This document shows positions 1-64,000 of a stretch of 64,000 nucleotides of DNA, piece after piece. The position numbers and the translations under genes were made by a program. Under the pieces are notes generated by a model. That model was not told the DNA's origin and searched no databases. It saw nothing but the letters and a program-made list of their open reading frames with translations. Origin of the DNA: Clostridia bacterium (GTDB taxonomy: Bacteria > Bacillota > Clostridia > JAAYHZ01); the NCBI GenBank assembly GCA_050950825.1, contig JBMNIH010000004.1, forward strand, positions 576,001-640,000. Reading direction: 5' to 3'. The first letter of the stretch is position 1. Every line of letters starts with the position of its first letter.

Positions 1-259
1 AAAGCTTTCGGTCTCTGTCAGGGTCTTTGTTGAATATGTTTCCCTGCTCGTATTTGCTAATGTGCAATCCTTTCAAAAACAGTTCTCCGTTTCGAACTTG
101 GGCATAGCTGTCTTTAAAATTGGCTTTGCCGCCTCGAACGGACTTAACTTCAGTACCGGACAATACAATTCCGGCTTCCATTGTTTGCTCTACAAAGTAT
201 TCGTGTCTTGCTTTTTTATTTTGAACAATAATCTTCGTTTCTTTTTTTGCTGTTGTCAT
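1..259 (-). CDS. smpB: SsrA-binding protein SmpB (3' end outside window)
   Basis: Not in the ORF track. Manual translation from ATG 259: [40 protein letters not shown]...[22 protein letters not shown], which carries the SmpB signatures. Confidence 0.95.
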
Positions 260-347
260 TTCCGAGCTTTCACCGTTTCAATACCCTCGTTAATATTGGA
301 GAGAAACTGCCTTTTTTGAAATTTCCGCCTTCTGTGACCGTACAGTA

Positions 348-376
348 ATTATAAGCAACAAATCGATTAATGTCAA
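348..376 (-). promoter_or_regulatory. sigma-A promoter of smpB
   Basis: Perfect TTGACA-17 nt-TATAAT on the minus strand. Confidence 0.8.
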
Positions 377-501
377 GGAATCGACCTTGGAAAATATTAT
401 TTATACTTGAAGTTAACAGATAAATATTTATTCTTCTAAATTTTATTTTCATGTGTTATAATCTATAGCATAAACGAATATCGAGGAGGGTAATAAACAG
501 A

Positions 502-921
502 ATGGCTATATTTGGCTCGAAAAAAAAGTGTCCCCATTGCGGAAAAAACAATAAAGTAGACGCCAAGAAGTGTGTGAAGTGCGGTGAGGCGTTTGATAAG
601 TTGGCACCGTCATTTGTCCAAGGTACAGCATGGAGTGCAGCCGATCGTTATGAAAGCCCGGAAGAAGAAAACAAAGGGTATGAATATGTTGAAGAACCGG
701 ATACGTTCTGGAAGGTCATTTTAATCATCGGTATCATTTTTACCGTAACATTCTTGTTCATGGGATTCGGTTTGCCGTTGCTTGTATTAGGTATCATCGG
801 TCTGAAAAAGAGGATTGCAGATACGCCTTTCAAGATAAAATTCGGTATTATTATCGGTGCGCTTATACTGGGTTATTTAACTTACGAATTTATCCTTTAC
901 CCGCTTGTTCGTATTACGTAA
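502..921 (+). CDS. Zinc-ribbon membrane protein
   Basis: N-terminal CPHC...CVKC, C-terminal hydrophobic helices, GGAGG SD, TGnTATAAT at 454-462. Confidence 0.75.
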   Translation: MAIFGSKKKCPHCGKNNKVDAKKCVKCGEAFDKLAPSFVQGTAWSAADRYESPEEENKGYEYVEEPDTFWKVILIIGIIFTVTFLFMGFGLPLLVLGIIGLKKRIADTPFKIKFGIIIGALILGYLTYEFILYPLVRIT

Positions 922-968
922 GTTGTCAGAAGGTACATAAAAAGATCAGGGGATATAAAGAGAAAGAG

Positions 969-990
969 AGGATGCTTCGCATCCTTTTTT
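969..990 (+). terminator. Intrinsic terminator
   Basis: AGGATGC-TTC-GCATCCT followed by a T-run. Confidence 0.75.
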
Positions 991-998
991 CGTTCGTA

Positions 999-1027
999 TT
1001 GACTTGCTTACAAACGTGTGGTAAAAT
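999..1027 (+). promoter_or_regulatory. sigma-A promoter of the stp-pknB operon
   Basis: TTGACT-17-TAAAAT with TG extension. Confidence 0.6.
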
Positions 1028-1177
1028 ATGTAACACATTGATACCGTTTCGTTTTTTGTGAGGTTTTATTTTATGTTGTAAATTCAAACGCTTGCTAACA
1101 AGCGCCCGCCCATGGTAATATTGTATTAATATTGTTTACCGAATTTATACCGTTAAGAGAGATAAGCAGGTGATTCA

Positions 1178-1909
1178 ATGCAATACGCATTATTAACCGA
1201 CAAAGGTAAAGTGAGAGGAAAAAACGAAGATAATTTATTCGCCCGTTTGTATACCGATACAGCAGGCTTTTTTATGGTAGCCGACGGTATGGGAGGTCAT
1301 GTGTACGGCGATGTAGCCAGCGGTATTGCGTCGGATATAGCGAGTTTGCATTCGGAAGCTTCAATATTGTCCATCATCAACGGGGAAGACCCGGAAAAGG
1401 TTCTATTTGCTCTTGTAGAAGAAATAAATAATAAGATCATGGAACAAGCTTTACAGAATCGAGAAATGTTAGGTATGGGAACCACATTGGTGATGGCTAT
1501 TGTTTGTAACAATAAACTGCATATCTCTAACGTCGGTGACAGCCGACTGTATTTATATCGCGACAAGGAATTGCAATTGCTTACCGTAGACCATTCGGTA
1601 GTTCAAGAAATGTACGAACAGGGAATTATCAGCAAGGAAGAGGCAATCGGACATCCACAGAAAAATATCTTGACTCGTGCGGTTGGATGCGATAAAAATG
1701 TAAATCCGGATTATTTCGAATACGATATATATAAAGAAGACATCCTTCTCCTATGCACGGACGGTTTGACAAATATTGTGGATGACAGTGTTATGGCGGA
1801 GATAATAGGGAAGAATAACGATTTAGAAGCATTGTGCAACGAATTGGTCGCGATTGCCAATCAAAACGGCGGTTTGGACAATATTACATGTATTGCCGTA
1901 AAAATTTAA
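1178..1909 (+). CDS. stp: PP2C-type Ser/Thr phosphatase (Stp1/PrpC)
   Basis: NED, VADGMGGH, GMGTT, NVGDSR, CTDGL and GGLDNIT motifs. Confidence 0.95.
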   Translation: MQYALLTDKGKVRGKNEDNLFARLYTDTAGFFMVADGMGGHVYGDVASGIASDIASLHSEASILSIINGEDPEKVLFALVEEINNKIMEQALQNREMLGMGTTLVMAIVCNNKLHISNVGDSRLYLYRDKELQLLTVDHSVVQEMYEQGIISKEEAIGHPQKNILTRAVGCDKNVNPDYFEYDIYKEDILLLCTDGLTNIVDDSVMAEIIGKNNDLEALCNELVAIANQNGGLDNITCIAVKI

Positions 1910-1998
1910 TCCCGACTTACGAATCATATATAGACAGCATGGAGAATTTTTACGTCGATTACCGGACAACAGACTTGAAAGGCGGTTAACCCGTATTT

Positions 1999-4101
1999 AT
2001 GGATTTGATAGGTAAGGTTTTTGATAATAGATACGAAATCATTGAAAGAGTTGGAGTCGGCGGCATGGCGGTGGTGTATAAAGCCAAATGCCGTTTGCTG
2101 AACCGATACGTAGCCGTAAAGGTTTTAAAGCAAGAATTTTCGGAAGACGAATTATTTGTCAATCGTTTTCGGATTGAAGCCCAAGCTTCGGCGGAATTGG
2201 CCCATACCAATATTGTATCTATCTATGATGTGGGTAAATTTGAAAATTATTATTACTTGGTAATGGAATTCATCGACGGTATGACCTTGAATGATTTCAT
2301 TACCGAAAAAGGCGTACTGTCTTCCGAAGAAACCTGCATCATTTCACTGCAAATATTAAGCGCGTTGGAAAAAGCGCATTCGAAGGGCATTGTCCACTGC
2401 GATATCAAGCCCCATAACATTATGCTGACTCGGGACGGAACAGTGAAAGTTTGCGATTTCGGGATTGCCCGAGCCGCATCCATGGCCACAACCACCATAT
2501 CCACAAAGAATATGGGATCGGTTCACTATTTGTCTCCCGAACAAGCCCGAGGCGGGTATGTCAGTGCCAAGTCCGATATTTATTCCTTGGGTGTCGTCAT
2601 GTACCAAATGGTAACGGGCGTGCTTCCCTTTACGGGAGAATCACCGGTGGCCATCGCTCTTGGGCATATACAAAAAGATCCCGTTCCGCCTATCGAGCGA
2701 AACGAGAACGTATCGCCCGTTTTAAACGATATTATTCTGAAAGCCATGCAAAAATCCGAAGCGGATCGATACGAGTCGGCTGCCCAAATGATCGAGGACC
2801 TTTCGGAGAAAATGAATATCAGCATACCCGGGCCGGTGATTCAGAGCAAGAAGGAAAGAAACAAGTTGGATGAAAACAAGATCAAGAAATTAAAGGTCGA
2901 GACCGATGAATACGAAGAGGTAGCTAAAATTCGAAAAGAAAAGCGGAGAAACCGAACGGCGGTATGGGGAGCCATTTTTGTTTCGTTAATTATCATCGGA
3001 ACCATGAGCGCATTGGCCTTTAATTTGATTCCTTCGTTAATACCCGAGCCTGCCTATTACGTGGTAGAAGATTACAAAGGACTGGATTACAATTATGCAA
3101 AAAGCATTTTGGAAAACGTTCCCCAAGTGGAAATCATAGTCGAAACGTCCTTTGTAAACAGCGAAACGGTTCAGGAGGGAATTGTCATTTCCCAAAGCGT
3201 GGAAAAGGGAATTGTATTTAAGGAAGGAATACCCAACCGGATTAAGTTGACGGTAAGCAACGGACCGAAATTAATCACCATATCCAATTACAAGAATACG
3301 CAGGCAAGAATTGCGGAAATGGAATTGAAGAGCTTAGGCTTTAACGTGGTTGTGGAGGAGGAACACAGCAACGTACCGGCCGGATACGTGATTCGTACCG
3401 ACCCGGATGGCGGCATGAGCTTAAAGCCCAACGAAACCATCATACTGTATAAAAGCTTAGGTCCTTTGTTCGTCAAAGTGGAAGTGCCGGATTTATCCGG
3501 TTTGACGCTGACGGAATTAAGGCAAGTTTTGGGAGAGAAAAACCTGAAGATCGGCGATATACGTCCTACAGGACAAATCAGCTTGGTTGCAAAGGTCATC
3601 GGACAATCGCCTCAACCCGGAACGATTGTGGACGAATATAGCGAAGTGAATATCGTTTTTGAAGATATTACCGAAGAGCAGCCGCCTTTCGAGGAACCCG
3701 AAGACCTTATTTATCCTTATGTGTTTATTCCGTCGGATTTGAATCGATATAGCGAACCGATCAAGGTATTGTTTGAAGTGAAACCCAGTGATACCGGGCA
3801 GGTTTCGACACTGTATAACGAATTTTTGAATAAGGATGAATTTCCGATTTATGTGGATATTCAGGTACCTGCCGGTGGAAATACGGAAGTCTTGATACTG
3901 GTCGACAACAAGTTCTATGATCGATTTATCTTGGATTACAACGAGCTTGTTGAAGCCGGTTTACATAACGAAGATAACGAATATAATGAAGATATCGAAG
4001 ATAACGAAGGCATCGAAGATACGGAGGACACGGAAGGTGTTCAAACCGATGAGGAATTGCAAAATTCGGATAACGACGACGAATACAGCGAGGAGGATTG
4101 A
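1999..4101 (+). CDS. pknB: PASTA-domain Ser/Thr kinase (PknB/PrkC)
   Basis: GVGGMAVVY, VAVK, HCDIKPHN, DFGIA, GSVHYLSPEQARG; TM helix; about 3 PASTA repeats; acidic tail. Confidence 0.95.
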   Translation: MDLIGKVFDNRYEIIERVGVGGMAVVYKAKCRLLNRYVAVKVLKQEFSEDELFVNRFRIEAQASAELAHTNIVSIYDVGKFENYYYLVMEFIDGMTLNDFITEKGVLSSEETCIISLQILSALEKAHSKGIVHCDIKPHNIMLTRDGTVKVCDFGIARAASMATTTISTKNMGSVHYLSPEQARGGYVSAKSDIYSLGVVMYQMVTGVLPFTGESPVAIALGHIQKDPVPPIERNENVSPVLNDIILKAMQKSEADRYESAAQMIEDLSEKMNISIPGPVIQSKKERNKLDENKIKKLKVETDEYEEVAKIRKEKRRNRTAVWGAIFVSLIIIGTMSALAFNLIPSLIPEPAYYVVEDYKGLDYNYAKSILENVPQVEIIVETSFVNSETVQEGIVISQSVEKGIVFKEGIPNRIKLTVSNGPKLITISNYKNTQARIAEMELKSLGFNVVVEEEHSNVPAGYVIRTDPDGGMSLKPNETIILYKSLGPLFVKVEVPDLSGLTLTELRQVLGEKNLKIGDIRPTGQISLVAKVIGQSPQPGTIVDEYSEVNIVFEDITEEQPPFEEPEDLIYPYVFIPSDLNRYSEPIKVLFEVKPSDTGQVSTLYNEFLNKDEFPIYVDIQVPAGGNTEVLILVDNKFYDRFILDYNELVEAGLHNEDNEYNEDIEDNEGIEDTEDTEGVQTDEELQNSDNDDEYSEED
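3967..4038 (+). repeat. Imperfect 9-bp tandem repeat (8 units) encoding the acidic tail of PknB
   Basis: aacgaagat/aacgaatat/aatgaagat/atcgaagat/aacgaaggc/atcgaagat/acggaggac/acggaaggt. Confidence 0.7.
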
Positions 4102-4127
4102 GTCCATGACGTTACGGAGGTGTAAGC

Positions 4128-5012
4128 TTGCCTAAAGGAATTATCCTAAAGGGAGTAGGAGGACTTTACACGGTATACAGCGAAGGTAGAACCTATAGCT
4201 GTAAACCGAGAGGCGTTTTTCGTATCAAAGGAGTCACACCTCTTCCGGGGGATTGTTGCATGTTTGATATCGTAGACGACGAGTTAGGCTTTATTCTCGA
4301 GATACTGCCGAGAAAAAATGAGCTGATACGTCCTGCGGTAGCGAACGTCGATATCGCGGCCATTGTAATCGCATTATCCTCTCCGGAGCCTGATTTTTAC
4401 ATGGTGGATAAAATCATCGCTACTTGTTTGGTGAAAAAAATCGAGCCGATTCTTATCGCGAACAAAGCCGATACGGCCAAGGAAGAGATATGGGATACCT
4501 TCTTAAAAAATTATGCCCCCACCGGGCTTCGATATTTTAAGATATCGGCAAAGAATGAAACGGGTTTTGAAGACCTTTTAGAATATTTTGATTGTAAGAC
4601 CGTGGTGTTTGCCGGGCAGTCCGGTACCGGAAAGTCTACTATCATTAACGCGATCGTCGGGTATGAATTGATGGAAACCGGATGTATCAGTGAAAAGATA
4701 GAGCGTGGCAGGCATACTACCCGCCATACCAACTTTATTCATATAAAAAGCGGAGCTTTTATCGCCGATACGCCGGGATTCAGCAATGTGGAACCGGAAG
4801 GGATCGATGAAAAAGAGCTTCATTTGTATTACCCGGAGTTTAAGCCTTGGATCGGGCAATGCAAGTTTCAAACCTGTGTCCATATAAAAGAGCCGGGATG
4901 TGCCGTAAAGGAAAAAGTGCAGCAAGGATCCATCGGAGATCTGCGCTACGAAAACTACAGCCGAATGTATTATCGAATCATGGAATTAAACAAACAAAAG
5001 CGAGGATATTGA
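4128..5012 (+). CDS. rsgA: Ribosome small subunit-dependent GTPase A
   Basis: Circularly permuted GTPase: [24 protein letters not shown], CxFxxCxHxxEPGC; synteny with stp-pknB. Confidence 0.95.
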
Positions 5013-5014
5013 TT

Positions 5015-5671
5015 ATGATTAAAATAGCGCCTTCCATATTATCGGCGGATTTTTCCGCTCTGGGAAACGAATTAAAAAGAGTGGAAGCGGCCGGTGCCGA
5101 CTATATTCATATCGATGTCATGGACGGACATTTCGTTCCGAATATAACCTTTGGACCGCCCGTGGTCAAGGCCATCCGGAAATATACGAAGCTTCCTTTT
5201 GACGTACATCTTATGATAACGGACCCGGATAAGTATATCGACGATTTTGTCAATGCGGGGGCCGATATTATCACCGTTCATGCGGAAGCCTGTGTGCATC
5301 TGAATCGCACCATCCAAAACATAAAAGACAAAGGAATCAAAGCCGGTGTGGTTTTGAATCCCGCAACGTCTTTGTCGGTTTTGGATTGGGTGTTAAACGA
5401 TATTGACATGGTTCTGATTATGAGCGTAAACCCGGGCTTCGGAGGACAAAAATACATCGAAAGATGTACCTCTAAGATCGCGGCTTTAAAAGAAAAAATC
5501 GATTCGTTGAACCTGAAAACGGATATCGAAGTGGACGGAGGAATAACGGCCGATAATATCGGCAAGGTTGTGAAAGCCGGCGCCAACGTTATCGTTGCAG
5601 GATCCGCTATTTTCAAACACAAAGATTTAGGAGAAGCGGTGCGACTTTTAAGAGAAGGTGCCCGTTCGTGA
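5015..5671 (+). CDS. rpe: Ribulose-phosphate 3-epimerase
   Basis: [40 protein letters not shown]; start moved from 4847 to ATG 5015. Confidence 0.95.
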
Positions 5672-6315
5672 ATACGGCGGTAATCTTCTTAGCCGGAGAA
5701 ATCAAAGACTACTCCGTTATTAAAAAATACACCGAACAAGCCGATTTTGTCATATGTGCCGACGGGGGAACCCGTCATGCGGATTATATGAATGTTATTC
5801 CCGATATGATCATCGGGGATATGGATTCCATCGATCCGGACCTTTTGGGTAAGTATATCGGTAAAGGTGTCAAAACACGATTGTTCAAAACGGAAAAGGA
5901 CGAGACCGATTCCCAATTGGCCGTCGATATCGCTTTCGAGCAAGGCTTTAAAGACATCGTGTTGCTGGGAGCCTTCGGCTCTTTGCCGGACCATACGTTA
6001 GCCAATGTAATGCTGTTGGAGTATATCCGTCAAAAAAAGGGAACCGGTAAAATTGTTACGGATAATGCCGAGCTTTCAATTGTTCGGAATTGTACCGAAT
6101 TCGATAGAGAATGCTTTAATCGGATTTCGTTGATTCCCCTTACGGAGAAGGTTTCCGGTATCACCACCGCAGGATTGAAATATAAGTTGTTAAACGATGT
6201 GCTATATCGTGCCGATACGCGAGGTATAAGCAACAGATTCGAAGAGGAACGGGTCCGCATCGAGGTCCAAGAAGGAGTTTTGCTGCTGGTTAAGGTGCGA
6301 GAGGAAACCGATTAA
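5668..6315 (+). CDS. thiN: Thiamine pyrophosphokinase
   Basis: CADGG, IGDMDSI, EKDETD, DHTLAN, GLKY and GISN motifs; follows rpe. Confidence 0.9.
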
Positions 6316-6341
6316 AAACGAAGGAAAGTCGGGGTAAAGAA

Positions 6342-7532
6342 ATGGGTACTGCTGAAATAGTAGACATTGCAAGGAGCGTATGGAAAGCAATAATAATCAT
6401 TGTTCTTGCTTTCGCCGCTTTAAACTTTTTGATTCAGGCCCTTTTACGATGGGAAAAACGGTTTATGAACAGGATATTAAACCGGATCGAATATGAAAAT
6501 GAATTTGCCGTCAGTTATGCCCATGTAAACGATCTCATCTACATAAGAGAACGAGTCACCAATCGTAATGCCATCCCGCTGCCGAAAATAAGGGTGGATT
6601 TCAGCACACCGTCATCATTGGAATTTCCCGAAATCAAAACCGCATTAGTCAATACCTCAAGAGTCGTTACGAGCTTGTATTCATTAGGCTCCGATCAAAG
6701 AGTTCTTCGTAACCGATCCGTTAAATGTACGACGAGAGGTTTTTATGATATTAAAGGCGCCAGTGTTACCGTTCGAGGATTCATATCCGGCGCACTGTTT
6801 TCCCGTGCCGTGGAGATCAATGCCAAGCTTTGGGTTTATCCCGAATTCATCGACATGCGAACCCTGTATCAATTCAGCTCCAGCCCCATGGGGGATGTGA
6901 TTGTTCGTCGGTGGATCATGGAGGACCCTTTTTTATACTCCGGAGTTCGCGTGTATCGTCCCGGAGACGCTTTTAAGAAGATCCACTGGGGGTTGACGGC
7001 AAAAAATCGAGAAATCATGGTAAGACAAAACGATTACACATCGGAGATGAAATTGTGCGTAGCCTTGAATATCCAACCGTCACCAGTGCTTTACGGAAAC
7101 ATTGTCGATAAAACCATAGCCGAAACCGGAATCAAGGTTGCCGCCACACTCGTAGACCAAGCGACGGAGGTCAATGCTCCGGTTAGCTTTATTTGCAATT
7201 CCATACGAAGAGGCAGCAGAAACGCCATTGAAGTCATTGATTACGGAAAAGGCAAAAAGCATTTTGCGTATATCATGGAGAATATGGCCCAGCTTATGAT
7301 CAATAACAGCAGGACCTTAGAAGAATTGGTGGATTACCTCTATGAGAACATTTCCGATAGCGCTATTGTCATTGTCACGCATTATGTGAACTATAACGTT
7401 TTGCACTCCGCGGGACGTTTAAGCGGAAAAGGGAATAAGGTTCAGTTTATTGTTTTGGACGACGAATATAAATACAACGATATTCGAATGAATACGGACA
7501 TTGTATTTTTGAGTATGAAGAATGCCGTATAA
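6342..7532 (+). CDS. DUF58 (vWA-like) membrane-anchored protein
   Basis: RGFY and GVRVYRPGDAFKKIHWGLTAK DUF58 signature; N-terminal TM. Confidence 0.85.
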   Translation: MGTAEIVDIARSVWKAIIIIVLAFAALNFLIQALLRWEKRFMNRILNRIEYENEFAVSYAHVNDLIYIRERVTNRNAIPLPKIRVDFSTPSSLEFPEIKTALVNTSRVVTSLYSLGSDQRVLRNRSVKCTTRGFYDIKGASVTVRGFISGALFSRAVEINAKLWVYPEFIDMRTLYQFSSSPMGDVIVRRWIMEDPFLYSGVRVYRPGDAFKKIHWGLTAKNREIMVRQNDYTSEMKLCVALNIQPSPVLYGNIVDKTIAETGIKVAATLVDQATEVNAPVSFICNSIRRGSRNAIEVIDYGKGKKHFAYIMENMAQLMINNSRTLEELVDYLYENISDSAIVIVTHYVNYNVLHSAGRLSGKGNKVQFIVLDDEYKYNDIRMNTDIVFLSMKNAV

Positions 7533-7564
7533 TGCATATATATGATGAAAGGGAGTAAGGTGCC

Positions 7565-8686
7565 GTGAGACAGGTATCGTATAACAAAAAAGGCCAGAAA
7601 ATTGTAACCGTTACCTTTGATCCTTATTTTTTAACGGTTATGATGATTTTTTGCAGCCTCTATCCGTTCGTTTTAGGGTTGACCACCGTAACGCGGTTGG
7701 ATGTAGGAAAACCCATTTACATTATCCCTCTTTTGTTATTCGCTGTAGCGCGCTTTTTGACCTATTTGGACGAAACGGACCAAAAAGGAAAATACTCATT
7801 CAAAGTAAAAGGAGTAAAAATTCCGATCAAGTATTTGACACTGCCTTTACCCTTTGTGTTTATGCTGGTGAACTTTAACGCCTATACGTTAAAAAGTCCC
7901 GTTGTTTTTCTCATTGATTGGATCGTTCTGAGCGTTTTTTACTACTTCAGCTTGATTTCAAAAAAGAATGCAACGAAACTGCTGAAGATGTTCCATTTCT
8001 TTCTCGGACTCCTCTTTTGCGTCGGTGGGTTTTATATCTCTCTTCGGCTGTCGACGGATTTGGCCGTTTCACTGTCTTTCCTTTGCTTGATAACGTATTT
8101 TATAGGAATGCTTTTAATCGGCGCCAAACAAATCAGCATCAACACCTCGGCGGTCAAGGAAATGGTGGAGAAGTTTTTACGCTTTGTGAGGAATTTGTTG
8201 CGGCAAATCGGAAGGATTCTGTCACCGAAGCAAAACTTTTATCGTTTTATGAACTTTTTAACAAAGAGAAACCAGAAGAATACCATAGCCTATGATGATA
8301 TAATTGAAGATATCGATAATGGAAAAATATACGAAGATATCAACGAGCATCCGAAATATTATTTCAAGAATATTCGAAAGTTTATCAACTTGATGCTCAA
8401 AATTCGATATTCCTATGCATATGTATTGTACAGCTTCAATGAATGCGGTATACCGGTAGACAAAACCGATACACCTTCCCAGTTGAAAGGACGATTAAAG
8501 AAGGAATATGATCGTACCGACGAACATTATGTATTCAACAATTATTTTTCACGGCTCACTTCCATATATGAAATCGTACGATACGGAGAAAAACTGCCGG
8601 ATCCTTCCGAATATGCCGATATCGAAAATGATGTCAAAAGTACGGTACGATTGGCAAAGACCATTGTAAAAAAGAGCGTTAAGTAG
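7565..8686 (+). CDS. Multi-pass membrane protein with DUF4129-like C-terminus
   Basis: About 6 TM helices; C-terminal TDTPSQL...LTSIYEIVRYG motif. Confidence 0.65.
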   Translation: MRQVSYNKKGQKIVTVTFDPYFLTVMMIFCSLYPFVLGLTTVTRLDVGKPIYIIPLLLFAVARFLTYLDETDQKGKYSFKVKGVKIPIKYLTLPLPFVFMLVNFNAYTLKSPVVFLIDWIVLSVFYYFSLISKKNATKLLKMFHFFLGLLFCVGGFYISLRLSTDLAVSLSFLCLITYFIGMLLIGAKQISINTSAVKEMVEKFLRFVRNLLRQIGRILSPKQNFYRFMNFLTKRNQKNTIAYDDIIEDIDNGKIYEDINEHPKYYFKNIRKFINLMLKIRYSYAYVLYSFNECGIPVDKTDTPSQLKGRLKKEYDRTDEHYVFNNYFSRLTSIYEIVRYGEKLPDPSEYADIENDVKSTVRLAKTIVKKSVK

Positions 8687-8740
8687 AAAAACGAGCTTCA
8701 TAAATTTGTACAAAAATTTTGCTATATTTTCGATTTTTAA

Positions 8741-8769
8741 TTGACAAAATCGATTTTTGTCGTTATTAT
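8741..8769 (+). promoter_or_regulatory. sigma-A promoter overlapping a near-palindrome
   Basis: TTGACA-17-TATTAT with GACAAAATCGATTTTTGTC dyad; a second TGnTATAAT at 8869-8877. Confidence 0.55.
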
Positions 8770-8904
8770 ATTGAATAGTTAGAAATTGTTTTTGATTTTT
8801 TTAGTGTAGGAAAGCTATATATTTATATAATTTCGTATATTTATACAGTTTATTTTGCATAAAGTTTATGATATAATCACGAGCAAGAAACAATCCATTC
8901 ATTC

Positions 8905-8976
8905 ACCTTCCGTTTGTATGATGTTAACCGCTTGCTTTCACAAGGTTAAAATTTTTTCATACGGAAGGTTTTTTTT
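8905..8976 (+). promoter_or_regulatory. Long leader hairpin with U-tract (candidate attenuator)
   Basis: ACCTTCCG/CGGAAGGT, TATGA/TCATA and TTAACC/GGTTAA nested pairings followed by T8, 23 nt before the HAD start. Confidence 0.5.
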
Positions 8977-8999
8977 GTACGAATTAAATAGGGGCGCAT

Positions 9000-9851
9000 A
9001 TGACGATAAAAAACGAGAATCTTTTTAAAACCTTGGTAATATCGGATTTGGACGGAACACTGTTGAATAACGAAAAAAGAATTACGGAATATACCGAAAA
9101 GACCCTCAATCGATTAATCGGCTGCGGGATGAATTTTAGCATTGCTACCGCTCGAACGGCGGCTACGGTACAAAAGCTTCTTTCGAGTATTCATGTGAAT
9201 ATACCGGTGATTTTAATGAACGGTGTATGCGTATATGATCTTCATACGCAAAAATATGTGCATATGGAATCCATGGCAAGGGATGCGGTGAAAAAGCTGA
9301 TCGATGCCGTGACTCCGTTACAATCCTCCGGATTTTTATATGCCATTCAAGACCATGAATTGTTCACGTTTTACGAGAACGATGCTTCGCCTCATGCGAC
9401 GGAGTTTATACGGGAACGAAAAGAAGGTTACGGCAAAGTTTTCACGAAGGTTCGTTCCTTTTACGATTGCTTGGATTTCAACCTTGTCTATTATTCCGTA
9501 GCCGACAGCAAAGAAAACCTTGCGGATGTGTATCGGAAAATTGAATCCGTAAACGAGCTTCGGGCGGAATTCTACAAAGATACCTACAATGAGGGTTATT
9601 GGTATTTGGAAGTATGCTCGCGCAACGCATCCAAAAGCCATGCCGTGGAGTTCCTTCGCAAAGCATACGGCTTTCAGCTGGTTTTCGGATTCGGTGACAA
9701 TTTGAACGATCTGCCCCTTTTTAAAGCCTGCGACCAAAGCTTTGCCGTTATGAATGCGGCACCGGAGGTTAAAGCAAAAGCGTCCCTTGTGATCGAAAGC
9801 AACCAAGAGGACGGTGTTGCCAAATGGCTGGAGCAAAATATAAGGTTATAG
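9000..9851 (+). CDS. Cof-type HAD-IIB hydrolase
   Basis: SDLDGTLL, IATAR, SK and FGDNLNDLPLF motifs. Confidence 0.92.
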   Translation: MTIKNENLFKTLVISDLDGTLLNNEKRITEYTEKTLNRLIGCGMNFSIATARTAATVQKLLSSIHVNIPVILMNGVCVYDLHTQKYVHMESMARDAVKKLIDAVTPLQSSGFLYAIQDHELFTFYENDASPHATEFIRERKEGYGKVFTKVRSFYDCLDFNLVYYSVADSKENLADVYRKIESVNELRAEFYKDTYNEGYWYLEVCSRNASKSHAVEFLRKAYGFQLVFGFGDNLNDLPLFKACDQSFAVMNAAPEVKAKASLVIESNQEDGVAKWLEQNIRL

Positions 9852-10007
9852 ATTGCATGCTATAATCGGACACGGAATGTATTCATCGGACCTTTAATTG
9901 TATTTCCATTCCTCCCGTTTATTCTATATAATGGATATGATTTAAGCTTTGTGTAAGGCTTTACACAGGGAATGTTCGATTATGTTCAAAAAGGGGGATT
10001 ACATTCC

Positions 10008-13000
10008 ATGAAACATCGAATCTCTGTCATACTTTTGTTTTCTTTTCTGCTGCCGCTGCTGTCCGGCTGTACGAATGATACGGACCTATCTTTTGCGGAT
10101 TCCGGCAATGACCTTCCGTTTTATGCATACTCCTTGTACTGTCTTCACATCGAAGACCAAAAATCCGATCAAGAAATACTTGAATACATGGATAACATAC
10201 CTTCTTATTCCGTATCCAAAAGATTCTACACGGGAGAAGACCTCGGATACAAGGATTCATTCAAAATGGCAGAAGACGGTAAGTTTTTATATATCAAATT
10301 GTTCTATGAAAACGTATACGAACACAGCGAATCGAAGAACAAGCAGCACGTCTTGCTTTTCCGAGCGCAAAATGCCGGGATTATCCATACCGTTCCCGTG
10401 GTCTATTACGAAGACCGGCGTGTAAACTTGGAGTTTAAACAGGCATCGGAAAGAATATTCGGGACGGCGGATATTGAAACAAGGGAGACGGAGGAAGGCT
10501 TTGAAGCCTTCGTGAAAATTCCCTTGCAGGACTTGGAAATCGATCTTGATAAGCTTCAAATGAATGTTCTTCGAATCGATTGGGGAGCCAATCCCATGGC
10601 ATCCTATTTCCCCGTTGAAAGCTCTTACTTCTTCGATTCTTCAGGGAATGCCATACATGTCGTCGTCTTTTTAGGAGACCAAGGTCGCTTCGTAAACGTA
10701 AAATATTCGGACAGCATAAAGGATAAAGATTTTGAAAGACCTCAAATCGAGATAAAGTGTATCGGGGTGAACAAACAGCAAATTTTCGTTAAAGGAATAA
10801 GGAACGATTATCGTTTGCTTTGGGAGACTCCCGAGGGAAAGACGGCCGAGCTTTCGGCGGACATAAAGAGGGGCAAGGGGGTCGATGTATTGACCTTCGA
10901 GCATCCTCCGGTTTCGGAGGAAGGAGTATACCGGATTCATTTAGGGGATAAAAAGGAGACGGTTCTTTGTGTAGAGAAAAGATTCTTTATTCAGGCGGCG
11001 AATCAAAACGTCATAGCGGAAGAAATCGAGAAAAAGGATGTGGATATCAATAAAATAAGCGACAGGGCAAAGCTTATGTTGGATATCGTTCCGCCCTATG
11101 CGGGCATCATCACCATTCCGGATCCGAAGGATACTACCCTTTGGCCGTACAGCACATTTTCTTATTCCATTTTAAATCCGTATCATATTAAGTCCAACAA
11201 AACCGGCGATTTGTATCCGGACCCGGATCAATTTCCCGAGACGAATGTTGCAAGAATCGATAACGGAAATGGCCGGATTGTGGAATATCCGTACTATTTA
11301 AGCCCTGACGGTGCCGTCTGCTACTTAACCCCTGCTCTTTGGGCGGGGCAAAAAGAATACGTTTTAGTGAATTTGCCCGAGTTGGCCAAATCGGACCCGG
11401 CGGGAGCCGCTTACGTATTGGCAAAAATTTGCGAGCACTATCCGGATTATTCGCCCGCCATCGAATACTACTTTACGAGTTATCCCATACCGAAAGCGGC
11501 GGGACCTCCTTACGCCTATTACGGAGGATTTTGGACGCGGTGGTTTTACGGCGATTTGTATATGGTCGCATCCGTTGCCGAAGCTTATGCCGAGGTCCGA
11601 AAAACCAACGCTCTTGATAAGCTAAGGGCGGAAACCGGCAGAGATTTGGAAAAAGAGATTTTGGAGATAATTCAAGAAGGAATCGACATATCCGATTCCT
11701 ACGGAATACAAAATACGAATATGGATGCAAGCCAATGGGAAGGGTTGATTCGAATCGGAAAAGCTTTAAATAACCCCGACTATATCCATCGCGCCTTGGA
11801 GCGAATCGAGCCCTTTATACGAAACAACTACTTGTTTGACGGCTTTTGGATGGAAGTAACGTTATCCTATCACAGGCAAATTACCGGAGGTTTATACCGG
11901 GTTTTATCTTTGATCACCAACTACAGCGACCCGGAAGGCTATATTTACCCGGGAACGGGGAAGAGAATCGATCGTTTTCGATTTTTGGAGCTTTTCCCCA
12001 TATTACGGCAATCCCAAGCCGTAACCGGTATATTGTCCTTTCCTAACGGCCGATACCCTTCCGTACAGGATACCCATGCAACGGATTACGGATCCACGGT
12101 ACCGCAGACCTTGGATGACATATTGATGCCGGCTTCGGGAATCGCTCGGCTGACCGGAAACACCAATGCTCTTAAGAATGTACAAACCCATGCGCTGATG
12201 TTGTTTACTCCTAAATACGGGCACAGCCATGACGACGCTTTGTCCATGACTCTTCATGCGTACGGCGTGGAAGTACTGCCGGATTTGGGGTACACCCATA
12301 CCTATAACCGAGCTTGGACCATATCCACCTTCTCCCATAACACCGTAACGGTAAACAAAATGGATTCGAGAAGTAAAGACGGAGGAAATATATTGCGATT
12401 CGTTCCTTCGAATAATTCCGTAGGGGTCGTAAGAGCCTATGACCCGGAAGCCTACCCCGAAATTGATATCTATGACAGGGAAATGATCTTTGTACCTTTG
12501 CAAAAGGACGGTCCGGAAGGATATGTTTTGGATATCTTCCGAGTCAAAGGCGGTACTTGCCACGAATACTCCTTGAATATGTGCGCCGATTACGATTATA
12601 ACCTTTCAACCGATGTAGCTTGGGAGGATGCTTCCGAAACCATGCTGCCGGAAGGCGTAAAGTACGTAAAGCCTGCAAGCGAAACGTCTTCGGGAGACGC
12701 CTCCGGTCATTACAAAGCCTATATGTACGTACAGGACGTACAATCCGCTCCCTTGGAGAACAGATCCTTTTCTTTGTCGTATGAAATAACGGATGTTATG
12801 CAAGAAGGTGCGGGACTGAAAATTCTCGGTGCAAAAAACTCGGGAACACTGTTATTGGGAAAGGCTCCTTCCATGAGAGCAACCCGACAAAAAGTGGAGT
12901 ATGATACCAACGACCGCTGCGACGACTACTTCATGGATAAAATGGTGCTAAGAAGAGAGGGTGAAGATGTATCTTCCGTCTTTGTAACGCTTTTAGAGCC

Positions 13001-13592
13001 CTTTTCACGGCGCTATCCTTCACGGGTCCGGAAAATCGAAAAGCTTGAAGCCGACGGTTTAGGTGAGTTCGACGTAGCGGTAAAGGTGGTAACCGAGGAG
13101 TATACCGACTATATCTTCAGTGCATATCAAGAACCGATCCGTGTGGAAATCGACAGCATTCTCTTTCAAGGTCGATGTGGTTTTGTAAGAGTGCAAGACA
13201 AAAAGGTTCTCTACATGGAAGGAATGGATGCGGAAATGTTACGGTACGGCGAGCTTTCTCTTACCGAGAATCGGTCCTGCGAAGGTGTCATTCAGAAAGT
13301 GTATGCCAAATCCCGAAAGGATTCGTTTAACGGTTTTGCAACGGATATCAAGCCGGAGGAGGGACTGAAAGGAAAATATATCATTGTAATGCATCCGGAC
13401 GGTACGACGAACGGATATGAAATCAAGAAGATTACGGAAGAAGACGGACAATTTATTGTCGATATAGGCGATATGGAACCGGGATTTCAATTTACGGATG
13501 AAGATTCAACGGAAATGACACATTATCCTTTCAAAAAACGGGAGGGGACCGTGCGGTTTGTCATTTACGATGTTCAAAATCTACGGCCTTAA
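10008..13592 (+). CDS. Heparinase II/III-like lipoprotein (polysaccharide lyase-like) with CBM9/DOMON-like N-terminal region
   Basis: Lipobox LLSGC after ATG 10008 (SD AAGGGGG); DGFWME..SYH, GHSHDDALSM, PDLGY and SHNTVTVN motifs. Confidence 0.75.
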   Translation: MKHRISVILLFSFLLPLLSGCTNDTDLSFADSGNDLPFYAYSLYCLHIEDQKSDQEILEYMDNIPSYSVSKRFYTGEDLGYKDSFKMAEDGKFLYIKLFYENVYEHSESKNKQHVLLFRAQNAGIIHTVPVVYYEDRRVNLEFKQASERIFGTADIETRETEEGFEAFVKIPLQDLEIDLDKLQMNVLRIDWGANPMASYFPVESSYFFDSSGNAIHVVVFLGDQGRFVNVKYSDSIKDKDFERPQIEIKCIGVNKQQIFVKGIRNDYRLLWETPEGKTAELSADIKRGKGVDVLTFEHPPVSEEGVYRIHLGDKKETVLCVEKRFFIQAANQNVIAEEIEKKDVDINKISDRAKLMLDIVPPYAGIITIPDPKDTTLWPYSTFSYSILNPYHIKSNKTGDLYPDPDQFPETNVARIDNGNGRIVEYPYYLSPDGAVCYLTPALWAGQKEYVLVNLPELAKSDPAGAAYVLAKICEHYPDYSPAIEYYFTSYPIPKAAGPPYAYYGGFWTRWFYGDLYMVASVAEAYAEVRKTNALDKLRAETGRDLEKEILEIIQEGIDISDSYGIQNTNMDASQWEGLIRIGKALNNPDYIHRALERIEPFIRNNYLFDGFWMEVTLSYHRQITGGLYRVLSLITNYSDPEGYIYPGTGKRIDRFRFLELFPILRQSQAVTGILSFPNGRYPSVQDTHATDYGSTVPQTLDDILMPASGIARLTGNTNALKNVQTHALMLFTPKYGHSHDDALSMTLHAYGVEVLPDLGYTHTYNRAWTISTFSHNTVTVNKMDSRSKDGGNILRFVPSNNSVGVVRAYDPEAYPEIDIYDREMIFVPLQKDGPEGYVLDIFRVKGGTCHEYSLNMCADYDYNLSTDVAWEDASETMLPEGVKYVKPASETSSGDASGHYKAYMYVQDVQSAPLENRSFSLSYEITDVMQEGAGLKILGAKNSGTLLLGKAPSMRATRQKVEYDTNDRCDDYFMDKMVLRREGEDVSSVFVTLLEPFSRRYPSRVRKIEKLEADGLGEFDVAVKVVTEEYTDYIFSAYQEPIRVEIDSILFQGRCGFVRVQDKKVLYMEGMDAEMLRYGELSLTENRSCEGVIQKVYAKSRKDSFNGFATDIKPEEGLKGKYIIVMHPDGTTNGYEIKKITEEDGQFIVDIGDMEPGFQFTDEDSTEMTHYPFKKREGTVRFVIYDVQNLRP

Positions 13593-13611
13593 TTCGAAAT
13601 AAAAACAAATA

Positions 13612-13652
13612 AAAAAGAACTCCGTCTTTTTTACGAGCGGAGTTCCTTTCTT
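13612..13652. terminator. Bidirectional terminator between convergent genes
   Basis: GAACTCCG...CGGAGTTC with A-rich and T-rich flanks. Confidence 0.65.
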
Positions 13653-13665
13653 TCGATAGGAAATA

Positions 13666-14847
13666 TTAAAACACTTCTTTTGCGAGCTTTTCGAAAGCGG
13701 GCAGCGATCGTTCGATCATTTCATAATCTACGCAATAAGTAAGCCTTAAATAGCCGCCGCATCCGAATCCGGATCCGGGAACGATAATGAGGTTATACTT
13801 TAACGCCAATTTCGTAAAAGCCACGTCATCCGGGATAGGGGATTCCGGGAACAAATAGAAAGCGCCTTCCGGTTTGATGCATTTGAAACCTAAATCGACT
13901 AAAGCGTTGTATAAAAGATCCCGTCTTTTTTTGTAGTATTCAACGTCAATGGATTCGTTAATGCAATCGATGACTATGTGCTGCCCTACGGCGGGAGCAT
14001 TGACATAGCCTAATGTTCGGTTGCAGAAAATGAGAGCGTCCATTAACAAATCGGCATTGTCGATTTCCGGGGAAACGGCGATGTAGCCGATGCGTTCTCC
14101 CGGTACGGCCAAGGATTTGCTGAAGGAATTTACGGAAATGGCGTTTTTAAAGAAATTGAATACGGAAGGCACCTTTTTACCGTCATAGACGATTTTTACG
14201 TAGGGTTCGTCGGCAATGACGAAAATTTGGGTTCCGTATTTCTTCTTGGCGGCGGTAATGACATCGTTCATTCCTTTTAGCATGTCTTCTTTGTATATAA
14301 CTCCCGTCGGATTGTTGGGAGAATTGTACATCACGACTTTGGTTTTTTCGTTAATCAGCTTCTCAAGCTTTGCCAAATCGGGCATGAAGGTATCGTGTAT
14401 GGTGTCGCAAACCGTCAATTTTCCGCCGTGATTATCCACGTAGAAACCGTATTCGACAAAATACGGAGAAAAGACGATGACTTCTTCGCCCGGATTTAAT
14501 AAAGATTTGAACAAAACATTCAAAGCGCCTCCGGCTCCGCAGGTCATAATGACGTGGGAAGGAGGGATGTCCTTTTTACTTTCTTTCGATAAGCTGTCGG
14601 CAACGGCTTTTCTCGCTTGCCAATAACCGGCATTGCTCATGTAGCGAAACATGCCGGTCTCTTCTTCGCTTGCAAGTCTTTTTAATGTTTCTTTCACGGA
14701 CCGAGGAGGTTCGATCACCGGGTTTCCCAAACTGAAATCAAAAACATTTTCGGCCCCGACTTTGGCTTTCAGCTTTTCTCCTTCTTCGAACATGGAGCGA
14801 ATAAAAGATGCTCGTGTAAGATTTTGTACGATTTTATCCGAAAACAT
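13666..14847 (-). CDS. PLP-dependent aminotransferase class I/II (aspartate aminotransferase-like)
   Basis: FDFSLGNP, NSPNNPTG, ADEPY, SFSKSLAVPGERIGY; start MFSDK at 14847 with GAGGTG SD. Confidence 0.92.
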   Translation of the reverse strand: MFSDKIVQNLTRASFIRSMFEEGEKLKAKVGAENVFDFSLGNPVIEPPRSVKETLKRLASEEETGMFRYMSNAGYWQARKAVADSLSKESKKDIPPSHVIMTCGAGGALNVLFKSLLNPGEEVIVFSPYFVEYGFYVDNHGGKLTVCDTIHDTFMPDLAKLEKLINEKTKVVMYNSPNNPTGVIYKEDMLKGMNDVITAAKKKYGTQIFVIADEPYVKIVYDGKKVPSVFNFFKNAISVNSFSKSLAVPGERIGYIAVSPEIDNADLLMDALIFCNRTLGYVNAPAVGQHIVIDCINESIDVEYYKKRRDLLYNALVDLGFKCIKPEGAFYLFPESPIPDDVAFTKLALKYNLIIVPGSGFGCGGYLRLTYCVDYEMIERSLPAFEKLAKEVF

Positions 14848-15141
14848 GATATGCACCTCTTTAGAGCAGTCCTGACTACTGCAAAACCTTTCCTTAAATT
14901 TATGATATAGTTTACTCCAAAACGTGGAAAGTTGCAATTCCAAAAATGATTCCTTTCAGAATTGCCGAATCACCCTTCATTGAAAAGATAGAGTAAATCT
15001 TACCGAGCCAACGGCCTTAAGATTTACCGTCGACACGGATGAAGGAGAATCGAAAAATACCTACAGAATTCCCTTATTGAAATAGCTTTGCAAGACCGGT
15101 AAGATTGTGTTGTTAAAGTCATATTGAAAAGAGGTGCGGCC

Positions 15142-15951
15142 GTGTATTTTTTAAAAGAACAGCTGAAGTTATTTGAATGCAACAAGGTTGTTAACTGGCA
15201 CGAACATGTACGAGACAACAACCGAGGACAGCTGGACGAAGAACAATGCGACTTTTTGGTGGAAGCGGCGAAGAGAGCATATATGGATGTTTTGGTGGTT
15301 TCGAGGCCGATTTCGGGGGGAAGCCCCACACCGGAAATGTTTCGAGCCAAGAATAATGTGGTTGCGGCGGCCATGAAAAGGTATCCGCAGATTATTAAAG
15401 GTATGGCTTACGTCAATCCCGGATACATGAAGGAGTCGTTGTACGAAATCGACCGTTGCATTAAAGAATTGGGCATGACCGGAATTAAGCTTTACAACCA
15501 ATATTTCATTTCCGATCCGGTTGTACGGCCGGTTATTGAAAAATGCATTGAATTGGATATACCGATCTTGAGCCATGCCGGGAAATTAAATACCGTTCCG
15601 AATCCCCAGCCTACCATCTCCGACGGCACTCATTTTGCCGAGGCTGCAAGGAATTATCCCGAAGCCGTGTTCGTCTACGGACACATCGGAGGCGGCGGAG
15701 ATTGGCAGTGGTCCTTAAAAGCCATTGCGGATTACCCGAATGTTTACGCCGACATCAGCGGCAGTGTTTACGACGAAGGAATCATTGAACAAGCCGTGAG
15801 CTATTTAGGAGCCGGAAGGCTTTTGTTTGCAACGGACGGGTCCTTCTCCCAAGGTATCGGAAAGCTTTTGGGAGCGAATATCTCTCAAGAGGACAAGATT
15901 ACCATTTTGAACAATCCTGCATTTGCTCGGTATCTCGAAAGGGGGCTCTGA
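15142..15951 (+). CDS. Amidohydrolase_2 family protein
   Basis: WHEH, GIKL, ILSHAG, GHIGGG and LLFATD motifs; GTG start after GAGGTG. Confidence 0.85.
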   Translation: MYFLKEQLKLFECNKVVNWHEHVRDNNRGQLDEEQCDFLVEAAKRAYMDVLVVSRPISGGSPTPEMFRAKNNVVAAAMKRYPQIIKGMAYVNPGYMKESLYEIDRCIKELGMTGIKLYNQYFISDPVVRPVIEKCIELDIPILSHAGKLNTVPNPQPTISDGTHFAEAARNYPEAVFVYGHIGGGGDWQWSLKAIADYPNVYADISGSVYDEGIIEQAVSYLGAGRLLFATDGSFSQGIGKLLGANISQEDKITILNNPAFARYLERGL

Positions 15952-15953
15952 TC

Positions 15954-16751
15954 ATGATTTACGATGTTAATACCTATATCGGACACTGGCCGTTTCGAAA
16001 GATTCGAAACAATACGCCGGAAGAATTGGTGAAAAAAATGGATGAAGTCGGCATATCGGTAGCTTGCGTTTCTTCGGTTCATTCCGTTTTCTACAAAGAC
16101 GCGATGGAAGGAAATACGGAGCTTGCGGAAGAAACTCGACCCTACAAAGACCGTCTTTTGCCCTTTGCCATTATCAATCCTTTGTATCCCGCTTGGAAAA
16201 AGGACTTTTTAACCTGTATTGAAAAAATGAACATGAAGGGTTTGGAGCTTTATCCGTATTACCACCGATACGACTTGAATTGTCCCGAAGCGGTGGAATT
16301 GGTCCGGATGGCAGGGGATTTGGGAATCCCGGTCCACCTTCCTTGCGCTATCGTGAATGTAAGGCAAAGGCATTGGATGGATACCAACGAGAACCTGAAT
16401 ATCGGACAAGTGGAACGACTTATGGAATTATGCCCCGACACCGACATTATAATCACCAACGGTCCCTCCGAACAGATTGCGGCAAAACTGAAAAAAGCTA
16501 CCCAAGGGCGAAAGGGAAAGGTATTCTATGATTTTGCCCGAGTGGAAGTATTTCCGGTACGAGGTCAAAAAACAAACTTTCAAGCATTAGTGGAAGCGGC
16601 CGGTGTCGACCGAATCGTTTTCGGCTCCTGCTTGCCCTTCCAGTACGCGGAACCTCAGATGGTTCGTTTGAATCAAATGGGCTTGAAAGACGAGGACATG
16701 GAAAAGATACTTTATAAAAATTTGCAAACGTTATTGACGGAGAAGAAATAA
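15954..16751 (+). CDS. Amidohydrolase_2-like protein with degenerate metal site
   Basis: DVNTYIGHWPFR, LYPYYH and IVFGSCLP; HxH and the terminal Asp are missing. Confidence 0.75.
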   Translation: MIYDVNTYIGHWPFRKIRNNTPEELVKKMDEVGISVACVSSVHSVFYKDAMEGNTELAEETRPYKDRLLPFAIINPLYPAWKKDFLTCIEKMNMKGLELYPYYHRYDLNCPEAVELVRMAGDLGIPVHLPCAIVNVRQRHWMDTNENLNIGQVERLMELCPDTDIIITNGPSEQIAAKLKKATQGRKGKVFYDFARVEVFPVRGQKTNFQALVEAAGVDRIVFGSCLPFQYAEPQMVRLNQMGLKDEDMEKILYKNLQTLLTEKK

Positions 16752-17875
16752 TGCACCTTACAAATTTCGATCTCGATAACTATCTCAAAGAACTGGAAAC
16801 CATAGTGAATATGGACAGCGGCAGTTCGTATCCCGAAGGGGTAGCCAAGGTAGCCGATTTTTTCATAAAGAAATATAAAGAGCTCGGTTGTTACACGGAT
16901 AAGGTGAATCTTTCGCCTCGGATCGGACCTTGCGTTAGGGTCTTAACAAAGCACACGGACCGGTTTGACGTTTTATTGGTGGGACACATGGATACGGTTT
17001 TCCCCGAAGGTACAACCCTTAAAAGACCCTTTCGGATCAAGGACCGCATTGCCTATGGCCCCGGAGTGGTAGACATGAAGGCCGGCCTTTTATCGGCCTA
17101 CTATGTCATAAAAGAATGGATGTCGCAAAAAAATCGTGAGGGATCTATCTGCCTTTTGATGAACAGCGACGAGGAGATCGGCTCCGTCTATTCCACTCCT
17201 TGGATAAAAGAGCATGCGGCAAAAAGTAAAGTAGCTTTTGTTTTGGAACCGGCGAGATCGGACGGATCCTTTGTGATTGAGCGAAAGGGAACGGCCAAAT
17301 TTGAAGTTATCTTCCGAGGGGTTTCGGCTCATGCCGGGGTAGACCCCGAAAAAGGAAAAAGTGCCATTGTAGAGATGGCTCGTTGGATTCTGGAATTGGA
17401 CGAACTGAACGATTACGAAAAAGGTTTGACATTGAATACCGGAACCGTCACCGGCGGAACGGTAGTAAATATGGTAGCAAATCATGCCGTTATGAAATTA
17501 GACACACGTTTTAAGAATCCGGAGCAGATCGAGAAGGTCGAAAGTGTCATGAACCGGATGATCGAGAACCCTATGGTAAAGGGTGTTACGGCTTCCGTGA
17601 AGCGGATCAGTTATCGGGAGCCCATGAATCCCAACGAAAGGACCTGTGCTTTGGCGGCAAAACTGGAACGGTTAGGCAAAAAGTCCGGTATTTCGGTTAA
17701 GTGGAGGCCCACGGGAGGCGTCTCCGATGGCAACGGGATATCTTCCTTAGGCATTCCGGTTATTGACGGATTCGGACCGGTCGGTGGAAATACCCACAAC
17801 GAAGGGGAATACTTGGAAATCGATTCCGTATACCCTCGAATCCGGCTTTTGTACGATATCATCACGACGGTATAG
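16751..17875 (+). CDS. M20 metallopeptidase (carboxypeptidase G2-like)
   Basis: GHMDTVF, GPGVVDMKAG, DEEIGS, AHAG, GGVSDGN and H..GEY motifs. Confidence 0.9.
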   Translation: MHLTNFDLDNYLKELETIVNMDSGSSYPEGVAKVADFFIKKYKELGCYTDKVNLSPRIGPCVRVLTKHTDRFDVLLVGHMDTVFPEGTTLKRPFRIKDRIAYGPGVVDMKAGLLSAYYVIKEWMSQKNREGSICLLMNSDEEIGSVYSTPWIKEHAAKSKVAFVLEPARSDGSFVIERKGTAKFEVIFRGVSAHAGVDPEKGKSAIVEMARWILELDELNDYEKGLTLNTGTVTGGTVVNMVANHAVMKLDTRFKNPEQIEKVESVMNRMIENPMVKGVTASVKRISYREPMNPNERTCALAAKLERLGKKSGISVKWRPTGGVSDGNGISSLGIPVIDGFGPVGGNTHNEGEYLEIDSVYPRIRLLYDIITTV

Positions 17876-17978
17876 CATTGAAAATTCCAATTTTATCGGC
17901 TGTTATTTACGATTCGTTTCATGTAGAATAAATGTTATGAATGAATAAAATTTGTGAAAAACGGAAGGAGAAAGATAG

Positions 17979-19346
17979 ATGGGATTGATTAGGGCGGCAG
18001 TAGGAACAATAGGAGGAACGCTGGCGGATCAATGGTTGGAGGCCATCGAGCCTGCAAAAATCGACAATACGATTTTGGCTACATACGGCGTTTCGGTAAG
18101 CAGGCGAAAGAATGCAAGAGGATCCAACCGAAAAGGAACCGAAGACGTGATATCCAACGGATCGATAATTCACGTTCCGGAAAATGTATTTATGCTTTTA
18201 GTGGACGGCGGAAAGATCATATCGGCTACGGATCAGCCCGGATACTACCAAGTTGATAACTCCAGGTCGCCATCCATCTTTTTTCAATCGGATGAAAACG
18301 TAACCTTGCCGGGATACAATAACACCGAACGAAATGCCATCCAAAGACCCGGCGGGATTGTGAATACATTAAAGGACTCATGGGAGCGATTCAAATTCGG
18401 CGGAACAACGCCTTTGAAGCAAAGAGTGATATATATTAACAAACAAGAGATACCGGGGGTTCGTTTCGGAACGAGAAATCCGGTACCCTATACCGATCGC
18501 GTATTGGTACCCGGAAGACCGGTTCCTTGTAAAGTGACTTCTTTCGGAACCTATTCCATCAAAATTTCGGACCCCTTGCTGTTCTATAGCGAGGTGTGCA
18601 GCAAAACCGATAAAGTGAACTTTACGATAGAGGATATGGCCGAGCAATACTTAAACGAGTTCCTGATGGCCTATACGACGGCGTTGGCAAAGCTGTCTTT
18701 AAACAACATCATGGTATCGGACATTCCCATGAAAACCATGGAACTAGGCCAATACATGGCGGAAGTTCTGGACCAAGAGTGGCTGAGCAAAAGAGGTTTC
18801 TTTATCCATAGCGTCGGTATCGCCGGAATTTCCTTCGACGAACAAACCAACAAGCTTTTGGAAAAGTACGCAAGCGATTCGATTCTTATGGATCCCAATG
18901 CAAGAGCCGCAAGAATGACGGCAAGCCTGGCTTCCGGATTGGAAGCGGCAGGCTCTAACGAAGGAGGTGCCATGCTCGGATTTGCCGGTATGGCTATGGG
19001 AATGAACGCGGCACATACCGTAGGTGCTATGCCTTACCAACAAGTGCAGCCGCAAGGGGCCGCACCGGCGGCAGGAGCTGCGCCTGCAGGGACACAACAA
19101 GGATGGACTTGCGCTTGCGGGCATACCATGCCGCAAGAGGCAAAGTTCTGCAATATGTGCGGAAAGCAAAAGCCTGTTGACAAGCCTTCGGATCAATGGA
19201 AGTGCTCCTGCGGTTATGAAAATACCGGAGGCAAGTTCTGCAGCGAGTGCGGCAACAAAAGACCCGAAAAGGTAAAATGTTCAAACTGCGGTAAAGAGTA
19301 CGACGTACCTCCGAAGTTCTGCAGTGAATGCGGTAATGCATTTTGA
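17979..19346 (+). CDS. SPFH/Band-7 domain protein with zinc ribbons (YdjI-like)
   Basis: ISNGSIIHVPEN, RFKFGG, RFGT..P motifs; C-terminal repeated CxC/CxxC. Confidence 0.85.
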   Translation: MGLIRAAVGTIGGTLADQWLEAIEPAKIDNTILATYGVSVSRRKNARGSNRKGTEDVISNGSIIHVPENVFMLLVDGGKIISATDQPGYYQVDNSRSPSIFFQSDENVTLPGYNNTERNAIQRPGGIVNTLKDSWERFKFGGTTPLKQRVIYINKQEIPGVRFGTRNPVPYTDRVLVPGRPVPCKVTSFGTYSIKISDPLLFYSEVCSKTDKVNFTIEDMAEQYLNEFLMAYTTALAKLSLNNIMVSDIPMKTMELGQYMAEVLDQEWLSKRGFFIHSVGIAGISFDEQTNKLLEKYASDSILMDPNARAARMTASLASGLEAAGSNEGGAMLGFAGMAMGMNAAHTVGAMPYQQVQPQGAAPAAGAAPAGTQQGWTCACGHTMPQEAKFCNMCGKQKPVDKPSDQWKCSCGYENTGGKFCSECGNKRPEKVKCSNCGKEYDVPPKFCSECGNAF

Positions 19347-19358
19347 AAATGAGGTATT

Positions 19359-20405
19359 ATGAGTAAGGTTCAAGAATATAAATGTTTGAATTGCGGGGCG
19401 GGTCTGCATTTCGACCCGCCCTCCGCGAAATGGAAATGCGGCTATTGCTTCAGCGTGTTTGAAAAAGAGGCGTTAGAGGCTGCCTACGGGAAAGACATAC
19501 ATAAAACAACAACGGCGGAAGAAGAGAAAAAGGAAGACTTAAGCTGCTACCGTTGTGCAAGCTGCGGGGCGGAGCTGGTTACCGACCAAACGGTATCGGC
19601 TACCATTTGTTTGTACTGCAAAAGTCCGTCGATTATCAAAGAACGATTATCCGGAAAGTTTGAACCGAAATTCGTAATTCCGTTTAAGCTGACGAAAGAC
19701 CAAGCCAAATCCATTTATACCCAATGGGTAAAAAAGCGTCCCTTTGTTCCGGACGAATTCTTGGAAAAAGAAGAGGTGGACCGAATTACCGGGGTTTATG
19801 CTCCGTTTTGGCTTTACGACAGTTACGTTATCGGCCAAATCGAAGGAGAGGGAACAAAGGTCAGCCACTGGAGAGCGGGAGATTATCGATATACCCGGAC
19901 GAAGTATTACCGTATTGAAAGAGAAGGAACCGTAACGTACAAGCGTGTACCGGTGGACGCTTCCGTGAAGATGGATGATACTTTGATGAATAACATCGAG
20001 CCTTATAACTATTCGGATTTGAAAGATTTTTCAATGGAATATCTGTCCGGCTTTATGGCGGAACGATACGACGTTTCCTCCGATGAAGGGGAAGGTATCA
20101 TGAAAAAAAGAGTGGAGCGATACGTGGAACAGCGGCTGTTAGGTACCGTTACCGGATATTCTACCGCTAATATGAACAAGAAAAACATTCGCTTTACGGA
20201 AATTGCATGCCACTATGCCATGCTTCCCGTGTATTTGTTGGTCCATAAATACAATGACAAATCGTACATGTTTGCCGTGAACGGGCAAACGGGAAAAGTT
20301 ACAGGAGACACACCGGTGTCATTAAAAAAGCAGCTGTTTTTTGCAATGCTTGTTTTTTTGATTACATGGCTGGTTGTCGTGATTGGAGGCGCTTTCCTTG
20401 GCTAG
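19359..20405 (+). CDS. Zinc-ribbon membrane protein (YdjG-like)
   Basis: Four CxxC pairs, VIPFK, GVYAPFW, IEPY, AVNGQTGK; C-terminal TM. Confidence 0.85.
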   Translation: MSKVQEYKCLNCGAGLHFDPPSAKWKCGYCFSVFEKEALEAAYGKDIHKTTTAEEEKKEDLSCYRCASCGAELVTDQTVSATICLYCKSPSIIKERLSGKFEPKFVIPFKLTKDQAKSIYTQWVKKRPFVPDEFLEKEEVDRITGVYAPFWLYDSYVIGQIEGEGTKVSHWRAGDYRYTRTKYYRIEREGTVTYKRVPVDASVKMDDTLMNNIEPYNYSDLKDFSMEYLSGFMAERYDVSSDEGEGIMKKRVERYVEQRLLGTVTGYSTANMNKKNIRFTEIACHYAMLPVYLLVHKYNDKSYMFAVNGQTGKVTGDTPVSLKKQLFFAMLVFLITWLVVVIGGAFLG

Positions 20406-21228
20406 AATAAGAAGAATTTTCTCGTTTCTATTGCTTTTACTCCTTGTATTTCTTCCCGTTATAGCGACGGCAGGGTATACGGAAAATATCCGGGACGATT
20501 TGGGTTTTTTAAGCGAAGAAGAACTGGATGAGTTACAAACGTTAATCGATGAGGCGACGGCTCTTTATGATGCGGATCTTGTCATTGTCATAACGGACGA
20601 TCTTGCCGGAAAATCCTCGAAGGATTTTGCCGACGATTATTATGACGAGAACGGGTACGGTATCGGATTTGATTATTCCGGAGTTTTGCTTCTTGTCAAT
20701 ATGGAGTACCGGGAGATTTGGCTTTCTACAGCAGGAAAGGCTATTCGTGTTTTCACCGACCGAAGAATTGCCGCTGTGAACAATCGGGTGGCGGATTATT
20801 TTTCAAAAGGGGAATGGTACCAAGGATGTTTGGCCTTTATTGCCGAGTTTAAGCGGTATATGGAAGAAGGAGTTCCCCAAGGACAGTACAATGAAAATTC
20901 GGAGTACTATCCGGTGTATACGCCCACCTTTTGGGAAAAAGCTAAAAATCAAATAACCAAAAGATCCACTTATTTGATCTCCCTTCTATCGTCAATTTTA
21001 GTGACTTTACTTGTTACCTCATCAAGAAAGAAGCAGAATACGACTCATTTGCTTACGTACGAAGAAAACGATTCTTTCAAATTAATCCGATCTCGAGACG
21101 ATTATCTGAGGGAAACCACAACGTCCGTTCGTATATCCTCGGATTCGAACCGCAGCTCGACGAACAGAAGCAGCACCCACCGAAGCTCAAGCGGTCGATC
21201 CCACGGAGGAGGCGGCAGGAAATTCTAA
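20398..21228 (+). CDS. TPM domain protein (YdjH-like)
   Basis: Signal peptide, DFADDYYD, GVLLLVNM; Ser-rich tail ending HGGGGRKF; TTG start after GGAGG. Confidence 0.85.
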   Translation: MARIRRIFSFLLLLLLVFLPVIATAGYTENIRDDLGFLSEEELDELQTLIDEATALYDADLVIVITDDLAGKSSKDFADDYYDENGYGIGFDYSGVLLLVNMEYREIWLSTAGKAIRVFTDRRIAAVNNRVADYFSKGEWYQGCLAFIAEFKRYMEEGVPQGQYNENSEYYPVYTPTFWEKAKNQITKRSTYLISLLSSILVTLLVTSSRKKQNTTHLLTYEENDSFKLIRSRDDYLRETTTSVRISSDSNRSSTNRSSTHRSSSGRSHGGGGRKF

Positions 21229-21360
21229 AGGGATATATTTTACGATGCATTTGTGAACAAAATGAAAATTATTCGGGACAAGCGTTTCATTCTTGTCCGA
21301 TGAACGATATACTGGTATACAGGTTCAGATAGTATTATTGGATTTGGAAGGAGAGCTTTT

Positions 21361-22752
21361 ATGTTGAAGTATACGCTAAAAAACATTATGCGTGTGCCTT
21401 TTGCTAGTATTGTTCTATTTTTAATCGTTACGTTTCTTTTCACCGGGTTTATGGTCACGTTTTCCGTGGCAAGATCGGCGAAACAGAACATGGAAGATGT
21501 GCGCATAGAGATGGGCGGACGAGTCAATTTGGAAGTCGATATGGAGTCATTCATCAACGAGTTGATAAAATACCAAGAAGGATCAACCACAACCCAACCG
21601 TCTATGAAAAGATTGGAATGGTCCCAGATCGAGTATATTTTACGTTCGGAGTATGTGCAAGATTACAATGTAACGATTGAAGGTGCAGGAAAATCTCCCA
21701 TCAAGCATGTGACACTGGAATCTACGGAAGAATCCAATGAAAACAATCCGGACTTCCGATTAATCGGCGACACAAGGTTGGAATACAACAGCGATTTCTA
21801 TTACAAAGAGAAGTATTTGGTAGAAGGAAGAGGCTATACCGAGGAGGAAGTGGAGAATAAAGCGCAGGTAGCTATCCTCGACCGCAGGCTTGCCGACTTG
21901 AATCAATTGAAGATCGGAGATGTGATCGAATTTACGTCCGTCGAAGGCGTCGATATGAATCTGGAGATTATTGGGATATACGAGGATACCATAGAAGATA
22001 CGGGTGCCATACCGGTATCCTACATGGTTCGAGCAAATGCCATCTATGTCCCGTATACGACCGCCATGGAATCAAGAGGGGACGCATCCTACAAAGACCT
22101 CATAACGGAAACGGCTTTCTTTTTAAAGGATCCCTTGAAAATCGAGGAGTTTAAAAACAAACTGTACCGAACTACGATGCAATTCAAGGGTTATCTGTTA
22201 AACGCCGACGACAGCATATATGAAAAGAAAGTGCTGCCTTTAATATTCACAAGATTAATGATTCAACAACCGGCTATAATTATTTCCATCATAGGATTCG
22301 CCCTTTCGGTCATCTTTATCCTTTTTGCATCCTTCGGAAGAAAGAAAACGGCCGCCGCTTTGAAAGTGATGGGGTATCGGGAGAAGCGAATATTTGGAAT
22401 GCTTTTTACCGATATTGCACTCATCGTCGTATTCTCCTTTGTTTTGTCCTTGATATTATCCTTCATATTCATACAGCCTGTTGCCGAAAATGTGATACTG
22501 TCTACGAGAAACGCCGTGGACAATACGATAGCCAAACTCATACAAAACGCTGCGGAAAATACGTACATGGGCGGGGGAATTTTGGACTCTTTGGATGTGG
22601 AACCTATATATGAAATTTCGGCAGGTTTAAAACCGTCTGCGGCTCTTATCGCTCTTTGTATGGTTCTTGCTTTATCGGTTCTTCAGTTTGGTATGTGTCG
22701 ATGGGCAATTCATACAGGCGATCCGATGATTATAAAAAACAACCATGAGTAA
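21361..22752 (+). CDS. ABC transporter permease, FtsX/MacB family
   Basis: N-terminal TM, large extracellular domain (LVEGR, LKIGD, IIGIY), 3 C-terminal TMs. Confidence 0.8.
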   Translation: MLKYTLKNIMRVPFASIVLFLIVTFLFTGFMVTFSVARSAKQNMEDVRIEMGGRVNLEVDMESFINELIKYQEGSTTTQPSMKRLEWSQIEYILRSEYVQDYNVTIEGAGKSPIKHVTLESTEESNENNPDFRLIGDTRLEYNSDFYYKEKYLVEGRGYTEEEVENKAQVAILDRRLADLNQLKIGDVIEFTSVEGVDMNLEIIGIYEDTIEDTGAIPVSYMVRANAIYVPYTTAMESRGDASYKDLITETAFFLKDPLKIEEFKNKLYRTTMQFKGYLLNADDSIYEKKVLPLIFTRLMIQQPAIIISIIGFALSVIFILFASFGRKKTAAALKVMGYREKRIFGMLFTDIALIVVFSFVLSLILSFIFIQPVAENVILSTRNAVDNTIAKLIQNAAENTYMGGGILDSLDVEPIYEISAGLKPSAALIALCMVLALSVLQFGMCRWAIHTGDPMIIKNNHE

Positions 22753-22771
22753 ATAAAAGGGGGAAGCGGAA

Positions 22772-23464
22772 ATGAGCAGCGTAATATTTGAATTAAAGAA
22801 CGTGATGTATTCTTATAAAGTGAAGACCGGAGCCAACGTAAACGTTATCCGAAATGCCACTTGTACCTTTGAATCGGGGAAAATATACGCGATACAAAGC
22901 ATTAAAGAAAGTGGAAAATCAACCCTTTTAAAGATCATGGCCGGATTGGACCGACCGGATTCCGGTGAGATACTGTATAACGGAGAAAATATCGCCGAAT
23001 GGGATTCTTATGTTTATCGTAAAACCATGACGGCATTGGCTTTGTCCGGAATGGATTTGATAGAAAGATATACCGTAATGGACCATATTTTAGCCCAATT
23101 GGACGTATCCTGCCCTGAAAAAACCGACAAGCACGGACAAATGGCGAAGGAGATTTTAAGCGATACGGGCATCGAAAAAAGCTTGTACAATAAAAAAGCA
23201 AACCGGTTGGACGGATATAATAGGCAGGTCCTTCGTTTGGCAAGAGCTCTTGCCACTTTCGGCAATGTGATCCTTTTCGATGACGTGGATTTGGAGCTTA
23301 GCAAGGAAGAAACCGGCAAGTTTTTGGAGCTTATACGAAGGATTGCAAGAGAAAAAGAAAAATGCATTATATTTACTACGGAATCGCCGCTAACTGCAAT
23401 GGAAGCCGATGAAATTTATACCGTCAATCGGGGAACCGTGATCAAGATCAAAAAAGTAGGATAA
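22772..23464 (+). CDS. ABC ATP-binding protein (LolD/MacB-like) with degenerate motifs
   Basis: ESGKSTLLKIMAGLD..DSGEI; signature LDGYNRQ; Walker B ILFDD. Confidence 0.8.
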   Translation: MSSVIFELKNVMYSYKVKTGANVNVIRNATCTFESGKIYAIQSIKESGKSTLLKIMAGLDRPDSGEILYNGENIAEWDSYVYRKTMTALALSGMDLIERYTVMDHILAQLDVSCPEKTDKHGQMAKEILSDTGIEKSLYNKKANRLDGYNRQVLRLARALATFGNVILFDDVDLELSKEETGKFLELIRRIAREKEKCIIFTTESPLTAMEADEIYTVNRGTVIKIKKVG

Positions 23465-23506
23465 TATATAAGAAAGAGGGAGGAACCCCCTTTTTTATAC
23501 CCTTTC
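23345..23506 (+). repeat. Direct repeat copy 1 (3' end of ABC ATPase gene plus terminator)
   Basis: Shares gcattatatt, acggaatcgccgctaa, tataccgtcaatcg, ggaaccgt and the terminator with 25356-25518. Confidence 0.85.
23472..23496 (+). terminator. Intrinsic terminator of the ABC pair
   Basis: AAAGAGGG-AGGAA-CCCCCTTTTTT. Confidence 0.55.
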
Positions 23507-23626
23507 TTAACGACTCCGGCATAAATGGATTTGATGAAATAAATACCGGACCCGTTGTTTTTCGTTTTTCTTCCTATATGATGAAATATATCAAGCTATG
23601 CCATAAAGTCATGATGGAGGTAATTA

Positions 23627-24437
23627 ATGAACGAATTTGTTACGGCAATTCAATTTCAGTCTGCTCAAACACCCGTCATCGTTCAAGTGGAAAAAAGGCG
23701 CTTTTGCCTCATCAAGTAGGCATAAAAACCATTGCTTCTTCTCTATGCAATCATTCCGAAATGAGAAGCTTTTTCGGAAATGATGAGCCGGGTTACGGGT
23801 ATCAATATCCTATGGAACCGGGAGAACCCGGGTACGAAGCCATTGGTATTATTGAAGTCATCGGAGCTGCTGTGAACACGCTGAAGCCCGGAGACGGCGA
23901 TTATGATAACAAAAGGTTATCCGTCATCGGATTAGGTGCAATCGGTCTGTGCACCGTCCGGCTATTACATATGTTTCCTACGTCGGATGTAACGGCGTTT
24001 GATTTATCATTGGATAAGCTAAAGCTTGCAAAAGATTTTGGTGTAGACCATACATTCCTGATAGAACCCGATAGAAATTACGATGAACTTGATAAATTTA
24101 TCGGACGGTTTGATGTGGTCATCGAGTGTTCCGGACACAAGAGCGGACAGGCGCTTGCATACACGCTTTGTGACAAAACCTAATATTCACCGGCTATTGC
24201 AAGGATCCGGTTCCGGTACGCCAATCCGTGTTGTTTAACATAAATACCACGATATACAATCCCGGTATTTTAACTATAGAGGATTTAAAAGCGGTTGCCG
24301 CTTTTTACAACAAAAAAACGATTGATCCCTCTCCTTTGATTACGAAAATTATCCGTCCGAACGCGGATGAATACATTCAAACCATTCAAGAGATCAAAAA
24401 AGGAGAAATCATTAAAGTGTTAATTGACCGGAGGTAG
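23627..24437 (+). pseudogene. Zn-dependent (MDR) dehydrogenase pseudogene
   Basis: ATG 23627 after GGAGGT; frameshifts near 23700 and 24180; LKPGD joined directly to GDYDNKRLSVIGLGAIG (internal deletion); DVVIECSG. Confidence 0.75.
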
Positions 24438-24439
24438 CT

Positions 24440-25314
24440 TTGAACATAGCGGTAGATACATATAGCTTCGTTATGAATTTTGGCCGGCACAGGTACAAGC
24501 CTTCTAATCCATGGACCTTGTCCTGCTATTTTGACTTTGTTATAGAAAACAGGCTTAACGGCATTCATATGGATCCCGCCCATTATGATCCGGTGAAGGA
24601 TGTGCCGGTACCGGATCGTTTTTGCAAGGAAAACAATCTGTATATCGAGTTAGGTGCCATGGAAATTCTGTCGGACGATTTTATGGATTATTTTAATGCC
24701 GCTTATTTAAAACATTTATCGGCGGTTCTCCGCCGGACAATCCTGCCGTGATGAAAGAAAGAATACTCAAATCAAAAGAAAAGCTCTCACATGTATTACC
24801 CTTGGCGGAAAAATATCGGATTAAATTGGCTCTTGAGAATCATATTGATATAACATCGGATGATTTGGACCGGTTAATTGATTTCGACAGTCCTTCTATA
24901 GGCATTTGCTACGACAGCGGCAACTTCTTGGCAATGGATGAAAATCCGTTGGATGCATTCTATCGATTCAAAGACCGCATCTTGTGCACTCATCTAAAGG
25001 ATGTTTGCCCGAAAGAACGGTATCCGGATGCACCGAGCTTCGGCCTTCCTGGAAAACAAGTGCAGTTCTGTGCATTGGGAGAAGGTATCTTGCCTATTCA
25101 AGAGATTCTGGCCGAATTATTGGCAGCGAAAGGAAAAGATGCATATATTACTTTGGAGATTCCCACACCTGTACAAAGCTCTCTTTCCCAAGCCTGCTTG
25201 CTACAAAAAGAAATAGACAATGTATTAAAAAGTATGGAGTATATAAGAAGAATAAAGCCGAGTTTAATGGATAGAAAGAAAGGCGAAAATTCTTGTCCGG
25301 AAAATTCCGTCTAG
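24440..25314 (+). pseudogene. Sugar phosphate isomerase/epimerase (xylose isomerase-like TIM barrel), split
   Basis: Two overlapping ORFs make one barrel; ALENH, ICYDSGN, THLKD, LGEG and TLE motifs. Confidence 0.7.
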
Positions 25315-25355
25315 CACGAAAAAAATCACTCGGCCGGATAATGGCGATAAGCAAT

Positions 25356-25518
25356 TTTTCGTACGGCAAGACAAAAGCGCATTATATTCAAACGGAATCG
25401 CCGCTAATCGACATGAAAGCCGATAAAGCATATACCGTCAATCGAGGAACCGTATTCAAGATAATGAATGTTTGGTGATACGAAAGAAAGGGGGAACCTC
25501 TTTTTTTGTATCCTTTTA
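25356..25518 (+). repeat. Direct repeat copy 2 (remnant of ABC ATPase 3' end plus terminator)
   Basis: Encodes TESPLIDMKADKAYTVNRGTVFKI versus TESPLTAMEADEIYTVNRGTVIKI in copy 1. Confidence 0.85.
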
Positions 25519-25615
25519 TATGACATCAACACAATAACGACAAAAGTCGCGATTATATGACAAGAATCATCTCTTCGGACGAATTCCTTTACCGGGATAT
25601 CCGTTTATGTATAAT
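25516..25615 (+). promoter_or_regulatory. Tad operon promoter region with repeated GACA boxes
   Basis: TTATATGACA twice, CGACAAAAGTCG dyad, TTTACC-16-TATAAT. Confidence 0.45.
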
Positions 25616-25675
25616 AAGGGTATACATTTGAAAAGCGTTCCGAAAAGAACCTTTTCCTAACGAAAGGATAAAGCG

Positions 25676-26776
25676 ATGGCAAGGTTGAACATGGTATTGG
25701 CGGATACAAACGCCGAATATTGTGATTTCGTATTCGAGTATTTTAATTATCGGTACAAAGAACGATTTCGAATCGATTGCTTCACCGATACGGATGCATT
25801 TATAAAATACATTCGGTCCGAAGGACAAACGGTGGATCTTCTCCTTATCTCCATTGATTTTTTAAGTAAAATGACGTCCGAAGACATCGAGCAAAATGTT
25901 AAAGTCATTGTGGAATTGAAAGAAAACGCCGAAACCGGGAAAACGAAATATCGATCCGTAAACAAATACAGCCGAATCGACGATATGGCCCAAAGGCTAT
26001 TGGACATCTATGCCGATGAATATCGTTTGAAGGATGAAAACACACTTCCGGAGTTTGCCGGCAAAAAGACCTTGGTGATTCCGGTATGTTCACCGGAGGG
26101 AGGATGCGGAAAAACCGTTATCGCCGTAGCGTTAGCCCTCATGTACTCGAGCCTAGGGAAAAAGCCTTTTTACTTAAACTTGGAGAAGTATTATTCTCCC
26201 GTGAAAATTTTCAACCCTTCAACCTTACGAGGCATATCGGATATTCTCTTTTACATTCGAAACCAAGACTCGAATATCCGCACAAAAATCACCTCCTTTA
26301 AATGTACGGATCCGGATTACGGCGTGGATTATTTGTCTCCCGTCGCAACACCGAGAGATTTGGAGGAGACGAATATCCGGGAGGTGATCACATTGGTACA
26401 AGAAATCATCTCCGCCGAGCTGTACGACGTGATCCTTATCGATACCGACGGATCTTTTGATCTTTTAAAGCCGGAATTCATCAAGATATGTACAAAAATC
26501 GTCGTTCCTTATACCCAATCGGAATACGGAATCAATAAAATAAAATCCTTCATAAACAATCTGGAAAGATCCTTTCAAAACGAAGAAGAATGGCTCCGCG
26601 ATAAATTGATTTTAACGGCAAACAAGACGGAAGGGGCGGCCGAAAGAATCTTGGAGTCTTACATGAAAGCACCAATTCCTTTTCCGCTCTTTAATTCGAT
26701 GAACGGGTGCATACAATCCGTATTGAAGCATGATGCATTAAAGGAACTGTATAACGTTTTAAATTTCCGTATATAG
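25676..26776 (+). CDS. TadZ/CpaE-like protein (atypical receiver plus ParA/MinD-like ATPase)
   Basis: Receiver-like N-terminus, VNKYS linker, SPEGGCGKT, YLNLE, DVILIDT; first gene of the tad operon. Confidence 0.8.
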   Translation: MARLNMVLADTNAEYCDFVFEYFNYRYKERFRIDCFTDTDAFIKYIRSEGQTVDLLLISIDFLSKMTSEDIEQNVKVIVELKENAETGKTKYRSVNKYSRIDDMAQRLLDIYADEYRLKDENTLPEFAGKKTLVIPVCSPEGGCGKTVIAVALALMYSSLGKKPFYLNLEKYYSPVKIFNPSTLRGISDILFYIRNQDSNIRTKITSFKCTDPDYGVDYLSPVATPRDLEETNIREVITLVQEIISAELYDVILIDTDGSFDLLKPEFIKICTKIVVPYTQSEYGINKIKSFINNLERSFQNEEEWLRDKLILTANKTEGAAERILESYMKAPIPFPLFNSMNGCIQSVLKHDALKELYNVLNFRI

Positions 26777-26805
26777 CCGAAAGAACAGAAGAAGGAGAAT
26801 ACGTT

Positions 26806-28014
26806 GTGATTACGACGGAATTGGTTAACGAGCTTTGCAATCGGGTAGGGGAAAATACGGACCTTTACACATCCATATCCGACGATGCCATACGAAGTAA
26901 AATTACCGAAGCGGTGATGGAAAAATCTCGACACATCCTTTTGTCGGCAAATGAAAAAATCGAATTGATTAATCTTGTTTTTAACAGAATGCGGGGTATG
27001 GATATCCTGCAGCCGCTTCTTGACAACGAGGAGATAACGGAAATTATGGTGAACGGACCCGACCGTATCTTTATCGAAAAGAAGGGCGGCATCGTTCCTG
27101 TTTCCGTCAAATGCGATGCCAAACAGCTGGAAGACATTATTCAAAAAATCGTTTCGTCGGTTAACCGAACGGTAAACGAAGCAAACCCCATATGCGATGC
27201 TCGATTAAAAGACGGGAGCCGTGTTCATGTGGTCATGAAGCCTTTGGCATTGAACGGTCCCATTTTGACCATAAGAAAATTCTCCAAAGCACCGATGGAC
27301 ATAAATACCCTCATATCCTACGGCACGATAACCGAAGAAGCCGCCGATACTCTTAAAAAATTGGTAGAAGCGAAATACAACATTTTCATATGCGGCGGGA
27401 CCGGATCCGGAAAAACCACATTTTTAAACGTTTTGTCCAATTTTATACCCAAAGACGAAAGAATCATTACCATTGAAGACACGGCAGAGCTGCAAATTAC
27501 CGGAGTCGCCAACCTGGTGCGATTGGAAACAAGAAACGCCAATCCCGACGGGGAAGGAGAGATTCGTATCCGAGATTTAATCCGAGCCGGCTTAAGAATG
27601 AGGCCGGACCGCATCGTGGTAGGCGAAGTGAGAGGTGAAGAAGCATTGGACATGCTCCAAGCGATGAATACGGGGCATGAGGGGTCGCTGTCGACGGGAC
27701 ACGGCAATTCCTGCAAGGATATGATCAGTCGATTGGAAACCATGGTGCTTACGGCAGCCCGGATGCCCGTTGAATCCATAAGGAAGCAGATTGCTTCCGC
27801 TTTGGATATTATGATTTTTCTGTCCAGAATGAAGGACAAGTCTCGTAAGGTGATGGAAGTATCCGAGGTGGCGGGCTATAAAGACGGGGAAGTCCTCTTA
27901 AATCCGTTATACAAATACGAGGTTTTAAAAGACGGTACCGGAAAGCTGGTCAGAACCGAAAACGATATGGTCAACAAAGACAAATTCATGATATACGGTT
28001 CGGGAATGATTTAG
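26806..28014 (+). CDS. tadA: Tad pilus assembly ATPase CpaF/TadA
   Basis: EIMVNG, DARLKDGSR, GGTGSGKTT, IEDTAEL, RMRPDRIVVGEVRG, AMNTGH. Confidence 0.95.
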   Translation: MITTELVNELCNRVGENTDLYTSISDDAIRSKITEAVMEKSRHILLSANEKIELINLVFNRMRGMDILQPLLDNEEITEIMVNGPDRIFIEKKGGIVPVSVKCDAKQLEDIIQKIVSSVNRTVNEANPICDARLKDGSRVHVVMKPLALNGPILTIRKFSKAPMDINTLISYGTITEEAADTLKKLVEAKYNIFICGGTGSGKTTFLNVLSNFIPKDERIITIEDTAELQITGVANLVRLETRNANPDGEGEIRIRDLIRAGLRMRPDRIVVGEVRGEEALDMLQAMNTGHEGSLSTGHGNSCKDMISRLETMVLTAARMPVESIRKQIASALDIMIFLSRMKDKSRKVMEVSEVAGYKDGEVLLNPLYKYEVLKDGTGKLVRTENDMVNKDKFMIYGSGMI

Positions 28015-28040
28015 CCACAGCAAGGGTAGGAAGTTACGGT

Positions 28041-28808
28041 ATGGAAAAAAGAACTTTGGCAAAAAAGAAAATATATGATTCTTACGTTTTTTCAACCAAG
28101 GAGAAGCTGATGTACGGTGCGGCAGGGATGATCTTTACGTTTGCTATCGGATATATCTTTTACCGCCGTATCGGTTTTTCCGTTCTTTTGTCTTTCTTAG
28201 GGCTGTATTACTTGAAAATGAAGAAAAAGCAGTCGGTAAAAAAGCAAAAACAAGAGCTGAACGTCCAATTCAAGGATCTTCTGTACTTTTTATCAACCTC
28301 TTTATCGGCCGGAAGGTCGTTGGAAAATGCTTTCGAATCTTCCCTCGAATCGCTTCAAAGACTATACGGGCATGAAGAAAGCCATATCGTAGCGGAGGTT
28401 ATGATTATTCTGGGGAGGCTGAATATGGGGGATACCGTGGAGGAGTGCTTAATCGATTTTTCCAAAAGAGCGCGGATAGAAGATATTTCGAATTTCACGG
28501 ATGTTCTGGTTACCTGCAAACGAAAAGGAGGAAACGTAAATGAAGTTATCAGGAATGCATCGCGAGTCATAAAGGACCGGATTGAGATTATGCAGGAAAT
28601 CGAAATCATGTTGGCGGGAAAAAGAATGGAGCAAAGGATACTGGGTATATCTCCCGTAGCCCTAATCCTCTTGTTGTCATGGTTGGCCGAGGACTTTATG
28701 GCACCGGTTTTCAACAGCCTTTTAGGGCATACGGTAATGACCGTTGCTTTGGTTTTAATCGCTCTTGGCTATTTATGGTCGAAGAAAATCATGGATATAT
28801 CGGTATGA
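28041..28808 (+). CDS. tadB: Tad membrane platform protein TadB (T2SSF family)
   Basis: QFKDLL..LSTSLSAGRSLENA, GGN; TM helices; follows tadA. Confidence 0.88.
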   Translation: MEKRTLAKKKIYDSYVFSTKEKLMYGAAGMIFTFAIGYIFYRRIGFSVLLSFLGLYYLKMKKKQSVKKQKQELNVQFKDLLYFLSTSLSAGRSLENAFESSLESLQRLYGHEESHIVAEVMIILGRLNMGDTVEECLIDFSKRARIEDISNFTDVLVTCKRKGGNVNEVIRNASRVIKDRIEIMQEIEIMLAGKRMEQRILGISPVALILLLSWLAEDFMAPVFNSLLGHTVMTVALVLIALGYLWSKKIMDISV

Positions 28809-28822
28809 AAGGAGTAACAATC

Positions 28823-29707
28823 GTGACCTTTGTATCTTGGATTCTCTTGATTTTTGCCGTTCTGCTTACCGGTATCCTGCTGATTACGACGGGGCTATAC
28901 GGAAAAAAATACAAACCCTATATTCTCCCTCTTCGATCCGATGAATACTTAACGAAACCCTTGTTGCCCTATGGACTGTTTCTGCTGGATTTGATTTGGC
29001 GGGGACATCCCGGCGAATACGGCAAAAAGCTTCTGCGGAAAACCGGTTTTATATACGGCTTGGATTATGCTCCTTACTATTACCAAATCCATATGGCCGG
29101 CAAGCTTGTGTACATGACGGTGTTCGAAATCATTCTCTGCTTTTTTGGTATTGTTGCAAAGTCGGAACCGTTGTTTTTGGCTTTATTGATCCTATGCCCC
29201 GCCATTCTTTTCTTTTTGTGCGACCGAGTTTTAGACGAAATCGGCGAGAAAAGACTGCAGGAGATCCGTAAGGACTTTCCGGATTTCGTAGGGAAAATTA
29301 CGTTGTTGATGGGAGCGGGGCTCAATGTGCGTCAAACCTTTGAAAAGATCGGATCCGACAGCCTTAAAGACAGCCCTCTGTATGCGGAAATAAAAAGAAC
29401 GGTATCGGAATTGCAGTCGGGAAAATCCGAGATTGAGTGCTACCAAACGTTTGCGGAAAGAATTCGAATTCCGGAAGGGAATCGCTTAATCGGCATTATC
29501 ATACAAAACATTCGTATAGGAGGTGCCGCCATGCTTCGAGAGTTGGAATCGTTAAGCGGCGAGTGCTTGGCCGTAAGGAAAAACAACGCCTACCGATTGG
29601 CGGAGGAAGCGCAAGCCAAATTAATCTTTCCTATGATCCTCATGTTTATCGCCGTTTTGTTAACCGTTATGACACCGGCAATTCTCTCCATGAGGGGATT
29701 GATATAA
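28823..29707 (+). CDS. tadC: Tad membrane platform protein TadC (T2SSF family)
   Basis: DFPDFVGKITLLMGAG, AEEAQAKLIFPM; GTG start after GGAG. Confidence 0.88.
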   Translation: MTFVSWILLIFAVLLTGILLITTGLYGKKYKPYILPLRSDEYLTKPLLPYGLFLLDLIWRGHPGEYGKKLLRKTGFIYGLDYAPYYYQIHMAGKLVYMTVFEIILCFFGIVAKSEPLFLALLILCPAILFFLCDRVLDEIGEKRLQEIRKDFPDFVGKITLLMGAGLNVRQTFEKIGSDSLKDSPLYAEIKRTVSELQSGKSEIECYQTFAERIRIPEGNRLIGIIIQNIRIGGAAMLRELESLSGECLAVRKNNAYRLAEEAQAKLIFPMILMFIAVLLTVMTPAILSMRGLI

Positions 29708-29735
29708 AGACATATGAAATGGAGGATGAAGACCC

Positions 29736-29993
29736 ATGTCGACAAAACGAAAGAAAAATGAAATGCAAAAAAGGTACTCGGGAAAAAAAGCTTATCAAAT
29801 CAAAAACGTATTTACGGATAAACGCGGCATTAATACGGTAGAAATTATCATTATTCTTGCGGTTTTTATCGGACTGATTCTTTTGTTTAAAGACTATATA
29901 ACCGAATTCATACAAAAAGTATTCAGTACCATAAACCGAGATACGGACAGCATTTTAGGAATCATTTTTCCTGTCGTCAAAGGCAGGATGTAA
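29736..29993 (+). CDS. flp: Flp1-like type IVb/c major pilin
   Basis: Basic leader, cleavage site DKRG|INTVEIIIILAVFIGLILLFK with E+5; GGAGG SD. Confidence 0.88.
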   Translation: MSTKRKKNEMQKRYSGKKAYQIKNVFTDKRGINTVEIIIILAVFIGLILLFKDYITEFIQKVFSTINRDTDSILGIIFPVVKGRM

Positions 29994-30010
29994 AAGATGA
30001 AAATTCGAGG

Positions 30011-30697
30011 ATGGCTATGGGTAAATTAGCATGCTTTCGAAAAAACCGTAAAAGTTTCGATACCGTGAGGAAAGTACTGAAAGAAAAAGAAGGTGTTGCA
30101 ATCATAGAAGCCGCCTATTTATATCCCGTCGTTATTCTTATCATAGCGGCCTTGTTGATAGCAGGCACGGTTTGGTATCAAAAAGCCTATTTTAAATCCT
30201 TGGTGAATCGTTCCGTTCAATCCATCTCCTTTTCGGTGACAAAACCGCCGAACGTCACGGCAAACTTAAACGAAAACGGTGCGAGCTTTCTTGATCTTCC
30301 CGTTTATTATTCCGTCGAAACGCTGAATGAACGAATCGAAAGAGAGGTTCGCAAAAACATGGAAAAAGGATTGGAACGCTATGTGATTTACTCTTTTAAC
30401 GAGCCGATAACGATCCGTACCCAAATCGTTAACCGTGTGTTTTACAAAGATCTTTTGGTGGAAGTGACCATACCCTGCAAGGTCCCTTTCGGGTTCTTGT
30501 TCGGAACGACCGACAGCGAAGGCAACCTTTTGTTTCATGAAAAGATATCCGTTTTACTACCGGCAACCGCGGAATTAGTTTGGCAAATCGATTTGGTTGA
30601 AGATTCATTGAAGCGATTGGGTTTGGATGATAAAAAAGATCAATTTATAGCAAGCTTAACGCGGCCTTTAAAAATGCTGTTGGAGAAAATGTATTGA
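30011..30697 (+). CDS. TadE-like minor pilin
   Basis: EKEG|VAIIEAAYLYP prepilin motif followed by a hydrophobic helix. Confidence 0.8.
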   Translation: MAMGKLACFRKNRKSFDTVRKVLKEKEGVAIIEAAYLYPVVILIIAALLIAGTVWYQKAYFKSLVNRSVQSISFSVTKPPNVTANLNENGASFLDLPVYYSVETLNERIEREVRKNMEKGLERYVIYSFNEPITIRTQIVNRVFYKDLLVEVTIPCKVPFGFLFGTTDSEGNLLFHEKISVLLPATAELVWQIDLVEDSLKRLGLDDKKDQFIASLTRPLKMLLEKMY

Positions 30698-30716
30698 AAG
30701 TGCGGGAGAGAAGATC

Positions 30717-33701
30717 ATGTTTCAAAACGGTAAAAATCAAAACCGATGGAATCGGTCCGGGTCTATTACCGTATTTTTAGCCGCCGTTTTGGCAACGGTT
30801 ATCACTTTCACCGGCTGCATGATAGATCTTGCACGCATTAAGCTGGCAGAGGCTTATGTAAGCCGTGCAGCCCATGCGGCCGCTTACTCGGTTTTATCCG
30901 GGTTTCATAAGGATCTGGAAAGAGACTATGGCTTGATGGCGATATATGATAGCGATTCATTGATAAGTGAGGAAACGGTTTTACGTATTGTCGAGAACAA
31001 CTTAAACATACATACGGAAAAAGGCTTGGATCTTTACAATTTTAAAACGGAGAGTGTAAAGGTTATGCCAAAGGTTCATTTTTTGTATCCCGACACCGTA
31101 AAAAGCCAAGTCGTTACTTTCATGAAATACAGAGCGCCCATTGAAGTCGTCGACTCCATACTTGAACAGTTGGACCTGTTATCGCGACTTGATGTTACCG
31201 TGAAAGGCATGAACATCAAGATCAAATTCGAGAAGAAGATCAATAAATTGGAGAATCGCTTGATAAAGCTGGATCTTATAACGAAAAAGCTGTCTAAGTT
31301 CAATATGGATAGGATTAGCGGGTTCTCGTGGTACGAAGCCTACCGAATGCTGTTCGGTTATCGCGTGACCATGGAGTTAATCGATTATGTTCAAAACCAA
31401 TTAAGCCGAATTACAATACAAAAGAATGACGATCTTTATACGCTTCGATTGAAAATCGAAAGCTTCAATCGGTGGGTTGGGATTCTTAACGGTTCGGGAA
31501 TAGGACCGCTATCCTTCGTCCCTATACCGGATATTTCTATGGAGCCGGAGTCCGAAGCAAGGGATATGTTCATAAAGGAGCTGCAGGAGGGAATACAAGA
31601 AGCGAAAAGGCAAGTAGCCTTAGTTTATATTGACATGGACCGAGCTTTCCGTGCAGGACTTTCGGAAATGACGGACAAGCTTTTATGCTACATTTATGAC
31701 TGCCAAGATGCCGTAGCTTTGTGTAACGGGATTATAGCGGATTCTCAAGAAGCGGTGAAGCTGGCGAGAGAAGGGTTGGAGCTTCTTTCTCATGACAAAA
31801 CGCCGGTAGGGCAAGAAATGAAGTTGGAGTTTGAAAAGGCTCTTCGGTCTCTTCGAAAGGAGAATACGGAAAGACTAAAAGAGAATATATTGCATAACAA
31901 GGATTTGCTGTCCGGGCTGTTATCGGCGGTAAATAATATGGAGGAAGATGCAAAGGAAGTATTCCATCGGTCGGGCATATTGGATGTAGGCTTGGCATTA
32001 AGGAAAGCGGATGATAAGCTTCACCGTTTTTACGAGCGGATCCAAGCATACAAGGACAAGGATATAACATTCGATTACGATCAAGATGCAAAACCGTATC
32101 CGACGGATGAAACAAAAGGCGGAAGCGGTTCCGATCCGAGAGAAAAAATAACAAGGGATGCCCTGCGGATAAAAGAAAACGAAAATACGTTCGAGCCGGT
32201 TATAATGGGTGAAATGCCGGGAGAATCAAAGGATTTTCTCGACGGATTGCCGTCTCGTTTGATGAAAACCATGACAAACGATATTTATGATTTTTCGATA
32301 CATGACCCGGAATTCGGCGAAGGTGATGGGGAAGGGACCTCGGAGAAAGCGCTGAATAAGGCAACCGGGTTTTTCAGCGGATTGAAAGAAGTAATGAAAA
32401 ACGATTGGAACGAATTGATCGAGGAAATCTACTTTAACGAATATATTATGCAAACCATGAAAAACGCCGTTACGGGGAGCAATGAAGAAAAGATCAACGT
32501 TTACGGCTCCGGCAAGGAGGAGATGGCTGCGAAAGAGTATTTTGATATTCGAGGAAATCTAATAAGAGAGCGAAGCTCCTATTTTAAAAAAGGTGAAGCG
32601 GAATACATCATAGTCGGAAACCGATCCGAAGCGGTGAATATCTCCGTTGTGAAAAGCGAAATATTGGCCATCCGGTTTGCCATGAATCTGTTGGGAGCCT
32701 ATATGGACAAGAGCAAAACCGCTTTGGCAAGTACAATCGCCCTTTCAACGGTAGGCTGGACCGGTATCGGCGTACCTTTGATGAAGACGCTCATTATGTG
32801 TGCATGGGCTTTTGCAGAGTCGGTGACCGATGTCATAAAGCTTACGGAAGGGAAAACCGTTCCTTTTTACAAAACGGATTTTTACTTGGATATCGGATTG
32901 GCGGACATAGGGAAAACGGTGGAGAACGTCATCGAAAAAGCGGCAAAAAATTCATTGGAAAATATCGAGAAAAGTGCATTGGACAAAGGAAAAAATTTGA
33001 TTTACAAGATTGCGGAGAACACGGTGGATCGGTACCTTCTCGAAAAGGGATTTTATACGGTTTCCGAAAACCTATATGAGCAGTTGGAATGGCGAGATTC
33101 GGAATTTGATACAAGCTCTGACGGTGTTTTTCAAACCGTCCAAGGAATGATTCACGATTGGTTGAAAGAAACATACAACAAAAGGATTGAAAGCTTAACG
33201 GACCGTATTAACGAAACCGGCGATTATCTAAAAGAAACCATAATGATAAGCTTGGAATACCAATTGGACGAGCATAACCCCAACGGATTGTATCGAAAAA
33301 TTACGAATTATCTTGATTCCATAAATACAAGCTTGGCGGACATTGCCGGGTCTGCAGTAGGATCTTTATTTGCTTTCGATGTCTTTGTCGAATCCGATGG
33401 AACAAGCTCACTGCAAAGCGGTATGAAAATCCTTCCTTTATCCTATAACGACTACATACGAATTTTATTGCTTTTACAAGGAAAGGATAAGGTCCTGTAT
33501 CGAACCCTTGATTTGATTCAACTGAACATGCAGCAAAAAGACCGAGATTTTTATATCTCCCGACAAAATGCATACGTGAACGTAGAGGTTGAAGTATCGA
33601 TACCGTATTTATTTCCTACCGGGATGTTTATCAACGACAAGCTGAAGGATCAAGAGAAAAAAAGACACGTGATAAGGGCGGTGGTTGTGAAAGGATATTA
33701 A
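30717..33701 (+). CDS. Large TadG-like pilin with DUF5702-like C-terminus
   Basis: SG|SITVFLAAVL..IDLARI; VVTFMKYRAP; EAEYIIVG, ILAIRFAMN, AWAFAES and SYNDYIRILLL motifs. Confidence 0.75.
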   Translation: MFQNGKNQNRWNRSGSITVFLAAVLATVITFTGCMIDLARIKLAEAYVSRAAHAAAYSVLSGFHKDLERDYGLMAIYDSDSLISEETVLRIVENNLNIHTEKGLDLYNFKTESVKVMPKVHFLYPDTVKSQVVTFMKYRAPIEVVDSILEQLDLLSRLDVTVKGMNIKIKFEKKINKLENRLIKLDLITKKLSKFNMDRISGFSWYEAYRMLFGYRVTMELIDYVQNQLSRITIQKNDDLYTLRLKIESFNRWVGILNGSGIGPLSFVPIPDISMEPESEARDMFIKELQEGIQEAKRQVALVYIDMDRAFRAGLSEMTDKLLCYIYDCQDAVALCNGIIADSQEAVKLAREGLELLSHDKTPVGQEMKLEFEKALRSLRKENTERLKENILHNKDLLSGLLSAVNNMEEDAKEVFHRSGILDVGLALRKADDKLHRFYERIQAYKDKDITFDYDQDAKPYPTDETKGGSGSDPREKITRDALRIKENENTFEPVIMGEMPGESKDFLDGLPSRLMKTMTNDIYDFSIHDPEFGEGDGEGTSEKALNKATGFFSGLKEVMKNDWNELIEEIYFNEYIMQTMKNAVTGSNEEKINVYGSGKEEMAAKEYFDIRGNLIRERSSYFKKGEAEYIIVGNRSEAVNISVVKSEILAIRFAMNLLGAYMDKSKTALASTIALSTVGWTGIGVPLMKTLIMCAWAFAESVTDVIKLTEGKTVPFYKTDFYLDIGLADIGKTVENVIEKAAKNSLENIEKSALDKGKNLIYKIAENTVDRYLLEKGFYTVSENLYEQLEWRDSEFDTSSDGVFQTVQGMIHDWLKETYNKRIESLTDRINETGDYLKETIMISLEYQLDEHNPNGLYRKITNYLDSINTSLADIAGSAVGSLFAFDVFVESDGTSSLQSGMKILPLSYNDYIRILLLLQGKDKVLYRTLDLIQLNMQQKDRDFYISRQNAYVNVEVEVSIPYLFPTGMFINDKLKDQEKKRHVIRAVVVKGY

Positions 33702-33702
33702 G

Positions 33703-34899
33703 ATGGGAAAAAGGACGAAGAAAACGATTCAAAAAACGCTCCGGTCCGAAAAAGGCGGTTTAACGGTCGAAGCATCCGTTGCTTTGCCGTTGTTTGTACT
33801 GACCGTATATTTGCTTTTGTACCTCATTCAAATTGCCCTTATACACAACAGGATGCAGCAGGCATTAACCGAGGTGGCTTTTGAAACCGGTCATTACATA
33901 ACGGCTTACATGAAAACGGGAATAGACGAAGAAGTCGATACGGTTTTTAATCTCCTTTATCGCTTGCTTCAAAAAATCAATTCGGAGCAAGGGGATCCTG
34001 AAGCCTTTTTGCAATACGATAAACCGGTAACGTCTTTTTTTGCTTCCGTTATAAAGCAAAAAGCCCGGGACGGTCTGTCAAATGTCGTATTTCGAAATAT
34101 GATCAAAAAATATCTGTCCGACGGCAAAGGTGTAAGAAAAAACCCGGAATTTGTCGGGATTGCAGGAGGGATTGACGGGTTGGACTTTAGCGGATCCAAA
34201 ATACTTGAGGATCAAAGAACCTTGGAGTTGACGGTACGGTATGAAATTCAACCTGTTATCAATGCGGGAAATTGGATTCGGTTTCAAATGGAAAATACGG
34301 CGGCAATCATCCCGTGGCAGGAAGGAGGTAATGCCGATAGTATCAAAGAGGAAGCCTTCAGTGCATGGGTTGATCTTTCGCCCGTCGACAGAGGAATGTA
34401 TATCATCGACCGGGAGATTGCCGGCTTTTTGAACCGTAATAAAGACAAGGAGATTGTTATTTATAACGGGAAAGCCTTTAAAGCAGGAGTATTGTTTTCC
34501 CGGTCGGATGTATTTGAGGAAATCGTGAATATTAGAAGCATCGATTGTACGCTGCCTTCTTACCGTAACGAAACGGTTTTTATCGAGACCGTCATGGAAG
34601 AAATCCGGGATACCGGAACACCGAACCGATTCAAGGATTTTAATACGGGACGATTGTTGAAAATGGACAATAACACCAAAAGAACATTAATTGTTGTTCT
34701 TCCGGAGGGAGTCACGATTTCGGATACGATTCTTCATCCGTGCCGTGAATACGCTCGACTTTGGGATGTGAATTTGGTCTTTAAATATGCTTACGGAAAA
34801 CCGAAAAACGGCACCGGTATATTCTTTTTCGGTGATTCGAATGATAATGATTTTGAAAAACCGCTGCTAAACGGCAGCCCGGCAGAGAAAGCCCGATAG
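33703..34899 (+). CDS. TadE-like minor pilin with C-terminal nuclease-fold-like domain
   Basis: KGG|LTVEASVALP; IAGGIDGLDFSGS; C-terminal W..L.P..RG, IRSID.T..SY and RTLIVVLPE motifs. Confidence 0.75.
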   Translation: MGKRTKKTIQKTLRSEKGGLTVEASVALPLFVLTVYLLLYLIQIALIHNRMQQALTEVAFETGHYITAYMKTGIDEEVDTVFNLLYRLLQKINSEQGDPEAFLQYDKPVTSFFASVIKQKARDGLSNVVFRNMIKKYLSDGKGVRKNPEFVGIAGGIDGLDFSGSKILEDQRTLELTVRYEIQPVINAGNWIRFQMENTAAIIPWQEGGNADSIKEEAFSAWVDLSPVDRGMYIIDREIAGFLNRNKDKEIVIYNGKAFKAGVLFSRSDVFEEIVNIRSIDCTLPSYRNETVFIETVMEEIRDTGTPNRFKDFNTGRLLKMDNNTKRTLIVVLPEGVTISDTILHPCREYARLWDVNLVFKYAYGKPKNGTGIFFFGDSNDNDFEKPLLNGSPAEKAR

Positions 34900-34922
34900 G
34901 AGACGAAGGAGAATACATAAAG

Positions 34923-35468
34923 TTGAAGAATTTAAACGGCTTATTGCCGAAAAAAACCTTTCGATATGTTATATGTTTTATAGGTTTTTTGATTTGGATC
35001 GGTTTTCTTCTTTATATGGAAAATCGGTCGGGGTATCGAATATTTCATTGGTTCGGCCTTGCTATCTTATGCTTTGCAGCCGTTCAAGATTCGGTTGAAG
35101 GAAAGGTTCGTCCGCTATTATGGGGCTTGCTTTTATTATTCGAATTCTCTGCTTTCCTTTTAAATCCGAAACGAACGGACTTTTCCGAGTCGGTTTCCGT
35201 TCTCGTGTTTGGAGTTTTGCTGGGGGTTGTATTCCTGATCTTTAAAAACCATATCGGGCTAGCCGATATCATGGTATTGATTTCCTTATCATTCGGATTC
35301 GGTGTTCCCGTTATCGTAACCGGTCTTGTAATATCATGCTTTTTCATATTTATCGTCGGTATTATTTTAAAGTTTATAAAAAAACGGGAACCGAAGGACG
35401 GGATCCCTCTGATTCCGATTCTTTGTTTATCGTTATTGGTGCTTTATATAGCAGGTTTAATTGATTGA
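34923..35468 (+). CDS. Prepilin peptidase A24 (TadV/CpaA)
   Basis: AVQD and IGLAD catalytic Asp motifs, IPLIP, multi-TM. Confidence 0.75.
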   Translation: MKNLNGLLPKKTFRYVICFIGFLIWIGFLLYMENRSGYRIFHWFGLAILCFAAVQDSVEGKVRPLLWGLLLLFEFSAFLLNPKRTDFSESVSVLVFGVLLGVVFLIFKNHIGLADIMVLISLSFGFGVPVIVTGLVISCFFIFIVGIILKFIKKREPKDGIPLIPILCLSLLVLYIAGLID

Positions 35469-35528
35469 CTTCAATGAAAGTACAAAAGACGAAAGGAGTG
35501 CGGACCTTGGCAATGCCAAGAAAATAAA

Positions 35529-37049
35529 ATGGAAAAGGACTTACTGGATTTATTCGATATTTCTTATACGAATTCGGTGACATCAAGTCATGTCGTATTC
35601 ACTGCTCGATCGGATCTTCCTTTTTATATCCACCAACTGAAGATGCTTGGTTATAACCAAAAATCTTTGAAAACCGTTATTCCGCCGGACTATAGAAAAA
35701 GAAACGATTCTACGGAGTTCTTTTACGATATTACTTCGAAAAAAACGTTAACGGATTTTTTGTATAAAAACATTTTGAACAAGGAGGAAGTGATTCATAT
35801 TCTGTCCGGTATCGTCGAGACCTTATGCGATTGCGAAAGCTACCTCTTGTCGGCGGATAAATTTGTTCTCGATACGGACTATATGTACATAGATCCCGAC
35901 GGAGATACCATCCGCATGATCTATTTACCCGTCAAACAATCGTTTGATGCAACGGAGCAATTGAAAAAATTTTTAATCGAGTTTATTTCGCTAAAAGCGA
36001 AAATATCAACGGAGCAAAACGATAACTATACACAGCGAATATTGGAATATATCAAGGAAGATCATGTGAGTATCCGCGGTATCAAAAGCTTGCTTGAACA
36101 ACTGGGGAACAATGCACCCTTAGAAAAGCAAGAAAGAGATCAAAAAGAATCGCATTTCGAAACGTATGCCGAATTTCCATACAATCCCGGTAAACACCCG
36201 GATCAAGCTTCGGAAAAGTCGAAAAAAAACTTGAAAAAAAGAACGTCCGAAAAACCTAAGAGTATGGATGTAAAGATTCCCGGTATCCGGAGTCTGCCTG
36301 AAGAATGTTACGAAAAAGTGAAAAGAACAAACGGAAAAGCCCGGCATGCTTACTTGCTACTGTTTTTGATCGGTATTCTTGCGTTTATTTTTATTGCAGG
36401 AACCGTCCTTATTGGACGAGGGGGAAAAGGTCAAAAAGGTCTTCAAATCTTTGGATTGTTCATCCTTTTATCCGGAATCGGTTATATCTTCTTCAATCGA
36501 TTCGGGCGTAAAAAAACCGGTGAGAATGAAGATAGCAAAGAACGGTTGGAGAAAACCGAAAAAGAAAAGGACAAGCCCAAGCTCAAAGAAAAGCAAATTA
36601 ACATACCGATCCCCGTATTTCAATCGGTAAAAGAGGAGAAGAAAGAAGCTCCCGTCGAAAAGAACGGTACCTTTATCCCGTCCGATAAACATATAAATAC
36701 GGAAAACGAGGAACTTATGCATACCGTTGTGCTGAGCGGCGGGAATAGGAAGGTGCTGTATTTACATAAATCCGGTTCCAACATGAAAATTTTCATCACC
36801 GCCACACCCTTTGTACTGGGCAGACTTCGTGAATTCTCCGATTTTGCCATTAATAACCCTGCCATCGGTAAATCTCATTGCGAAATTTCCTATGATGACA
36901 ACGGCGTTTACGTAAAGGATTTGGATTCTAAAAACGGGACTTACGTAAATGATATTAAATTGGAGCCCGGAAGGAGGGTTACGGTACAAGACGGTGACCG
37001 GCTGGGTATTGCTAACGAAAGCTTCGTAATTAAATATCCGGCAGACTAA
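35529..37049 (+). CDS. DUF6382-like / 2 TM / FHA domain protein
   Basis: QLKMLGYN, FYDITSK, YLL...LD..YMY.....MIYLP; two TMs; FHA motifs LGR, KSHC, DLDSKNGTYVN. Confidence 0.8.
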   Translation: MEKDLLDLFDISYTNSVTSSHVVFTARSDLPFYIHQLKMLGYNQKSLKTVIPPDYRKRNDSTEFFYDITSKKTLTDFLYKNILNKEEVIHILSGIVETLCDCESYLLSADKFVLDTDYMYIDPDGDTIRMIYLPVKQSFDATEQLKKFLIEFISLKAKISTEQNDNYTQRILEYIKEDHVSIRGIKSLLEQLGNNAPLEKQERDQKESHFETYAEFPYNPGKHPDQASEKSKKNLKKRTSEKPKSMDVKIPGIRSLPEECYEKVKRTNGKARHAYLLLFLIGILAFIFIAGTVLIGRGGKGQKGLQIFGLFILLSGIGYIFFNRFGRKKTGENEDSKERLEKTEKEKDKPKLKEKQINIPIPVFQSVKEEKKEAPVEKNGTFIPSDKHINTENEELMHTVVLSGGNRKVLYLHKSGSNMKIFITATPFVLGRLREFSDFAINNPAIGKSHCEISYDDNGVYVKDLDSKNGTYVNDIKLEPGRRVTVQDGDRLGIANESFVIKYPAD

Positions 37050-37057
37050 TCGAATGA

Positions 37058-37086
37058 TTGCAAAATGGATACGGCTGCGTTATGAT
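37058..37086 (+). promoter_or_regulatory. sigma-A promoter
   Basis: TTGCAA-17-TATGAT upstream of 37130. Confidence 0.55.
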
Positions 37087-37129
37087 AAGAAAAATTAATC
37101 CTATTTTTTAAGTAAAAAGGAGCTAAATA

Positions 37130-38263
37130 ATGGATGCAGTTTTACGGGGTATTGAAAAAACGAAAAATTTCTATCAAATGAAAAAAGATTCTCCGCTCGT
37201 GATGAAGGAGTTTGGATATTATTCTTTGGATCGATGGGCAAGAGAAGGATACATCGACAAGGAGAAGAAGAAAGATCCGAATTACCTAAGAGAGCTCTTC
37301 GGATTTGATTATCCGGGAGAAGCTTATTTACAATGCTTAGGATGGTGCGAAGCCGCCTTTTGTCCGGATTTTGAGATCAAGGTTATTGAAGACAGAGGTA
37401 AATACGAGGTGGTTCAAGACCATGCGGGACGTTATGTTTTATACTTTAAAGGTAGGCGTGACGGTTTCATGCCGGAATATTTGGATCACCCCGTGAAGGA
37501 CATGGAGAGCTGGAAGCGAAACTGCGAATGGCGAATGGATCCTCTTGCGCCCGGGAGAGAAAAGCTTCTGGAGAATAATCTGAATCATGTAATAAAATCG
37601 AGAGACCGGGGTATGTTTATTACCCAAAAAGTAATCGGCGGATATATGTATCTTCGAAGCCTGATGGGCCCGGAACGAGTTTTATATATGTTTTACGACG
37701 ATCCGGAACTGATTCATATGTGCATGAGAAAATGGTTCGAATTGGCCGATTATGTAACCGCTTATTTCCAAAAAGAAGTCACCATAGACCAGCTGTTTCT
37801 TGCAGAGGATATCTGCTATAACCGTGGATTGTTAATTTCTCCGGATATGATAAGAGAGTTTTTGCTTCCTTACTACAAACAGTTGATCGAAAACATAAAG
37901 AAACGCCAAATCGACCGCTCTCGCCATCTTTTTATCCAAATCGATACGGACGGATTTGCCGACCCTGCCATTGATGTCTATTTGGAAATCGGTATGGACG
38001 TTATGAGCCCCTTTGAAGTGGCCGCCAACTGTGATGTACTGAGAACAGCGGAAAAGTACCCCGAGCTTCGAATTACGGGAGGAATGGATAAAAGAGTTTT
38101 GGCTACGACAAAAGACGAAATCGACAAAATGGTGGATCGGATATGTTCGGTTATGAGAAAAAGAGGAGGATACATTCCTACCTGCGACCACGGTGTTCCC
38201 GAGGAAGTAAGCTTTGAAAACTATATGCATTTTAGAAAAAGATTGCTGGAATACTCCGTTTGA
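37130..38263 (+). CDS. Uroporphyrinogen decarboxylase-like (URO-D/MtaA superfamily) protein
   Basis: AEDICYN..LISP, DTDG, GGMDKR and GGYIPTCDH motifs. Confidence 0.8.
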   Translation: MDAVLRGIEKTKNFYQMKKDSPLVMKEFGYYSLDRWAREGYIDKEKKKDPNYLRELFGFDYPGEAYLQCLGWCEAAFCPDFEIKVIEDRGKYEVVQDHAGRYVLYFKGRRDGFMPEYLDHPVKDMESWKRNCEWRMDPLAPGREKLLENNLNHVIKSRDRGMFITQKVIGGYMYLRSLMGPERVLYMFYDDPELIHMCMRKWFELADYVTAYFQKEVTIDQLFLAEDICYNRGLLISPDMIREFLLPYYKQLIENIKKRQIDRSRHLFIQIDTDGFADPAIDVYLEIGMDVMSPFEVAANCDVLRTAEKYPELRITGGMDKRVLATTKDEIDKMVDRICSVMRKRGGYIPTCDHGVPEEVSFENYMHFRKRLLEYSV

Positions 38264-38282
38264 TCATGTTTCTTTGATATTG

Positions 38283-38312
38283 AAAAGGGTGCGCCTAAGC
38301 GGCACCCTTTTT
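38283..38312 (+). terminator. Intrinsic terminator
   Basis: AAAAGGGTGC...GCACCCTTTTTT. Confidence 0.75.
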
Positions 38313-38328
38313 AAATTGGTCTTTAAAC

Positions 38329-38355
38329 AAAAAGGATGTCCTTTTTAGACATCCC
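38329..38355 (-). terminator. trxA terminator
   Basis: GGATGTC...GACATCC followed by a T-run on the minus strand. Confidence 0.65.
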
Positions 38356-38380
38356 GACGTCTCCTTTGTGTTTTCAATGT

Positions 38381-38707
38381 TTAGATATGCTTGTCGAGCA
38401 TTTGGACGAAAGTTTCATAAGGCCTTACCCCGACAACCTGTTCCACGATTTTTCCGTTTTTCATCAATACCACGGTAGGTATGCTCCTTACTCCGAAACG
38501 CGCAGCCAGTTCGTTCTCTTCATCCACGTCCACTTTACCGATGACGGCTTTATCCGAGTAATTATCATACAGTTTATCAATGGTAGGTGCTAACATTCGA
38601 CAAGGTCCGCACCATCCTGCCCAGAAATCTATCAAAACGGGTTTGTCGGATTTGAGTACGACATCATCAAAATTCTTCTTGGTTATGATTGTTGCCATTA
38701 TCATCAT
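38381..38707 (-). CDS. trxA: Thioredoxin
   Basis: DFWAGWCGPC and SIPT; true start may be 38704 or 38698. Confidence 0.95.
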   Translation of the reverse strand: MMIMATIITKKNFDDVVLKSDKPVLIDFWAGWCGPCRMLAPTIDKLYDNYSDKAVIGKVDVDEENELAARFGVRSIPTVVLMKNGKIVEQVVGVRPYETFVQMLDKHI

Positions 38708-38865
38708 CTCTCCTTATGGTTTATTTCTATTTTCACAGTAATTATAACCTTTATAAATTATCGTTACTGTAACAATGTCACACAATCGAATAAATTTCAA
38801 AATTTATTTATAGCATACCTATTAATCTCAATAATATGTCATTTTCAATACAAATTCAACCGATT

Positions 38866-41448
38866 TTAAATATTTGCCTCGTCGAAAGCTTTATCGTGAA
38901 TGGATAAATGGCTCCCTTGAGAATAACGGACATCATAAACGGAATCGTTTTTATACCGTATAAATGCAGTTAAGGCATCGGTTTTTATGCCGTAATCGGA
39001 AAGAGCAATGCATCTTCTTTGATACGGATCGTTGTAGATGAGAAGGTCGGTATAGTATAAAGATTCTACGCGAATAACTACACATTCATCCGGGAGGCTG
39101 TCGACCGCAAGTCTTTCAATGTTTAATATTTTGCTCTTCCCGTCGTAAGGCTCCATCACTTGAACAAAAACGACAGGCTGAAAAGGTTCCTCCGTTTGCT
39201 TTTGTGTTATGAAACAGGGCATTAATAGCTCGTTTTTTAAAATCCGCTCGTAATTTCTGTTCCCGAAAAATCTCATGTCCGCGATCATGATTTCGGATCC
39301 GGTTGTCAGATCGGTGCATCTTAGATGCCAATCTCTTTTTTTCGCAACGTAGTTAAAATAGTCCTCAATATGAAAGTCGACATACCGGTTTTGTTTTGGA
39401 GACGGGTCTTTTCTTAAATTCTCAAAAAACAAACCCTTCGGATAATCGTTTACTGTCGGCACCGGATTCATCCCGCTGTACGAAAGGCTTCCGATGGCGG
39501 CGTGCATGTATCTTTCGTACAGGCGGCCGTTGCCCTGCAGACGGAATATGTCTGCAATATAAAACGCTTCTTCGGAAAGGTCCGTAAGGGATAAGGTTCG
39601 AGCGAATTGCTTTCCGTCCTTTATCATATTCGGATTGCTGCAAGTTACGGTTTTAAAGGATTCGCTGTTCAGCCATAAATCAACCTTGCCCGCTCCTCGA
39701 ATGCCCGGTGAACGATCCTGCGTTGCACAATTATGAACAAAAATCGATTTACCCCAATTGAATTCATCGGAATAAAAGCCGCCGTTATATACAACGGGAG
39801 GATACCCCCAATCCGGCATCATATCGATGCCCATACAGAACAAGCCGATATTCATGGGATCCTCGTGCTCATGGCCGCTTTGCTCCCAATCAAAGTCTAT
39901 CCATAAAGCCCGTTTATGCTCTCCTTTACCGGATCGTAAAATGGCCAGATGCCAATTCGGCTTGATCACGCTAGGAAGATCAATTTCATATCCCTCGTCT
40001 TTCAGAACCTTATCAATTTCCTCTATCATTTGATCAAATTCTTGTTTGCCTAAAAAATCGATCTGCGCTAACAGCTCGGTATATCGCTCTTTAACTGCCG
40101 ACCATATTCCTTTGATAAACACGGTGTCTCCTGTTATTTTGTAACATTTGTATAGCATATATAAGGAGCCCGGGCTTTTGTGCAGACAGCCGCCGGAGGG
40201 TTCGGCAAAAGCAAGGCAATCACCAATTTTAGGATAATACTCGTCGATGCACAAGGTATCAATGAAGAATCGATAGGCTTCGATTAGCGAAGGGTATTTT
40301 TTAAGCAAATCGTCGATAAAAGAAGGCTTTTTATGGACAAACTTCAAAAGGATTTCCGTCAGCTGCTCTTTTGCGTGGTTGGTATATCCGGTAAGACCGT
40401 TTTCCTTTGTAGCTCCGTCACGTTCCGTGCACTGAACAATGATTTCTTCCAACAGGGAATCCACCGTTTCATCATTACCTAACACGGCATGGATGATAGC
40501 GTATAAAGCATGGGTCATCGGAAAGTTGGATCTGCATTTTTTGTAATTTGCCAAAGCGTCCTTCAGTATACGATTTTCAATATGCTGCAGGATGTCTTGG
40601 GGTGAATTTACGGTATACGGTAAACCGTGTTTTTCTTTTTGCGCCTTTACAAATGCCAATAATTCCTGATCCTCGAGCATTGCACCTCGGATGATATCAT
40701 AAGCATGGGCGAAGACGGATATATCGTAGTAGGAATGAAACCAATACCCGAAATAGCCTTCGGTTGAGTAAAGCTGTTCATGTACATATACTTGGGTATG
40801 TGCATCGTAATTCGGCCAATAATCGGCATAACGGTCCAGCAATACGGCACATTTACGGGCATACTCCGGCTTTCCCGTAAGGAGGTATGCATAGCTTAAC
40901 GAGTAAATGCCACGAACCAAATCCTTGTGGTGGCCGTGTATAAGGTAGTAGCCGATAAATCGCTGTACGGTATCTCCGTTGCAATAACCGTTCCCGTCAT
41001 CAACGGCAAACATATGCAGAGGATCGTTAGGATCCGGATGCTCCGTGTTAAACAGCAGTGTTTTATCCGCCTTTTCATACCGGAAAACACCGGTTTCATC
41101 GATGCCGGATTTATAGAAAGAGTAGAAATCATTTTTCGGAAAGTAATTCTTACAGTCGGGGCATCGGACTTTCCAGGGGAAGGATATAGGATCAATTTCC
41201 CAATCGTATAATAGCCGTTTTTTCCTGCAAACGGGACACAAGCTGTTTGTGTGTACATAATGAGAACGTAGAATATACGGGTCGATTACCAAACTCCAAA
41301 GCTCCGCATCGTCTTTTGATATGAACCGTTGAGCCTCTTTTAATATGTTCCATCTTTTTTCCATGCCGTGCTTGCTTGTTTCGGCATATTCTCTGAGTTT
41401 TCGAACGGCGCCGTCAGGATAAAATACGCATTTGTTGTTTAAAGACAT
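38866..41448 (-). CDS. Heparinase II/III-like protein with N-terminal CxxC..CxxC, no signal peptide
   Basis: CPVC..PWKVRCPDC..FPKNDF; GHEHEDPMNIGL, PDWGY and HNCATQD motifs. Confidence 0.7.
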   Translation of the reverse strand: MSLNNKCVFYPDGAVRKLREYAETSKHGMEKRWNILKEAQRFISKDDAELWSLVIDPYILRSHYVHTNSLCPVCRKKRLLYDWEIDPISFPWKVRCPDCKNYFPKNDFYSFYKSGIDETGVFRYEKADKTLLFNTEHPDPNDPLHMFAVDDGNGYCNGDTVQRFIGYYLIHGHHKDLVRGIYSLSYAYLLTGKPEYARKCAVLLDRYADYWPNYDAHTQVYVHEQLYSTEGYFGYWFHSYYDISVFAHAYDIIRGAMLEDQELLAFVKAQKEKHGLPYTVNSPQDILQHIENRILKDALANYKKCRSNFPMTHALYAIIHAVLGNDETVDSLLEEIIVQCTERDGATKENGLTGYTNHAKEQLTEILLKFVHKKPSFIDDLLKKYPSLIEAYRFFIDTLCIDEYYPKIGDCLAFAEPSGGCLHKSPGSLYMLYKCYKITGDTVFIKGIWSAVKERYTELLAQIDFLGKQEFDQMIEEIDKVLKDEGYEIDLPSVIKPNWHLAILRSGKGEHKRALWIDFDWEQSGHEHEDPMNIGLFCMGIDMMPDWGYPPVVYNGGFYSDEFNWGKSIFVHNCATQDRSPGIRGAGKVDLWLNSESFKTVTCSNPNMIKDGKQFARTLSLTDLSEEAFYIADIFRLQGNGRLYERYMHAAIGSLSYSGMNPVPTVNDYPKGLFFENLRKDPSPKQNRYVDFHIEDYFNYVAKKRDWHLRCTDLTTGSEIMIADMRFFGNRNYERILKNELLMPCFITQKQTEEPFQPVVFVQVMEPYDGKSKILNIERLAVDSLPDECVVIRVESLYYTDLLIYNDPYQRRCIALSDYGIKTDALTAFIRYKNDSVYDVRYSQGSHLSIHDKAFDEANI

Positions 41449-41549
41449 CGGCTTCACCACCTCCCGCCCATTATAGCATAACCTTTATGCCGGAGTCAGT
41501 GAAAAATTTGTATACTCGAAAAAGAGTTACGAATACACGACGGCTTGTG

Positions 41550-41577
41550 ATAAACCGTATTCGGTTTATAGTATAAT
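41550..41577 (+). promoter_or_regulatory. Perfect dyad next to a -10 box (candidate operator)
   Basis: ATAAACCG-TATT-CGGTTTAT followed by TATAAT at 41572. Confidence 0.5.
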
Positions 41578-41611
41578 AAAACCCGTAACGGATTTTAAAA
41601 GGAGGTTCTCT

Positions 41612-42664
41612 ATGACGATCACGGATGATATTAAGAAGGAAATAACGTTGCCGGAGAAGATTTATGCAGTCGAAGGAATGGAATTAAATATCTACTTGAG
41701 CAACTTGTTTTTACCGAGACCGGATTTGTTTTGTATCGATGTGGTTTCCGAACAGGGCGTTTTAATGGATAAATATTGGCGCTATATACCCGGAAAAGAA
41801 ACGGAAACGGAAGTTACGGTTGCCGGAATTGATTACGATGCAAATATTTTAAACGGCAAGTCCTGTAAAGTATTGTCTTGCAACAAATCGGACATGCCGC
41901 AAAAGAAAATCAAGTGCCTTTTTATTGGTGACAGCTTAACGCAGCAAGGAACATATACACAGCAGTTTCTAAACCTGTGCACCGCAACCGGATTGGATAT
42001 GGAGCTTATCGGAACGCGGGGCTACAAGTACAACCGCCAAGGAATGAAAGACAATGTGCATGAAGGGTACGGCGGATGGTCTTTAAGAACTCATTTTGAA
42101 GATCAAACGTCTCCTTTTGTCTTTGACGGGAAGTTTGATTTTGAACGGTATATGGTTTCAAACGGTTTTGATAAACCGGATTTCGTCTTTTTCTTCTTGG
42201 GTCCCAACGACATTATTCGCGTAATGGACGATGCGCAAATGATTGAATTAGCGGAATACAACTGTGCAACATACGATAAGATTATCGACAATATTCATCG
42301 TTACGACAAAGATATACACATCGGCATTTGCACCATGCTTCCTCCGTCAAGCAGCCAGGATGCATTCGGATGCAGTTACGGTCCTCGATTCAAAAGATAT
42401 CGATATATTCGAAACGTCCATTATTATAACCTGTACATGCTCCATGCTTTTGACGGGGGAAAATACGATAACGTAGGCATTGTGCCTTTGCATGTCATGT
42501 TTGACGCTGAAAACAACGTATCCTACGATTATCGGAAACCCAACGCAAGATCAAAAGAATTTTTGCATGTTCAAAACAATGCCGTACATCCTATCGACGA
42601 CGGATACGCTTTGGTTGCCGACGGTTTTTATTTCTACGTCCGAAATATGCTGAGTCAAAAATAA
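41612..42664 (+). CDS. SGNH/GDSL hydrolase
   Basis: FIGDSLT, HEGYGGW, LGPND and VHP..GY motifs. Confidence 0.85.
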   Translation: MTITDDIKKEITLPEKIYAVEGMELNIYLSNLFLPRPDLFCIDVVSEQGVLMDKYWRYIPGKETETEVTVAGIDYDANILNGKSCKVLSCNKSDMPQKKIKCLFIGDSLTQQGTYTQQFLNLCTATGLDMELIGTRGYKYNRQGMKDNVHEGYGGWSLRTHFEDQTSPFVFDGKFDFERYMVSNGFDKPDFVFFFLGPNDIIRVMDDAQMIELAEYNCATYDKIIDNIHRYDKDIHIGICTMLPPSSSQDAFGCSYGPRFKRYRYIRNVHYYNLYMLHAFDGGKYDNVGIVPLHVMFDAENNVSYDYRKPNARSKEFLHVQNNAVHPIDDGYALVADGFYFYVRNMLSQK

Positions 42665-42669
42665 ACCGT

Positions 42670-42698
42670 AAAAAAAAGGCTGCGCAAGCAGCCTTTTT
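42670..42698. terminator. Bidirectional terminator
   Basis: AAAAAGGCTGC-GCAA-GCAGCCTTTTT. Confidence 0.8.
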
Positions 42699-42726
42699 AA
42701 AAAAGAGGCTTTATAGGATTATCGGA

Positions 42727-44592
42727 TTAATAGTACAACTTACTCTTATCGATTTCAAACTTCTTGAAATCATCTCTGTTGAAGATTTCAACAAATTGGT
42801 CCAAGCCCGCCGCATACAATCGATCAATGTATGTTTCCCATTCGGAGTAAATGTTTGCAATTTCGCCGCGGAAGGCTCTGTTTCTGAAGTCATTGGCCAC
42901 GGTTAATATATCGCTTTGGATTTTATCCCGTAATGCGATGTACTCGTCGTACAAGTCGTTACCCATAAACAAGCGGCTGATCAATTTATCCGGCTCCAGT
43001 GTATATTTGATAAACCATCCGTTTTCGATTTGGTATTCGCACAATTGATAGAACCATTCACTAACCATGGACCATTTCTTGAAATCGGTTAAGAACTTGT
43101 CGGTAGCGAATATGGCTTGGATGGCGTTGTTGGTATATTGCTTCGGAATTTTTGAAGTGTCGGTGGCGATGATCGCGCTGTTATAAGGTTCGCCCGACCA
43201 CTTGTAATGGATATTTTCCAAGCCGTAATAATAACGATAGAATCCTTCATCCGTAAAGTGGGTGTATCTTAAGAGAGCAAGACAACGATCCAACTTTTCA
43301 TCGGTACAGGAGGCGCCAAATGTCCAAGTACCATAGGCACCGTCTCTGAAAGGAGTATCTATGTATCTTCTATTTCCGCCGGTTCCGTCAGGTCCTACGA
43401 TGACAGGAACGACGACAAATTTCGCATCGGGATGTTTATCCAGAATACCGTTCGGAACCCAATCTCTTACCCAATCAGGGTATGTGGGATTCATGTTGTA
43501 TAAGCAGTCTAACGGGAAGTGCCCGTAGACACCCGTGTTCAAACATCCGTAGAAGTTTCCAAGATAGTCTCCTGTTCCGGTTACATCCTGCAGATAATTC
43601 ATGTAACCTTTTGACAGCATGTCGTTAATGAAAACCAAGAAATCTCGCCATCCGGTAGAAGCATAGGGCGGTACATAGTTTCCGGAGGTTTCATCGTAAT
43701 GCAGCCAAGTGGTGTAGTACGAAGTGATTCCGAACATGCCGGTGTAAATATCCGTCCATGTACTTCCGTAAGACGGTCCGGTTAAAGGATACATGGCTCC
43801 GAAGGTATCGTCGATGCCGTTTCCGTCAGGGTCTTCTTCCGTGAAAGCTCTCAATATGTCGCAAAACTCTTCGTAGGAAAAGACATGGTTGGATAAGAAC
43901 ATGACTCCTTCGCTTGCTCTGCTCAAAGGTTCATAAGAAATTTTTACTTCGGTTAAATCGTCGATATCATAACCGACGTTCTCTAACCAGTCTAAACGGA
44001 AGCAATTGACGTGATACCAGTAGTTATTCATTGCATAACAGAATGATATTCCGTAATAGTGTTCGGGTTCGTCAGGAATGAGATTGAATTGGAATCCGAT
44101 GGGATTGCCTTCAAGAATGCTATAATATTCCGGCAATTTGGTTCTGATGGTTTCGAGAGTGATGTTTCTTGTTAATCCTTCGTTGTAGCCTCTTACGGGA
44201 TCATACCCGTTAATGTACCCGGTGTCCGCCCAGTCGCCGGCCGCCGCCATCATGGTGCATTGCTCTGCGCTGTAAGCGTCGATGTTCCATACCTTAAGAT
44301 CAATGTTGAACTTCTCTTCAAGCTCTAACTCGTCCCAGCGTCCTTCTTCGTAGTTATCCGTAAACCTTACCAGATAAGAAATCTCCAAATGTTTTTCGAA
44401 GGGATTTACCGGTTCGGTTTGGGCAGGAGCGGTGGTCGTTTGTTGAGCCGCCTTCGTGGTTGTTTCCGCCTTCGTGGTCGTGACTTGTGCTGCCGTTGTT
44501 GTTACATCGGGCGTCTGTTCTTGCGATTGCGAACAAGACACGAGTGTAAACAACAGTAGCAACGTTAATAGAACGCACAACTTACTTTTCAT
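42727..44592 (-). CDS. Extracellular solute-binding lipoprotein (LplA-like, carbohydrate)
   Basis: Lipobox LVSC, Thr-rich linker, RLDWLENVG, AFTEEDPDGNGIDDT, YGLENIHY; SD AAGGAG; TTGACT-18-TATAAT upstream. Confidence 0.8.
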   Translation of the reverse strand: MKSKLCVLLTLLLLFTLVSCSQSQEQTPDVTTTAAQVTTTKAETTTKAAQQTTTAPAQTEPVNPFEKHLEISYLVRFTDNYEEGRWDELELEEKFNIDLKVWNIDAYSAEQCTMMAAAGDWADTGYINGYDPVRGYNEGLTRNITLETIRTKLPEYYSILEGNPIGFQFNLIPDEPEHYYGISFCYAMNNYWYHVNCFRLDWLENVGYDIDDLTEVKISYEPLSRASEGVMFLSNHVFSYEEFCDILRAFTEEDPDGNGIDDTFGAMYPLTGPSYGSTWTDIYTGMFGITSYYTTWLHYDETSGNYVPPYASTGWRDFLVFINDMLSKGYMNYLQDVTGTGDYLGNFYGCLNTGVYGHFPLDCLYNMNPTYPDWVRDWVPNGILDKHPDAKFVVVPVIVGPDGTGGNRRYIDTPFRDGAYGTWTFGASCTDEKLDRCLALLRYTHFTDEGFYRYYYGLENIHYKWSGEPYNSAIIATDTSKIPKQYTNNAIQAIFATDKFLTDFKKWSMVSEWFYQLCEYQIENGWFIKYTLEPDKLISRLFMGNDLYDEYIALRDKIQSDILTVANDFRNRAFRGEIANIYSEWETYIDRLYAAGLDQFVEIFNRDDFKKFEIDKSKLYY

Positions 44593-44766
44593 TTTTACAC
44601 TCCTTTCTATATGTCTATAAAGACAGTGCACATATAGATTATAAGTATTGTTTCCAATGAAAGTCAACGCTTTAATTCATAAATTTATAAAATGAATAAT
44701 AAATATGTTCATTTACAAAGATGAAGTCCAATTTTAGAAAGCATAGTATTCCTATAAAATTAAATG

Positions 44767-44791
44767 AAAAACCGGGCTATGCCCGGCTTTT
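44767..44791 (-). terminator. Intrinsic terminator
   Basis: GCCGGGC-ATA-GCCCGGTTTTT on the minus strand. Confidence 0.7.
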
Positions 44792-44811
44792 AAGATATAT
44801 TTATCCATTCT

Positions 44812-46311
44812 TTACATCGCTCTTACTTGTACCATGACATCTTTTACGGTCAATTTTTCTTTCGACGGGTTATAGATAAAGACGGTGTTGGTTCCCGCCT
44901 TGATTAATTTATCGTCAATGTCGTATGCGTTTTCTTCGACTTCCGATTGGGGTAATCGCCCGCCGTTGAAAAACACTTCGATATCGGCGACTGTGTTTAC
45001 GTTAAGGAACAGCTTCAAGCGATATGTTTTCGGTATTTTGCCAAGGCCTTCGTTTCCCATTTCAATAAAGGTGTATTCTTTTCCCTCGGGAGGTATCGTC
45101 AAAGGATTGGCAGGATTTAAAACGGGAATGTTAATAAATTTATTATGAGGATAGCAGGAACCTGCCACGGCGCCGACTCCGCGAATGCTTACGAAATAGT
45201 CCTTATCGTAATCGGCATATAGGGTAGGATCGTCGAGAGGTTCGTGAATACATGCAATCAAATCGTCTCTTTTTAATCCGCTGTTATTGAAAATGTAAAC
45301 ACCGTCCGCTCCGGATTTCCAAACATTCATGACACGTCCGCGGAAGGCTTTTAATGTATGCCGCATATTTCGAGCCTTTTCATCCCGTACTCTGCTTTCA
45401 TCTAAAGAAGGATAAACCGGAACGCCGTAGCGGTGTCCTAACGCCACGCTGTATTCCCATCCGTTTAATTGCAGGTAGCTGCTTGTTATTAACAGATCAA
45501 CGATTCCTTGTTGAAGCCATGCTTCAATATCCAGTCCGATGATTTTGCAAAAGGGTACGGAATCCGGTACCCGGACAGCCGTAAGGATCGGACGACGGCG
45601 CTTGCGGCCGTATTCATCCGCCAAAGAATAAACCTCTTTTACCAGATTCGTCATGATATCCAGCTGTTCTTGTGTTGCCGGCGTACCGTATGCCGGTTCT
45701 TTAAAGAACACGGGATGCCGGAAAAAGTCCATTAAGATCCCGTCTATGTTATAATTCCCCATGATCTCCTTAAAGGAGTCAAGAACCAATTTTCTTACCG
45801 CTTCTTTTTCGAAATTCGCCGCCGTTCCTGCGCCGTAGGGCGGTCGATCGCTATAGGAGGAAATGAGACAGTCGGGATTTTCTTTTTTAAACTTATTGGC
45901 TTCGAACATGGTTTTGCTGTATTCCGCACCGTGGTTGTCGTGAACGTCGTTCATACGCATGGTCCAAAAGATTTCAATGTTGTTTTGGTTGCAGAATCGA
46001 GTAATGATTTCCAGACAGTCGGTACCTTGCTCAATGAACTCCCGAGTCTTATTGTTCTTGAATATGATGTCCTTGGTGTCAAAAATGCTGCCTACCTTGG
46101 TATTGTGCGTGTAGACACCGATTCCCGAGGACCATGTACAGTAAAAGAGCGTATCTACCTTCGAGTCGGCAAGATAGAGGGTTCTTTGCTTCAACAATTC
46201 CAAAGGATCCGCCGTAGAACACTCGTAGACCGTATCACAGCCGTCATTGTCCAATAATACTTTTCGGGTTCGTAACTTCGCATTTTGCTTTAAGGTTTCA
46301 AAATCCGGCAT
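44812..46311 (-). CDS. Glycoside hydrolase-like TIM-barrel protein (GHL10/DUF187-like)
   Basis: DNDG, RMNDVH, NF..EAVR, IDGILMDFFRHP and GADGVYIFN motifs. Confidence 0.65.
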   Translation of the reverse strand: MPDFETLKQNAKLRTRKVLLDNDGCDTVYECSTADPLELLKQRTLYLADSKVDTLFYCTWSSGIGVYTHNTKVGSIFDTKDIIFKNNKTREFIEQGTDCLEIITRFCNQNNIEIFWTMRMNDVHDNHGAEYSKTMFEANKFKKENPDCLISSYSDRPPYGAGTAANFEKEAVRKLVLDSFKEIMGNYNIDGILMDFFRHPVFFKEPAYGTPATQEQLDIMTNLVKEVYSLADEYGRKRRRPILTAVRVPDSVPFCKIIGLDIEAWLQQGIVDLLITSSYLQLNGWEYSVALGHRYGVPVYPSLDESRVRDEKARNMRHTLKAFRGRVMNVWKSGADGVYIFNNSGLKRDDLIACIHEPLDDPTLYADYDKDYFVSIRGVGAVAGSCYPHNKFINIPVLNPANPLTIPPEGKEYTFIEMGNEGLGKIPKTYRLKLFLNVNTVADIEVFFNGGRLPQSEVEENAYDIDDKLIKAGTNTVFIYNPSKEKLTVKDVMVQVRAM

Positions 46312-46371
46312 AATTACTACCTCCTTATATGAATCTATCTTATTCTACCACTAATTAACAACATGTAAACT

Positions 46372-46409
46372 TAAAAAAAGAAAGATCTTCATGACGAATG
46401 AAAATCTTT
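46372..46409 (-). terminator. tyrA terminator
   Basis: AAAGATTTTCAT...ATGAAGATCTTT followed by a T-run. Confidence 0.6.
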
Positions 46410-46424
46410 CTTTGGATAATTATT

Positions 46425-47558
46425 TTATTTCTTCTCCTTCGGATGCACGCTGTAGCCCGTATTTCTTAACAGGGTATAGGCACGTTCCATGCTTTCCGGA
46501 TTGTAAAATTCGATACGAAGGACGCCTTCAAAGCCTTCTCGATTATGGACAATGCCGATATTCTTTATGTTAATGTTTTCTTCCGCCAGTAAAGTAGCGA
46601 TGCGGGCAATAATTCCCGGTCGGTCTTCTACGCTGACGCTGAATTCGAATACCGGCTGGATGGCGCCGGTTGTACGAAACTCGAAGGAATCACGGTATTT
46701 TTTAGCGTTTTCGAAGAAGGCATATACCTTATCGTTTTTGTTCTTTTCCAGCTCTTCTCGAAAGCTTTTTAACTCCTCCTCGAAGGAACGGAGCAATTTG
46801 AATATTTGCTCTTTATTTGAAAAACTGATGTCCGTCCAAATCTCGGGAGAGGAGGAAGCGATCCGCGTAATGTCTCGAAAGCCTCCTGCGGCCAAGGTGT
46901 GCATCAGCTTATTGGGCAAATCGTTTTTTTGAACGGTATTCACAAGAGCGCTTGCAATCACGTGAGGAACATGACTGATGGCGGCGGTAATATAGTCGTG
47001 GGTATCCGCATCCACGGTTATCACCAAAGCACCTATGGATTTTAAAAGCTCCGATAGGATTCTTACGGAATCGGCATCGGAATTGCGAGAAGGGGTGATT
47101 AAGTAATAAGCGTTTTCCAAGAGGATCTCCGTGGAATACTCGAATCCCTTTTTCTCCGAGCCGGCCATGGGATGTCCGCCGATAAAGGGGTATTCCGGCT
47201 TCAGCTCCTCAATCCTTTGAACGATTTCGCTTTTCGTACTTCCGATATCGGTAAGGATGCATCCTTTTTTCAAATGCCCTCGAAGCTTTTGAATAATCGG
47301 AACGGTCACATGAACCGGTGTGCAAATAAACACAATATCGCAATCGTATAGCGTTTCGACGGCAGGAAAAGAAGGGGGAAGCCCTTGGTCGGCTCCCGGC
47401 AGATAAGCCGCGGCGTCAATGACCTTTTGCTCCATTGCCATTTGCAATACCCGAGGATCTTTGTCGCAAGCCGTAATCTTTGCAACGGATTTTTTCTTTT
47501 TAAAGCTTTTGGCCAAGGAACCGCCCATAAATCCTAAGCCGATAATACCGATATGCAT
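46425..47558 (-). CDS. tyrA: Prephenate dehydrogenase with ACT domain
   Basis: GLGFMGGS, DIGSTK, GGHPMAGSE, ISHVPH, GFRDITRIASS, DRPG (ACT). Confidence 0.95.
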   Translation of the reverse strand: MHIGIIGLGFMGGSLAKSFKKKKSVAKITACDKDPRVLQMAMEQKVIDAAAYLPGADQGLPPSFPAVETLYDCDIVFICTPVHVTVPIIQKLRGHLKKGCILTDIGSTKSEIVQRIEELKPEYPFIGGHPMAGSEKKGFEYSTEILLENAYYLITPSRNSDADSVRILSELLKSIGALVITVDADTHDYITAAISHVPHVIASALVNTVQKNDLPNKLMHTLAAGGFRDITRIASSSPEIWTDISFSNKEQIFKLLRSFEEELKSFREELEKNKNDKVYAFFENAKKYRDSFEFRTTGAIQPVFEFSVSVEDRPGIIARIATLLAEENINIKNIGIVHNREGFEGVLRIEFYNPESMERAYTLLRNTGYSVHPKEKK

Positions 47559-48571
47559 TACAGTTTTCTCCCCATCACGTCCAGTATCGGCTTAATTTGT
47601 CGTACCAATTCGACAAAATCCTCCGGTGTCAAGGATTGTGCTCCGTCGGACAAAGCCCGGTCCGGATTCGGATGAACCTCCACCGTCAGCCCGTCACAGT
47701 CCACGGCTGCTGCGGCTCTTGCCAAGGGTATTACGTAATCCTTAACGCCGCATGCATGGGAAGGGTCGATAAATACCGGCAAGTGGGTCTTGGCTCGCAG
47801 CACCGGTATGGCACTGATATCCAACGTATTTCGAGTGGCGGTTTCAAAGGTACGGATACCTCTTTCGCACAGGATCACTTGGTTGTTGTGTTCTCGAATA
47901 ATGTATTCGGCGGCATTCAACCACTCGTCGATGGTAGCGGACATTCCTCTTTTCAGAAATATCGGCTTTTGAGTCCTGCCTACTTCTTTCAAAAGATCGA
48001 AATTTTGCATGTTGCGCGCCCCGATTTGAATAATGTCTACGTAAGGCTCCGCATCTTGAAGTGCAGGTATACCGGTGACTTCGCTGATGACGAGCATGCC
48101 GTAGGTATCGGCGGCGGCCCTTAAATATTTCAATCCTTCCACTCCCAAGCCTTGGAAAGAGTAGGGCGAGGTACGGGGTTTAAAAGCTCCGCCCCTTAAT
48201 ATTTTTACTCCTGCCTTGCTCAATTTTTCGGCCGTTTGAAAAATCTGTTCCTCGCTTTCCACGGCACAGGGGCCGGCAATCAAGACGAAGCGATCACCGC
48301 CGATTTCCACATCGCCCACCTTCACAACGGTTTCCTTCACGTTGAATTTGCGATTTACCAGCTTGTAGGATTCGGTGATGGGAACCAAACGGTCCACTCC
48401 GGGCATTAATTCTAAATTCGCATCCGCCACCAACCTTTTGTCTCCGATAACGCCGATAATCGTCAATTCTTTACCGGTAGAAAGATGAGCTTCCAAACCC
48501 GCTTTATGGAGCTTATCAACTATATTGTCAATTTCTTTTTTGCCTGCATTAGGCTTCATTACTATAATCAT
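47558..48571 (-). CDS. aroF: DAHP synthase class I-beta
   Basis: AGPCAVES, GGAFKPRTSPYSFQG, IGARNMQNF, LKRG, CERGIRTF, DPSH. Confidence 0.95.
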   Translation of the reverse strand: MIIVMKPNAGKKEIDNIVDKLHKAGLEAHLSTGKELTIIGVIGDKRLVADANLELMPGVDRLVPITESYKLVNRKFNVKETVVKVGDVEIGGDRFVLIAGPCAVESEEQIFQTAEKLSKAGVKILRGGAFKPRTSPYSFQGLGVEGLKYLRAAADTYGMLVISEVTGIPALQDAEPYVDIIQIGARNMQNFDLLKEVGRTQKPIFLKRGMSATIDEWLNAAEYIIREHNNQVILCERGIRTFETATRNTLDISAIPVLRAKTHLPVFIDPSHACGVKDYVIPLARAAAAVDCDGLTVEVHPNPDRALSDGAQSLTPEDFVELVRQIKPILDVMGRKL

Positions 48572-48835
48572 AACGTGCTGTGCGGCCGCTTAAGGAAAAG
48601 GATTTATTTAATTAAAAGCCGCTTCTCCTTTCGATTAGTGATTTAAAAATTCCATTATTCAATATTAGGGATTACCGCAGCAATCCCTAGTCGATTCATT
48701 TTATTCTTCGCCTAAATGGTAAATATATTATAGCATGGTTTTATCATAAAAAGAATGTTCTTCCTTTATTACTCAAGAGAAAAACCCATGCAACTGTTTC
48801 GAAAAATATACAAAGGTGTGGTATAATTCAAAATC

Positions 48836-50695
48836 ATGAACAACGATTTTTTACCTGTAACAAAAGAAGATATGAAGGCTCGAGGGTGGGATTCTTGCGA
48901 TTTTGTCCTCATAACCGGAGACGCTTATGTAGACCACTCTTCCTTTGGTGCTGCCGTCATTTCAAGAGTTCTCGAATCGAAAGGATACAAGGTGGGAATT
49001 ATTCCGCAGCCGAACGTGAACAACCTTGATGATTTTCGAAGGTTAGGGGAGCCCAATTTGGCCTTCTTAGTGACATCCGGGAATATGGATTCCATGGTGA
49101 ATCACTATACTTCGGTAAAGAAAAGAAGAAAGCAAGACGCCTATTCCCCCGGAGGGAAGACCGGATATCGTCCGGACCGTGCCGTCATTGTTTATTGCAA
49201 TAAAATAAGGGAAGCTTTTAAAAACGCCTCCATATTAATCGGCGGTATTGAAAGCTCGTTAAGGAGATTTGCCCATTACGACTATTGGAGCGATACGGTA
49301 AGGCGATCGATATTGTTCGACTCGAAGGCCGATCTTTTGGCATACGGTATGGGGGAGTCCCATATCGTGGAGATTGCCGAAGCTTTACGCAACGGCATAA
49401 GTCTTAAGGATATCGCCCACGTGAGGGGAACCTGTTTTAAAATATCCTCGTTGGCGGGATTAGGAGATTATGTTTTGGTTCCCTCCTATGAAGAAGTAAA
49501 AAATGATAAAGCTTTATATGCGAAATGCTTTAAAATATTAAGTGAACAGCAAGATCCCTACAGGGGAAAGATCATCGTGCAGCCTCACGGCGACTCCTTT
49601 TTGGTTCAGAATCCTCCGGATTTTCCTTTAAATACGGAGCAAATGGACGCGGTATACGAGCTTCCGTATACGGGTACTTATCATCCCATGTACGAAAGCC
49701 AAGGGGGCATTCCGGCCTTGCAAGAAGTGAAGTTTTCCATTACTTCATCTAGGGGATGCTACGGAAGCTGTTCGTTCTGTGCATTGACATTTCACCAAGG
49801 ACGAATCGTTTCCGCCAGAAGCCACGAATCGGTGTTGAGGGAAGCGGAGAGGATGACGAAGGATCCGGACTTTAAAGGCTACATCCACGATGTAGGCGGT
49901 GCTACCGCCAATTTCAGAGGGCCGGCTTGCAAAAAACAAACAAAGTCGGGAACGTGTATCGACAAAAGCTGTTTGTATCCTACCGTATGCAAAGCTATAG
50001 ACCCGGATCATACGGACTATTTAATCCTTTTAAGAAAATTAAGGCAATTAAAGGGAGTAAAAAAAGTGTTTATTCGTTCCGGCATTCGGTACGATTTTGC
50101 TTTGGCGGATACCAAAAGCGGTTTCATCGACGAAATTGCCAAATACCACGTCAGCGGACAATTGAGAGTGGCTCCCGAGCATGTTTCTCCTAAGGTTTTG
50201 CAGTATATGAGAAAGCCCGATATCGGTGTTTTTAATCTGTTTATCGAACGATTCGCCATGGCTACAAAAAAAGCCGGGAAGGAACAATACGTGGTGCCCT
50301 ATTTTATCTCGTCTCATCCGGGATCCACCCTTGACGATGCCGTGATGCTGGCGGAATATATGAGAGACCACCGCATCTATGCGGAGCAGGTTCAAGATTT
50401 TTATCCTACTCCGGGTACCGTATCCACCGTAATGTACTATACGGGAATCGATCCTTACACAATGAAACCGGTGTATGTACCCAAAGGGGAAGAAAAGCGT
50501 ATGCAAAGAGCCCTTTTACAATATCGAGACAAACGAAATGAACGTCTTGTTCGAGAAGCCTTACTTGCCGCACATCGAGAGGATTTGATCGGGTACGGGA
50601 AAAAAGCTTTGGTTCCCCCGGAAAAACCGAAAAAGGAAAGGGAAGGACAACCGCGAAAAAGGAAAGGAGAAAGAGAAAATGGAAAAAGGAAATAA
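48836..50695 (+). CDS. ygiQ: YgiQ/UPF0313 radical SAM protein
   Basis: GDAYVDHSSFG, GNMDSMVNHY, RGCYGSCSFC, YFISSHPG, QVQDFYPTP. Confidence 0.92.
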   Translation: MNNDFLPVTKEDMKARGWDSCDFVLITGDAYVDHSSFGAAVISRVLESKGYKVGIIPQPNVNNLDDFRRLGEPNLAFLVTSGNMDSMVNHYTSVKKRRKQDAYSPGGKTGYRPDRAVIVYCNKIREAFKNASILIGGIESSLRRFAHYDYWSDTVRRSILFDSKADLLAYGMGESHIVEIAEALRNGISLKDIAHVRGTCFKISSLAGLGDYVLVPSYEEVKNDKALYAKCFKILSEQQDPYRGKIIVQPHGDSFLVQNPPDFPLNTEQMDAVYELPYTGTYHPMYESQGGIPALQEVKFSITSSRGCYGSCSFCALTFHQGRIVSARSHESVLREAERMTKDPDFKGYIHDVGGATANFRGPACKKQTKSGTCIDKSCLYPTVCKAIDPDHTDYLILLRKLRQLKGVKKVFIRSGIRYDFALADTKSGFIDEIAKYHVSGQLRVAPEHVSPKVLQYMRKPDIGVFNLFIERFAMATKKAGKEQYVVPYFISSHPGSTLDDAVMLAEYMRDHRIYAEQVQDFYPTPGTVSTVMYYTGIDPYTMKPVYVPKGEEKRMQRALLQYRDKRNERLVREALLAAHREDLIGYGKKALVPPEKPKKEREGQPRKRKGERENGKRK

Positions 50696-50699
50696 AATC

Positions 50700-51785
50700 A
50701 TGACGTCAAGAGAACGGGTTATAGAGACCTTTAAACACGGCAATCCCGACCGAGTTCCCATTGATTATCATGCCAATCCGGGCATCGATTACAGGTTAAA
50801 AAAATACTTCGGGTTGGACAAGAATGACGGTGAGGGATTAAGAAAAGCCTTGGGCGTCGATTTTAAAGGGGTTTCTCCCGTGTATAAGGGTCCGGTTCTG
50901 CATCCGCCGATAAAAGACCGAAGAGTGGACCCGCAATGGGGATGGGTTACTCGGTACGTGGAACACGCTACCGGGTCGTATTGGGATTATTGCGATTTTC
51001 CTTTGCAAAATGCGGATTTGGACCAAGTGGAAAAGTGGCCTATGCCTTCCGTAGAGGACTATGATTTTTCTCATATCAAAGAGTTTTGCAAAAAGAATCG
51101 GGATTTTGCTTTGTATGTAGGAAACGCCGGAGTAGGGGATTGTGTCAACACGGTGAGTTTTTGGACCGGATATACGGAAGCGCTGATCGGCTTTGCTACC
51201 GAAGATCCTGCAATTTTGCGATTGATTGACCGAAGACACGAAATCCAATACGAATTGGTGAAAAGAACCTTGGAAGAAGCCGAGGGGATGATAACCTTTT
51301 TATGGCTGGGTGAAGATTTAGGCGCCCAAGATCGGCCTTTATACGGCATCGACATGTTTCGTAAGCATATACGGCCTCGCTTGCAAAGGTTTGTTGATTT
51401 GGCCAAAGAATTCGGTGTCTATACCATGATTCATAGCTGCGGGTCCAGCAGTTGGGCTTTTCCCGACTTTATCGAAATGGAGATTGATGCGGTGGATACT
51501 CTACAGCCGGAAGCATTAAACATGTCTCCGGAGTACTTGGTTCGGAATTTCGGAGAGCAGTTGTCTTTCCACGGTTGTATTTCGACGGCGGGACCGGTGG
51601 CGACCGGTACTCCCGAAGAAGTCATTGCCGATTGTACCCGCATATTAAATGTGATGATGAAGACAAGAGGGTATTTTTTCTCACCCACCCATTCCTTGCA
51701 GGATAATTCGCCGGTGGAAAACGTCATTGCCATGTACCAAACGGCTCATGAAAAGGGTCGGTACGACAGAGAAGAAGGAGAATAA
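50700..51785 (+). CDS. URO-D/MtaA-like methyltransferase superfamily protein
   Basis: MTSRERV..PDRVP, GEDLG, HSCG, HGCIS and FSPTH motifs. Confidence 0.82.
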   Translation: MTSRERVIETFKHGNPDRVPIDYHANPGIDYRLKKYFGLDKNDGEGLRKALGVDFKGVSPVYKGPVLHPPIKDRRVDPQWGWVTRYVEHATGSYWDYCDFPLQNADLDQVEKWPMPSVEDYDFSHIKEFCKKNRDFALYVGNAGVGDCVNTVSFWTGYTEALIGFATEDPAILRLIDRRHEIQYELVKRTLEEAEGMITFLWLGEDLGAQDRPLYGIDMFRKHIRPRLQRFVDLAKEFGVYTMIHSCGSSSWAFPDFIEMEIDAVDTLQPEALNMSPEYLVRNFGEQLSFHGCISTAGPVATGTPEEVIADCTRILNVMMKTRGYFFSPTHSLQDNSPVENVIAMYQTAHEKGRYDREEGE

Positions 51786-51790
51786 CAAAT

Positions 51791-52618
51791 ATGAGAGCGA
51801 GCTACCATACGCACAGTCGTTACTGCGACGGAAAAGGGAATTTGGAAGACTACGTTCAAAGAGCCCTTGAATTAAAATGGAAGGTCTTGGGCTTTTCCGC
51901 TCATGCTCCGTTGCCTTTTGAAACGGAATGGACGTTAAAAAAGGAAGACCTGCCCTTGTATTTGAAAGAAGCTTTTATGCTTAAAGAAAAGTACAAAAAC
52001 GAAATACAGCTTTATGTAGGGCTTGAGACCGATTATATTAAAGACACGGATATCAATATTCCGGAGGGCTTGGACTATTATTTGTTTTCCGTTCACTACG
52101 TACGAACCGAAAAAAATGACAGGCTTATCCCGGTGGACGGTCCTTTCGACATGGTGGAAAAAGGCATACAAGAATGCTATGACGGAGACGGAAAAGCGTA
52201 TACCGTTGATTACTATTCCCAATACCGAGAAATGATCCGTAACAAAAGGCCGGTTTTGTCGGGCCATTTGGATCTATTAAAGAAGAACAATAAAAACAAC
52301 TTCATATTTAACGAGCAAGAATCCTGGTACAAGGATGAAGTGGAAAAAACTTTGAAAACGGTAAAAGAATTCGGCTGCATTTTGGAAATCAACACCGGAG
52401 GCTTGTCCCGAAAGTATACGGATACGGCATACCCATCCCCTTGGATTATTGAAATCATGAAGGAAATGGAAATTCCCATAGTTTTAAATTCCGATGCCCA
52501 TAATCCTTTGTGGCTGGATACCGCCTACGGTGAAACGGAAGAGCTGTTAAAAAAGATCGGCTACAAAACCCAACGGGCTTTGTACGACGGAATTTGGCAA
52601 GACGTCCCCATAGGATAA
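51791..52618 (+). CDS. PHP-family histidinol-phosphatase (HisJ/HisK type)
   Basis: YHTHSRYCDG, GFSAH, SVHY, GHLDL, EINTGG and NSDAH motifs. Confidence 0.85.
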   Translation: MRASYHTHSRYCDGKGNLEDYVQRALELKWKVLGFSAHAPLPFETEWTLKKEDLPLYLKEAFMLKEKYKNEIQLYVGLETDYIKDTDINIPEGLDYYLFSVHYVRTEKNDRLIPVDGPFDMVEKGIQECYDGDGKAYTVDYYSQYREMIRNKRPVLSGHLDLLKKNNKNNFIFNEQESWYKDEVEKTLKTVKEFGCILEINTGGLSRKYTDTAYPSPWIIEIMKEMEIPIVLNSDAHNPLWLDTAYGETEELLKKIGYKTQRALYDGIWQDVPIG

Positions 52619-52637
52619 CGGAACAGGCGGTGAAAGT

Positions 52638-53183
52638 ATGAAATATTACAAGACGGCGATGATTCGCCCGGATTTGCAATGGATACCCGGATACTCGCTT
52701 CCGGATGGATACAAGCTTCAATTATTTCAGGAAAAGGACGAGATCCGTTGGGCTCAAATCGTGTGTGCGGCGGGAGAATTTCCGAGTGTTGACGATGCTT
52801 TGAAGCACTTTGAAAACGAATTTTCACCCTATACGGAGGAAATGAAAAAAAGATGTGTTTTCTTGACAAGTCCGGATAACGAGTACATAGGAACGACCAC
52901 GGCTTGGTACGGGGACTTTCAGGGAGAGAGAATGGGAAGAATCCATTGGGTTGCCATAAAACCCGAATACCAAGGAAGAGGATTGGCAAAGCCCATGCTG
53001 TCTTATGCTCTTTCCGTTTTGGCGCAATACCACGATCGCGCGTATTTGACCACCCAAACCGTGTCTTGGAAAGCCGTCAACATGTATTTAAGCTTCGGTT
53101 TCCGACCCGTAAAGCGAAGCGACGATGACGAAGACTTTGACACCGCATGGGCTCTTATTTATGAGCAATTAAAATTGAAGTAA
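52638..53183 (+). CDS. GNAT N-acetyltransferase
   Basis: IHWVAIKPEYQGRGLAK and AVNMYLSFGF. Confidence 0.88.
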   Translation: MKYYKTAMIRPDLQWIPGYSLPDGYKLQLFQEKDEIRWAQIVCAAGEFPSVDDALKHFENEFSPYTEEMKKRCVFLTSPDNEYIGTTTAWYGDFQGERMGRIHWVAIKPEYQGRGLAKPMLSYALSVLAQYHDRAYLTTQTVSWKAVNMYLSFGFRPVKRSDDDEDFDTAWALIYEQLKLK

Positions 53184-53233
53184 AATTGTTATTTATCTAT
53201 TAACCGATTTTACAGAGGGAGGTACAAAAAGAA

Positions 53234-53740
53234 GTGAAAAGATACATTCAAATATTGATCCCGATCCTATTGACGGTTTTGCTTTTCAGTGCATGCAAAA
53301 AGACGGATTCTTTCAGTGAAGCGGACTTGGAGTTTACGGTAAACGGCAAAGTATTTACGTTAGATTCCGACGCGGCATTGCTGCTGGAGGAATTAGGGGA
53401 ACCCGAAGAAGTTCAAGAAGCACCCAGCTGCTTATACGAAGGCATGGACAAGGTCTATACTTACAAAGGCGTAGAAATCTATACCTACCCTTATGAAGGA
53501 AAGGATTTGATCGATGAAATTTTTATCACCGATTCCGCTTATGAAACCAAAAGAGGTATCAAGGTAGGGGACACAAAGGAAGACTTAATCAAAGCCTACG
53601 GAGAAGATTATGTGGACGAAGGGGGTATTTATCGTTACGCACTGAAAAAAGGAGATTTGGACAGTCCCTGCATTTACTTTACCATTGATAACGATATAAT
53701 CACCGGCATCAGCTTATACAGCGCAAGCAACATATCTTGA
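53234..53740 (+). CDS. Lipoprotein of unknown function
   Basis: Lipobox LFSAC; TKRGIKVGDT..LIKAYG. Confidence 0.75.
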   Translation: MKRYIQILIPILLTVLLFSACKKTDSFSEADLEFTVNGKVFTLDSDAALLLEELGEPEEVQEAPSCLYEGMDKVYTYKGVEIYTYPYEGKDLIDEIFITDSAYETKRGIKVGDTKEDLIKAYGEDYVDEGGIYRYALKKGDLDSPCIYFTIDNDIITGISLYSASNIS

Positions 53741-53776
53741 TGAAAGCATGAAAATCGGGGTAACAGGAGAGAACCT

Positions 53777-55186
53777 ATGGTATTTAGCTCCACGGTATTT
53801 TTATTCATTTTTCTGCCTTTGACTTTTTTCTTAAATCTGATCTTGCCTGAGAAATACAGGAACGGAATGCTCCTGTTTTTCAGCTTGCTTTTTTATGCGT
53901 GGGGAGAACCCGTTTTCGTTTTGATTATGCTCTTTTCCATAACCGTGAACTACGGAATCGGTGTCGCCATGGCTAAAGGAAATCCGAAAAGGCGGAAAGC
54001 TTGGCTTGTTACCGCGGTTGTCGCCAATTTGGCCTTGTTATTTGTATTCAAATACACGAACTTTTTTGTACGAAACCTCAATTCCTTTTTCCACTTAAAC
54101 ATCCGCATACCCGAAATTCCCCTGCCCATCGGTATTTCCTTTTTTACCTTTCAAGCCATGTCTTATGTCATAGACATATACAAAGGAACGGTGAAGGCGG
54201 AGCAAAAATTCCTGAACACCGCTTTATACATTTCCCTATTCCCGCAGCTGATCGCAGGCCCCATTGTAAAATACAACGATATTCAAGAGCAACTGGAGAA
54301 ACGAGAAATCTCGGCACGGAAAATCAAGGAAGGCATACGGCGGTTTATTGTTGGTTTAGGCAAAAAGCTACTCATTGCCAACTTGATAGGAAAGACGGCG
54401 GATGCCGTATTTTCCATGGACCCCAATTCATTAAATGTTGTTTTGGCATGGGTGGGTGCCGTCGCTTACTGTATCCAGATCTATTTCGATTTTTCCGGAT
54501 ATTCCGACATGGCCATCGGTTTGGGAAAGATGTTCGGGTTCGACTTTAAAGAAAACTTCAATTACCCGTATACGGCAACGAGCATCACCGATTTTTGGAG
54601 ACGCTGGCATATTTCTTTAACCTCTTGGTTTCGTGAATATTTGTATATTCCCTTAGGAGGAAATCGAAAAGGGGACAAAAGGACTCTTTTGAATATATTC
54701 ATCGTGTACCTATGTACCGGCTTTTGGCACGGAGCGGAATGGACCTTTTTGGTATGGGGAATTTTCCATGCCTTCTTTATGATTTTGGAAAGGGCTAAAA
54801 TTATCCAAACGGAAAAGTTTAAGTATCGTTGGCTCGCAAGACTCTATGTGCTTCTTGTCGTCTTGACGGGATTTGTCATGTTCCGAGCCGAAAACCTTAC
54901 CCAAGGAGTGAAAATCATCGGGAAGCTTTTTACCGGGTTTTCTTTTCAGCCGGGTTGGCACGTCATGCTGTACGACTTTTTGTCTCCGCTAACCGTTCTT
55001 GTGTTTTTCTTATCCTTTATTGCGGCGACTCCCGTTTTAACGAACCTTTTGAAGGACTTTACAGAAAAGCTTACCGAGCCCAAAGCGGAGGGCATACGAA
55101 ACATTTTATCCATAGCCTTGTTTTTGCTTTGCATCATGGCGATTTCCACCGAGACGTACAACCCGTTTATCTATTTCAGGTTTTAG
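53777..55186 (+). CDS. MBOAT O-acyltransferase (AlgI/PatA-like)
   Basis: LPIGISFFTFQ, FPQLIAGPI, DFSGYSDMAIG, FWRRWHISL, GFWHGA, FIYFRF. Confidence 0.93.
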   Translation: MVFSSTVFLFIFLPLTFFLNLILPEKYRNGMLLFFSLLFYAWGEPVFVLIMLFSITVNYGIGVAMAKGNPKRRKAWLVTAVVANLALLFVFKYTNFFVRNLNSFFHLNIRIPEIPLPIGISFFTFQAMSYVIDIYKGTVKAEQKFLNTALYISLFPQLIAGPIVKYNDIQEQLEKREISARKIKEGIRRFIVGLGKKLLIANLIGKTADAVFSMDPNSLNVVLAWVGAVAYCIQIYFDFSGYSDMAIGLGKMFGFDFKENFNYPYTATSITDFWRRWHISLTSWFREYLYIPLGGNRKGDKRTLLNIFIVYLCTGFWHGAEWTFLVWGIFHAFFMILERAKIIQTEKFKYRWLARLYVLLVVLTGFVMFRAENLTQGVKIIGKLFTGFSFQPGWHVMLYDFLSPLTVLVFFLSFIAATPVLTNLLKDFTEKLTEPKAEGIRNILSIALFLLCIMAISTETYNPFIYFRF

Positions 55187-55196
55187 GAGGTTATGC

Positions 55197-56633
55197 GTGA
55201 ATAAAAAGAGAGATCTGTTCTATATCATTCTTTTCTTTTTAATAGTATCCCTGCCCGTTTTAAGCATGGCGGCGGGTATCAAAATCAAAAGCAGCGAAAA
55301 CAGACAGCTGTCTTCCATGCCTGAATGGATTAAGGACGGAAAATGGAACGTGAATTTTACCGGGGAATTCGATACCTATTTTTCCGAAAATTTCGGCTTA
55401 CGCCCTTTGTATATATCCGCTTACGCAGGACTTAATTATTATCTTTTGGGCCATTCGGTCAACGAGCAAGTGATACCCGGCAAAAACGGGTGGCTGTATT
55501 TTGACAAAACGGTCCCGGATTACACCGGGGAAACCTTATGGACCGAATATGAAATCGAAAAACTGGTTCGCATCCTTCAAATACAAAAGGATTGGTTGGC
55601 GGAAAAAGGAATCGACTTCATTTTTATGCCGGTTCCTAACAAAAACACCGTTTACCCGGAATATATGCCGAAGCGTTACGGCGAGAAGAAAGCGAAAAAC
55701 TTGGAGCTGTTAAGAGCCGCTTTCGAAACATCGGATATCCTTTATATCGATCTTTTGACCTTGTTTGAAAAAGAAAACACTACGCTCTACCAAAAGAAGG
55801 ACACCCACTGGAACGGCTACGGTGCCGTTTTGGCTTTGGAAGAAATTCTGAAGGCCGTAAACGAAGACAATCAAGACGATAAGATCAACCAAACGATTCG
55901 AAGCTTGGCGGATAGCCGACAAGCCATCCTTTCGAAGAATGAAAAAAGAGATTTTGAAGAATTCTCCCTGTTGGCTTATCGAAAAATTCGAACCGGGGAT
56001 TTGGGCCGCATGTTAATCCCGGCCTACGGAATGGCCGAAACGTCTTTGGTCATCGAAACGAAGGGCAATTACAAAACCTTAAGCCGGATGCGGTCTTTTG
56101 AGGATTTGACCATCGAAACGGAATCGGCAGGTTTTGATAAAAAGCTTCTGATGTTCCGGGATTCCTTTGCCAATATTCTCATCCCTCTTGTATCCGAAGC
56201 TTTCGAGTACTGCTGTTATTCTCGAAGCATTCCTTACGATTACAGAATAACGAAAGAAAAGGAATTTGATGTTGTGGTGGCTCAAATTGTGGAAAGAAAC
56301 TTAAAAGACCTTTTGGAAAACGCGCCCATTATGCCGGCTCGACCGGTGCAAAAGAATCCTTCCGGTCTATCGGAGGTACCGGGACAAAATCAAGATATCC
56401 GGATCGATCGACAATACGGACTTACGAGAATAAGCGGATTTTTGCCGAACCTTCACGTTAGCGAAATTTACGTATTCGTCGGCGAAGACCTATATCCCGC
56501 ATTTCCCGTACCGGCGAACGACCTTCAAGAGCCATACCAAAACCGGGAAGGCACGGGCTTTACCATGTTTCTTGATACGGAGGCTTCCGATATAGACTCC
56601 GTGCAGGTATTTTACCGAAATCGAGGGGAATAA
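55197..56633 (+). CDS. AlgX/AlgJ-like SGNH O-acetyltransferase partner
   Basis: ENR, GKNGWLY, VPNK..VYPE, DTHWN, GDL, RDSFAN and VER motifs. Confidence 0.85.
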   Translation: MNKKRDLFYIILFFLIVSLPVLSMAAGIKIKSSENRQLSSMPEWIKDGKWNVNFTGEFDTYFSENFGLRPLYISAYAGLNYYLLGHSVNEQVIPGKNGWLYFDKTVPDYTGETLWTEYEIEKLVRILQIQKDWLAEKGIDFIFMPVPNKNTVYPEYMPKRYGEKKAKNLELLRAAFETSDILYIDLLTLFEKENTTLYQKKDTHWNGYGAVLALEEILKAVNEDNQDDKINQTIRSLADSRQAILSKNEKRDFEEFSLLAYRKIRTGDLGRMLIPAYGMAETSLVIETKGNYKTLSRMRSFEDLTIETESAGFDKKLLMFRDSFANILIPLVSEAFEYCCYSRSIPYDYRITKEKEFDVVVAQIVERNLKDLLENAPIMPARPVQKNPSGLSEVPGQNQDIRIDRQYGLTRISGFLPNLHVSEIYVFVGEDLYPAFPVPANDLQEPYQNREGTGFTMFLDTEASDIDSVQVFYRNRGE

Positions 56634-56706
56634 GGCCGAGAACGAATTTGACGGCAGACGGCTAAGACAAATAAGATAGTGACAGTCAAAAGAGGAATGT
56701 TAGGAG

Positions 56707-58890
56707 TTGATCTTTTTGAAAAGGTATCGACAGTTTGCATGGATTCTTGTAATCAGTCTTTTGTGTTCGACTCTTTCTTTTTTTACGGTACAGGCACAAG
56801 AAGTTCAGGTTTGGACGGAAAGCTCGTATATCAACGTTTTTCGCGATGATCGGAAGTCGGATAAAAGCGGTTCGTCCATTGATCTTGTGATGGCGAAAAA
56901 CGAGTTCGAGTCGGCTCAAATTTGCATTCGTATGCCCGTAGATTTTACCATTTTGGAAGTTACGGCAACGGATCTTCGATGCGGCAGCGAAATTCTAAAG
57001 AAAGAAAATATTACGTATAACTTTGTCGAATATTTTTATTTCGGCAAAAACACGGAAAGCTTGAACAAAATGACCGCCGTAAGATTTGGACAGGATTATT
57101 ATCCCGATGCTTTGTCCAATGAATTGTCCGTCAAGGTAAAAAAAGATACGACCCAACCGATTTGGATTACCGTATACACTCCGAAAGAGACGGTGAAGGG
57201 GCTCTACAAAGGAGAAATCGTAGTAAAGACCACCCAAGGAGACTACACCGTGGATTTGTCCGTTGAAGTCAACGACACGGTCATCCCGGATCCGGACCAA
57301 GCTGCATACGAGATCCTGATGTGGCAGCTGATTATCGGGTCCGGCTTCGGAAAAACGACGGCGGACTCCCATACAAACGACCCCATCGTTCGGAACTACA
57401 AGTTCGAAAGATGGACACCCCGGTGGTGGGAATTGGTGGAGGATATCGCGCTGAAGATGAAAAGCCATCGTCTCAATGTTCTGTTCGTTCAAACCGTACA
57501 GCTTTTAATAGACGGCGGAAGCACATTGGACGAAGACGGCAAGTATCATTTTAATTGGTCGAAATTTGACGAGTACATCGAATTCTTCATGGAAAAAGGC
57601 GGGGTAAAAAGTCTGGCAGGATATATGATGACCACCGCCGGTTCCCAAGTAAACGTAATCCTAAGAAACGGAAACGGGGTGTCGATAACGGATTCCGTAT
57701 CCATTCAATCCAAAGAAGCGGACAATTGGTTTGTGCAATATATTCCCGCTCTGTACGAGCATCTTAAGGAAAAAGGTTGGCTTCATATCTGGGTTCAAAA
57801 CTTAAGGGACGAGCCTTCGAATGGAGAAGACCGAGCGGATTATGCAAAATTAATGGAATATATGAGGACGTATGCTCCGGACATGAAAACGGGAGATCCT
57901 CACACCACCATGACCGCAGGAAGTTTTTTAATATCCGAAGATGTGGATATACTGATTCCTCTTTTGAATTTATACGACGAAAACAAAAGCATATATAAAA
58001 AAGCCTTAACCGGTGACAAAAAGCTTTGGACCTATACTTGCGTCGTACCGGGCGGTAATTATTTAAATCGCTTTATTGACAAGCCGGTTTGGCAGGGGCG
58101 CTCCATTGCATGGTTCAATTATGCCAACGATGCCGTCGGGTATTTGCACTGGGGACTGATGGCATGGTACCGTCCGATTACCGACTTTGCCAACGGAGAC
58201 ACCTCTTCTATCTTCCCTGATTCGAAGAACAATAAAGTGAAAACATCCATTCGCCTTGCGGCTTTAAGAGACGGGGCGGAAGATTACGAGCTTTTAAAGA
58301 TATTGGAAAAATCCGATAAAGAAACGGCGAAAGAGCTGGCGCAAAGGATCGCTTCTAAAGGGAACATGTATAATAAATCTCCTGAAGAGATGATCAAGAT
58401 TCGAAATATGCTTGTTCGTGCCGCCGCCTCCGTTCCGGATGCGATTCCTGCCATGAAGTCCATTGAACTGAGCTCTTACGAGCTGACCCTTGCCGTAGGA
58501 GACGTACATCGAATCGAGTACAAGGTTTTTCCCGAGGACACCTTCTTTTCCGATATTCAAATGGAAACGGACAATACGGAGGTTATAAAGCTTTGGGACA
58601 CCGGCCATGTGGAGGCTTTAAAAGAGGGGAAGGCCGTTGTTGTGTTTTCCGGCAAAAAGAATCCGGATGTAAAAGCGGTATGTCATGTAACGGTTGTCGA
58701 AAGACGGGAAGAAACGGAAGAAGAGCCGAAAGAAGAAACAAGCATTGAAGCACCCGTTTCGGAAGAAACGGAGCCTACACAAGAAGAGGGAAAACAAAAA
58801 AGCAACGGCATTTTCGTTTTGGCCGTTGCCGCTGCCTTCGCTTTCGGAGGACTCATTATTGCCGTCCTATCGAAAAGAAAAGGATCCTAA
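56707..58890 (+). CDS. Membrane-anchored DUF4091/GH123-like glycoside hydrolase with Ig-like domain
   Basis: Signal peptide, NEFESAQ, PDAL, DEP, WTYTC, GYLHWG, SIRL..LRDG.EDYE; Big_2-like domain; C-terminal TM plus basic tail. Confidence 0.75.
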   Translation: MIFLKRYRQFAWILVISLLCSTLSFFTVQAQEVQVWTESSYINVFRDDRKSDKSGSSIDLVMAKNEFESAQICIRMPVDFTILEVTATDLRCGSEILKKENITYNFVEYFYFGKNTESLNKMTAVRFGQDYYPDALSNELSVKVKKDTTQPIWITVYTPKETVKGLYKGEIVVKTTQGDYTVDLSVEVNDTVIPDPDQAAYEILMWQLIIGSGFGKTTADSHTNDPIVRNYKFERWTPRWWELVEDIALKMKSHRLNVLFVQTVQLLIDGGSTLDEDGKYHFNWSKFDEYIEFFMEKGGVKSLAGYMMTTAGSQVNVILRNGNGVSITDSVSIQSKEADNWFVQYIPALYEHLKEKGWLHIWVQNLRDEPSNGEDRADYAKLMEYMRTYAPDMKTGDPHTTMTAGSFLISEDVDILIPLLNLYDENKSIYKKALTGDKKLWTYTCVVPGGNYLNRFIDKPVWQGRSIAWFNYANDAVGYLHWGLMAWYRPITDFANGDTSSIFPDSKNNKVKTSIRLAALRDGAEDYELLKILEKSDKETAKELAQRIASKGNMYNKSPEEMIKIRNMLVRAAASVPDAIPAMKSIELSSYELTLAVGDVHRIEYKVFPEDTFFSDIQMETDNTEVIKLWDTGHVEALKEGKAVVVFSGKKNPDVKAVCHVTVVERREETEEEPKEETSIEAPVSEETEPTQEEGKQKSNGIFVLAVAAAFAFGGLIIAVLSKRKGS

Positions 58891-58897
58891 GCTTTAA

Positions 58898-60025
58898 TCA
58901 TTCGGTTTTGTTGTTGAACAAAAATTCCGTGTACACATGGTCGGTAACCGGGTAATCAAAGCAATCTTCGTCGTTGAAATGCCACCATTCGTATTCGTAT
59001 TTGACAAAACCGCACTGCAGCATGATTTCCGTCATATAGTCCATATTCCGCCTTGCTTCTTGGGACATATTCGGATTGCTTCGTGATGCGGTGCTGTCGA
59101 AGGTGTGCATCGGAGAGGGCATTTCCACTTCTTTTCCCGTACTGTCTGCCAAGGAAATATCTACGGCGGAGCCTCGGTTGTGTCTTGACGGATTGTTCAC
59201 CGGATCGGCAATATAGATGGGATTTTTCACGATCTCGAACAATTTGACGGAAACGGAATACGGCCGATAAGCATCGTATACGATAATGGAGTAGCCGTCT
59301 TTTTGAAACAACGCTTGGGCCGCTTTTAGTTTTTCCGCCGTGCCCTTTTGTATCATACAAAGGTTCAGAGGATACAACACTTCTCCGGTAAAATTCTCTT
59401 CCGTAGCAAAGACAACCTTTGTCTTAATGGTCGGGTCTACGGTGCGTAAATCCACCAATTGGTCCAAAAGATTCGCCTCTTCTTTCTTTTCATTGGTGGA
59501 TTTGACGTATTGGGATTTTACGTGAGCGTATAGCTCCATGGAATAAGGTTCTACGGACCGATCAATGATGACGTAATCTTTGGATACATAACACTCCAGC
59601 CCTAAAAAATCCATCATGTAGAAATTACCGCTTTCTCCGATTAATGTGATAACGGTGTCGTGTTCCAAGCGACCCTTAACGGGATAGCCGGTACCGGGAC
59701 CTGAGCGAATATTAAGCCAATCGAATTGGTTGCTCAGCTTGACTTTACCGCAAACGGGGAAAGTGATTTTTTCCGGAACCGTCGGAGGAACGGTTGTAAC
59801 TTCTTCGGTTACAGCGACGGTTGTAACTTCCGTTGTTTCCCGAGGGACGGTAGATTCTTCTTGTTCTACGGGTGACAATAGAGTATCGGTAATTTCATCG
59901 ACCAAACTGCATGAAACGAATAGGGCGCAGCAGCAAAAGATCAGAAATGCCGCAACGGCACCTTTTAAGGGAACACGCAAGATCATGTGTTTGAACCGCA
60001 TATAACCGGTCGCCATGGCACTCAT
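58898..60025 (-). CDS. SH3 plus M15D (VanX-like) D-Ala-D-Ala peptidase lipoprotein
   Basis: Lipobox FVSC; LNIRSGPGT (SH3b); YDAYRP, SRHNRGSAVD, EWWHF. Confidence 0.85.
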   Translation of the reverse strand: MSAMATGYMRFKHMILRVPLKGAVAAFLIFCCCALFVSCSLVDEITDTLLSPVEQEESTVPRETTEVTTVAVTEEVTTVPPTVPEKITFPVCGKVKLSNQFDWLNIRSGPGTGYPVKGRLEHDTVITLIGESGNFYMMDFLGLECYVSKDYVIIDRSVEPYSMELYAHVKSQYVKSTNEKKEEANLLDQLVDLRTVDPTIKTKVVFATEENFTGEVLYPLNLCMIQKGTAEKLKAAQALFQKDGYSIIVYDAYRPYSVSVKLFEIVKNPIYIADPVNNPSRHNRGSAVDISLADSTGKEVEMPSPMHTFDSTASRSNPNMSQEARRNMDYMTEIMLQCGFVKYEYEWWHFNDEDCFDYPVTDHVYTEFLFNNKTE

Positions 60026-60050
60026 CTTCCTTCCTCTCTTCTTGTTGATA

Positions 60051-61358
60051 TTAATAAACGGAATCGGGATTAAACGGGTCGGTGGGGTCTTTTGTCATGT
60101 ACACATCGTCCACCGTAGGAGGTTTTTCCGAAACGGTACCCCTTGGTGAACCGTTCACAATTTCCACCGGCGTTCCTATAGGGCAATAGGAATAGACCCA
60201 ATATGCGGCGTAGGATGTGGTTCTCAAGCATCCCGCCGTCGCGTTGGTTCCGATTTCGTTATATAACGAAACCAACATGGTTTCCGTATCCGGCAAGCTG
60301 AAAATGGGGGAGTGGATGTATAGATTTCCATAGTAAGCCGTAGCGTATTGCGCATAACCGCCGTTGTAGGGAAACTCATGCCATCTCTCTTTTTTATACA
60401 CGGCAAAATTACCGACGGGAGTTCGCCCGGCCGTCCGGCCTACCGCCGTCCGGAACGCTTTTACCGGAACGGTATATTCGCCGTTTTCATCCTTTTTGTA
60501 AACGGTCAGCGTAAAGGAGCCCTTTTCAAGATACAGGCTGTACGGAAGCTCTCCTTCTTTTTCAAGCTCTTCCAAGGTTCGATACAAAGGATCCGTAGGA
60601 TCCGTAAATACGTATTCCGGGTTTAATTCCGGAAGAGGGTCCGATACGATTTGCTTCGGGCTTCCTTCTACAATATGCAAAAGAGTGTTCTCGCTGCTGT
60701 TTTGCATAATCCAATACGCGGTTCCTGCCGTCGTTAAAATATTACCCTTTGTTGACGGCTGACCTAAGCCCAGGTAAGATTTTCGAACCAAGGTATTCCG
60801 GTCTTGGGTTTCGTAAAGGGAGGAGCTGATGATAACCCCTCGATCCCAGAGGGTAGCGTATTGTACATACCCGTCCGATTCCATTTCAAGCCAATCCTTG
60901 CGTTCCTTGATGTGAAAAATCCCGACGGGAGTAGATCCTCCCAATCCTGCGGATACGGGGGAACAATGAATGACTTTGTCGAAGCTTTCGGCTCCGGATT
61001 TTTCATATATCGTTAAAGTTCCGCTTCCAAGCTCGATGTAAATATAATAGTTGAAATTACCGTCCTTCAGTATTTGCTCCACGTTGGTTTGCGGAACCGT
61101 AACGGGAATCGAGGTTTTCGGTTCCGTTTCTTCCTTTACCACGGTACTTTCCGTCACTTTTTGGGCGGAGGTTGTCGTCTCTATATTCTCTATATGATTA
61201 CTTGTCGTGTTGCCTTCGCTATTTTTCGTTTCCTGCTCTTCCGTGTATCCTTGATGATCCGGACTTCCGATTTTTGCCGCTGCAACAATGGCGACAATAA
61301 GCACAAGAGTGATAATAACCAGGGTGGAAAATTTCAATTTCATAACTCGTTCATCCAA
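60051..61358 (-). CDS. Membrane-anchored L,D-transpeptidase with two YkuD domains
   Basis: Two TP.G.F repeats; domain 2 has IHS...TAGCLR; domain 1 has ISSS...TKGNIL; start may be ATG 61343. Confidence 0.85.
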   Translation of the reverse strand: MDERVMKLKFSTLVIITLVLIVAIVAAAKIGSPDHQGYTEEQETKNSEGNTTSNHIENIETTTSAQKVTESTVVKEETEPKTSIPVTVPQTNVEQILKDGNFNYYIYIELGSGTLTIYEKSGAESFDKVIHCSPVSAGLGGSTPVGIFHIKERKDWLEMESDGYVQYATLWDRGVIISSSLYETQDRNTLVRKSYLGLGQPSTKGNILTTAGTAYWIMQNSSENTLLHIVEGSPKQIVSDPLPELNPEYVFTDPTDPLYRTLEELEKEGELPYSLYLEKGSFTLTVYKKDENGEYTVPVKAFRTAVGRTAGRTPVGNFAVYKKERWHEFPYNGGYAQYATAYYGNLYIHSPIFSLPDTETMLVSLYNEIGTNATAGCLRTTSYAAYWVYSYCPIGTPVEIVNGSPRGTVSEKPPTVDDVYMTKDPTDPFNPDSVY

Positions 61359-61582
61359 TCCATAACGATTCGTTACATAACCGATTCATAATACGAAATT
61401 ATTGTAACATATTTTAGACGAATCGGTTGAGAAAACGGTTCTATCTTTTCGTCGTTTTTTTATCTTTATGATACTTTTTCCAAAACAAATGATTTGTAAC
61501 TCGTCTTTATGTATAATATAGGCATGGATAAACAATCGGAGAGACAGAACCGAGAAACGTTTAATAAAAAGGAGTTTGTACC

Positions 61583-63241
61583 GTGAAAAGTCATTTCGAT
61601 AAAATCACAAAAATCGGAGATATTACGATCAATCGTTTATTGAAAACCCAGTGTATGGATGAGAACCATCCGGAGTACGGAGGCTTTATCGTTGAGGGAA
61701 AAGGCTTTAGCGAACCTGCGTGGGTGATCCGCAATGCATGCTACTATATCGCCCAATATTATAACGAAAAATCAAAATATTACAAAAATCCTTTGTTGTT
61801 GGACCGGGCGAAAAAAGCCCTTTTATATACCGTATCCCGACAATACGAAGACGGAACCATTGACTTGTTGGAGACGAATTTTCATGACGCAACCGCCGTA
61901 GCCTTTGTCATACAGCAGGCCGCATACGCCTATCGGGTAATGGAAAAGTATTCGGAAAAAAGCTCGGAAGAAACCTTTATCATGGATACCCTTTACGACT
62001 TTTTTGAAAAAAGCGCTTACGGCATTAAAAACGGCGGCTTCCATACGCCGAACCACCGATGGGTCATGTGCTCCGCCTTGGCTTTATTGATCAACATCCT
62101 TAATCGCAAGGACCTCTACGACGAAATCATCTTGTACCTTCGGGAAGGCATCGACTGTAACGAATACGGAGAGTATTCCGAAAGATCCGCAGGCACCTAC
62201 AACGAGATTAACAATCGCAGCCTGATTATTATGGCCGGAGAGCTTCATATGCCGGGTCTTTATGAATATGTGAAAAGAAATCTCTATTTAATGATGACCT
62301 ATATCGAACCGGACGGCACGGTTTGCACCTTAAATTCCCGCAGACAAGATTTCGGTACCGTGGTTTATCCTTCTGTCTACTACGAAAACTATTTGTTAAT
62401 GGCGCACCTGACGAAGAATAAACACTTTGCCTATATGGCGGATCAATTGCTTTCCATGCATCATGACGAGGAACTGGACAGGGGAGATTTATCCGCTTTC
62501 GGCTTTCCTTTTATGGCTTTACGGTATATGGCGGATGACTTTTTACGGGAAAACGAATGCGAAAAAGAGCCTTTCGATACGGAGCATTATCATAAATTCT
62601 ATGAATCGTCGAATATCGTAAGAATCCGGGACAAGGATCGGTCCCTTACGATTTTAGGAGGCCAAGAAGCCTTTTTGAAGTTTCAGAAAGGACATAACTA
62701 TACGATTTTGAGAATCGCCGCCTCTTATTTCGGACCGAAGGGAAGGTTTCTGCCGAAATTAGAAAAAACGGAAAGCGGCTATCGTTTGTCCTATGAATGC
62801 GAGTGGGGATATGTGAGGCCTTTAGGCAAGGTCAAAGGAAGCTTAAAGGACGGAAAAATCGATTGGGAATTTCGAGAAAAGGTGCATACCATGACTTGGA
62901 CAATGACGGTGGATGTATCCTACGAGGACGGAGAAGTAAAGCTTCAGACGGAATCCTCGAACATCAACCGCTTACCTTTTAAAATCGACCTTCTATTCCC
63001 GGCAGAAGGGACGCTGGAGCACGATTCTTTTTCCGTAAAAGGTACGAAAGGCTCGTATATGATTGTAAAGAAAGGATCCTTCGAATACCGATACCAAGAT
63101 GATCGTATAACGGTAGAAGGCGCTTTCGGGGAGCATGAATACACAAAAGAAATGAGAGGCGCTCCTCCTATGGAAGAAAAACGCTTCACCGTGAACTTTA
63201 CCGGTTTTTCGCCGGCGAAAAAAACGATACGGATTCGATGA
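61583..63241 (+). CDS. Conserved hypothetical protein, probable (alpha/alpha)-toroid lyase-like fold
   Basis: GGFHTPNHRW, GEYSERSAGTYN and SRRQD motifs; no signal peptide. Confidence 0.55.
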   Translation: MKSHFDKITKIGDITINRLLKTQCMDENHPEYGGFIVEGKGFSEPAWVIRNACYYIAQYYNEKSKYYKNPLLLDRAKKALLYTVSRQYEDGTIDLLETNFHDATAVAFVIQQAAYAYRVMEKYSEKSSEETFIMDTLYDFFEKSAYGIKNGGFHTPNHRWVMCSALALLINILNRKDLYDEIILYLREGIDCNEYGEYSERSAGTYNEINNRSLIIMAGELHMPGLYEYVKRNLYLMMTYIEPDGTVCTLNSRRQDFGTVVYPSVYYENYLLMAHLTKNKHFAYMADQLLSMHHDEELDRGDLSAFGFPFMALRYMADDFLRENECEKEPFDTEHYHKFYESSNIVRIRDKDRSLTILGGQEAFLKFQKGHNYTILRIAASYFGPKGRFLPKLEKTESGYRLSYECEWGYVRPLGKVKGSLKDGKIDWEFREKVHTMTWTMTVDVSYEDGEVKLQTESSNINRLPFKIDLLFPAEGTLEHDSFSVKGTKGSYMIVKKGSFEYRYQDDRITVEGAFGEHEYTKEMRGAPPMEEKRFTVNFTGFSPAKKTIRIR

Positions 63242-63537
63242 GGAATAAAGGATTTATGACGGAAGAGCAAATTCTGCACTATGCGAAAATGGCGAGAATT
63301 TCTTTAACCTCGAAAGAAACAAAGGCTTTGACCGATGAAATCAATCGGATGATAATGTCCTTTGAGAAGCTTCAAGATTTGGTTACCGATTTTCCCGTAC
63401 CGGAAGAAAGAACCGGTCTGAGGTTCGAGGCATTAAGAGAAGACAAAACGGAAAAAAGGTTTCATAGAGAGGCTCTTTTAAAGAGCACACCTTCCGTAGA
63501 GAACCATTCTGTGAAAGTGCCGAGTGCGTTAGAATAG
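63238..63537 (+). CDS. gatC: Asp/Glu-tRNA amidotransferase subunit C (divergent)
   Basis: HYAKMARI, LRED and VKVP motifs; upstream of a gatA-like gene. Confidence 0.8.
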   Translation: MRNKGFMTEEQILHYAKMARISLTSKETKALTDEINRMIMSFEKLQDLVTDFPVPEERTGLRFEALREDKTEKRFHREALLKSTPSVENHSVKVPSALE

Positions 63538-63545
63538 GTGGCGAG

Positions 63546-64000
63546 ATGACCCTTTCCAACATGTCCGTAAAGCAAATCGGGGACAAGCTAAAGAAAAAAG
63601 AAATATCTGCCGTTGAACTTACGAAAGTCTATTTGGGTCGCATCAAAAAAGAAGATCCGAAAAAGGAATGCTTCGTGACCCTTTGGGAGGATAAGGCTTT
63701 GCGGCAGGCGGAGACTTTTCAAAAAAAACAGGATAAAAACGGCCTCTTGTCTTTTTTGGCAGGTATACCTTGCGGTTTGCAGGATCATATTTGTACCGAA
63801 AACCTTTCCACGGAAGCCGGATCCGTAATACTGAAAAATTTCATTCCTCCGTACAACGCAACGGTTGTAGAAAAAATACTGGACAGGCTCGGCATTCCTT
63901 TAGGAAAGCTTCGCATGAGCGAATTCGGTATGAATCCGGACCCGATACAGTGCGGTGCCGCGCAATCCGTTTCCAAAGGATGGACGGTGTATTCTTTGGG
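63546..64000 (+). CDS. gatA: GatA-like amidase-family subunit, degenerate (runs off window)
   Basis: Manual translation: MTLSNMSVKQIGDKLKKKEISAVELTKVYLGRI...LAGIPCGLQDHICT...GSVILKNFIPPYNATVVEK...LGKLRMSEFGM. Confidence 0.8.
   Translation, partial: MTLSNMSVKQIGDKLKKKEISAVELTKVYLGRIKKEDPKKECFVTLWEDKALRQAETFQKKQDKNGLLSFLAGIPCGLQDHICTENLSTEAGSVILKNFIPPYNATVVEKILDRLGIPLGKLRMSEFGMNPDPIQCGAAQSVSKGWTVYSL

What the first reader, a model, noticed from the sequence alone, without database searches (positions are those of the whole stretch)
25676..37049. Complete monoderm Tad/Flp operon with three non-canonical accessory components
Seen: ten co-oriented, tightly spaced genes: tadZ-like, tadA, tadB, tadC, flp, tadE, giant tadG/DUF5702-like, tadE-nuclease-like, prepilin peptidase, DUF6382-like/FHA. 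There is no secretin (expected in a monoderm) and no recognisable CpaB/RcpC. Knowledge: Tad systems serve adhesion, DNA uptake (Micrococcus luteus) and contact killing (Myxococcus Kil, which also uses FHA proteins). I know of no functional characterisation of this clostridial subtype. Inference: a phospho-regulated pilus for DNA capture or cell-contact delivery.
Basis: partly seen in the sequence, partly recalled or inferred. Interest (0 to 1): 0.75.

Follow-up and report, generated by a model that had tools for sequence, protein, structure and literature searches.

The report
Clostridial Tad pilus with pseudokinase adaptor
This is an intact gene set for a sticky surface filament (Tad pilus) of a widespread but little-studied Clostridia/Paenibacillus type, in which an inactive kinase-like protein is predicted to dock on the assembly regulator and one tip subunit carries a disarmed copy of an antibacterial nuclease, probably used for binding rather than killing.

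Summary
The ten-gene operon is real and intact. Its TadA lies in a supported Bacillota clade (window plus 30 of 80 fetched loci). In that clade DUF5702 (24/30) and DUF6382 (22/30) are common and RcpC was not found (0/31); outside it neither DUF occurs (0/50) and RcpC does (40/50).

Two of the three 'accessory' genes are the usual TadG-like and TadE/F-like minor pilins with extensions. The TadE tail has the CdiA-CT EC869-o11 DNase fold, but 0 of 93 family members keep the catalytic tetrad and no immunity-like gene follows. In other loci this slot holds zinc fingers, an Ig-like domain or nothing, so it is a swappable cap.

The real addition is DUF6382: a truncated kinase fold without catalytic motifs, predicted to bind the TadZ receiver domain (score 0.71, best control 0.00; a prediction only).

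Phospho-regulation is weak here: the FHA lacks its conserved serine and the operon has no kinase. Nuclease-mediated killing is unlikely. DNA capture is plausible but unshown, and plain adhesion is as likely. Verdict: new variant of a known kind.

The parts
25483..25507 (+). terminator-like hairpin closing the upstream genes
   Evidence: consensus scan; a pattern match only
25588..25615 (+). sigma-A-like promoter candidate (10/12 match, 16-nt spacer) 60 bp before g1
   Evidence: the region holds 23 such sites vs 23.6 expected by chance, so only its position speaks for it
25676..26776 (+). g1 TadZ/CpaE: atypical receiver domain plus ParA/MinD-like domain with deviant Walker A; no basic MinD-like tail
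   Evidence: (3FKQ, E 5.7e-22); residues 12-26, 83 and 96-102 form the predicted interface with g10
26806..28014 (+). g2 TadA/CpaF assembly ATPase with intact Walker A, Walker B and His box
   Evidence: tree
28041..28808 (+). g3 TadB platform protein
   Evidence: T2SSF E 2e-9
28805..29707 (+). g4 TadC platform protein (start overlaps the g3 stop by 4 bp)
   Evidence: T2SSF E 8.5e-7
29736..29993 (+). g5 Flp-like major pilin; predicted cleavage after Gly31, Glu at +5, Ile instead of Tyr at +6; no cysteine
   Evidence: Flp1_like E 4e-16; sequence
30011..30697 (+). g6 TadE-like minor pilin (Gly28, Glu at +5)
   Evidence: TadE E 0.005; sequence
30717..33701 (+). g7 giant TadG-like minor pilin (Gly15, Phe at +5): pilin helix, long helical insert, DUF5702
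   Evidence: the profile finds only coiled-coil matches in the PDB; not folded
33703..34899 (+). g8 TadE/F-like minor pilin (Gly18, Glu at +5) with a C-terminal catalytically degenerate CdiA-CT EC869-o11-like nuclease fold (residues about 217-364)
34923..35468 (+). g9 TadV-type prepilin peptidase, both aspartates present (Asp56, Asp115)
   Evidence: Peptidase_A24 E 0.001; sequence; syntenic homologues score up to E 1e-20
35529..37049 (+). g10 DUF6382 pseudokinase (residues 6-195), two transmembrane helices (about 277-322), FHA domain (about 405-505) with Gly in place of the conserved Ser

Best explanation
A Tad (type IVc) pilus machine of a distinct RcpC-less Bacillota clade. Shown by sequence: TadA, TadB/C, an Flp-like pilin, three minor pilins and a prepilin peptidase are all present with their motifs. 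Inferred from known Tad biology: g9 matures the pilins, g6/g7/g8 form the tip complex that primes the filament, and TadA extends and retracts it. Predicted here: g10 is a non-catalytic adaptor whose pseudokinase domain docks on the TadZ receiver domain and helps place or hold the TadZ ring. In this copy its two membrane helices would tether TadZ, which lacks a basic membrane tail. Inferred: the g8 cap is a domesticated toxin nuclease that binds but does not cut, so the pilus is an attachment or capture device and not a weapon. Its most likely ligand is extracellular DNA or another polyanion (about 35% for DNA).
For: Clade and gene set: (31-row clade, SH-aLRT 100, quick tree; DUF5702 24/30, DUF6382 22/30, 0/50 outside). 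RcpC 0/31 vs 40/50. Kinase fold of DUF6382: Z 12.4-13.0, rmsd 3.4-4.4, 181-188 aligned, to kinases and pseudokinases including BSK8, IRAK3 and Rv3910; no GxGxxG, HRD or DFG in residues 1-195. TadZ-DUF6382 complex: score 0.71, best of 3 controls 0.00; the mark was reached by 116 of 157 solved and 2 of 215 mismatched pairs; runs agree in at least 97% of contacts; partner pLDDT at least 87. The interface includes conserved TadZ Y15, K97, Y98 and DUF6382 M39, N43, Y105. In L009 TadZ and DUF6382-FHA sit side by side upstream of tadA. T7SSf encodes a DUF6382-TM-FHA protein and a TadZ-like receiver domain without other Tad genes (PMC11217815, passages). Clade TadZ tails are non-basic in 26/26 vs basic in 11/11 RcpC-type Bacillota loci. 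Cap: 0/93 keep E177/D198/S209/K211; a CdiA control keeps 4/4 and has a small gene 18 bp downstream; g8 is followed directly by the peptidase.
Against: The complex is a model, made with my own alignments, for which the calibration holds only roughly. The interface-conservation test (p 0.0003) used the same alignments and has no burial control. Only 8 of 24 DUF6382 proteins have a predicted membrane helix after the domain, so membrane tethering cannot be the general role. L007 has DUF6382-FHA but no TadZ receiver domain in the fetched flank. RcpC could be encoded elsewhere in the genomes; two clade loci had under 2 kb upstream. Nothing shows DNA binding: the cap's net charge is -1 (family median 0). 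6 of 23 loci have no cap at all, and two of the window's nearest kin (L008, L022) have no minor pilin genes in the operon. Expression and piliation are untested.
Confidence: 0.6

Rival explanations
1. Same machine, but it is specifically a competence or DNA-feeding pilus: the dead nuclease, or the zinc-finger pair in Lachnospiraceae, is the DNA receptor at the tip, and retraction hands DNA to ComEA/ComEC.
For: Two of the three identifiable cap types in the loci have links to nucleic-acid proteins: the PD-(D/E)xK fold, and an H/C-C-C zinc finger in 14 of 23 loci whose only annotated matches are ComEC/Rec2-family or MBL-fold proteins (E 1e-3 to 5e-2; 4 of 8 rows annotated). Tad genes are required for transformation in Micrococcus luteus (PMC4322843, abstract). 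Two Clostridia in Table 2 of PMC3244431, E. ventriosum and R. gnavus, have tad but no pil or com operon (passage).
Against: No comEA/comEC/comF/dprA hit among the 53 clade flanking proteins scanned (one SSB and one dCMP deaminase only). The zinc-finger matches are weak and have no convincing Pfam or PDB family hit. The caps are not basic. Paenibacillus members carry an Ig-like cap (my reading) and 6 of 23 carry none.
Confidence: 0.25
2. An ordinary adhesion or aggregation pilus. The caps bind cells, glycans or surfaces or are near-neutral passengers, and g10 is a dispensable regulator.
For: Adhesion is the best-documented role of monoderm Tad pili (B. breve; PMC6916266, passages). The caps are interchangeable or absent (of 150 hits, 99 nuclease-like, 8 zinc-finger, 43 neither; one LRR cap).
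Against: DUF6382 is kept in essentially every complete clade locus, even where the minor pilin genes are missing (L008, L022), which does not look dispensable. The dead-nuclease fold is kept across sequences only about 20% identical.
Confidence: 0.3
3. A contact-dependent killing or delivery device like Myxococcus Kil, with g8 as a polymorphic toxin on a pilin carrier or as partner of a type VII secretion system.
For: The cap is homologous to CDI toxin domains (35-37% identity between the CdiA control and the closest fused caps). One homologue, P0131, ends in a kinase-like domain (my reading; no Pfam hit). T7SSg and T7SSh lie next to Tad loci (PMC11217815). Variable tips mediate Kil killing (PMC12075869, passages).
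Against: 0/93 keep the catalytic tetrad and none has acid+acid+Lys/Arg. No gene lies between g8 and the peptidase in the window or in L006. No T7SS family among the window proteins scanned. The nuclease-like cap occurs in only 1 of 23 loci.
Confidence: 0.08
4. A phosphorylation-switched machine: a Ser/Thr kinase controls assembly through the g10 FHA domain.
For: The FHA fold is clear. A kinase or PP2C lies next to the operon in L005, L009 and L021 (Pfam) and, by reading only, in L001 and L004. A PASTA kinase and PP2C lie 21-24 kb upstream in the window.
Against: The window FHA reads R432/G447/H450/N469; the motif is complete in 4 of 15; the FHA is absent in 5 of 20. The upstream pair sits in the usual prpC-prkC-rsgA-rpe cluster (names recalled). 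The analogous YukC-FHA contact in T7SSb appears phosphorylation-independent (PMC9600267, passage).
Confidence: 0.15

Closest known systems
Eubacterium rectale TadZ (PDB 3FKQ) and clostridial tad operons with Flp-like pilins (PMC3244431)
   Same: g1 is a clear homologue of 3FKQ. Flp-like pilin without Tyr at +6, short TadV-type peptidase, wide spread in Clostridia.
   Different: In the passages I saw only TadZ's structure and the operons' existence are described; nothing on DUF5702, DUF6382 or the caps. The TadZ paper itself (PMC3272108) could not be read.
Monoderm Tad/T4cP of Bifidobacterium breve (adhesion) and Micrococcus luteus (transformation)
   Same: Minimal machine without secretin, RcpB, RcpC or TadD (PMC6916266).
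   Different: Has both TadZ and a TadG-like pilin, the latter 994 aa, plus a pseudokinase-FHA protein and domain-capped minor pilins. Actinomycetota TadA sequences in my set fall outside this clade.
T7SSe/T7SSf components TseJ, TsfJ and TsfV (PMC11217815)
   Same: TsfJ has the g10 layout (DUF6382, two membrane helices, FHA); TseJ is the soluble form; TsfV has a TadZ-like receiver domain.
   Different: There they serve a type VII system. The passages read do not call DUF6382 a pseudokinase or propose its partner. The supplements could not be read.
EssB/YukC (T7SSb) and TraF (Gram-positive T4SS) membrane pseudokinases; M. tuberculosis Rv3910 pseudokinase with FhaA
   Same: Degraded kinase fold on a membrane protein acting as an assembly hub, linked to FHA domains. 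The best Atlas feature hit outside DUF6382 is YukC (0.91). Rv3910 Z 12.4, rmsd 3.5, 183 aligned.
   Different: No sequence-level link, and EssB/YukC are not among the top 50 structural rows. g10 has no extracellular domain, carries its own FHA, and often lacks membrane helices.
CdiA-CT EC869-o11/TA271 and YPIII DNase toxins (PDB 4G6U, 4ZQU; Pfam PF21111)
   Same: Fold and sequence family of the g8 cap; 58 of 111 homologues scanned match PF21111 at E 0.01 or better.
   Different: Catalytic tetrad lost, no immunity-like gene, fused to a pilin instead of CdiA or Rhs.
Myxococcus xanthus Kil system (PMC12075869)
   Same: Tad pilus with a three-subunit minor-pilin tip that varies.
   Different: Diderm, several tip clusters and a T3SS-like partner. 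Here there is one tip set and no such partner in the window.

Membership tests
Tad / type IVc pilus | TadA-family ATPase | tested here: met
   Walker motifs intact
Tad / type IVc pilus | two paralogous platform proteins TadB and TadC | tested here: met
   T2SSF on g3 and g4
Tad / type IVc pilus | small Flp-type major pilin with class III signal | tested here: met
   Flp1_like E 4e-16; Gly31, Glu at +5; Tyr at +6 absent, i.e. the 'Flp-like' type of PMC3244431
Tad / type IVc pilus | TadZ/CpaE | tested here: met
   3FKQ E 5.7e-22
Tad / type IVc pilus | TadE/F/G-like minor pilins and a TadV peptidase | tested here: met
   cleavage motifs conserved in the alignments; Pfam hits on the window copies are below cut-off, many homologues are above
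Tad / type IVc pilus | assembled surface filament | not testable with these tools
   needs microscopy
RcpC-containing Bacillota Tad systems | RcpC/CpaB gene in the locus | tested here: not met
   0 of 31 clade loci vs 40 of 50 others; whole genomes not searched
CdiA-CT EC869-o11-type DNase (PF21111), g8 cap | PD-(D/E)xK fold of this family | tested here: met
CdiA-CT EC869-o11-type DNase (PF21111), g8 cap | active site E177, D198, S209, K211 | tested here: not met
   the window has Ile235, an uncertain residue at D198 (the alignment puts an Asp there from an insertion; reading in register gives Val263), Asn276 and Arg278; 0 of 93 homologues complete
CdiA-CT EC869-o11-type DNase (PF21111), g8 cap | adjacent immunity gene | tested here: not met
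   23 bp separate g8 from the peptidase gene
Pseudokinase (g10 DUF6382) | protein kinase fold | tested here: met
   Z up to 13.0, rmsd 3.8-4.2, 185-188 aligned for the best rows; domain pLDDT mostly above 85
Pseudokinase (g10 DUF6382) | loss of the Gly-rich loop, HRD and DFG | tested here: met
   sequence and family consensus; ATP binding itself not tested
EssB/YukC family (PF10140) | homology to the EssB/YukC pseudokinase domain | tested here: inconclusive
   Atlas feature score 0.91 with 166 shared features; no HMM hit; not listed in the top 50 structural rows
Phosphothreonine-binding FHA | conserved Arg, Ser, His, Asn (motif recalled) | tested here: not met
   window R/G/H/N; complete in 4 of 15
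Competence pilus | required for DNA uptake; co-occurs with comEA/comEC | tested here: inconclusive
   only locus flanks could be scanned; no genome-wide test

The most novel reading that the evidence does not exclude
A receiver-domain/pseudokinase pair (TadZ-type ARD plus DUF6382) is a portable assembly module shared by a major Bacillota Tad clade and by T7SSf, and it took over where RcpC was lost. This clade is also the main DNA-capturing filament of many gut and digester Clostridia, with tip receptors domesticated from a toxin nuclease and from ComEC-associated zinc fingers.
Probability: 0.2. Interest if true: 0.8.

Novelty: new variant of a known kind. Interest (0 to 1): 0.55.

Why it matters
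It gives a common DUF (DUF6382) a fold and a testable partner, and it proposes how an RcpC-less monoderm Tad machine is organised, which PMC6916266 names as an open question. It would add Tad pili to T7SSb and Gram-positive T4SS as machines that use a pseudokinase hub. It also shows a toxin nuclease fold reused, without its active site, on a pilus tip. The clade is frequent in Lachnospiraceae, Oscillospiraceae, Anaerovoracaceae and Paenibacillus, so its function bears on colonisation or gene exchange in gut and digester communities.

Tried and rejected
(1) Active nuclease toxin at the tip: rejected on catalytic residues and the missing immunity gene. My first count had the S209 and K211 columns off by one; it was redone. 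P0041 keeps E and D with lysines in shifted positions and might be an active variant.
(2) A larger control set of toxin-fused PF21111 domains: the long-protein search found none among 106 candidates and the plasmid search one. The control is therefore one sequence plus two PDB chains.
(3) Sequence link DUF6382 to EssB/YukC: none in PDB, Pfam or NCBIfam.
(4) Fold of DUF5702/g7: not predicted, because both folding jobs went to g8 and g10; the profile gave only coiled-coil matches; no plasmid match.
(5) Zinc-finger cap: no convincing Pfam or PDB family.
(6) DUF6382 as a universal membrane anchor: rejected, 8 of 24 have membrane helices.
(7) Horizontal island: the operon's GC (0.40-0.445) is like its flanks.
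(8) Promoter scan: at chance level.
(9) Single-sequence PDB search with g8: no relevant hit.
(10) The careful TadA tree did not finish; the quick tree is reported.
(11) Names and sources of the g8 homologues could not be looked up, so their taxonomy and neighbourhoods stay unchecked. The metagenome and viral contig collections were not searched.

Full report
Observation. The ten genes lie on the + strand from 25676 to 37049, with gaps of -4 to 60 bp. Pfam assigns TadZ-like, T2SSE, two T2SSF, Flp1_like, three TadE/Tad N-termini, DUF5702, Peptidase_A24, DUF6382 and FHA. The TadZ receiver, minor-pilin and peptidase hits on the window copies are below Pfam's cut-offs, but many homologues pass and the motifs are intact. 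Class III cleavage sites lie at Gly31 (g5), Gly28 (g6), Gly15 (g7) and Gly18 (g8), with Glu at +5 except in the TadG-like g7. The peptidase has both aspartates, and TadA has its Walker boxes. g1 matches PDB 3FKQ at E 5.7e-22. No secretin or RcpC was found; both are known to be missing from the studied monoderm systems (PMC6916266, passages). GC content does not set the operon apart.

Conservation. In a quick IQ-TREE tree (the careful search did not finish; midpoint root for drawing only) the window and 30 loci form one side of a branch with SH-aLRT 100. They are Lachnospiraceae, Oscillospiraceae, Anaerovoracaceae, Clostridiaceae, Eubacteriaceae, Paenibacillus and unplaced Bacillota. My profiles find DUF5702 in 24 and DUF6382 in 22 of these 30, and neither in the other 50. 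The profiles were built partly from these loci; Pfam agrees independently on 16 of 17 giant genes and 21 of 21 DUF6382 domains scanned. Of the 8 loci without DUF6382, five end before the expected position, one has a shortened tadA followed by unrelated genes, and two have a weakly scoring ORF in the right place (E 7e-4 and 0.039). An RcpC profile made from 10 Pfam-confirmed genes hits 0 of 31 clade members and 40 of 50 others, those 10 included. Whole genomes were not searched. This is one evolutionary contrast, not 80 independent ones.

The tip. g6, g7 and g8 occupy the TadE/TadG/TadF slots; such trimers are predicted to cap Tad pili in other bacteria (PMC12075869, passages). A search of 1.84 billion representatives with g8 gave 359 hits at E 0.001 or better, of which 150 were listed. 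Of 111 that I scanned, 58 match CDI_toxin_EC869_like. A profile of 93 sequences (g8 itself and 92 homologues chosen by eye for a nuclease-like tail) hits 4G6U at E 2.8e-15. The AlphaFold model aligns to 4G6U with Z 12.8, rmsd 2.8 over 135 residues, the next unrelated row being 7.8. The toxin's active site is E177, D198, S209, K211 (PMC9086364, passages). None of the 93 keeps all four: Glu 7, Asp 30, Lys 20, and none has acid+acid+basic, while the neighbouring Arg-Gly and Ser-x-Asp/Asn are kept in about 90%. The window copy has Ile, an uncertain residue, Asn and Arg. A genuine CdiA from a Rhizobium plasmid keeps all four and is followed by a 150-aa gene, whereas g8 is followed after 23 bp by the peptidase. 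The set is biased to relatives of this copy, so active members may exist (P0041 is ambiguous). The slot is modular: among 23 loci where the gene is visible, 1 has the nuclease-like cap, 14 a zinc-finger cap (mostly tandem), 2 an Ig-like domain (my reading) and 6 nothing. The pilin part is shared (probability 99.9). The zinc finger matches only weakly, to ComEC/Rec2-family or MBL-fold proteins (E 1e-3 to 5e-2), and to no curated family convincingly. g7 remains structurally unexplained.

The true accessory gene. The model of g10 shows a confident domain at 6-195, two membrane helices and an FHA domain. The first domain aligns with protein kinases and pseudokinases at Z 12.4-13.0 over 181-188 residues but has no Gly-rich loop, HRD or DFG, so it is a truncated pseudokinase. 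The language-model search ranks YukC/EssB first once DUF6382 is excluded (0.91), but no sequence or top-ranked structural link confirmed that kinship. EssB/YukC and TraF are pseudokinase hubs of T7SSb and a Gram-positive T4SS (PMC9600267 passages, PMC13037476 abstract, PMC12599244 passages). The only paper found that names DUF6382 reports it in T7SSe and T7SSf, in the latter with the same layout as g10 and in a cluster that also encodes a TadZ-like receiver domain; its supplements could not be read and may bear on this. That co-occurrence, and the adjacency of TadZ and DUF6382-FHA upstream of tadA in L009, prompted the one complex prediction. TadZ with DUF6382 scored 0.71 against a best control of 0.00. 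The mark was reached by 116 of 157 solved and 2 of 215 mismatched pairs, the runs agreed in at least 97% of contacts, and partner pLDDT was at least 87. This supports binding and does not show it; my own alignments were used. The PDB holds no sequence homologue of DUF6382, so memory of a like complex is less likely. The interface uses the receiver domain (12-26, 83, 96-102) and conserved positions on both sides (not an independent test). Caulobacter CpaE is thought to reach the membrane through a C-terminal amphipathic helix (PMC13170226, passages). The last 22 residues of clade TadZ are non-basic in 26 of 26 and basic in 11 of 11 RcpC-type Bacillota loci (a crude measure, noticed after the fact). 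However, only 8 of 24 DUF6382 proteins have membrane helices, so the general role is adaptor, not anchor.

Regulation and function. The window FHA has Gly in place of the conserved Ser; the motif (recalled) is complete in 4 of 15 homologues and the domain is absent in 5 of 20. Kinases and PP2C lie beside the operon in one subgroup, which mostly also has a TPR/WG-repeat gene. In the window the only such pair is 21-24 kb away, in a housekeeping cluster. No competence gene was seen among 53 clade flanking proteins and no T7SS family among the window proteins scanned. Tad-dependent transformation is established in M. luteus (PMC4322843, abstract) and adhesion in B. breve. I put the architecture (RcpC-less Tad, pseudokinase adaptor on TadZ, non-toxic binding cap) at about 0.6. 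Within it, adhesion and DNA capture are of similar weight, and killing by the nuclease is unlikely.

Novelty. Clostridial tad operons with Flp-like pilins were catalogued (PMC3244431, passages), and TadZ of this type has a structure (paper not held). Ten library searches found no study of the subtype, no description of DUF5702, no statement that DUF6382 is a pseudokinase, and no report of nuclease-capped TadE pilins; subscription journals are mostly not covered. Also seen as passages and used only as background: PMC12786226, PMC12307814, PMC6668835. Verdict: a new variant of a known kind, with two specific and testable features; interest 0.55.

Noticed in passing
L008:13176-14969 and L022:12079-14800: Two of the window's nearest TadA kin go from tadC/flp straight to DUF6382-FHA, with no minor pilin or peptidase genes; these may be encoded elsewhere.
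   Followed up: no
L005:2328-3851: The TadZ-type receiver domain appears fused to the N-terminus of TadA (508 aa); a Ser/Thr kinase lies directly upstream and DUF6382 is kept without FHA.
   Followed up: partly
L001, L005, L006, L007, L009, L021 (gene after the peptidase): A subclade adds a roughly 430-aa WG_beta_rep protein (with TPR in four of six) and often PP2C, kinase or zinc-ribbon genes; this is the group where phospho-control is plausible.
   Followed up: partly
proteins P0131 and P0133: TadE homologues ending in a kinase-like domain (my reading, no Pfam hit) and in a leucine-rich repeat: further cap types.
   Followed up: no
L003, L017, L018 upstream of tadZ: The operon follows a flagellin and a FliS-like gene (second name recalled) in several Lachnospiraceae.
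   Followed up: no
L033:9036-10873: tadZ plus a shortened tadA (294 aa) followed by unrelated genes: a decayed copy.
   Followed up: no
window 23578-25314: Short pieces of a zinc-binding dehydrogenase and of a sugar-isomerase TIM barrel, apparently fragmented genes, just upstream of the operon.
   Followed up: no
window 17979-21228: SPFH/band-7 protein with double zinc ribbon, a zinc-ribbon membrane protein and a TPM-domain protein in one cluster.
   Followed up: no
window 1178-6315: PP2C, PASTA Ser/Thr kinase, RsgA and, by reading, rpe and thiN: the usual Firmicutes core cluster.
   Followed up: partly
window 9972-13592, 38866-41460, 56707-58890, 61583-63241: Several large proteins that look like carbohydrate-active enzymes (heparinase II/III-like, GH123; two without a Pfam hit), suggesting a polysaccharide degrader.
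   Followed up: no
phage-collection records MT835706.1, MT835924.1, MT835518.1: Unannotated records carry the tandem zinc-finger cap at 32-40% identity; they may be chromosomal fragments or mobile tad genes.
   Followed up: no

Follow-up and report, generated by a model that had tools for sequence, protein, structure and literature searches.

A TadE-like pseudopilin carrying a degenerate EC869-type nuclease domain in a clostridial tad locus

The tad locus and its minor-pilin cassette

The window (the whole analyzed stretch of 64,000 nucleotides from a Clostridia bacterium) contains on its forward strand a tad operon with the gene order tadZ-tadA-tadB-tadC-flp-tadE-like-tadG-like-fusion gene-A24 peptidase-DUF6382/FHA. 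The first gene encodes a TadZ-like ATPase/receiver protein (25676..26776, 366 aa; Pfam AAA_31, E=6.7e-07, and TadZ-like_ARD, E=9.3e-05), and is followed by genes encoding the TadA secretion ATPase (26806..28014, 402 aa; T2SSE, E=2.7e-58), a TadB-like platform protein (28041..28808, 255 aa; T2SSF, E=2.1e-09) and a TadC-like platform protein (28679..29707, listed ORF of 342 aa; T2SSF, E=1.1e-06). As the TadC-like frame overlaps TadB by 130 nt in the ORF list, its true start probably lies further downstream. The Flp major pilin is encoded next (29736..29993, 85 aa; Flp1_like, E=4.4e-16; motif KRG/INTVE).

Three adjacent pilin-like genes follow, with starts at 30011, 30717 and 33703, and form the minor-pilin cassette. 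The product of the first (30011..30697, 228 aa) is a small TadE-like pseudopilin with the motif EG/VAIIE; its Pfam TadE match is sub-threshold (E=0.0054), and phmmer relatives of it are found at the matching position in related loci. The second gene (30717..33701, 994 aa) encodes a giant TadG-like pseudopilin with an N-terminal Tad motif (E=0.014) and DUF5702 (E=4.1e-41). Its stop codon, ending at 33701, is separated by 1 nt from the start of the third gene (33703..34899, 398 aa), in which a catalytically dead nuclease domain of the EC869-like type follows a TadE-like pseudopilin (the fusion gene, encoding protein P0001). A first-pass annotation, made from the sequence, had pointed to this ORF; the frame and its length, the correspondence of 34354-34797 to residues 218-365, and all the sequence blocks quoted there were found again.

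The fusion gene is followed, 24 nt downstream, by a gene for an A24 prepilin peptidase homologue (34923..35468, 181 aa). Its own Peptidase_A24 match is sub-threshold (E=0.0012), while its phmmer relatives in other loci match the family at 3e-17 to 6e-10 and its positional homologues at 3e-17 to 3e-08. This agrees with the earlier reading of the next gene as a prepilin peptidase rather than an immunity gene. The operon ends with a gene for a DUF6382 and FHA protein (35529..37049, 506 aa; DUF6382, E=2.7e-23; FHA, E=6.1e-17), the conserved final gene of such tad loci; the gene order including this terminal gene is repeated in 6 of 20 related loci. Hence the fusion gene shares one locus with the ATPase, the platform proteins, the Flp pilin and the prepilin peptidase.

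The fusion gene is directly preceded by a large ORF in each of the 20 related loci, with DUF5702 or TadG-like features detectable in 17 of them. Most of the cassettes (14/20) are located apart from tadZABC, amid housekeeping genes, and in all five tested genomes with an unlinked cassette a TadA homologue is encoded elsewhere (42-57% identity). A parallel is given by the "Tip" clusters of TadE/F/G-like minor pilins, which have been described as unlinked (PMC12075869). In some lineages the cassette adjoins cell-envelope genes (PBP2/mreC, D-Ala-D-Ala carboxypeptidase, secA). Two neighbors of some orphan cassettes, of 800 and 343 aa, were considered as comEC and holA, which would have spoken for uptake of DNA; this was rejected, since their Pfam matches are those of pheT and pheS, respectively.

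Identical pieces of the contig are present in metatranscriptomes from three runs of three studies, and fall on the fusion gene at 33653-33863, 33859-34027 and 34605-34864. These pieces are scattered, so that the uncovered parts of the gene carry no meaning, and they could come from DNA carry-over; they give a weak hint that the fusion gene is transcribed.

The pilin module and the nuclease-like domain

The N-terminus of the fusion protein has the features of a class III signal, that is, a short charged leader, Gly at position -1, Glu at position +5 and a hydrophobic alpha1 helix (SEKG18/G-L-T-V-E23-ASVALPLFVL). Positions G18, E23 and A24 are near-invariant across 93 homologues. The first-pass annotation had placed the cleavage site at G/LTVE; since the Gly and Glu that are near-invariant are G18 and E23, the likely site is one residue earlier, G18/G19, which leaves E23 at +5. 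The leader peptide would then comprise residues 1-18 (33703..33756), and the pilin module residues 19-205 (33757..34317). In the AlphaFold2 model the module consists of the alpha1 helix (the helix spans residues 17-72), a helical insertion with helices up to residue 138, and two beta strands (174-182 and 194-202).

The module had been called a normal TadE pilin domain, which holds for the family, with 73 of the 93 homologues matching Pfam TadE (PF07811) at E<=0.01, and does not hold for the protein itself, whose own match is sub-threshold (14.4 bits against a cut-off of 22.9 bits, E=0.042). The TadE assignment of P0001 is therefore transitive, being based on the homologues. Judged by these profile matches and the signal motif, the product of the fusion gene is a Tad (Flp) pseudopilin of the TadE/TadF kind. 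Toxin-delivery N-termini (CdiA, RHS, LXG and similar) are absent from P0001, which has the prepilin-type TadE-like module in their place.

The pilin module is followed by a domain of about 150 residues (218-365; 34354..34797), which had been likened to the CdiA-CT EC869-type toxin. The likeness proved correct. A profile of the 93 homologues compared with PDB gives 4g6u_A (CdiA-CT from EC869) at E=1.5e-15 and 4zqu_A at E=1.5e-14, and the toxin blocks named for the comparison, SVKSIDT, REIQLAIPAD and IEYGKSQGVKVTV, are all present in the 4g6u profile alignment. The toxin family PF21111 is matched at E<=0.01 by 58 of the 93 homologues (the best at 1.6e-14).

Structure prediction gives the same result. 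The AlphaFold2 model has pLDDT of about 90 over residues 221-362, and the sole Foldseek matches of the model below E=1e-3 are 4zqu_A and 4g6u_A. With VIA-align, residues 219-364 of the model superimpose on 4g6u_A with Z=13.4 (rmsd 2.5 A, 133 aligned residues) and on 4zqu_A with Z=11.7, the third-best match being at 8.2; the fold is thus shared with the Zn-dependent DNases of EC869 (o11, "TA271") and of Yersinia YPIII (4G6U, 4ZQU; PF21111). An ESM Atlas feature search gave scores of 0.84 and 0.77, under the reliability level, and its structure rows agree with these later tests.

By itself, the protein is a distant member. Neither P0001 nor its C-terminal 194 residues match PF21111 even at E<=10, no PF21111 match is found anywhere in the source genome, and phmmer with P0001 alone against the PDB sequences yields spurious matches only (a designed repeat protein, E=6e-4). 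As P0001 is under the PF21111 threshold, its homology to the EC869 type is transitive, through the homologues and the predicted structure. On these two lines, residues 218-365 share ancestry with the CdiA-CT EC869-type PD-(D/E)xK DNase and have its restriction-endonuclease-like alpha/beta core.

The scaffold residues W222, R230, G231, S279, D281, S286, Y287 and P334 are kept in the domain, and the W, G, S-x-D and P motifs among them are shared with the EC869 and YPIII toxins. The pilin-linked domain also retains the hairpin-containing stretch of these toxins, from the core helix to the "L..V.P" strand. The C-terminal tail (residues 366-398; 34798..34896) is modeled with low confidence (pLDDT 50-57) and weakly conserved. 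Compared with the same-genus orthologue, the identity is 53% in the domain, 48% in the pilin part and 27% in the tail; in a same-family comparison it is 39% in the domain and 35% in the pilin part. The higher identity of the domain in both comparisons points to selection on it.

Active site and spread of the domain

The published active site of the EC869 type consists of Glu177, Asp198, Ser209 and Lys211 (PMC9086364). According to the profile alignment and MAFFT alignments, P0001 has Ile235 (34405-34407) in the position of Glu177 and Val263 (34489-34491) in the position of Asp198, both metal-ligand positions thus being hydrophobic, while Ser209 corresponds to Asn276 (34528-34530) and Lys211 to Arg278 (34534-34536). 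The motif NIR, noticed earlier at the catalytic S-x-K, is therefore N276-I277-R278, and the upstream Asp reported there as not evident is indeed replaced. By this alignment, none of the four catalytic residues remains in the P0001 domain.

The loss is common to the family, as the full tetrad is found in none of the 94 pilin-linked domains, and 71 of them have at most one catalytic residue. The Lys211 column is basic in 50 of the 94 domains (29 Arg, 21 Lys). In other positions the conservation is strong: R230 is present in 89 of the 94 domains, and position 281 is occupied by Asp in 62 and by Asn in 30.

The closest non-pilin sequence relatives found are Bacillota toxins with RHS/YD repeats and a C-terminal PF21111 domain (L086 in G663; P0166), which score 70-84 bits against the HMM of the pilin-linked domain. 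In the scaffold residues they are identical to it (W, R-G, S-x-D, S-Y, P), and they differ in keeping E/D-D-S-K and in being fused to RHS repeats, the pilin form having neither. All three RHS-linked toxin domains examined have both the tetrad (E/D, D, S, K) and the shared scaffold residues; these three sequences and the two PDB chains make up the toxin control set, a further homologue search having given only two proteins. Since the toxins with the tetrad have them too, R230, S279, D/N281 and Y287 belong to the scaffold and do not form a replacement site.

These data bear on the alternative named in the first-pass annotation, namely that the protein is an active nuclease effector displayed on the pilus, which would cut nucleic acid of neighbor cells or extracellular DNA with relocated catalytic residues. 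Relocation is known for PD-(D/E)xK enzymes; the RHS-linked toxins have the same scaffold at the bit scores given above, D281 and R230 are conserved, and acidic residues (D236, D269, E272, E273) lie near the old site of P0001. However, the tetrad is kept in none of the pilin-linked domains and P0001 retains none of its four residues, the near-invariant polar residues are those of the scaffold common to tetrad-bearing toxins, and no conserved immunity-like gene is located downstream. An active effector is thus highly improbable, and the proposal is contradicted by the survey of the family.

The genes downstream of the fusion gene vary by lineage. Among the 20 related loci the A24 peptidase is the neighbor in seven, and secA, a trpR-like gene, a phosphorylase gene and others in the rest; no immunity-like gene common to all 20 loci was found there. 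Small downstream ORFs (77-108 aa) in one bacterial family were considered as candidate immunity genes and rejected as a general immunity partner, since they encode single-pass membrane proteins and are limited to that lineage; in one case an inserted gene stands between the ORF and the fusion gene. For comparison, one RHS toxin gene has a 172-aa ORF 16 nt downstream, which may encode an immunity protein, and the pilin form has no counterpart of it. Compared with the EC869 and YPIII toxins, P0001 differs both in the catalytic columns and in the lack of an immunity gene, and its carrier is a Tad pseudopilin of a monoderm anaerobe instead of the CdiA filament. Given the EC869-like fold with a degenerate site on a Tad pseudopilin, and no immunity gene, the earlier description of a domesticated toxin fold is fair.

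The fusion is not peculiar to this protein. The EC869-like domain is carried by 98 of the 151 homologue representatives; the profile is matched in 119 of 399 genomes of the class, and the match extends over the C-terminal domain in at least 86 (a hand count among the matches listed). PF21111 is found in 54 of 400 class genomes, with a single match in each, and all 54 matches coincide in position with those of the pilin profile (compared by hand), so that in the sampled class PF21111 is represented by the pilin-linked dead form in 54 cases out of 54. The live form was seen on RHS toxins only, elsewhere in the phylum. A word-indexed homologue search gave three matches, the breadth of the family being revealed by an exhaustive search of representatives; the family- and order-level searches cover a lineage of three genomes. 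From this distribution, the fusion of the pilin and the nuclease domain is widespread and old in the class. It is common across related anaerobic bacteria, and therefore is better seen as a reused scaffold than as a weapon. No paper describing a fusion of a TadE-like pilin with an EC869-like domain was found in literature searches.

Possible role at the pilus end

The cassette resembles the TadE/F/G and Myxococcus KilL/KilM/KilN "Tip" complexes (PMC12075869), in which three adjacent pilin-like genes encode a short, a C-terminally extended and a very large protein. As here, these proteins have class III signal motifs, and their genes can be located off the core tad genes; common to both is also the idea of variable modules customizing the pilus end (PMC12075869). 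The tips described in that source are from diderm Proteobacteria and Myxococcota, with the modular domain on TadG/KilN. In the present case a second module, the dead toxin nuclease, is on the TadE/F-like subunit and the bacteria are monoderm; a trimer is assumed here by analogy.

The conserved partnership with the TadG-like gene points to a head, structural or binding, of a tip complex made of minor pilins. We consider it probable that a catalytically dead toxin fold has been exapted here and serves a Tad tip pseudopilin as its exposed head module. The adjacent A24 peptidase would cut the fusion pseudopilin after G18, and its alpha1 helix would bundle with the alpha1 helices of the other two cassette products, the small TadE-like and giant TadG-like (DUF5702) proteins. 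Like the TadE/F/G and KilL/M/N trimers, for which this has been proposed, the three pseudopilins could then make a complex that primes assembly or forms the "tip". The nuclease-like module would serve as a folded head without catalysis, which either packs on the TadG-like subunit or exposes a surface for binding where the pilus ends. We infer the role of a binding head for the domain, in which contacts might be made by the beta-hairpin through which the toxin engages its immunity protein in beta-augmentation. A complex predictor run with alignments on residues 500-994 of the TadG-like protein and residues 205-375 of the fusion protein gave a score of 0.00, which makes no call either way.

The same partnership may be read in a different way, with the pseudopilin staying in the membrane as a part of the assembly platform, where it would prime or gate assembly at the base, the dead fold being a spacer or a wall-facing domain with no external ligand. 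Minor pilins are generally required for the start of assembly (PMC12075869), the cassette and its TadG-like gene are conserved as one unit, and in several lineages it adjoins cell-envelope genes. On the other hand, priming complexes are thought to reach the tip as the filament grows (PMC12075869), and the fast divergence of the protein (about 50% identity within the genus) fits an exposed surface protein. We regard this location at the base as rather unlikely, slightly more so than the binding of DNA considered below.

The first-pass annotation preferred a tip for DNA capture or adhesion to extracellular DNA, in which the groove of the dead nuclease binds DNA uncut and the Tad pilus serves for DNA uptake or for attachment to DNA outside the cell. 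Other inactive PD-(D/E)xK domains bind DNA, and about half of the domains have Arg or Lys in the Lys211 column, as shown above. Moreover, DNA is the ancestral substrate of the fold, as the toxin of the TA271/EC869 type is a Zn-dependent DNase (PMC9086364), and natural transformation dependent on Flp pili has been reported in Micrococcus luteus (PMC4322843). At the same time, the 94 domains are mostly acidic (median charge -2, median pI 5.6; 59% below pI 6 and 27% above pI 8), and the domain of P0001 has net charge -1 and pI 5.9, which argues, though weakly, against a conserved DNA-binding surface. The groove has hydrophobic I235 and V263 at both metal-ligand positions, its positions vary freely in the family, unlike those of a conserved binding site, and none of the 20 loci examined has a competence gene adjoining the cassette. 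Capture of DNA by the tip is thus doubtful. In its broader form, with the dead nuclease head gripping DNA and the widespread three-gene cassette providing the Tad pili of anaerobic Bacillota with a DNA receptor, the idea is equally doubtful; if true, it would provide a route of DNA uptake or of biofilm anchoring to extracellular DNA in organisms without a described competence pilus receptor.

For a head module at the tip, which remains our preferred reading, the retained toxin hairpin could also have a partner of another kind, a protein on which it would dock by beta-augmentation. If so, a toxin-immunity interface would have been turned into an interface of adhesion or assembly. Display of a functional domain on the filament from the C-terminal end of a pilin, as in the fusion protein, is also seen in PilB and PilC of Streptococcus sanguinis and in ComP of Neisseria. 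These modular pilins belong to type IVa or Com systems, and have vWA, lectin or dedicated DNA-binding surfaces; to our knowledge, none of them carries a degenerate toxin nuclease and none is of the Tad class.

The family represents a clean, large-scale case of exaptation, in which a nuclease domain of polymorphic toxins has become a component of a surface filament with no role in catalysis. The TadE-like gene, the DUF5702 gene and the gene of the TadE-dead-nuclease fusion together form a recognizable tip cassette for the little-understood Tad pili in monoderm anaerobes, and the domain itself is a defined foldable module of 150 residues suitable for ligand tests. In automatic annotation, such pilus subunits may be called "endonuclease toxin domain-containing".

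The tad/flp operon and the pilin half of P0001

According to the ORF list and Pfam matches, the window holds a complete tad/flp operon on the forward strand. It opens with a TadZ-like gene (25676), followed by genes for the TadA ATPase (26806; T2SSE, E=2.7e-58), two T2SSF platform proteins (28041 and 28679, assigned by Pfam), an 85-aa Flp pilin (29736; Flp1_like, E=4.4e-16), a 228-aa TadE-like protein (30011) and a 994-aa TadG-like protein with DUF5702 (30717; E=4.1e-41). The gene of the 398-aa fusion protein P0001 (33703-34899) comes directly after the TadG-like gene, and is itself followed by genes for an A24 prepilin-peptidase homologue (34923) and a DUF6382-FHA protein (35529), the last of the listed operon genes. 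The operon is tightly packed, with 1 nt between the TadG-like stop and the P0001 start, and 24 nt between P0001 and the peptidase gene. The TadC-like ORF (28679-29707) overlaps the TadB-like gene (28041-28808) by 130 nt, and translation probably begins at an internal codon near 28800.

Metatranscriptome contigs from three runs of three studies (bioreactor sludge, a biogas fermenter and an anaerobic digester) map to the P0001 gene and its operon without differences from the window. This hints at transcription and goes no further, since DNA carry-over is possible and contigs show no levels.

The N-terminal half of P0001 is a Tad pseudopilin. Its own match to Pfam TadE, at 14.4 bits, falls below the threshold, and an exhaustive search yielded 359 representative homologues at E<=1e-3; TadE is matched by 73 of 93 aligned full-length homologues. 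The first-pass annotation had placed the cleavage site at G|LTVE; the prepilin motif stands, while the site likely lies one residue earlier, at G18|G19 with Glu at +5, because G18, E23 and A24 are near-invariant in the alignment. In the AlphaFold2 model (mean pLDDT 81), residues 17-72 form a long helix at the N-terminus, ahead of a helical insertion and two strands; after a linker of low confidence (208-216) comes the C-terminal domain (221-362), modelled confidently at a pLDDT of about 90. Structurally, the pilin module of the model (residues 21-205, window 33763-34317) weakly resembles phage T4 gp25 and baseplate proteins related to it, at Z 5.6-5.9, a commonly seen range; the likeness probably reflects no more than a shared helix-plus-sheet arrangement.

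Two other regions of the window deserve mention. Upstream of the operon, at 23578-25314, a short 201-aa alcohol-dehydrogenase-like ORF, a 103-aa ORF and a 188-aa ORF follow in succession, the last matching only the C-terminal part of a xylose-isomerase-like TIM-barrel profile (positions 105-246 of 249); these genes may be truncated or frameshifted. On the reverse strand, at 38866-41460, there is an 864-aa ORF with several Cys-x-x-Cys pairs close to its N-terminus; scanned as 863 aa, it matched no Pfam family at E<=0.001.

The toxin nuclease fold and its active site

The C-terminal domain of P0001 (residues 218-365, exactly 34354-34797) has the EC869-type toxin nuclease fold. As a single sequence, P0001 yields no match for this domain in Pfam or PDB sequences, and a search of the whole source genome with PF21111, the Pfam family of these toxins, gave no match. 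The P0001 family profile matches the toxin chains 4g6u_A (EC869 CdiA-CT, E=1.5e-15) and 4zqu_A (1.5e-14), and PF21111 is matched by 58 of 93 homologues, at best with 1.6e-14. Foldseek with the P0001 model returned only 4zqu_A and 4g6u_A below E=1e-3. VIA-align superposed 4g6u_A on model residues 219-364 with Z=13.4 (rmsd 2.5 A, 133 residues) and 4zqu_A with Z=11.7, other PD-(D/E)xK nucleases coming next (Z<=8.2), and the ESM Atlas structure search gave PF21111 clusters together with a 246-member "pilus assembly protein" cluster. The EC869-like fold, proposed at first from toxin motifs, is borne out by the profile, Foldseek and VIA-align, and the motifs themselves are present in the profile alignment with 4g6u. 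In P0001 and its two closest relatives, P0003 and P0007, an insertion adds an extra strand (IVIYNGKAFK..., P0001 residues about 244-262, window 34432-34488) at the place where the remaining family members have a toxin-like NLP..FP motif.

EC869-type toxins are Zn-dependent DNases with Glu177, Asp198, Ser209 and Lys211 in the active site, according to a review (PMC9086364). In the profile alignment the published numbering equals the 4g6u chain index plus 5, an offset supported by the structural alignment, where model residue 219 is paired with chain residue 162. The corresponding residues of P0001 are I235, V263, N276 and R278. Most of the 94 pilin-linked domains compared have Q, R, V or I at the E177 column; D is found in 26 at D198, S in 15 at S209, and R in 29 and K in 21 at K211; the altered active site noticed earlier in P0001 is therefore a family-wide condition, as none of the 94 has the full tetrad and 71 retain at most one of its residues. 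W222 (93 domains), R230 (89), G231 (87), Y287 (85), P334 (93), S279 (83, plus 10 Thr) and D281 (62, plus 30 Asn) are nearly fixed.

Live toxins of the family served as a control. PF21111 was matched in two genomes of a 401-genome phylum sample, one of which encodes two RHS/YD-repeat toxins ending in this domain, and a third RHS-associated protein came from a separate homologue search. All three have E/D-D-S-K at the catalytic columns, and all three share the W, R-G, S-x-D, S-Y and P residues of the pilin form. Since live toxins share these residues and keep the tetrad, the residues conserved in the pilin form belong to the scaffold, and the loss is specific to catalysis. Identity to the same-genus orthologue is 53% in the domain versus 48% in the pilin part (39% versus 35% within the family), and 27% and 9%, respectively, in the C-terminal tail. 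Judged from these comparisons, the domain is under constraint despite its lost active site. An active nuclease, as in the earlier alternative of a pilus-displayed effector, has the toxin-fold homology on its side and the family-wide tetrad loss against it, and is very unlikely.

The two toxin genes with an intact E-D-S-K tetrad lie in locus L086 (G663:C16:1-4663), with a Big_5/RHS-repeat protein between them; the arrangement suggests a polymorphic-toxin array that includes an orphan module.

Distribution and neighbourhood of the fusion

The first-pass annotation implied a unique fusion, which is wrong: the nuclease-fold domain occurs in 98 of 151 homologue representatives and, among the matches listed, is covered in at least 86 of 399 class genomes (hand count). 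The family profile matches 119 of 399 scored class genomes at E<=1e-5, and the gene is present in all three genomes of the source's own order. PF21111 itself is found in 54 of 400 class genomes, one match each, and comparison of the two tables places all 54 at pilin-profile match sites, with no toxin-type copy found in this 400-genome sample. Relatives are named "pilus assembly protein" or "hypothetical protein" in databases.

The fusion is common and old, and it belongs to a three-gene cassette. Twenty loci, each from a different genome of the class, were compared, and in all of them a large ORF lies directly upstream of the fusion gene; it is detectably DUF5702/TadG-like in 17, and a small TadE-like ORF usually precedes it. 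Only six cassettes lie beside tadZABC/flp, and the other 14 are found among housekeeping genes (such as pheST, secA, PBP2/mreC, D-Ala-D-Ala carboxypeptidase, a radical-SAM gene). All five orphan-cassette genomes tested have TadA homologues elsewhere, and of 13 fusion proteins examined whose cassettes are not part of a full tad locus, 12 keep the G-x-x-x-x-E motif. In one family (L043-L046 and L052) the product of the orphan cassette's small first gene (e.g. L052:11881-12204, L044:7114-7425) begins directly with M-(x)-S-T-L-E-(S/T)-A-I. This TadE-like N-terminus has hardly any leader and lacks a Gly at -1, so the protein may be independent of prepilin peptidase.

The gene downstream of the fusion is the A24 peptidase in seven of the 20 loci (six by Pfam, one by phmmer), as in the window, and elsewhere secA, a trpR-like gene, a nucleoside phosphorylase, a gyrB-like gene or others. 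The lack of an immunity gene, noted from the sequence, holds across these variable neighbours. A small single-pass membrane ORF follows the fusion in one family only (L043:8824-9150, L044:9857-10090, L045:9059-9328, L046:10792-11040, L052:9214-9486); these lineage-specific proteins of 77-108 aa, for which no Pfam match was found, are encoded between the fusion gene and the trpR-like gene plus secA. In contrast, 16 nt behind the first RHS toxin gene of L086 lies an ORF of 172 aa, a candidate immunity protein that matches no Pfam family.

Possible role of the domain

The domain is a real case of a dead toxin fold exapted on a Tad pseudopilin. The A24 peptidase would cleave P0001, which could join the two pseudopilins encoded upstream in a complex that primes the pilus or forms its tip; the domain would be a non-catalytic head, either packed or ligand-presenting. 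In EC869-type toxins a protruding beta-hairpin binds the immunity protein through beta-augmentation (PMC9086364). The family alignment keeps the equivalent stretch, and the model predicts it with confidence (strands 318-320 and 326-333); protein docking via this element would be a plausible mechanism. The domestication first suggested, into a DNA-binding tip, has a precedent in the reported Flp-pilus-dependent transformation of Micrococcus luteus (PMC4322843), but the domains are mostly acidic and the old groove residues vary freely; DNA binding is weakly disfavoured, and the putative DNA-capture role somewhat so.

The literature searched yielded no description of a TadE-type pilin fused to an EC869-type nuclease, no paper on DUF5702, and none using the term "restriction endonuclease-like" for TadE pseudopilins in Clostridia. 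Since Pfam matches most family members, the novelty lies in interpretation, not detectability. In the proposal of Herrou et al. 2025 (PMC12075869), Tad pili are generally customised by heterotrimeric "Tip" complexes of TadE/F/G-like minor pilins (KilL/M/N) exposing variable domains, whose clusters can be unlinked from core genes. The cassette described here, with one short, one extended and one giant subunit, fits this scheme. It adds a feature of which the literature searched gave no description: in these monoderm bacteria the extended subunit has as its module a polymorphic-toxin nuclease that is still recognisable but catalytically dead.
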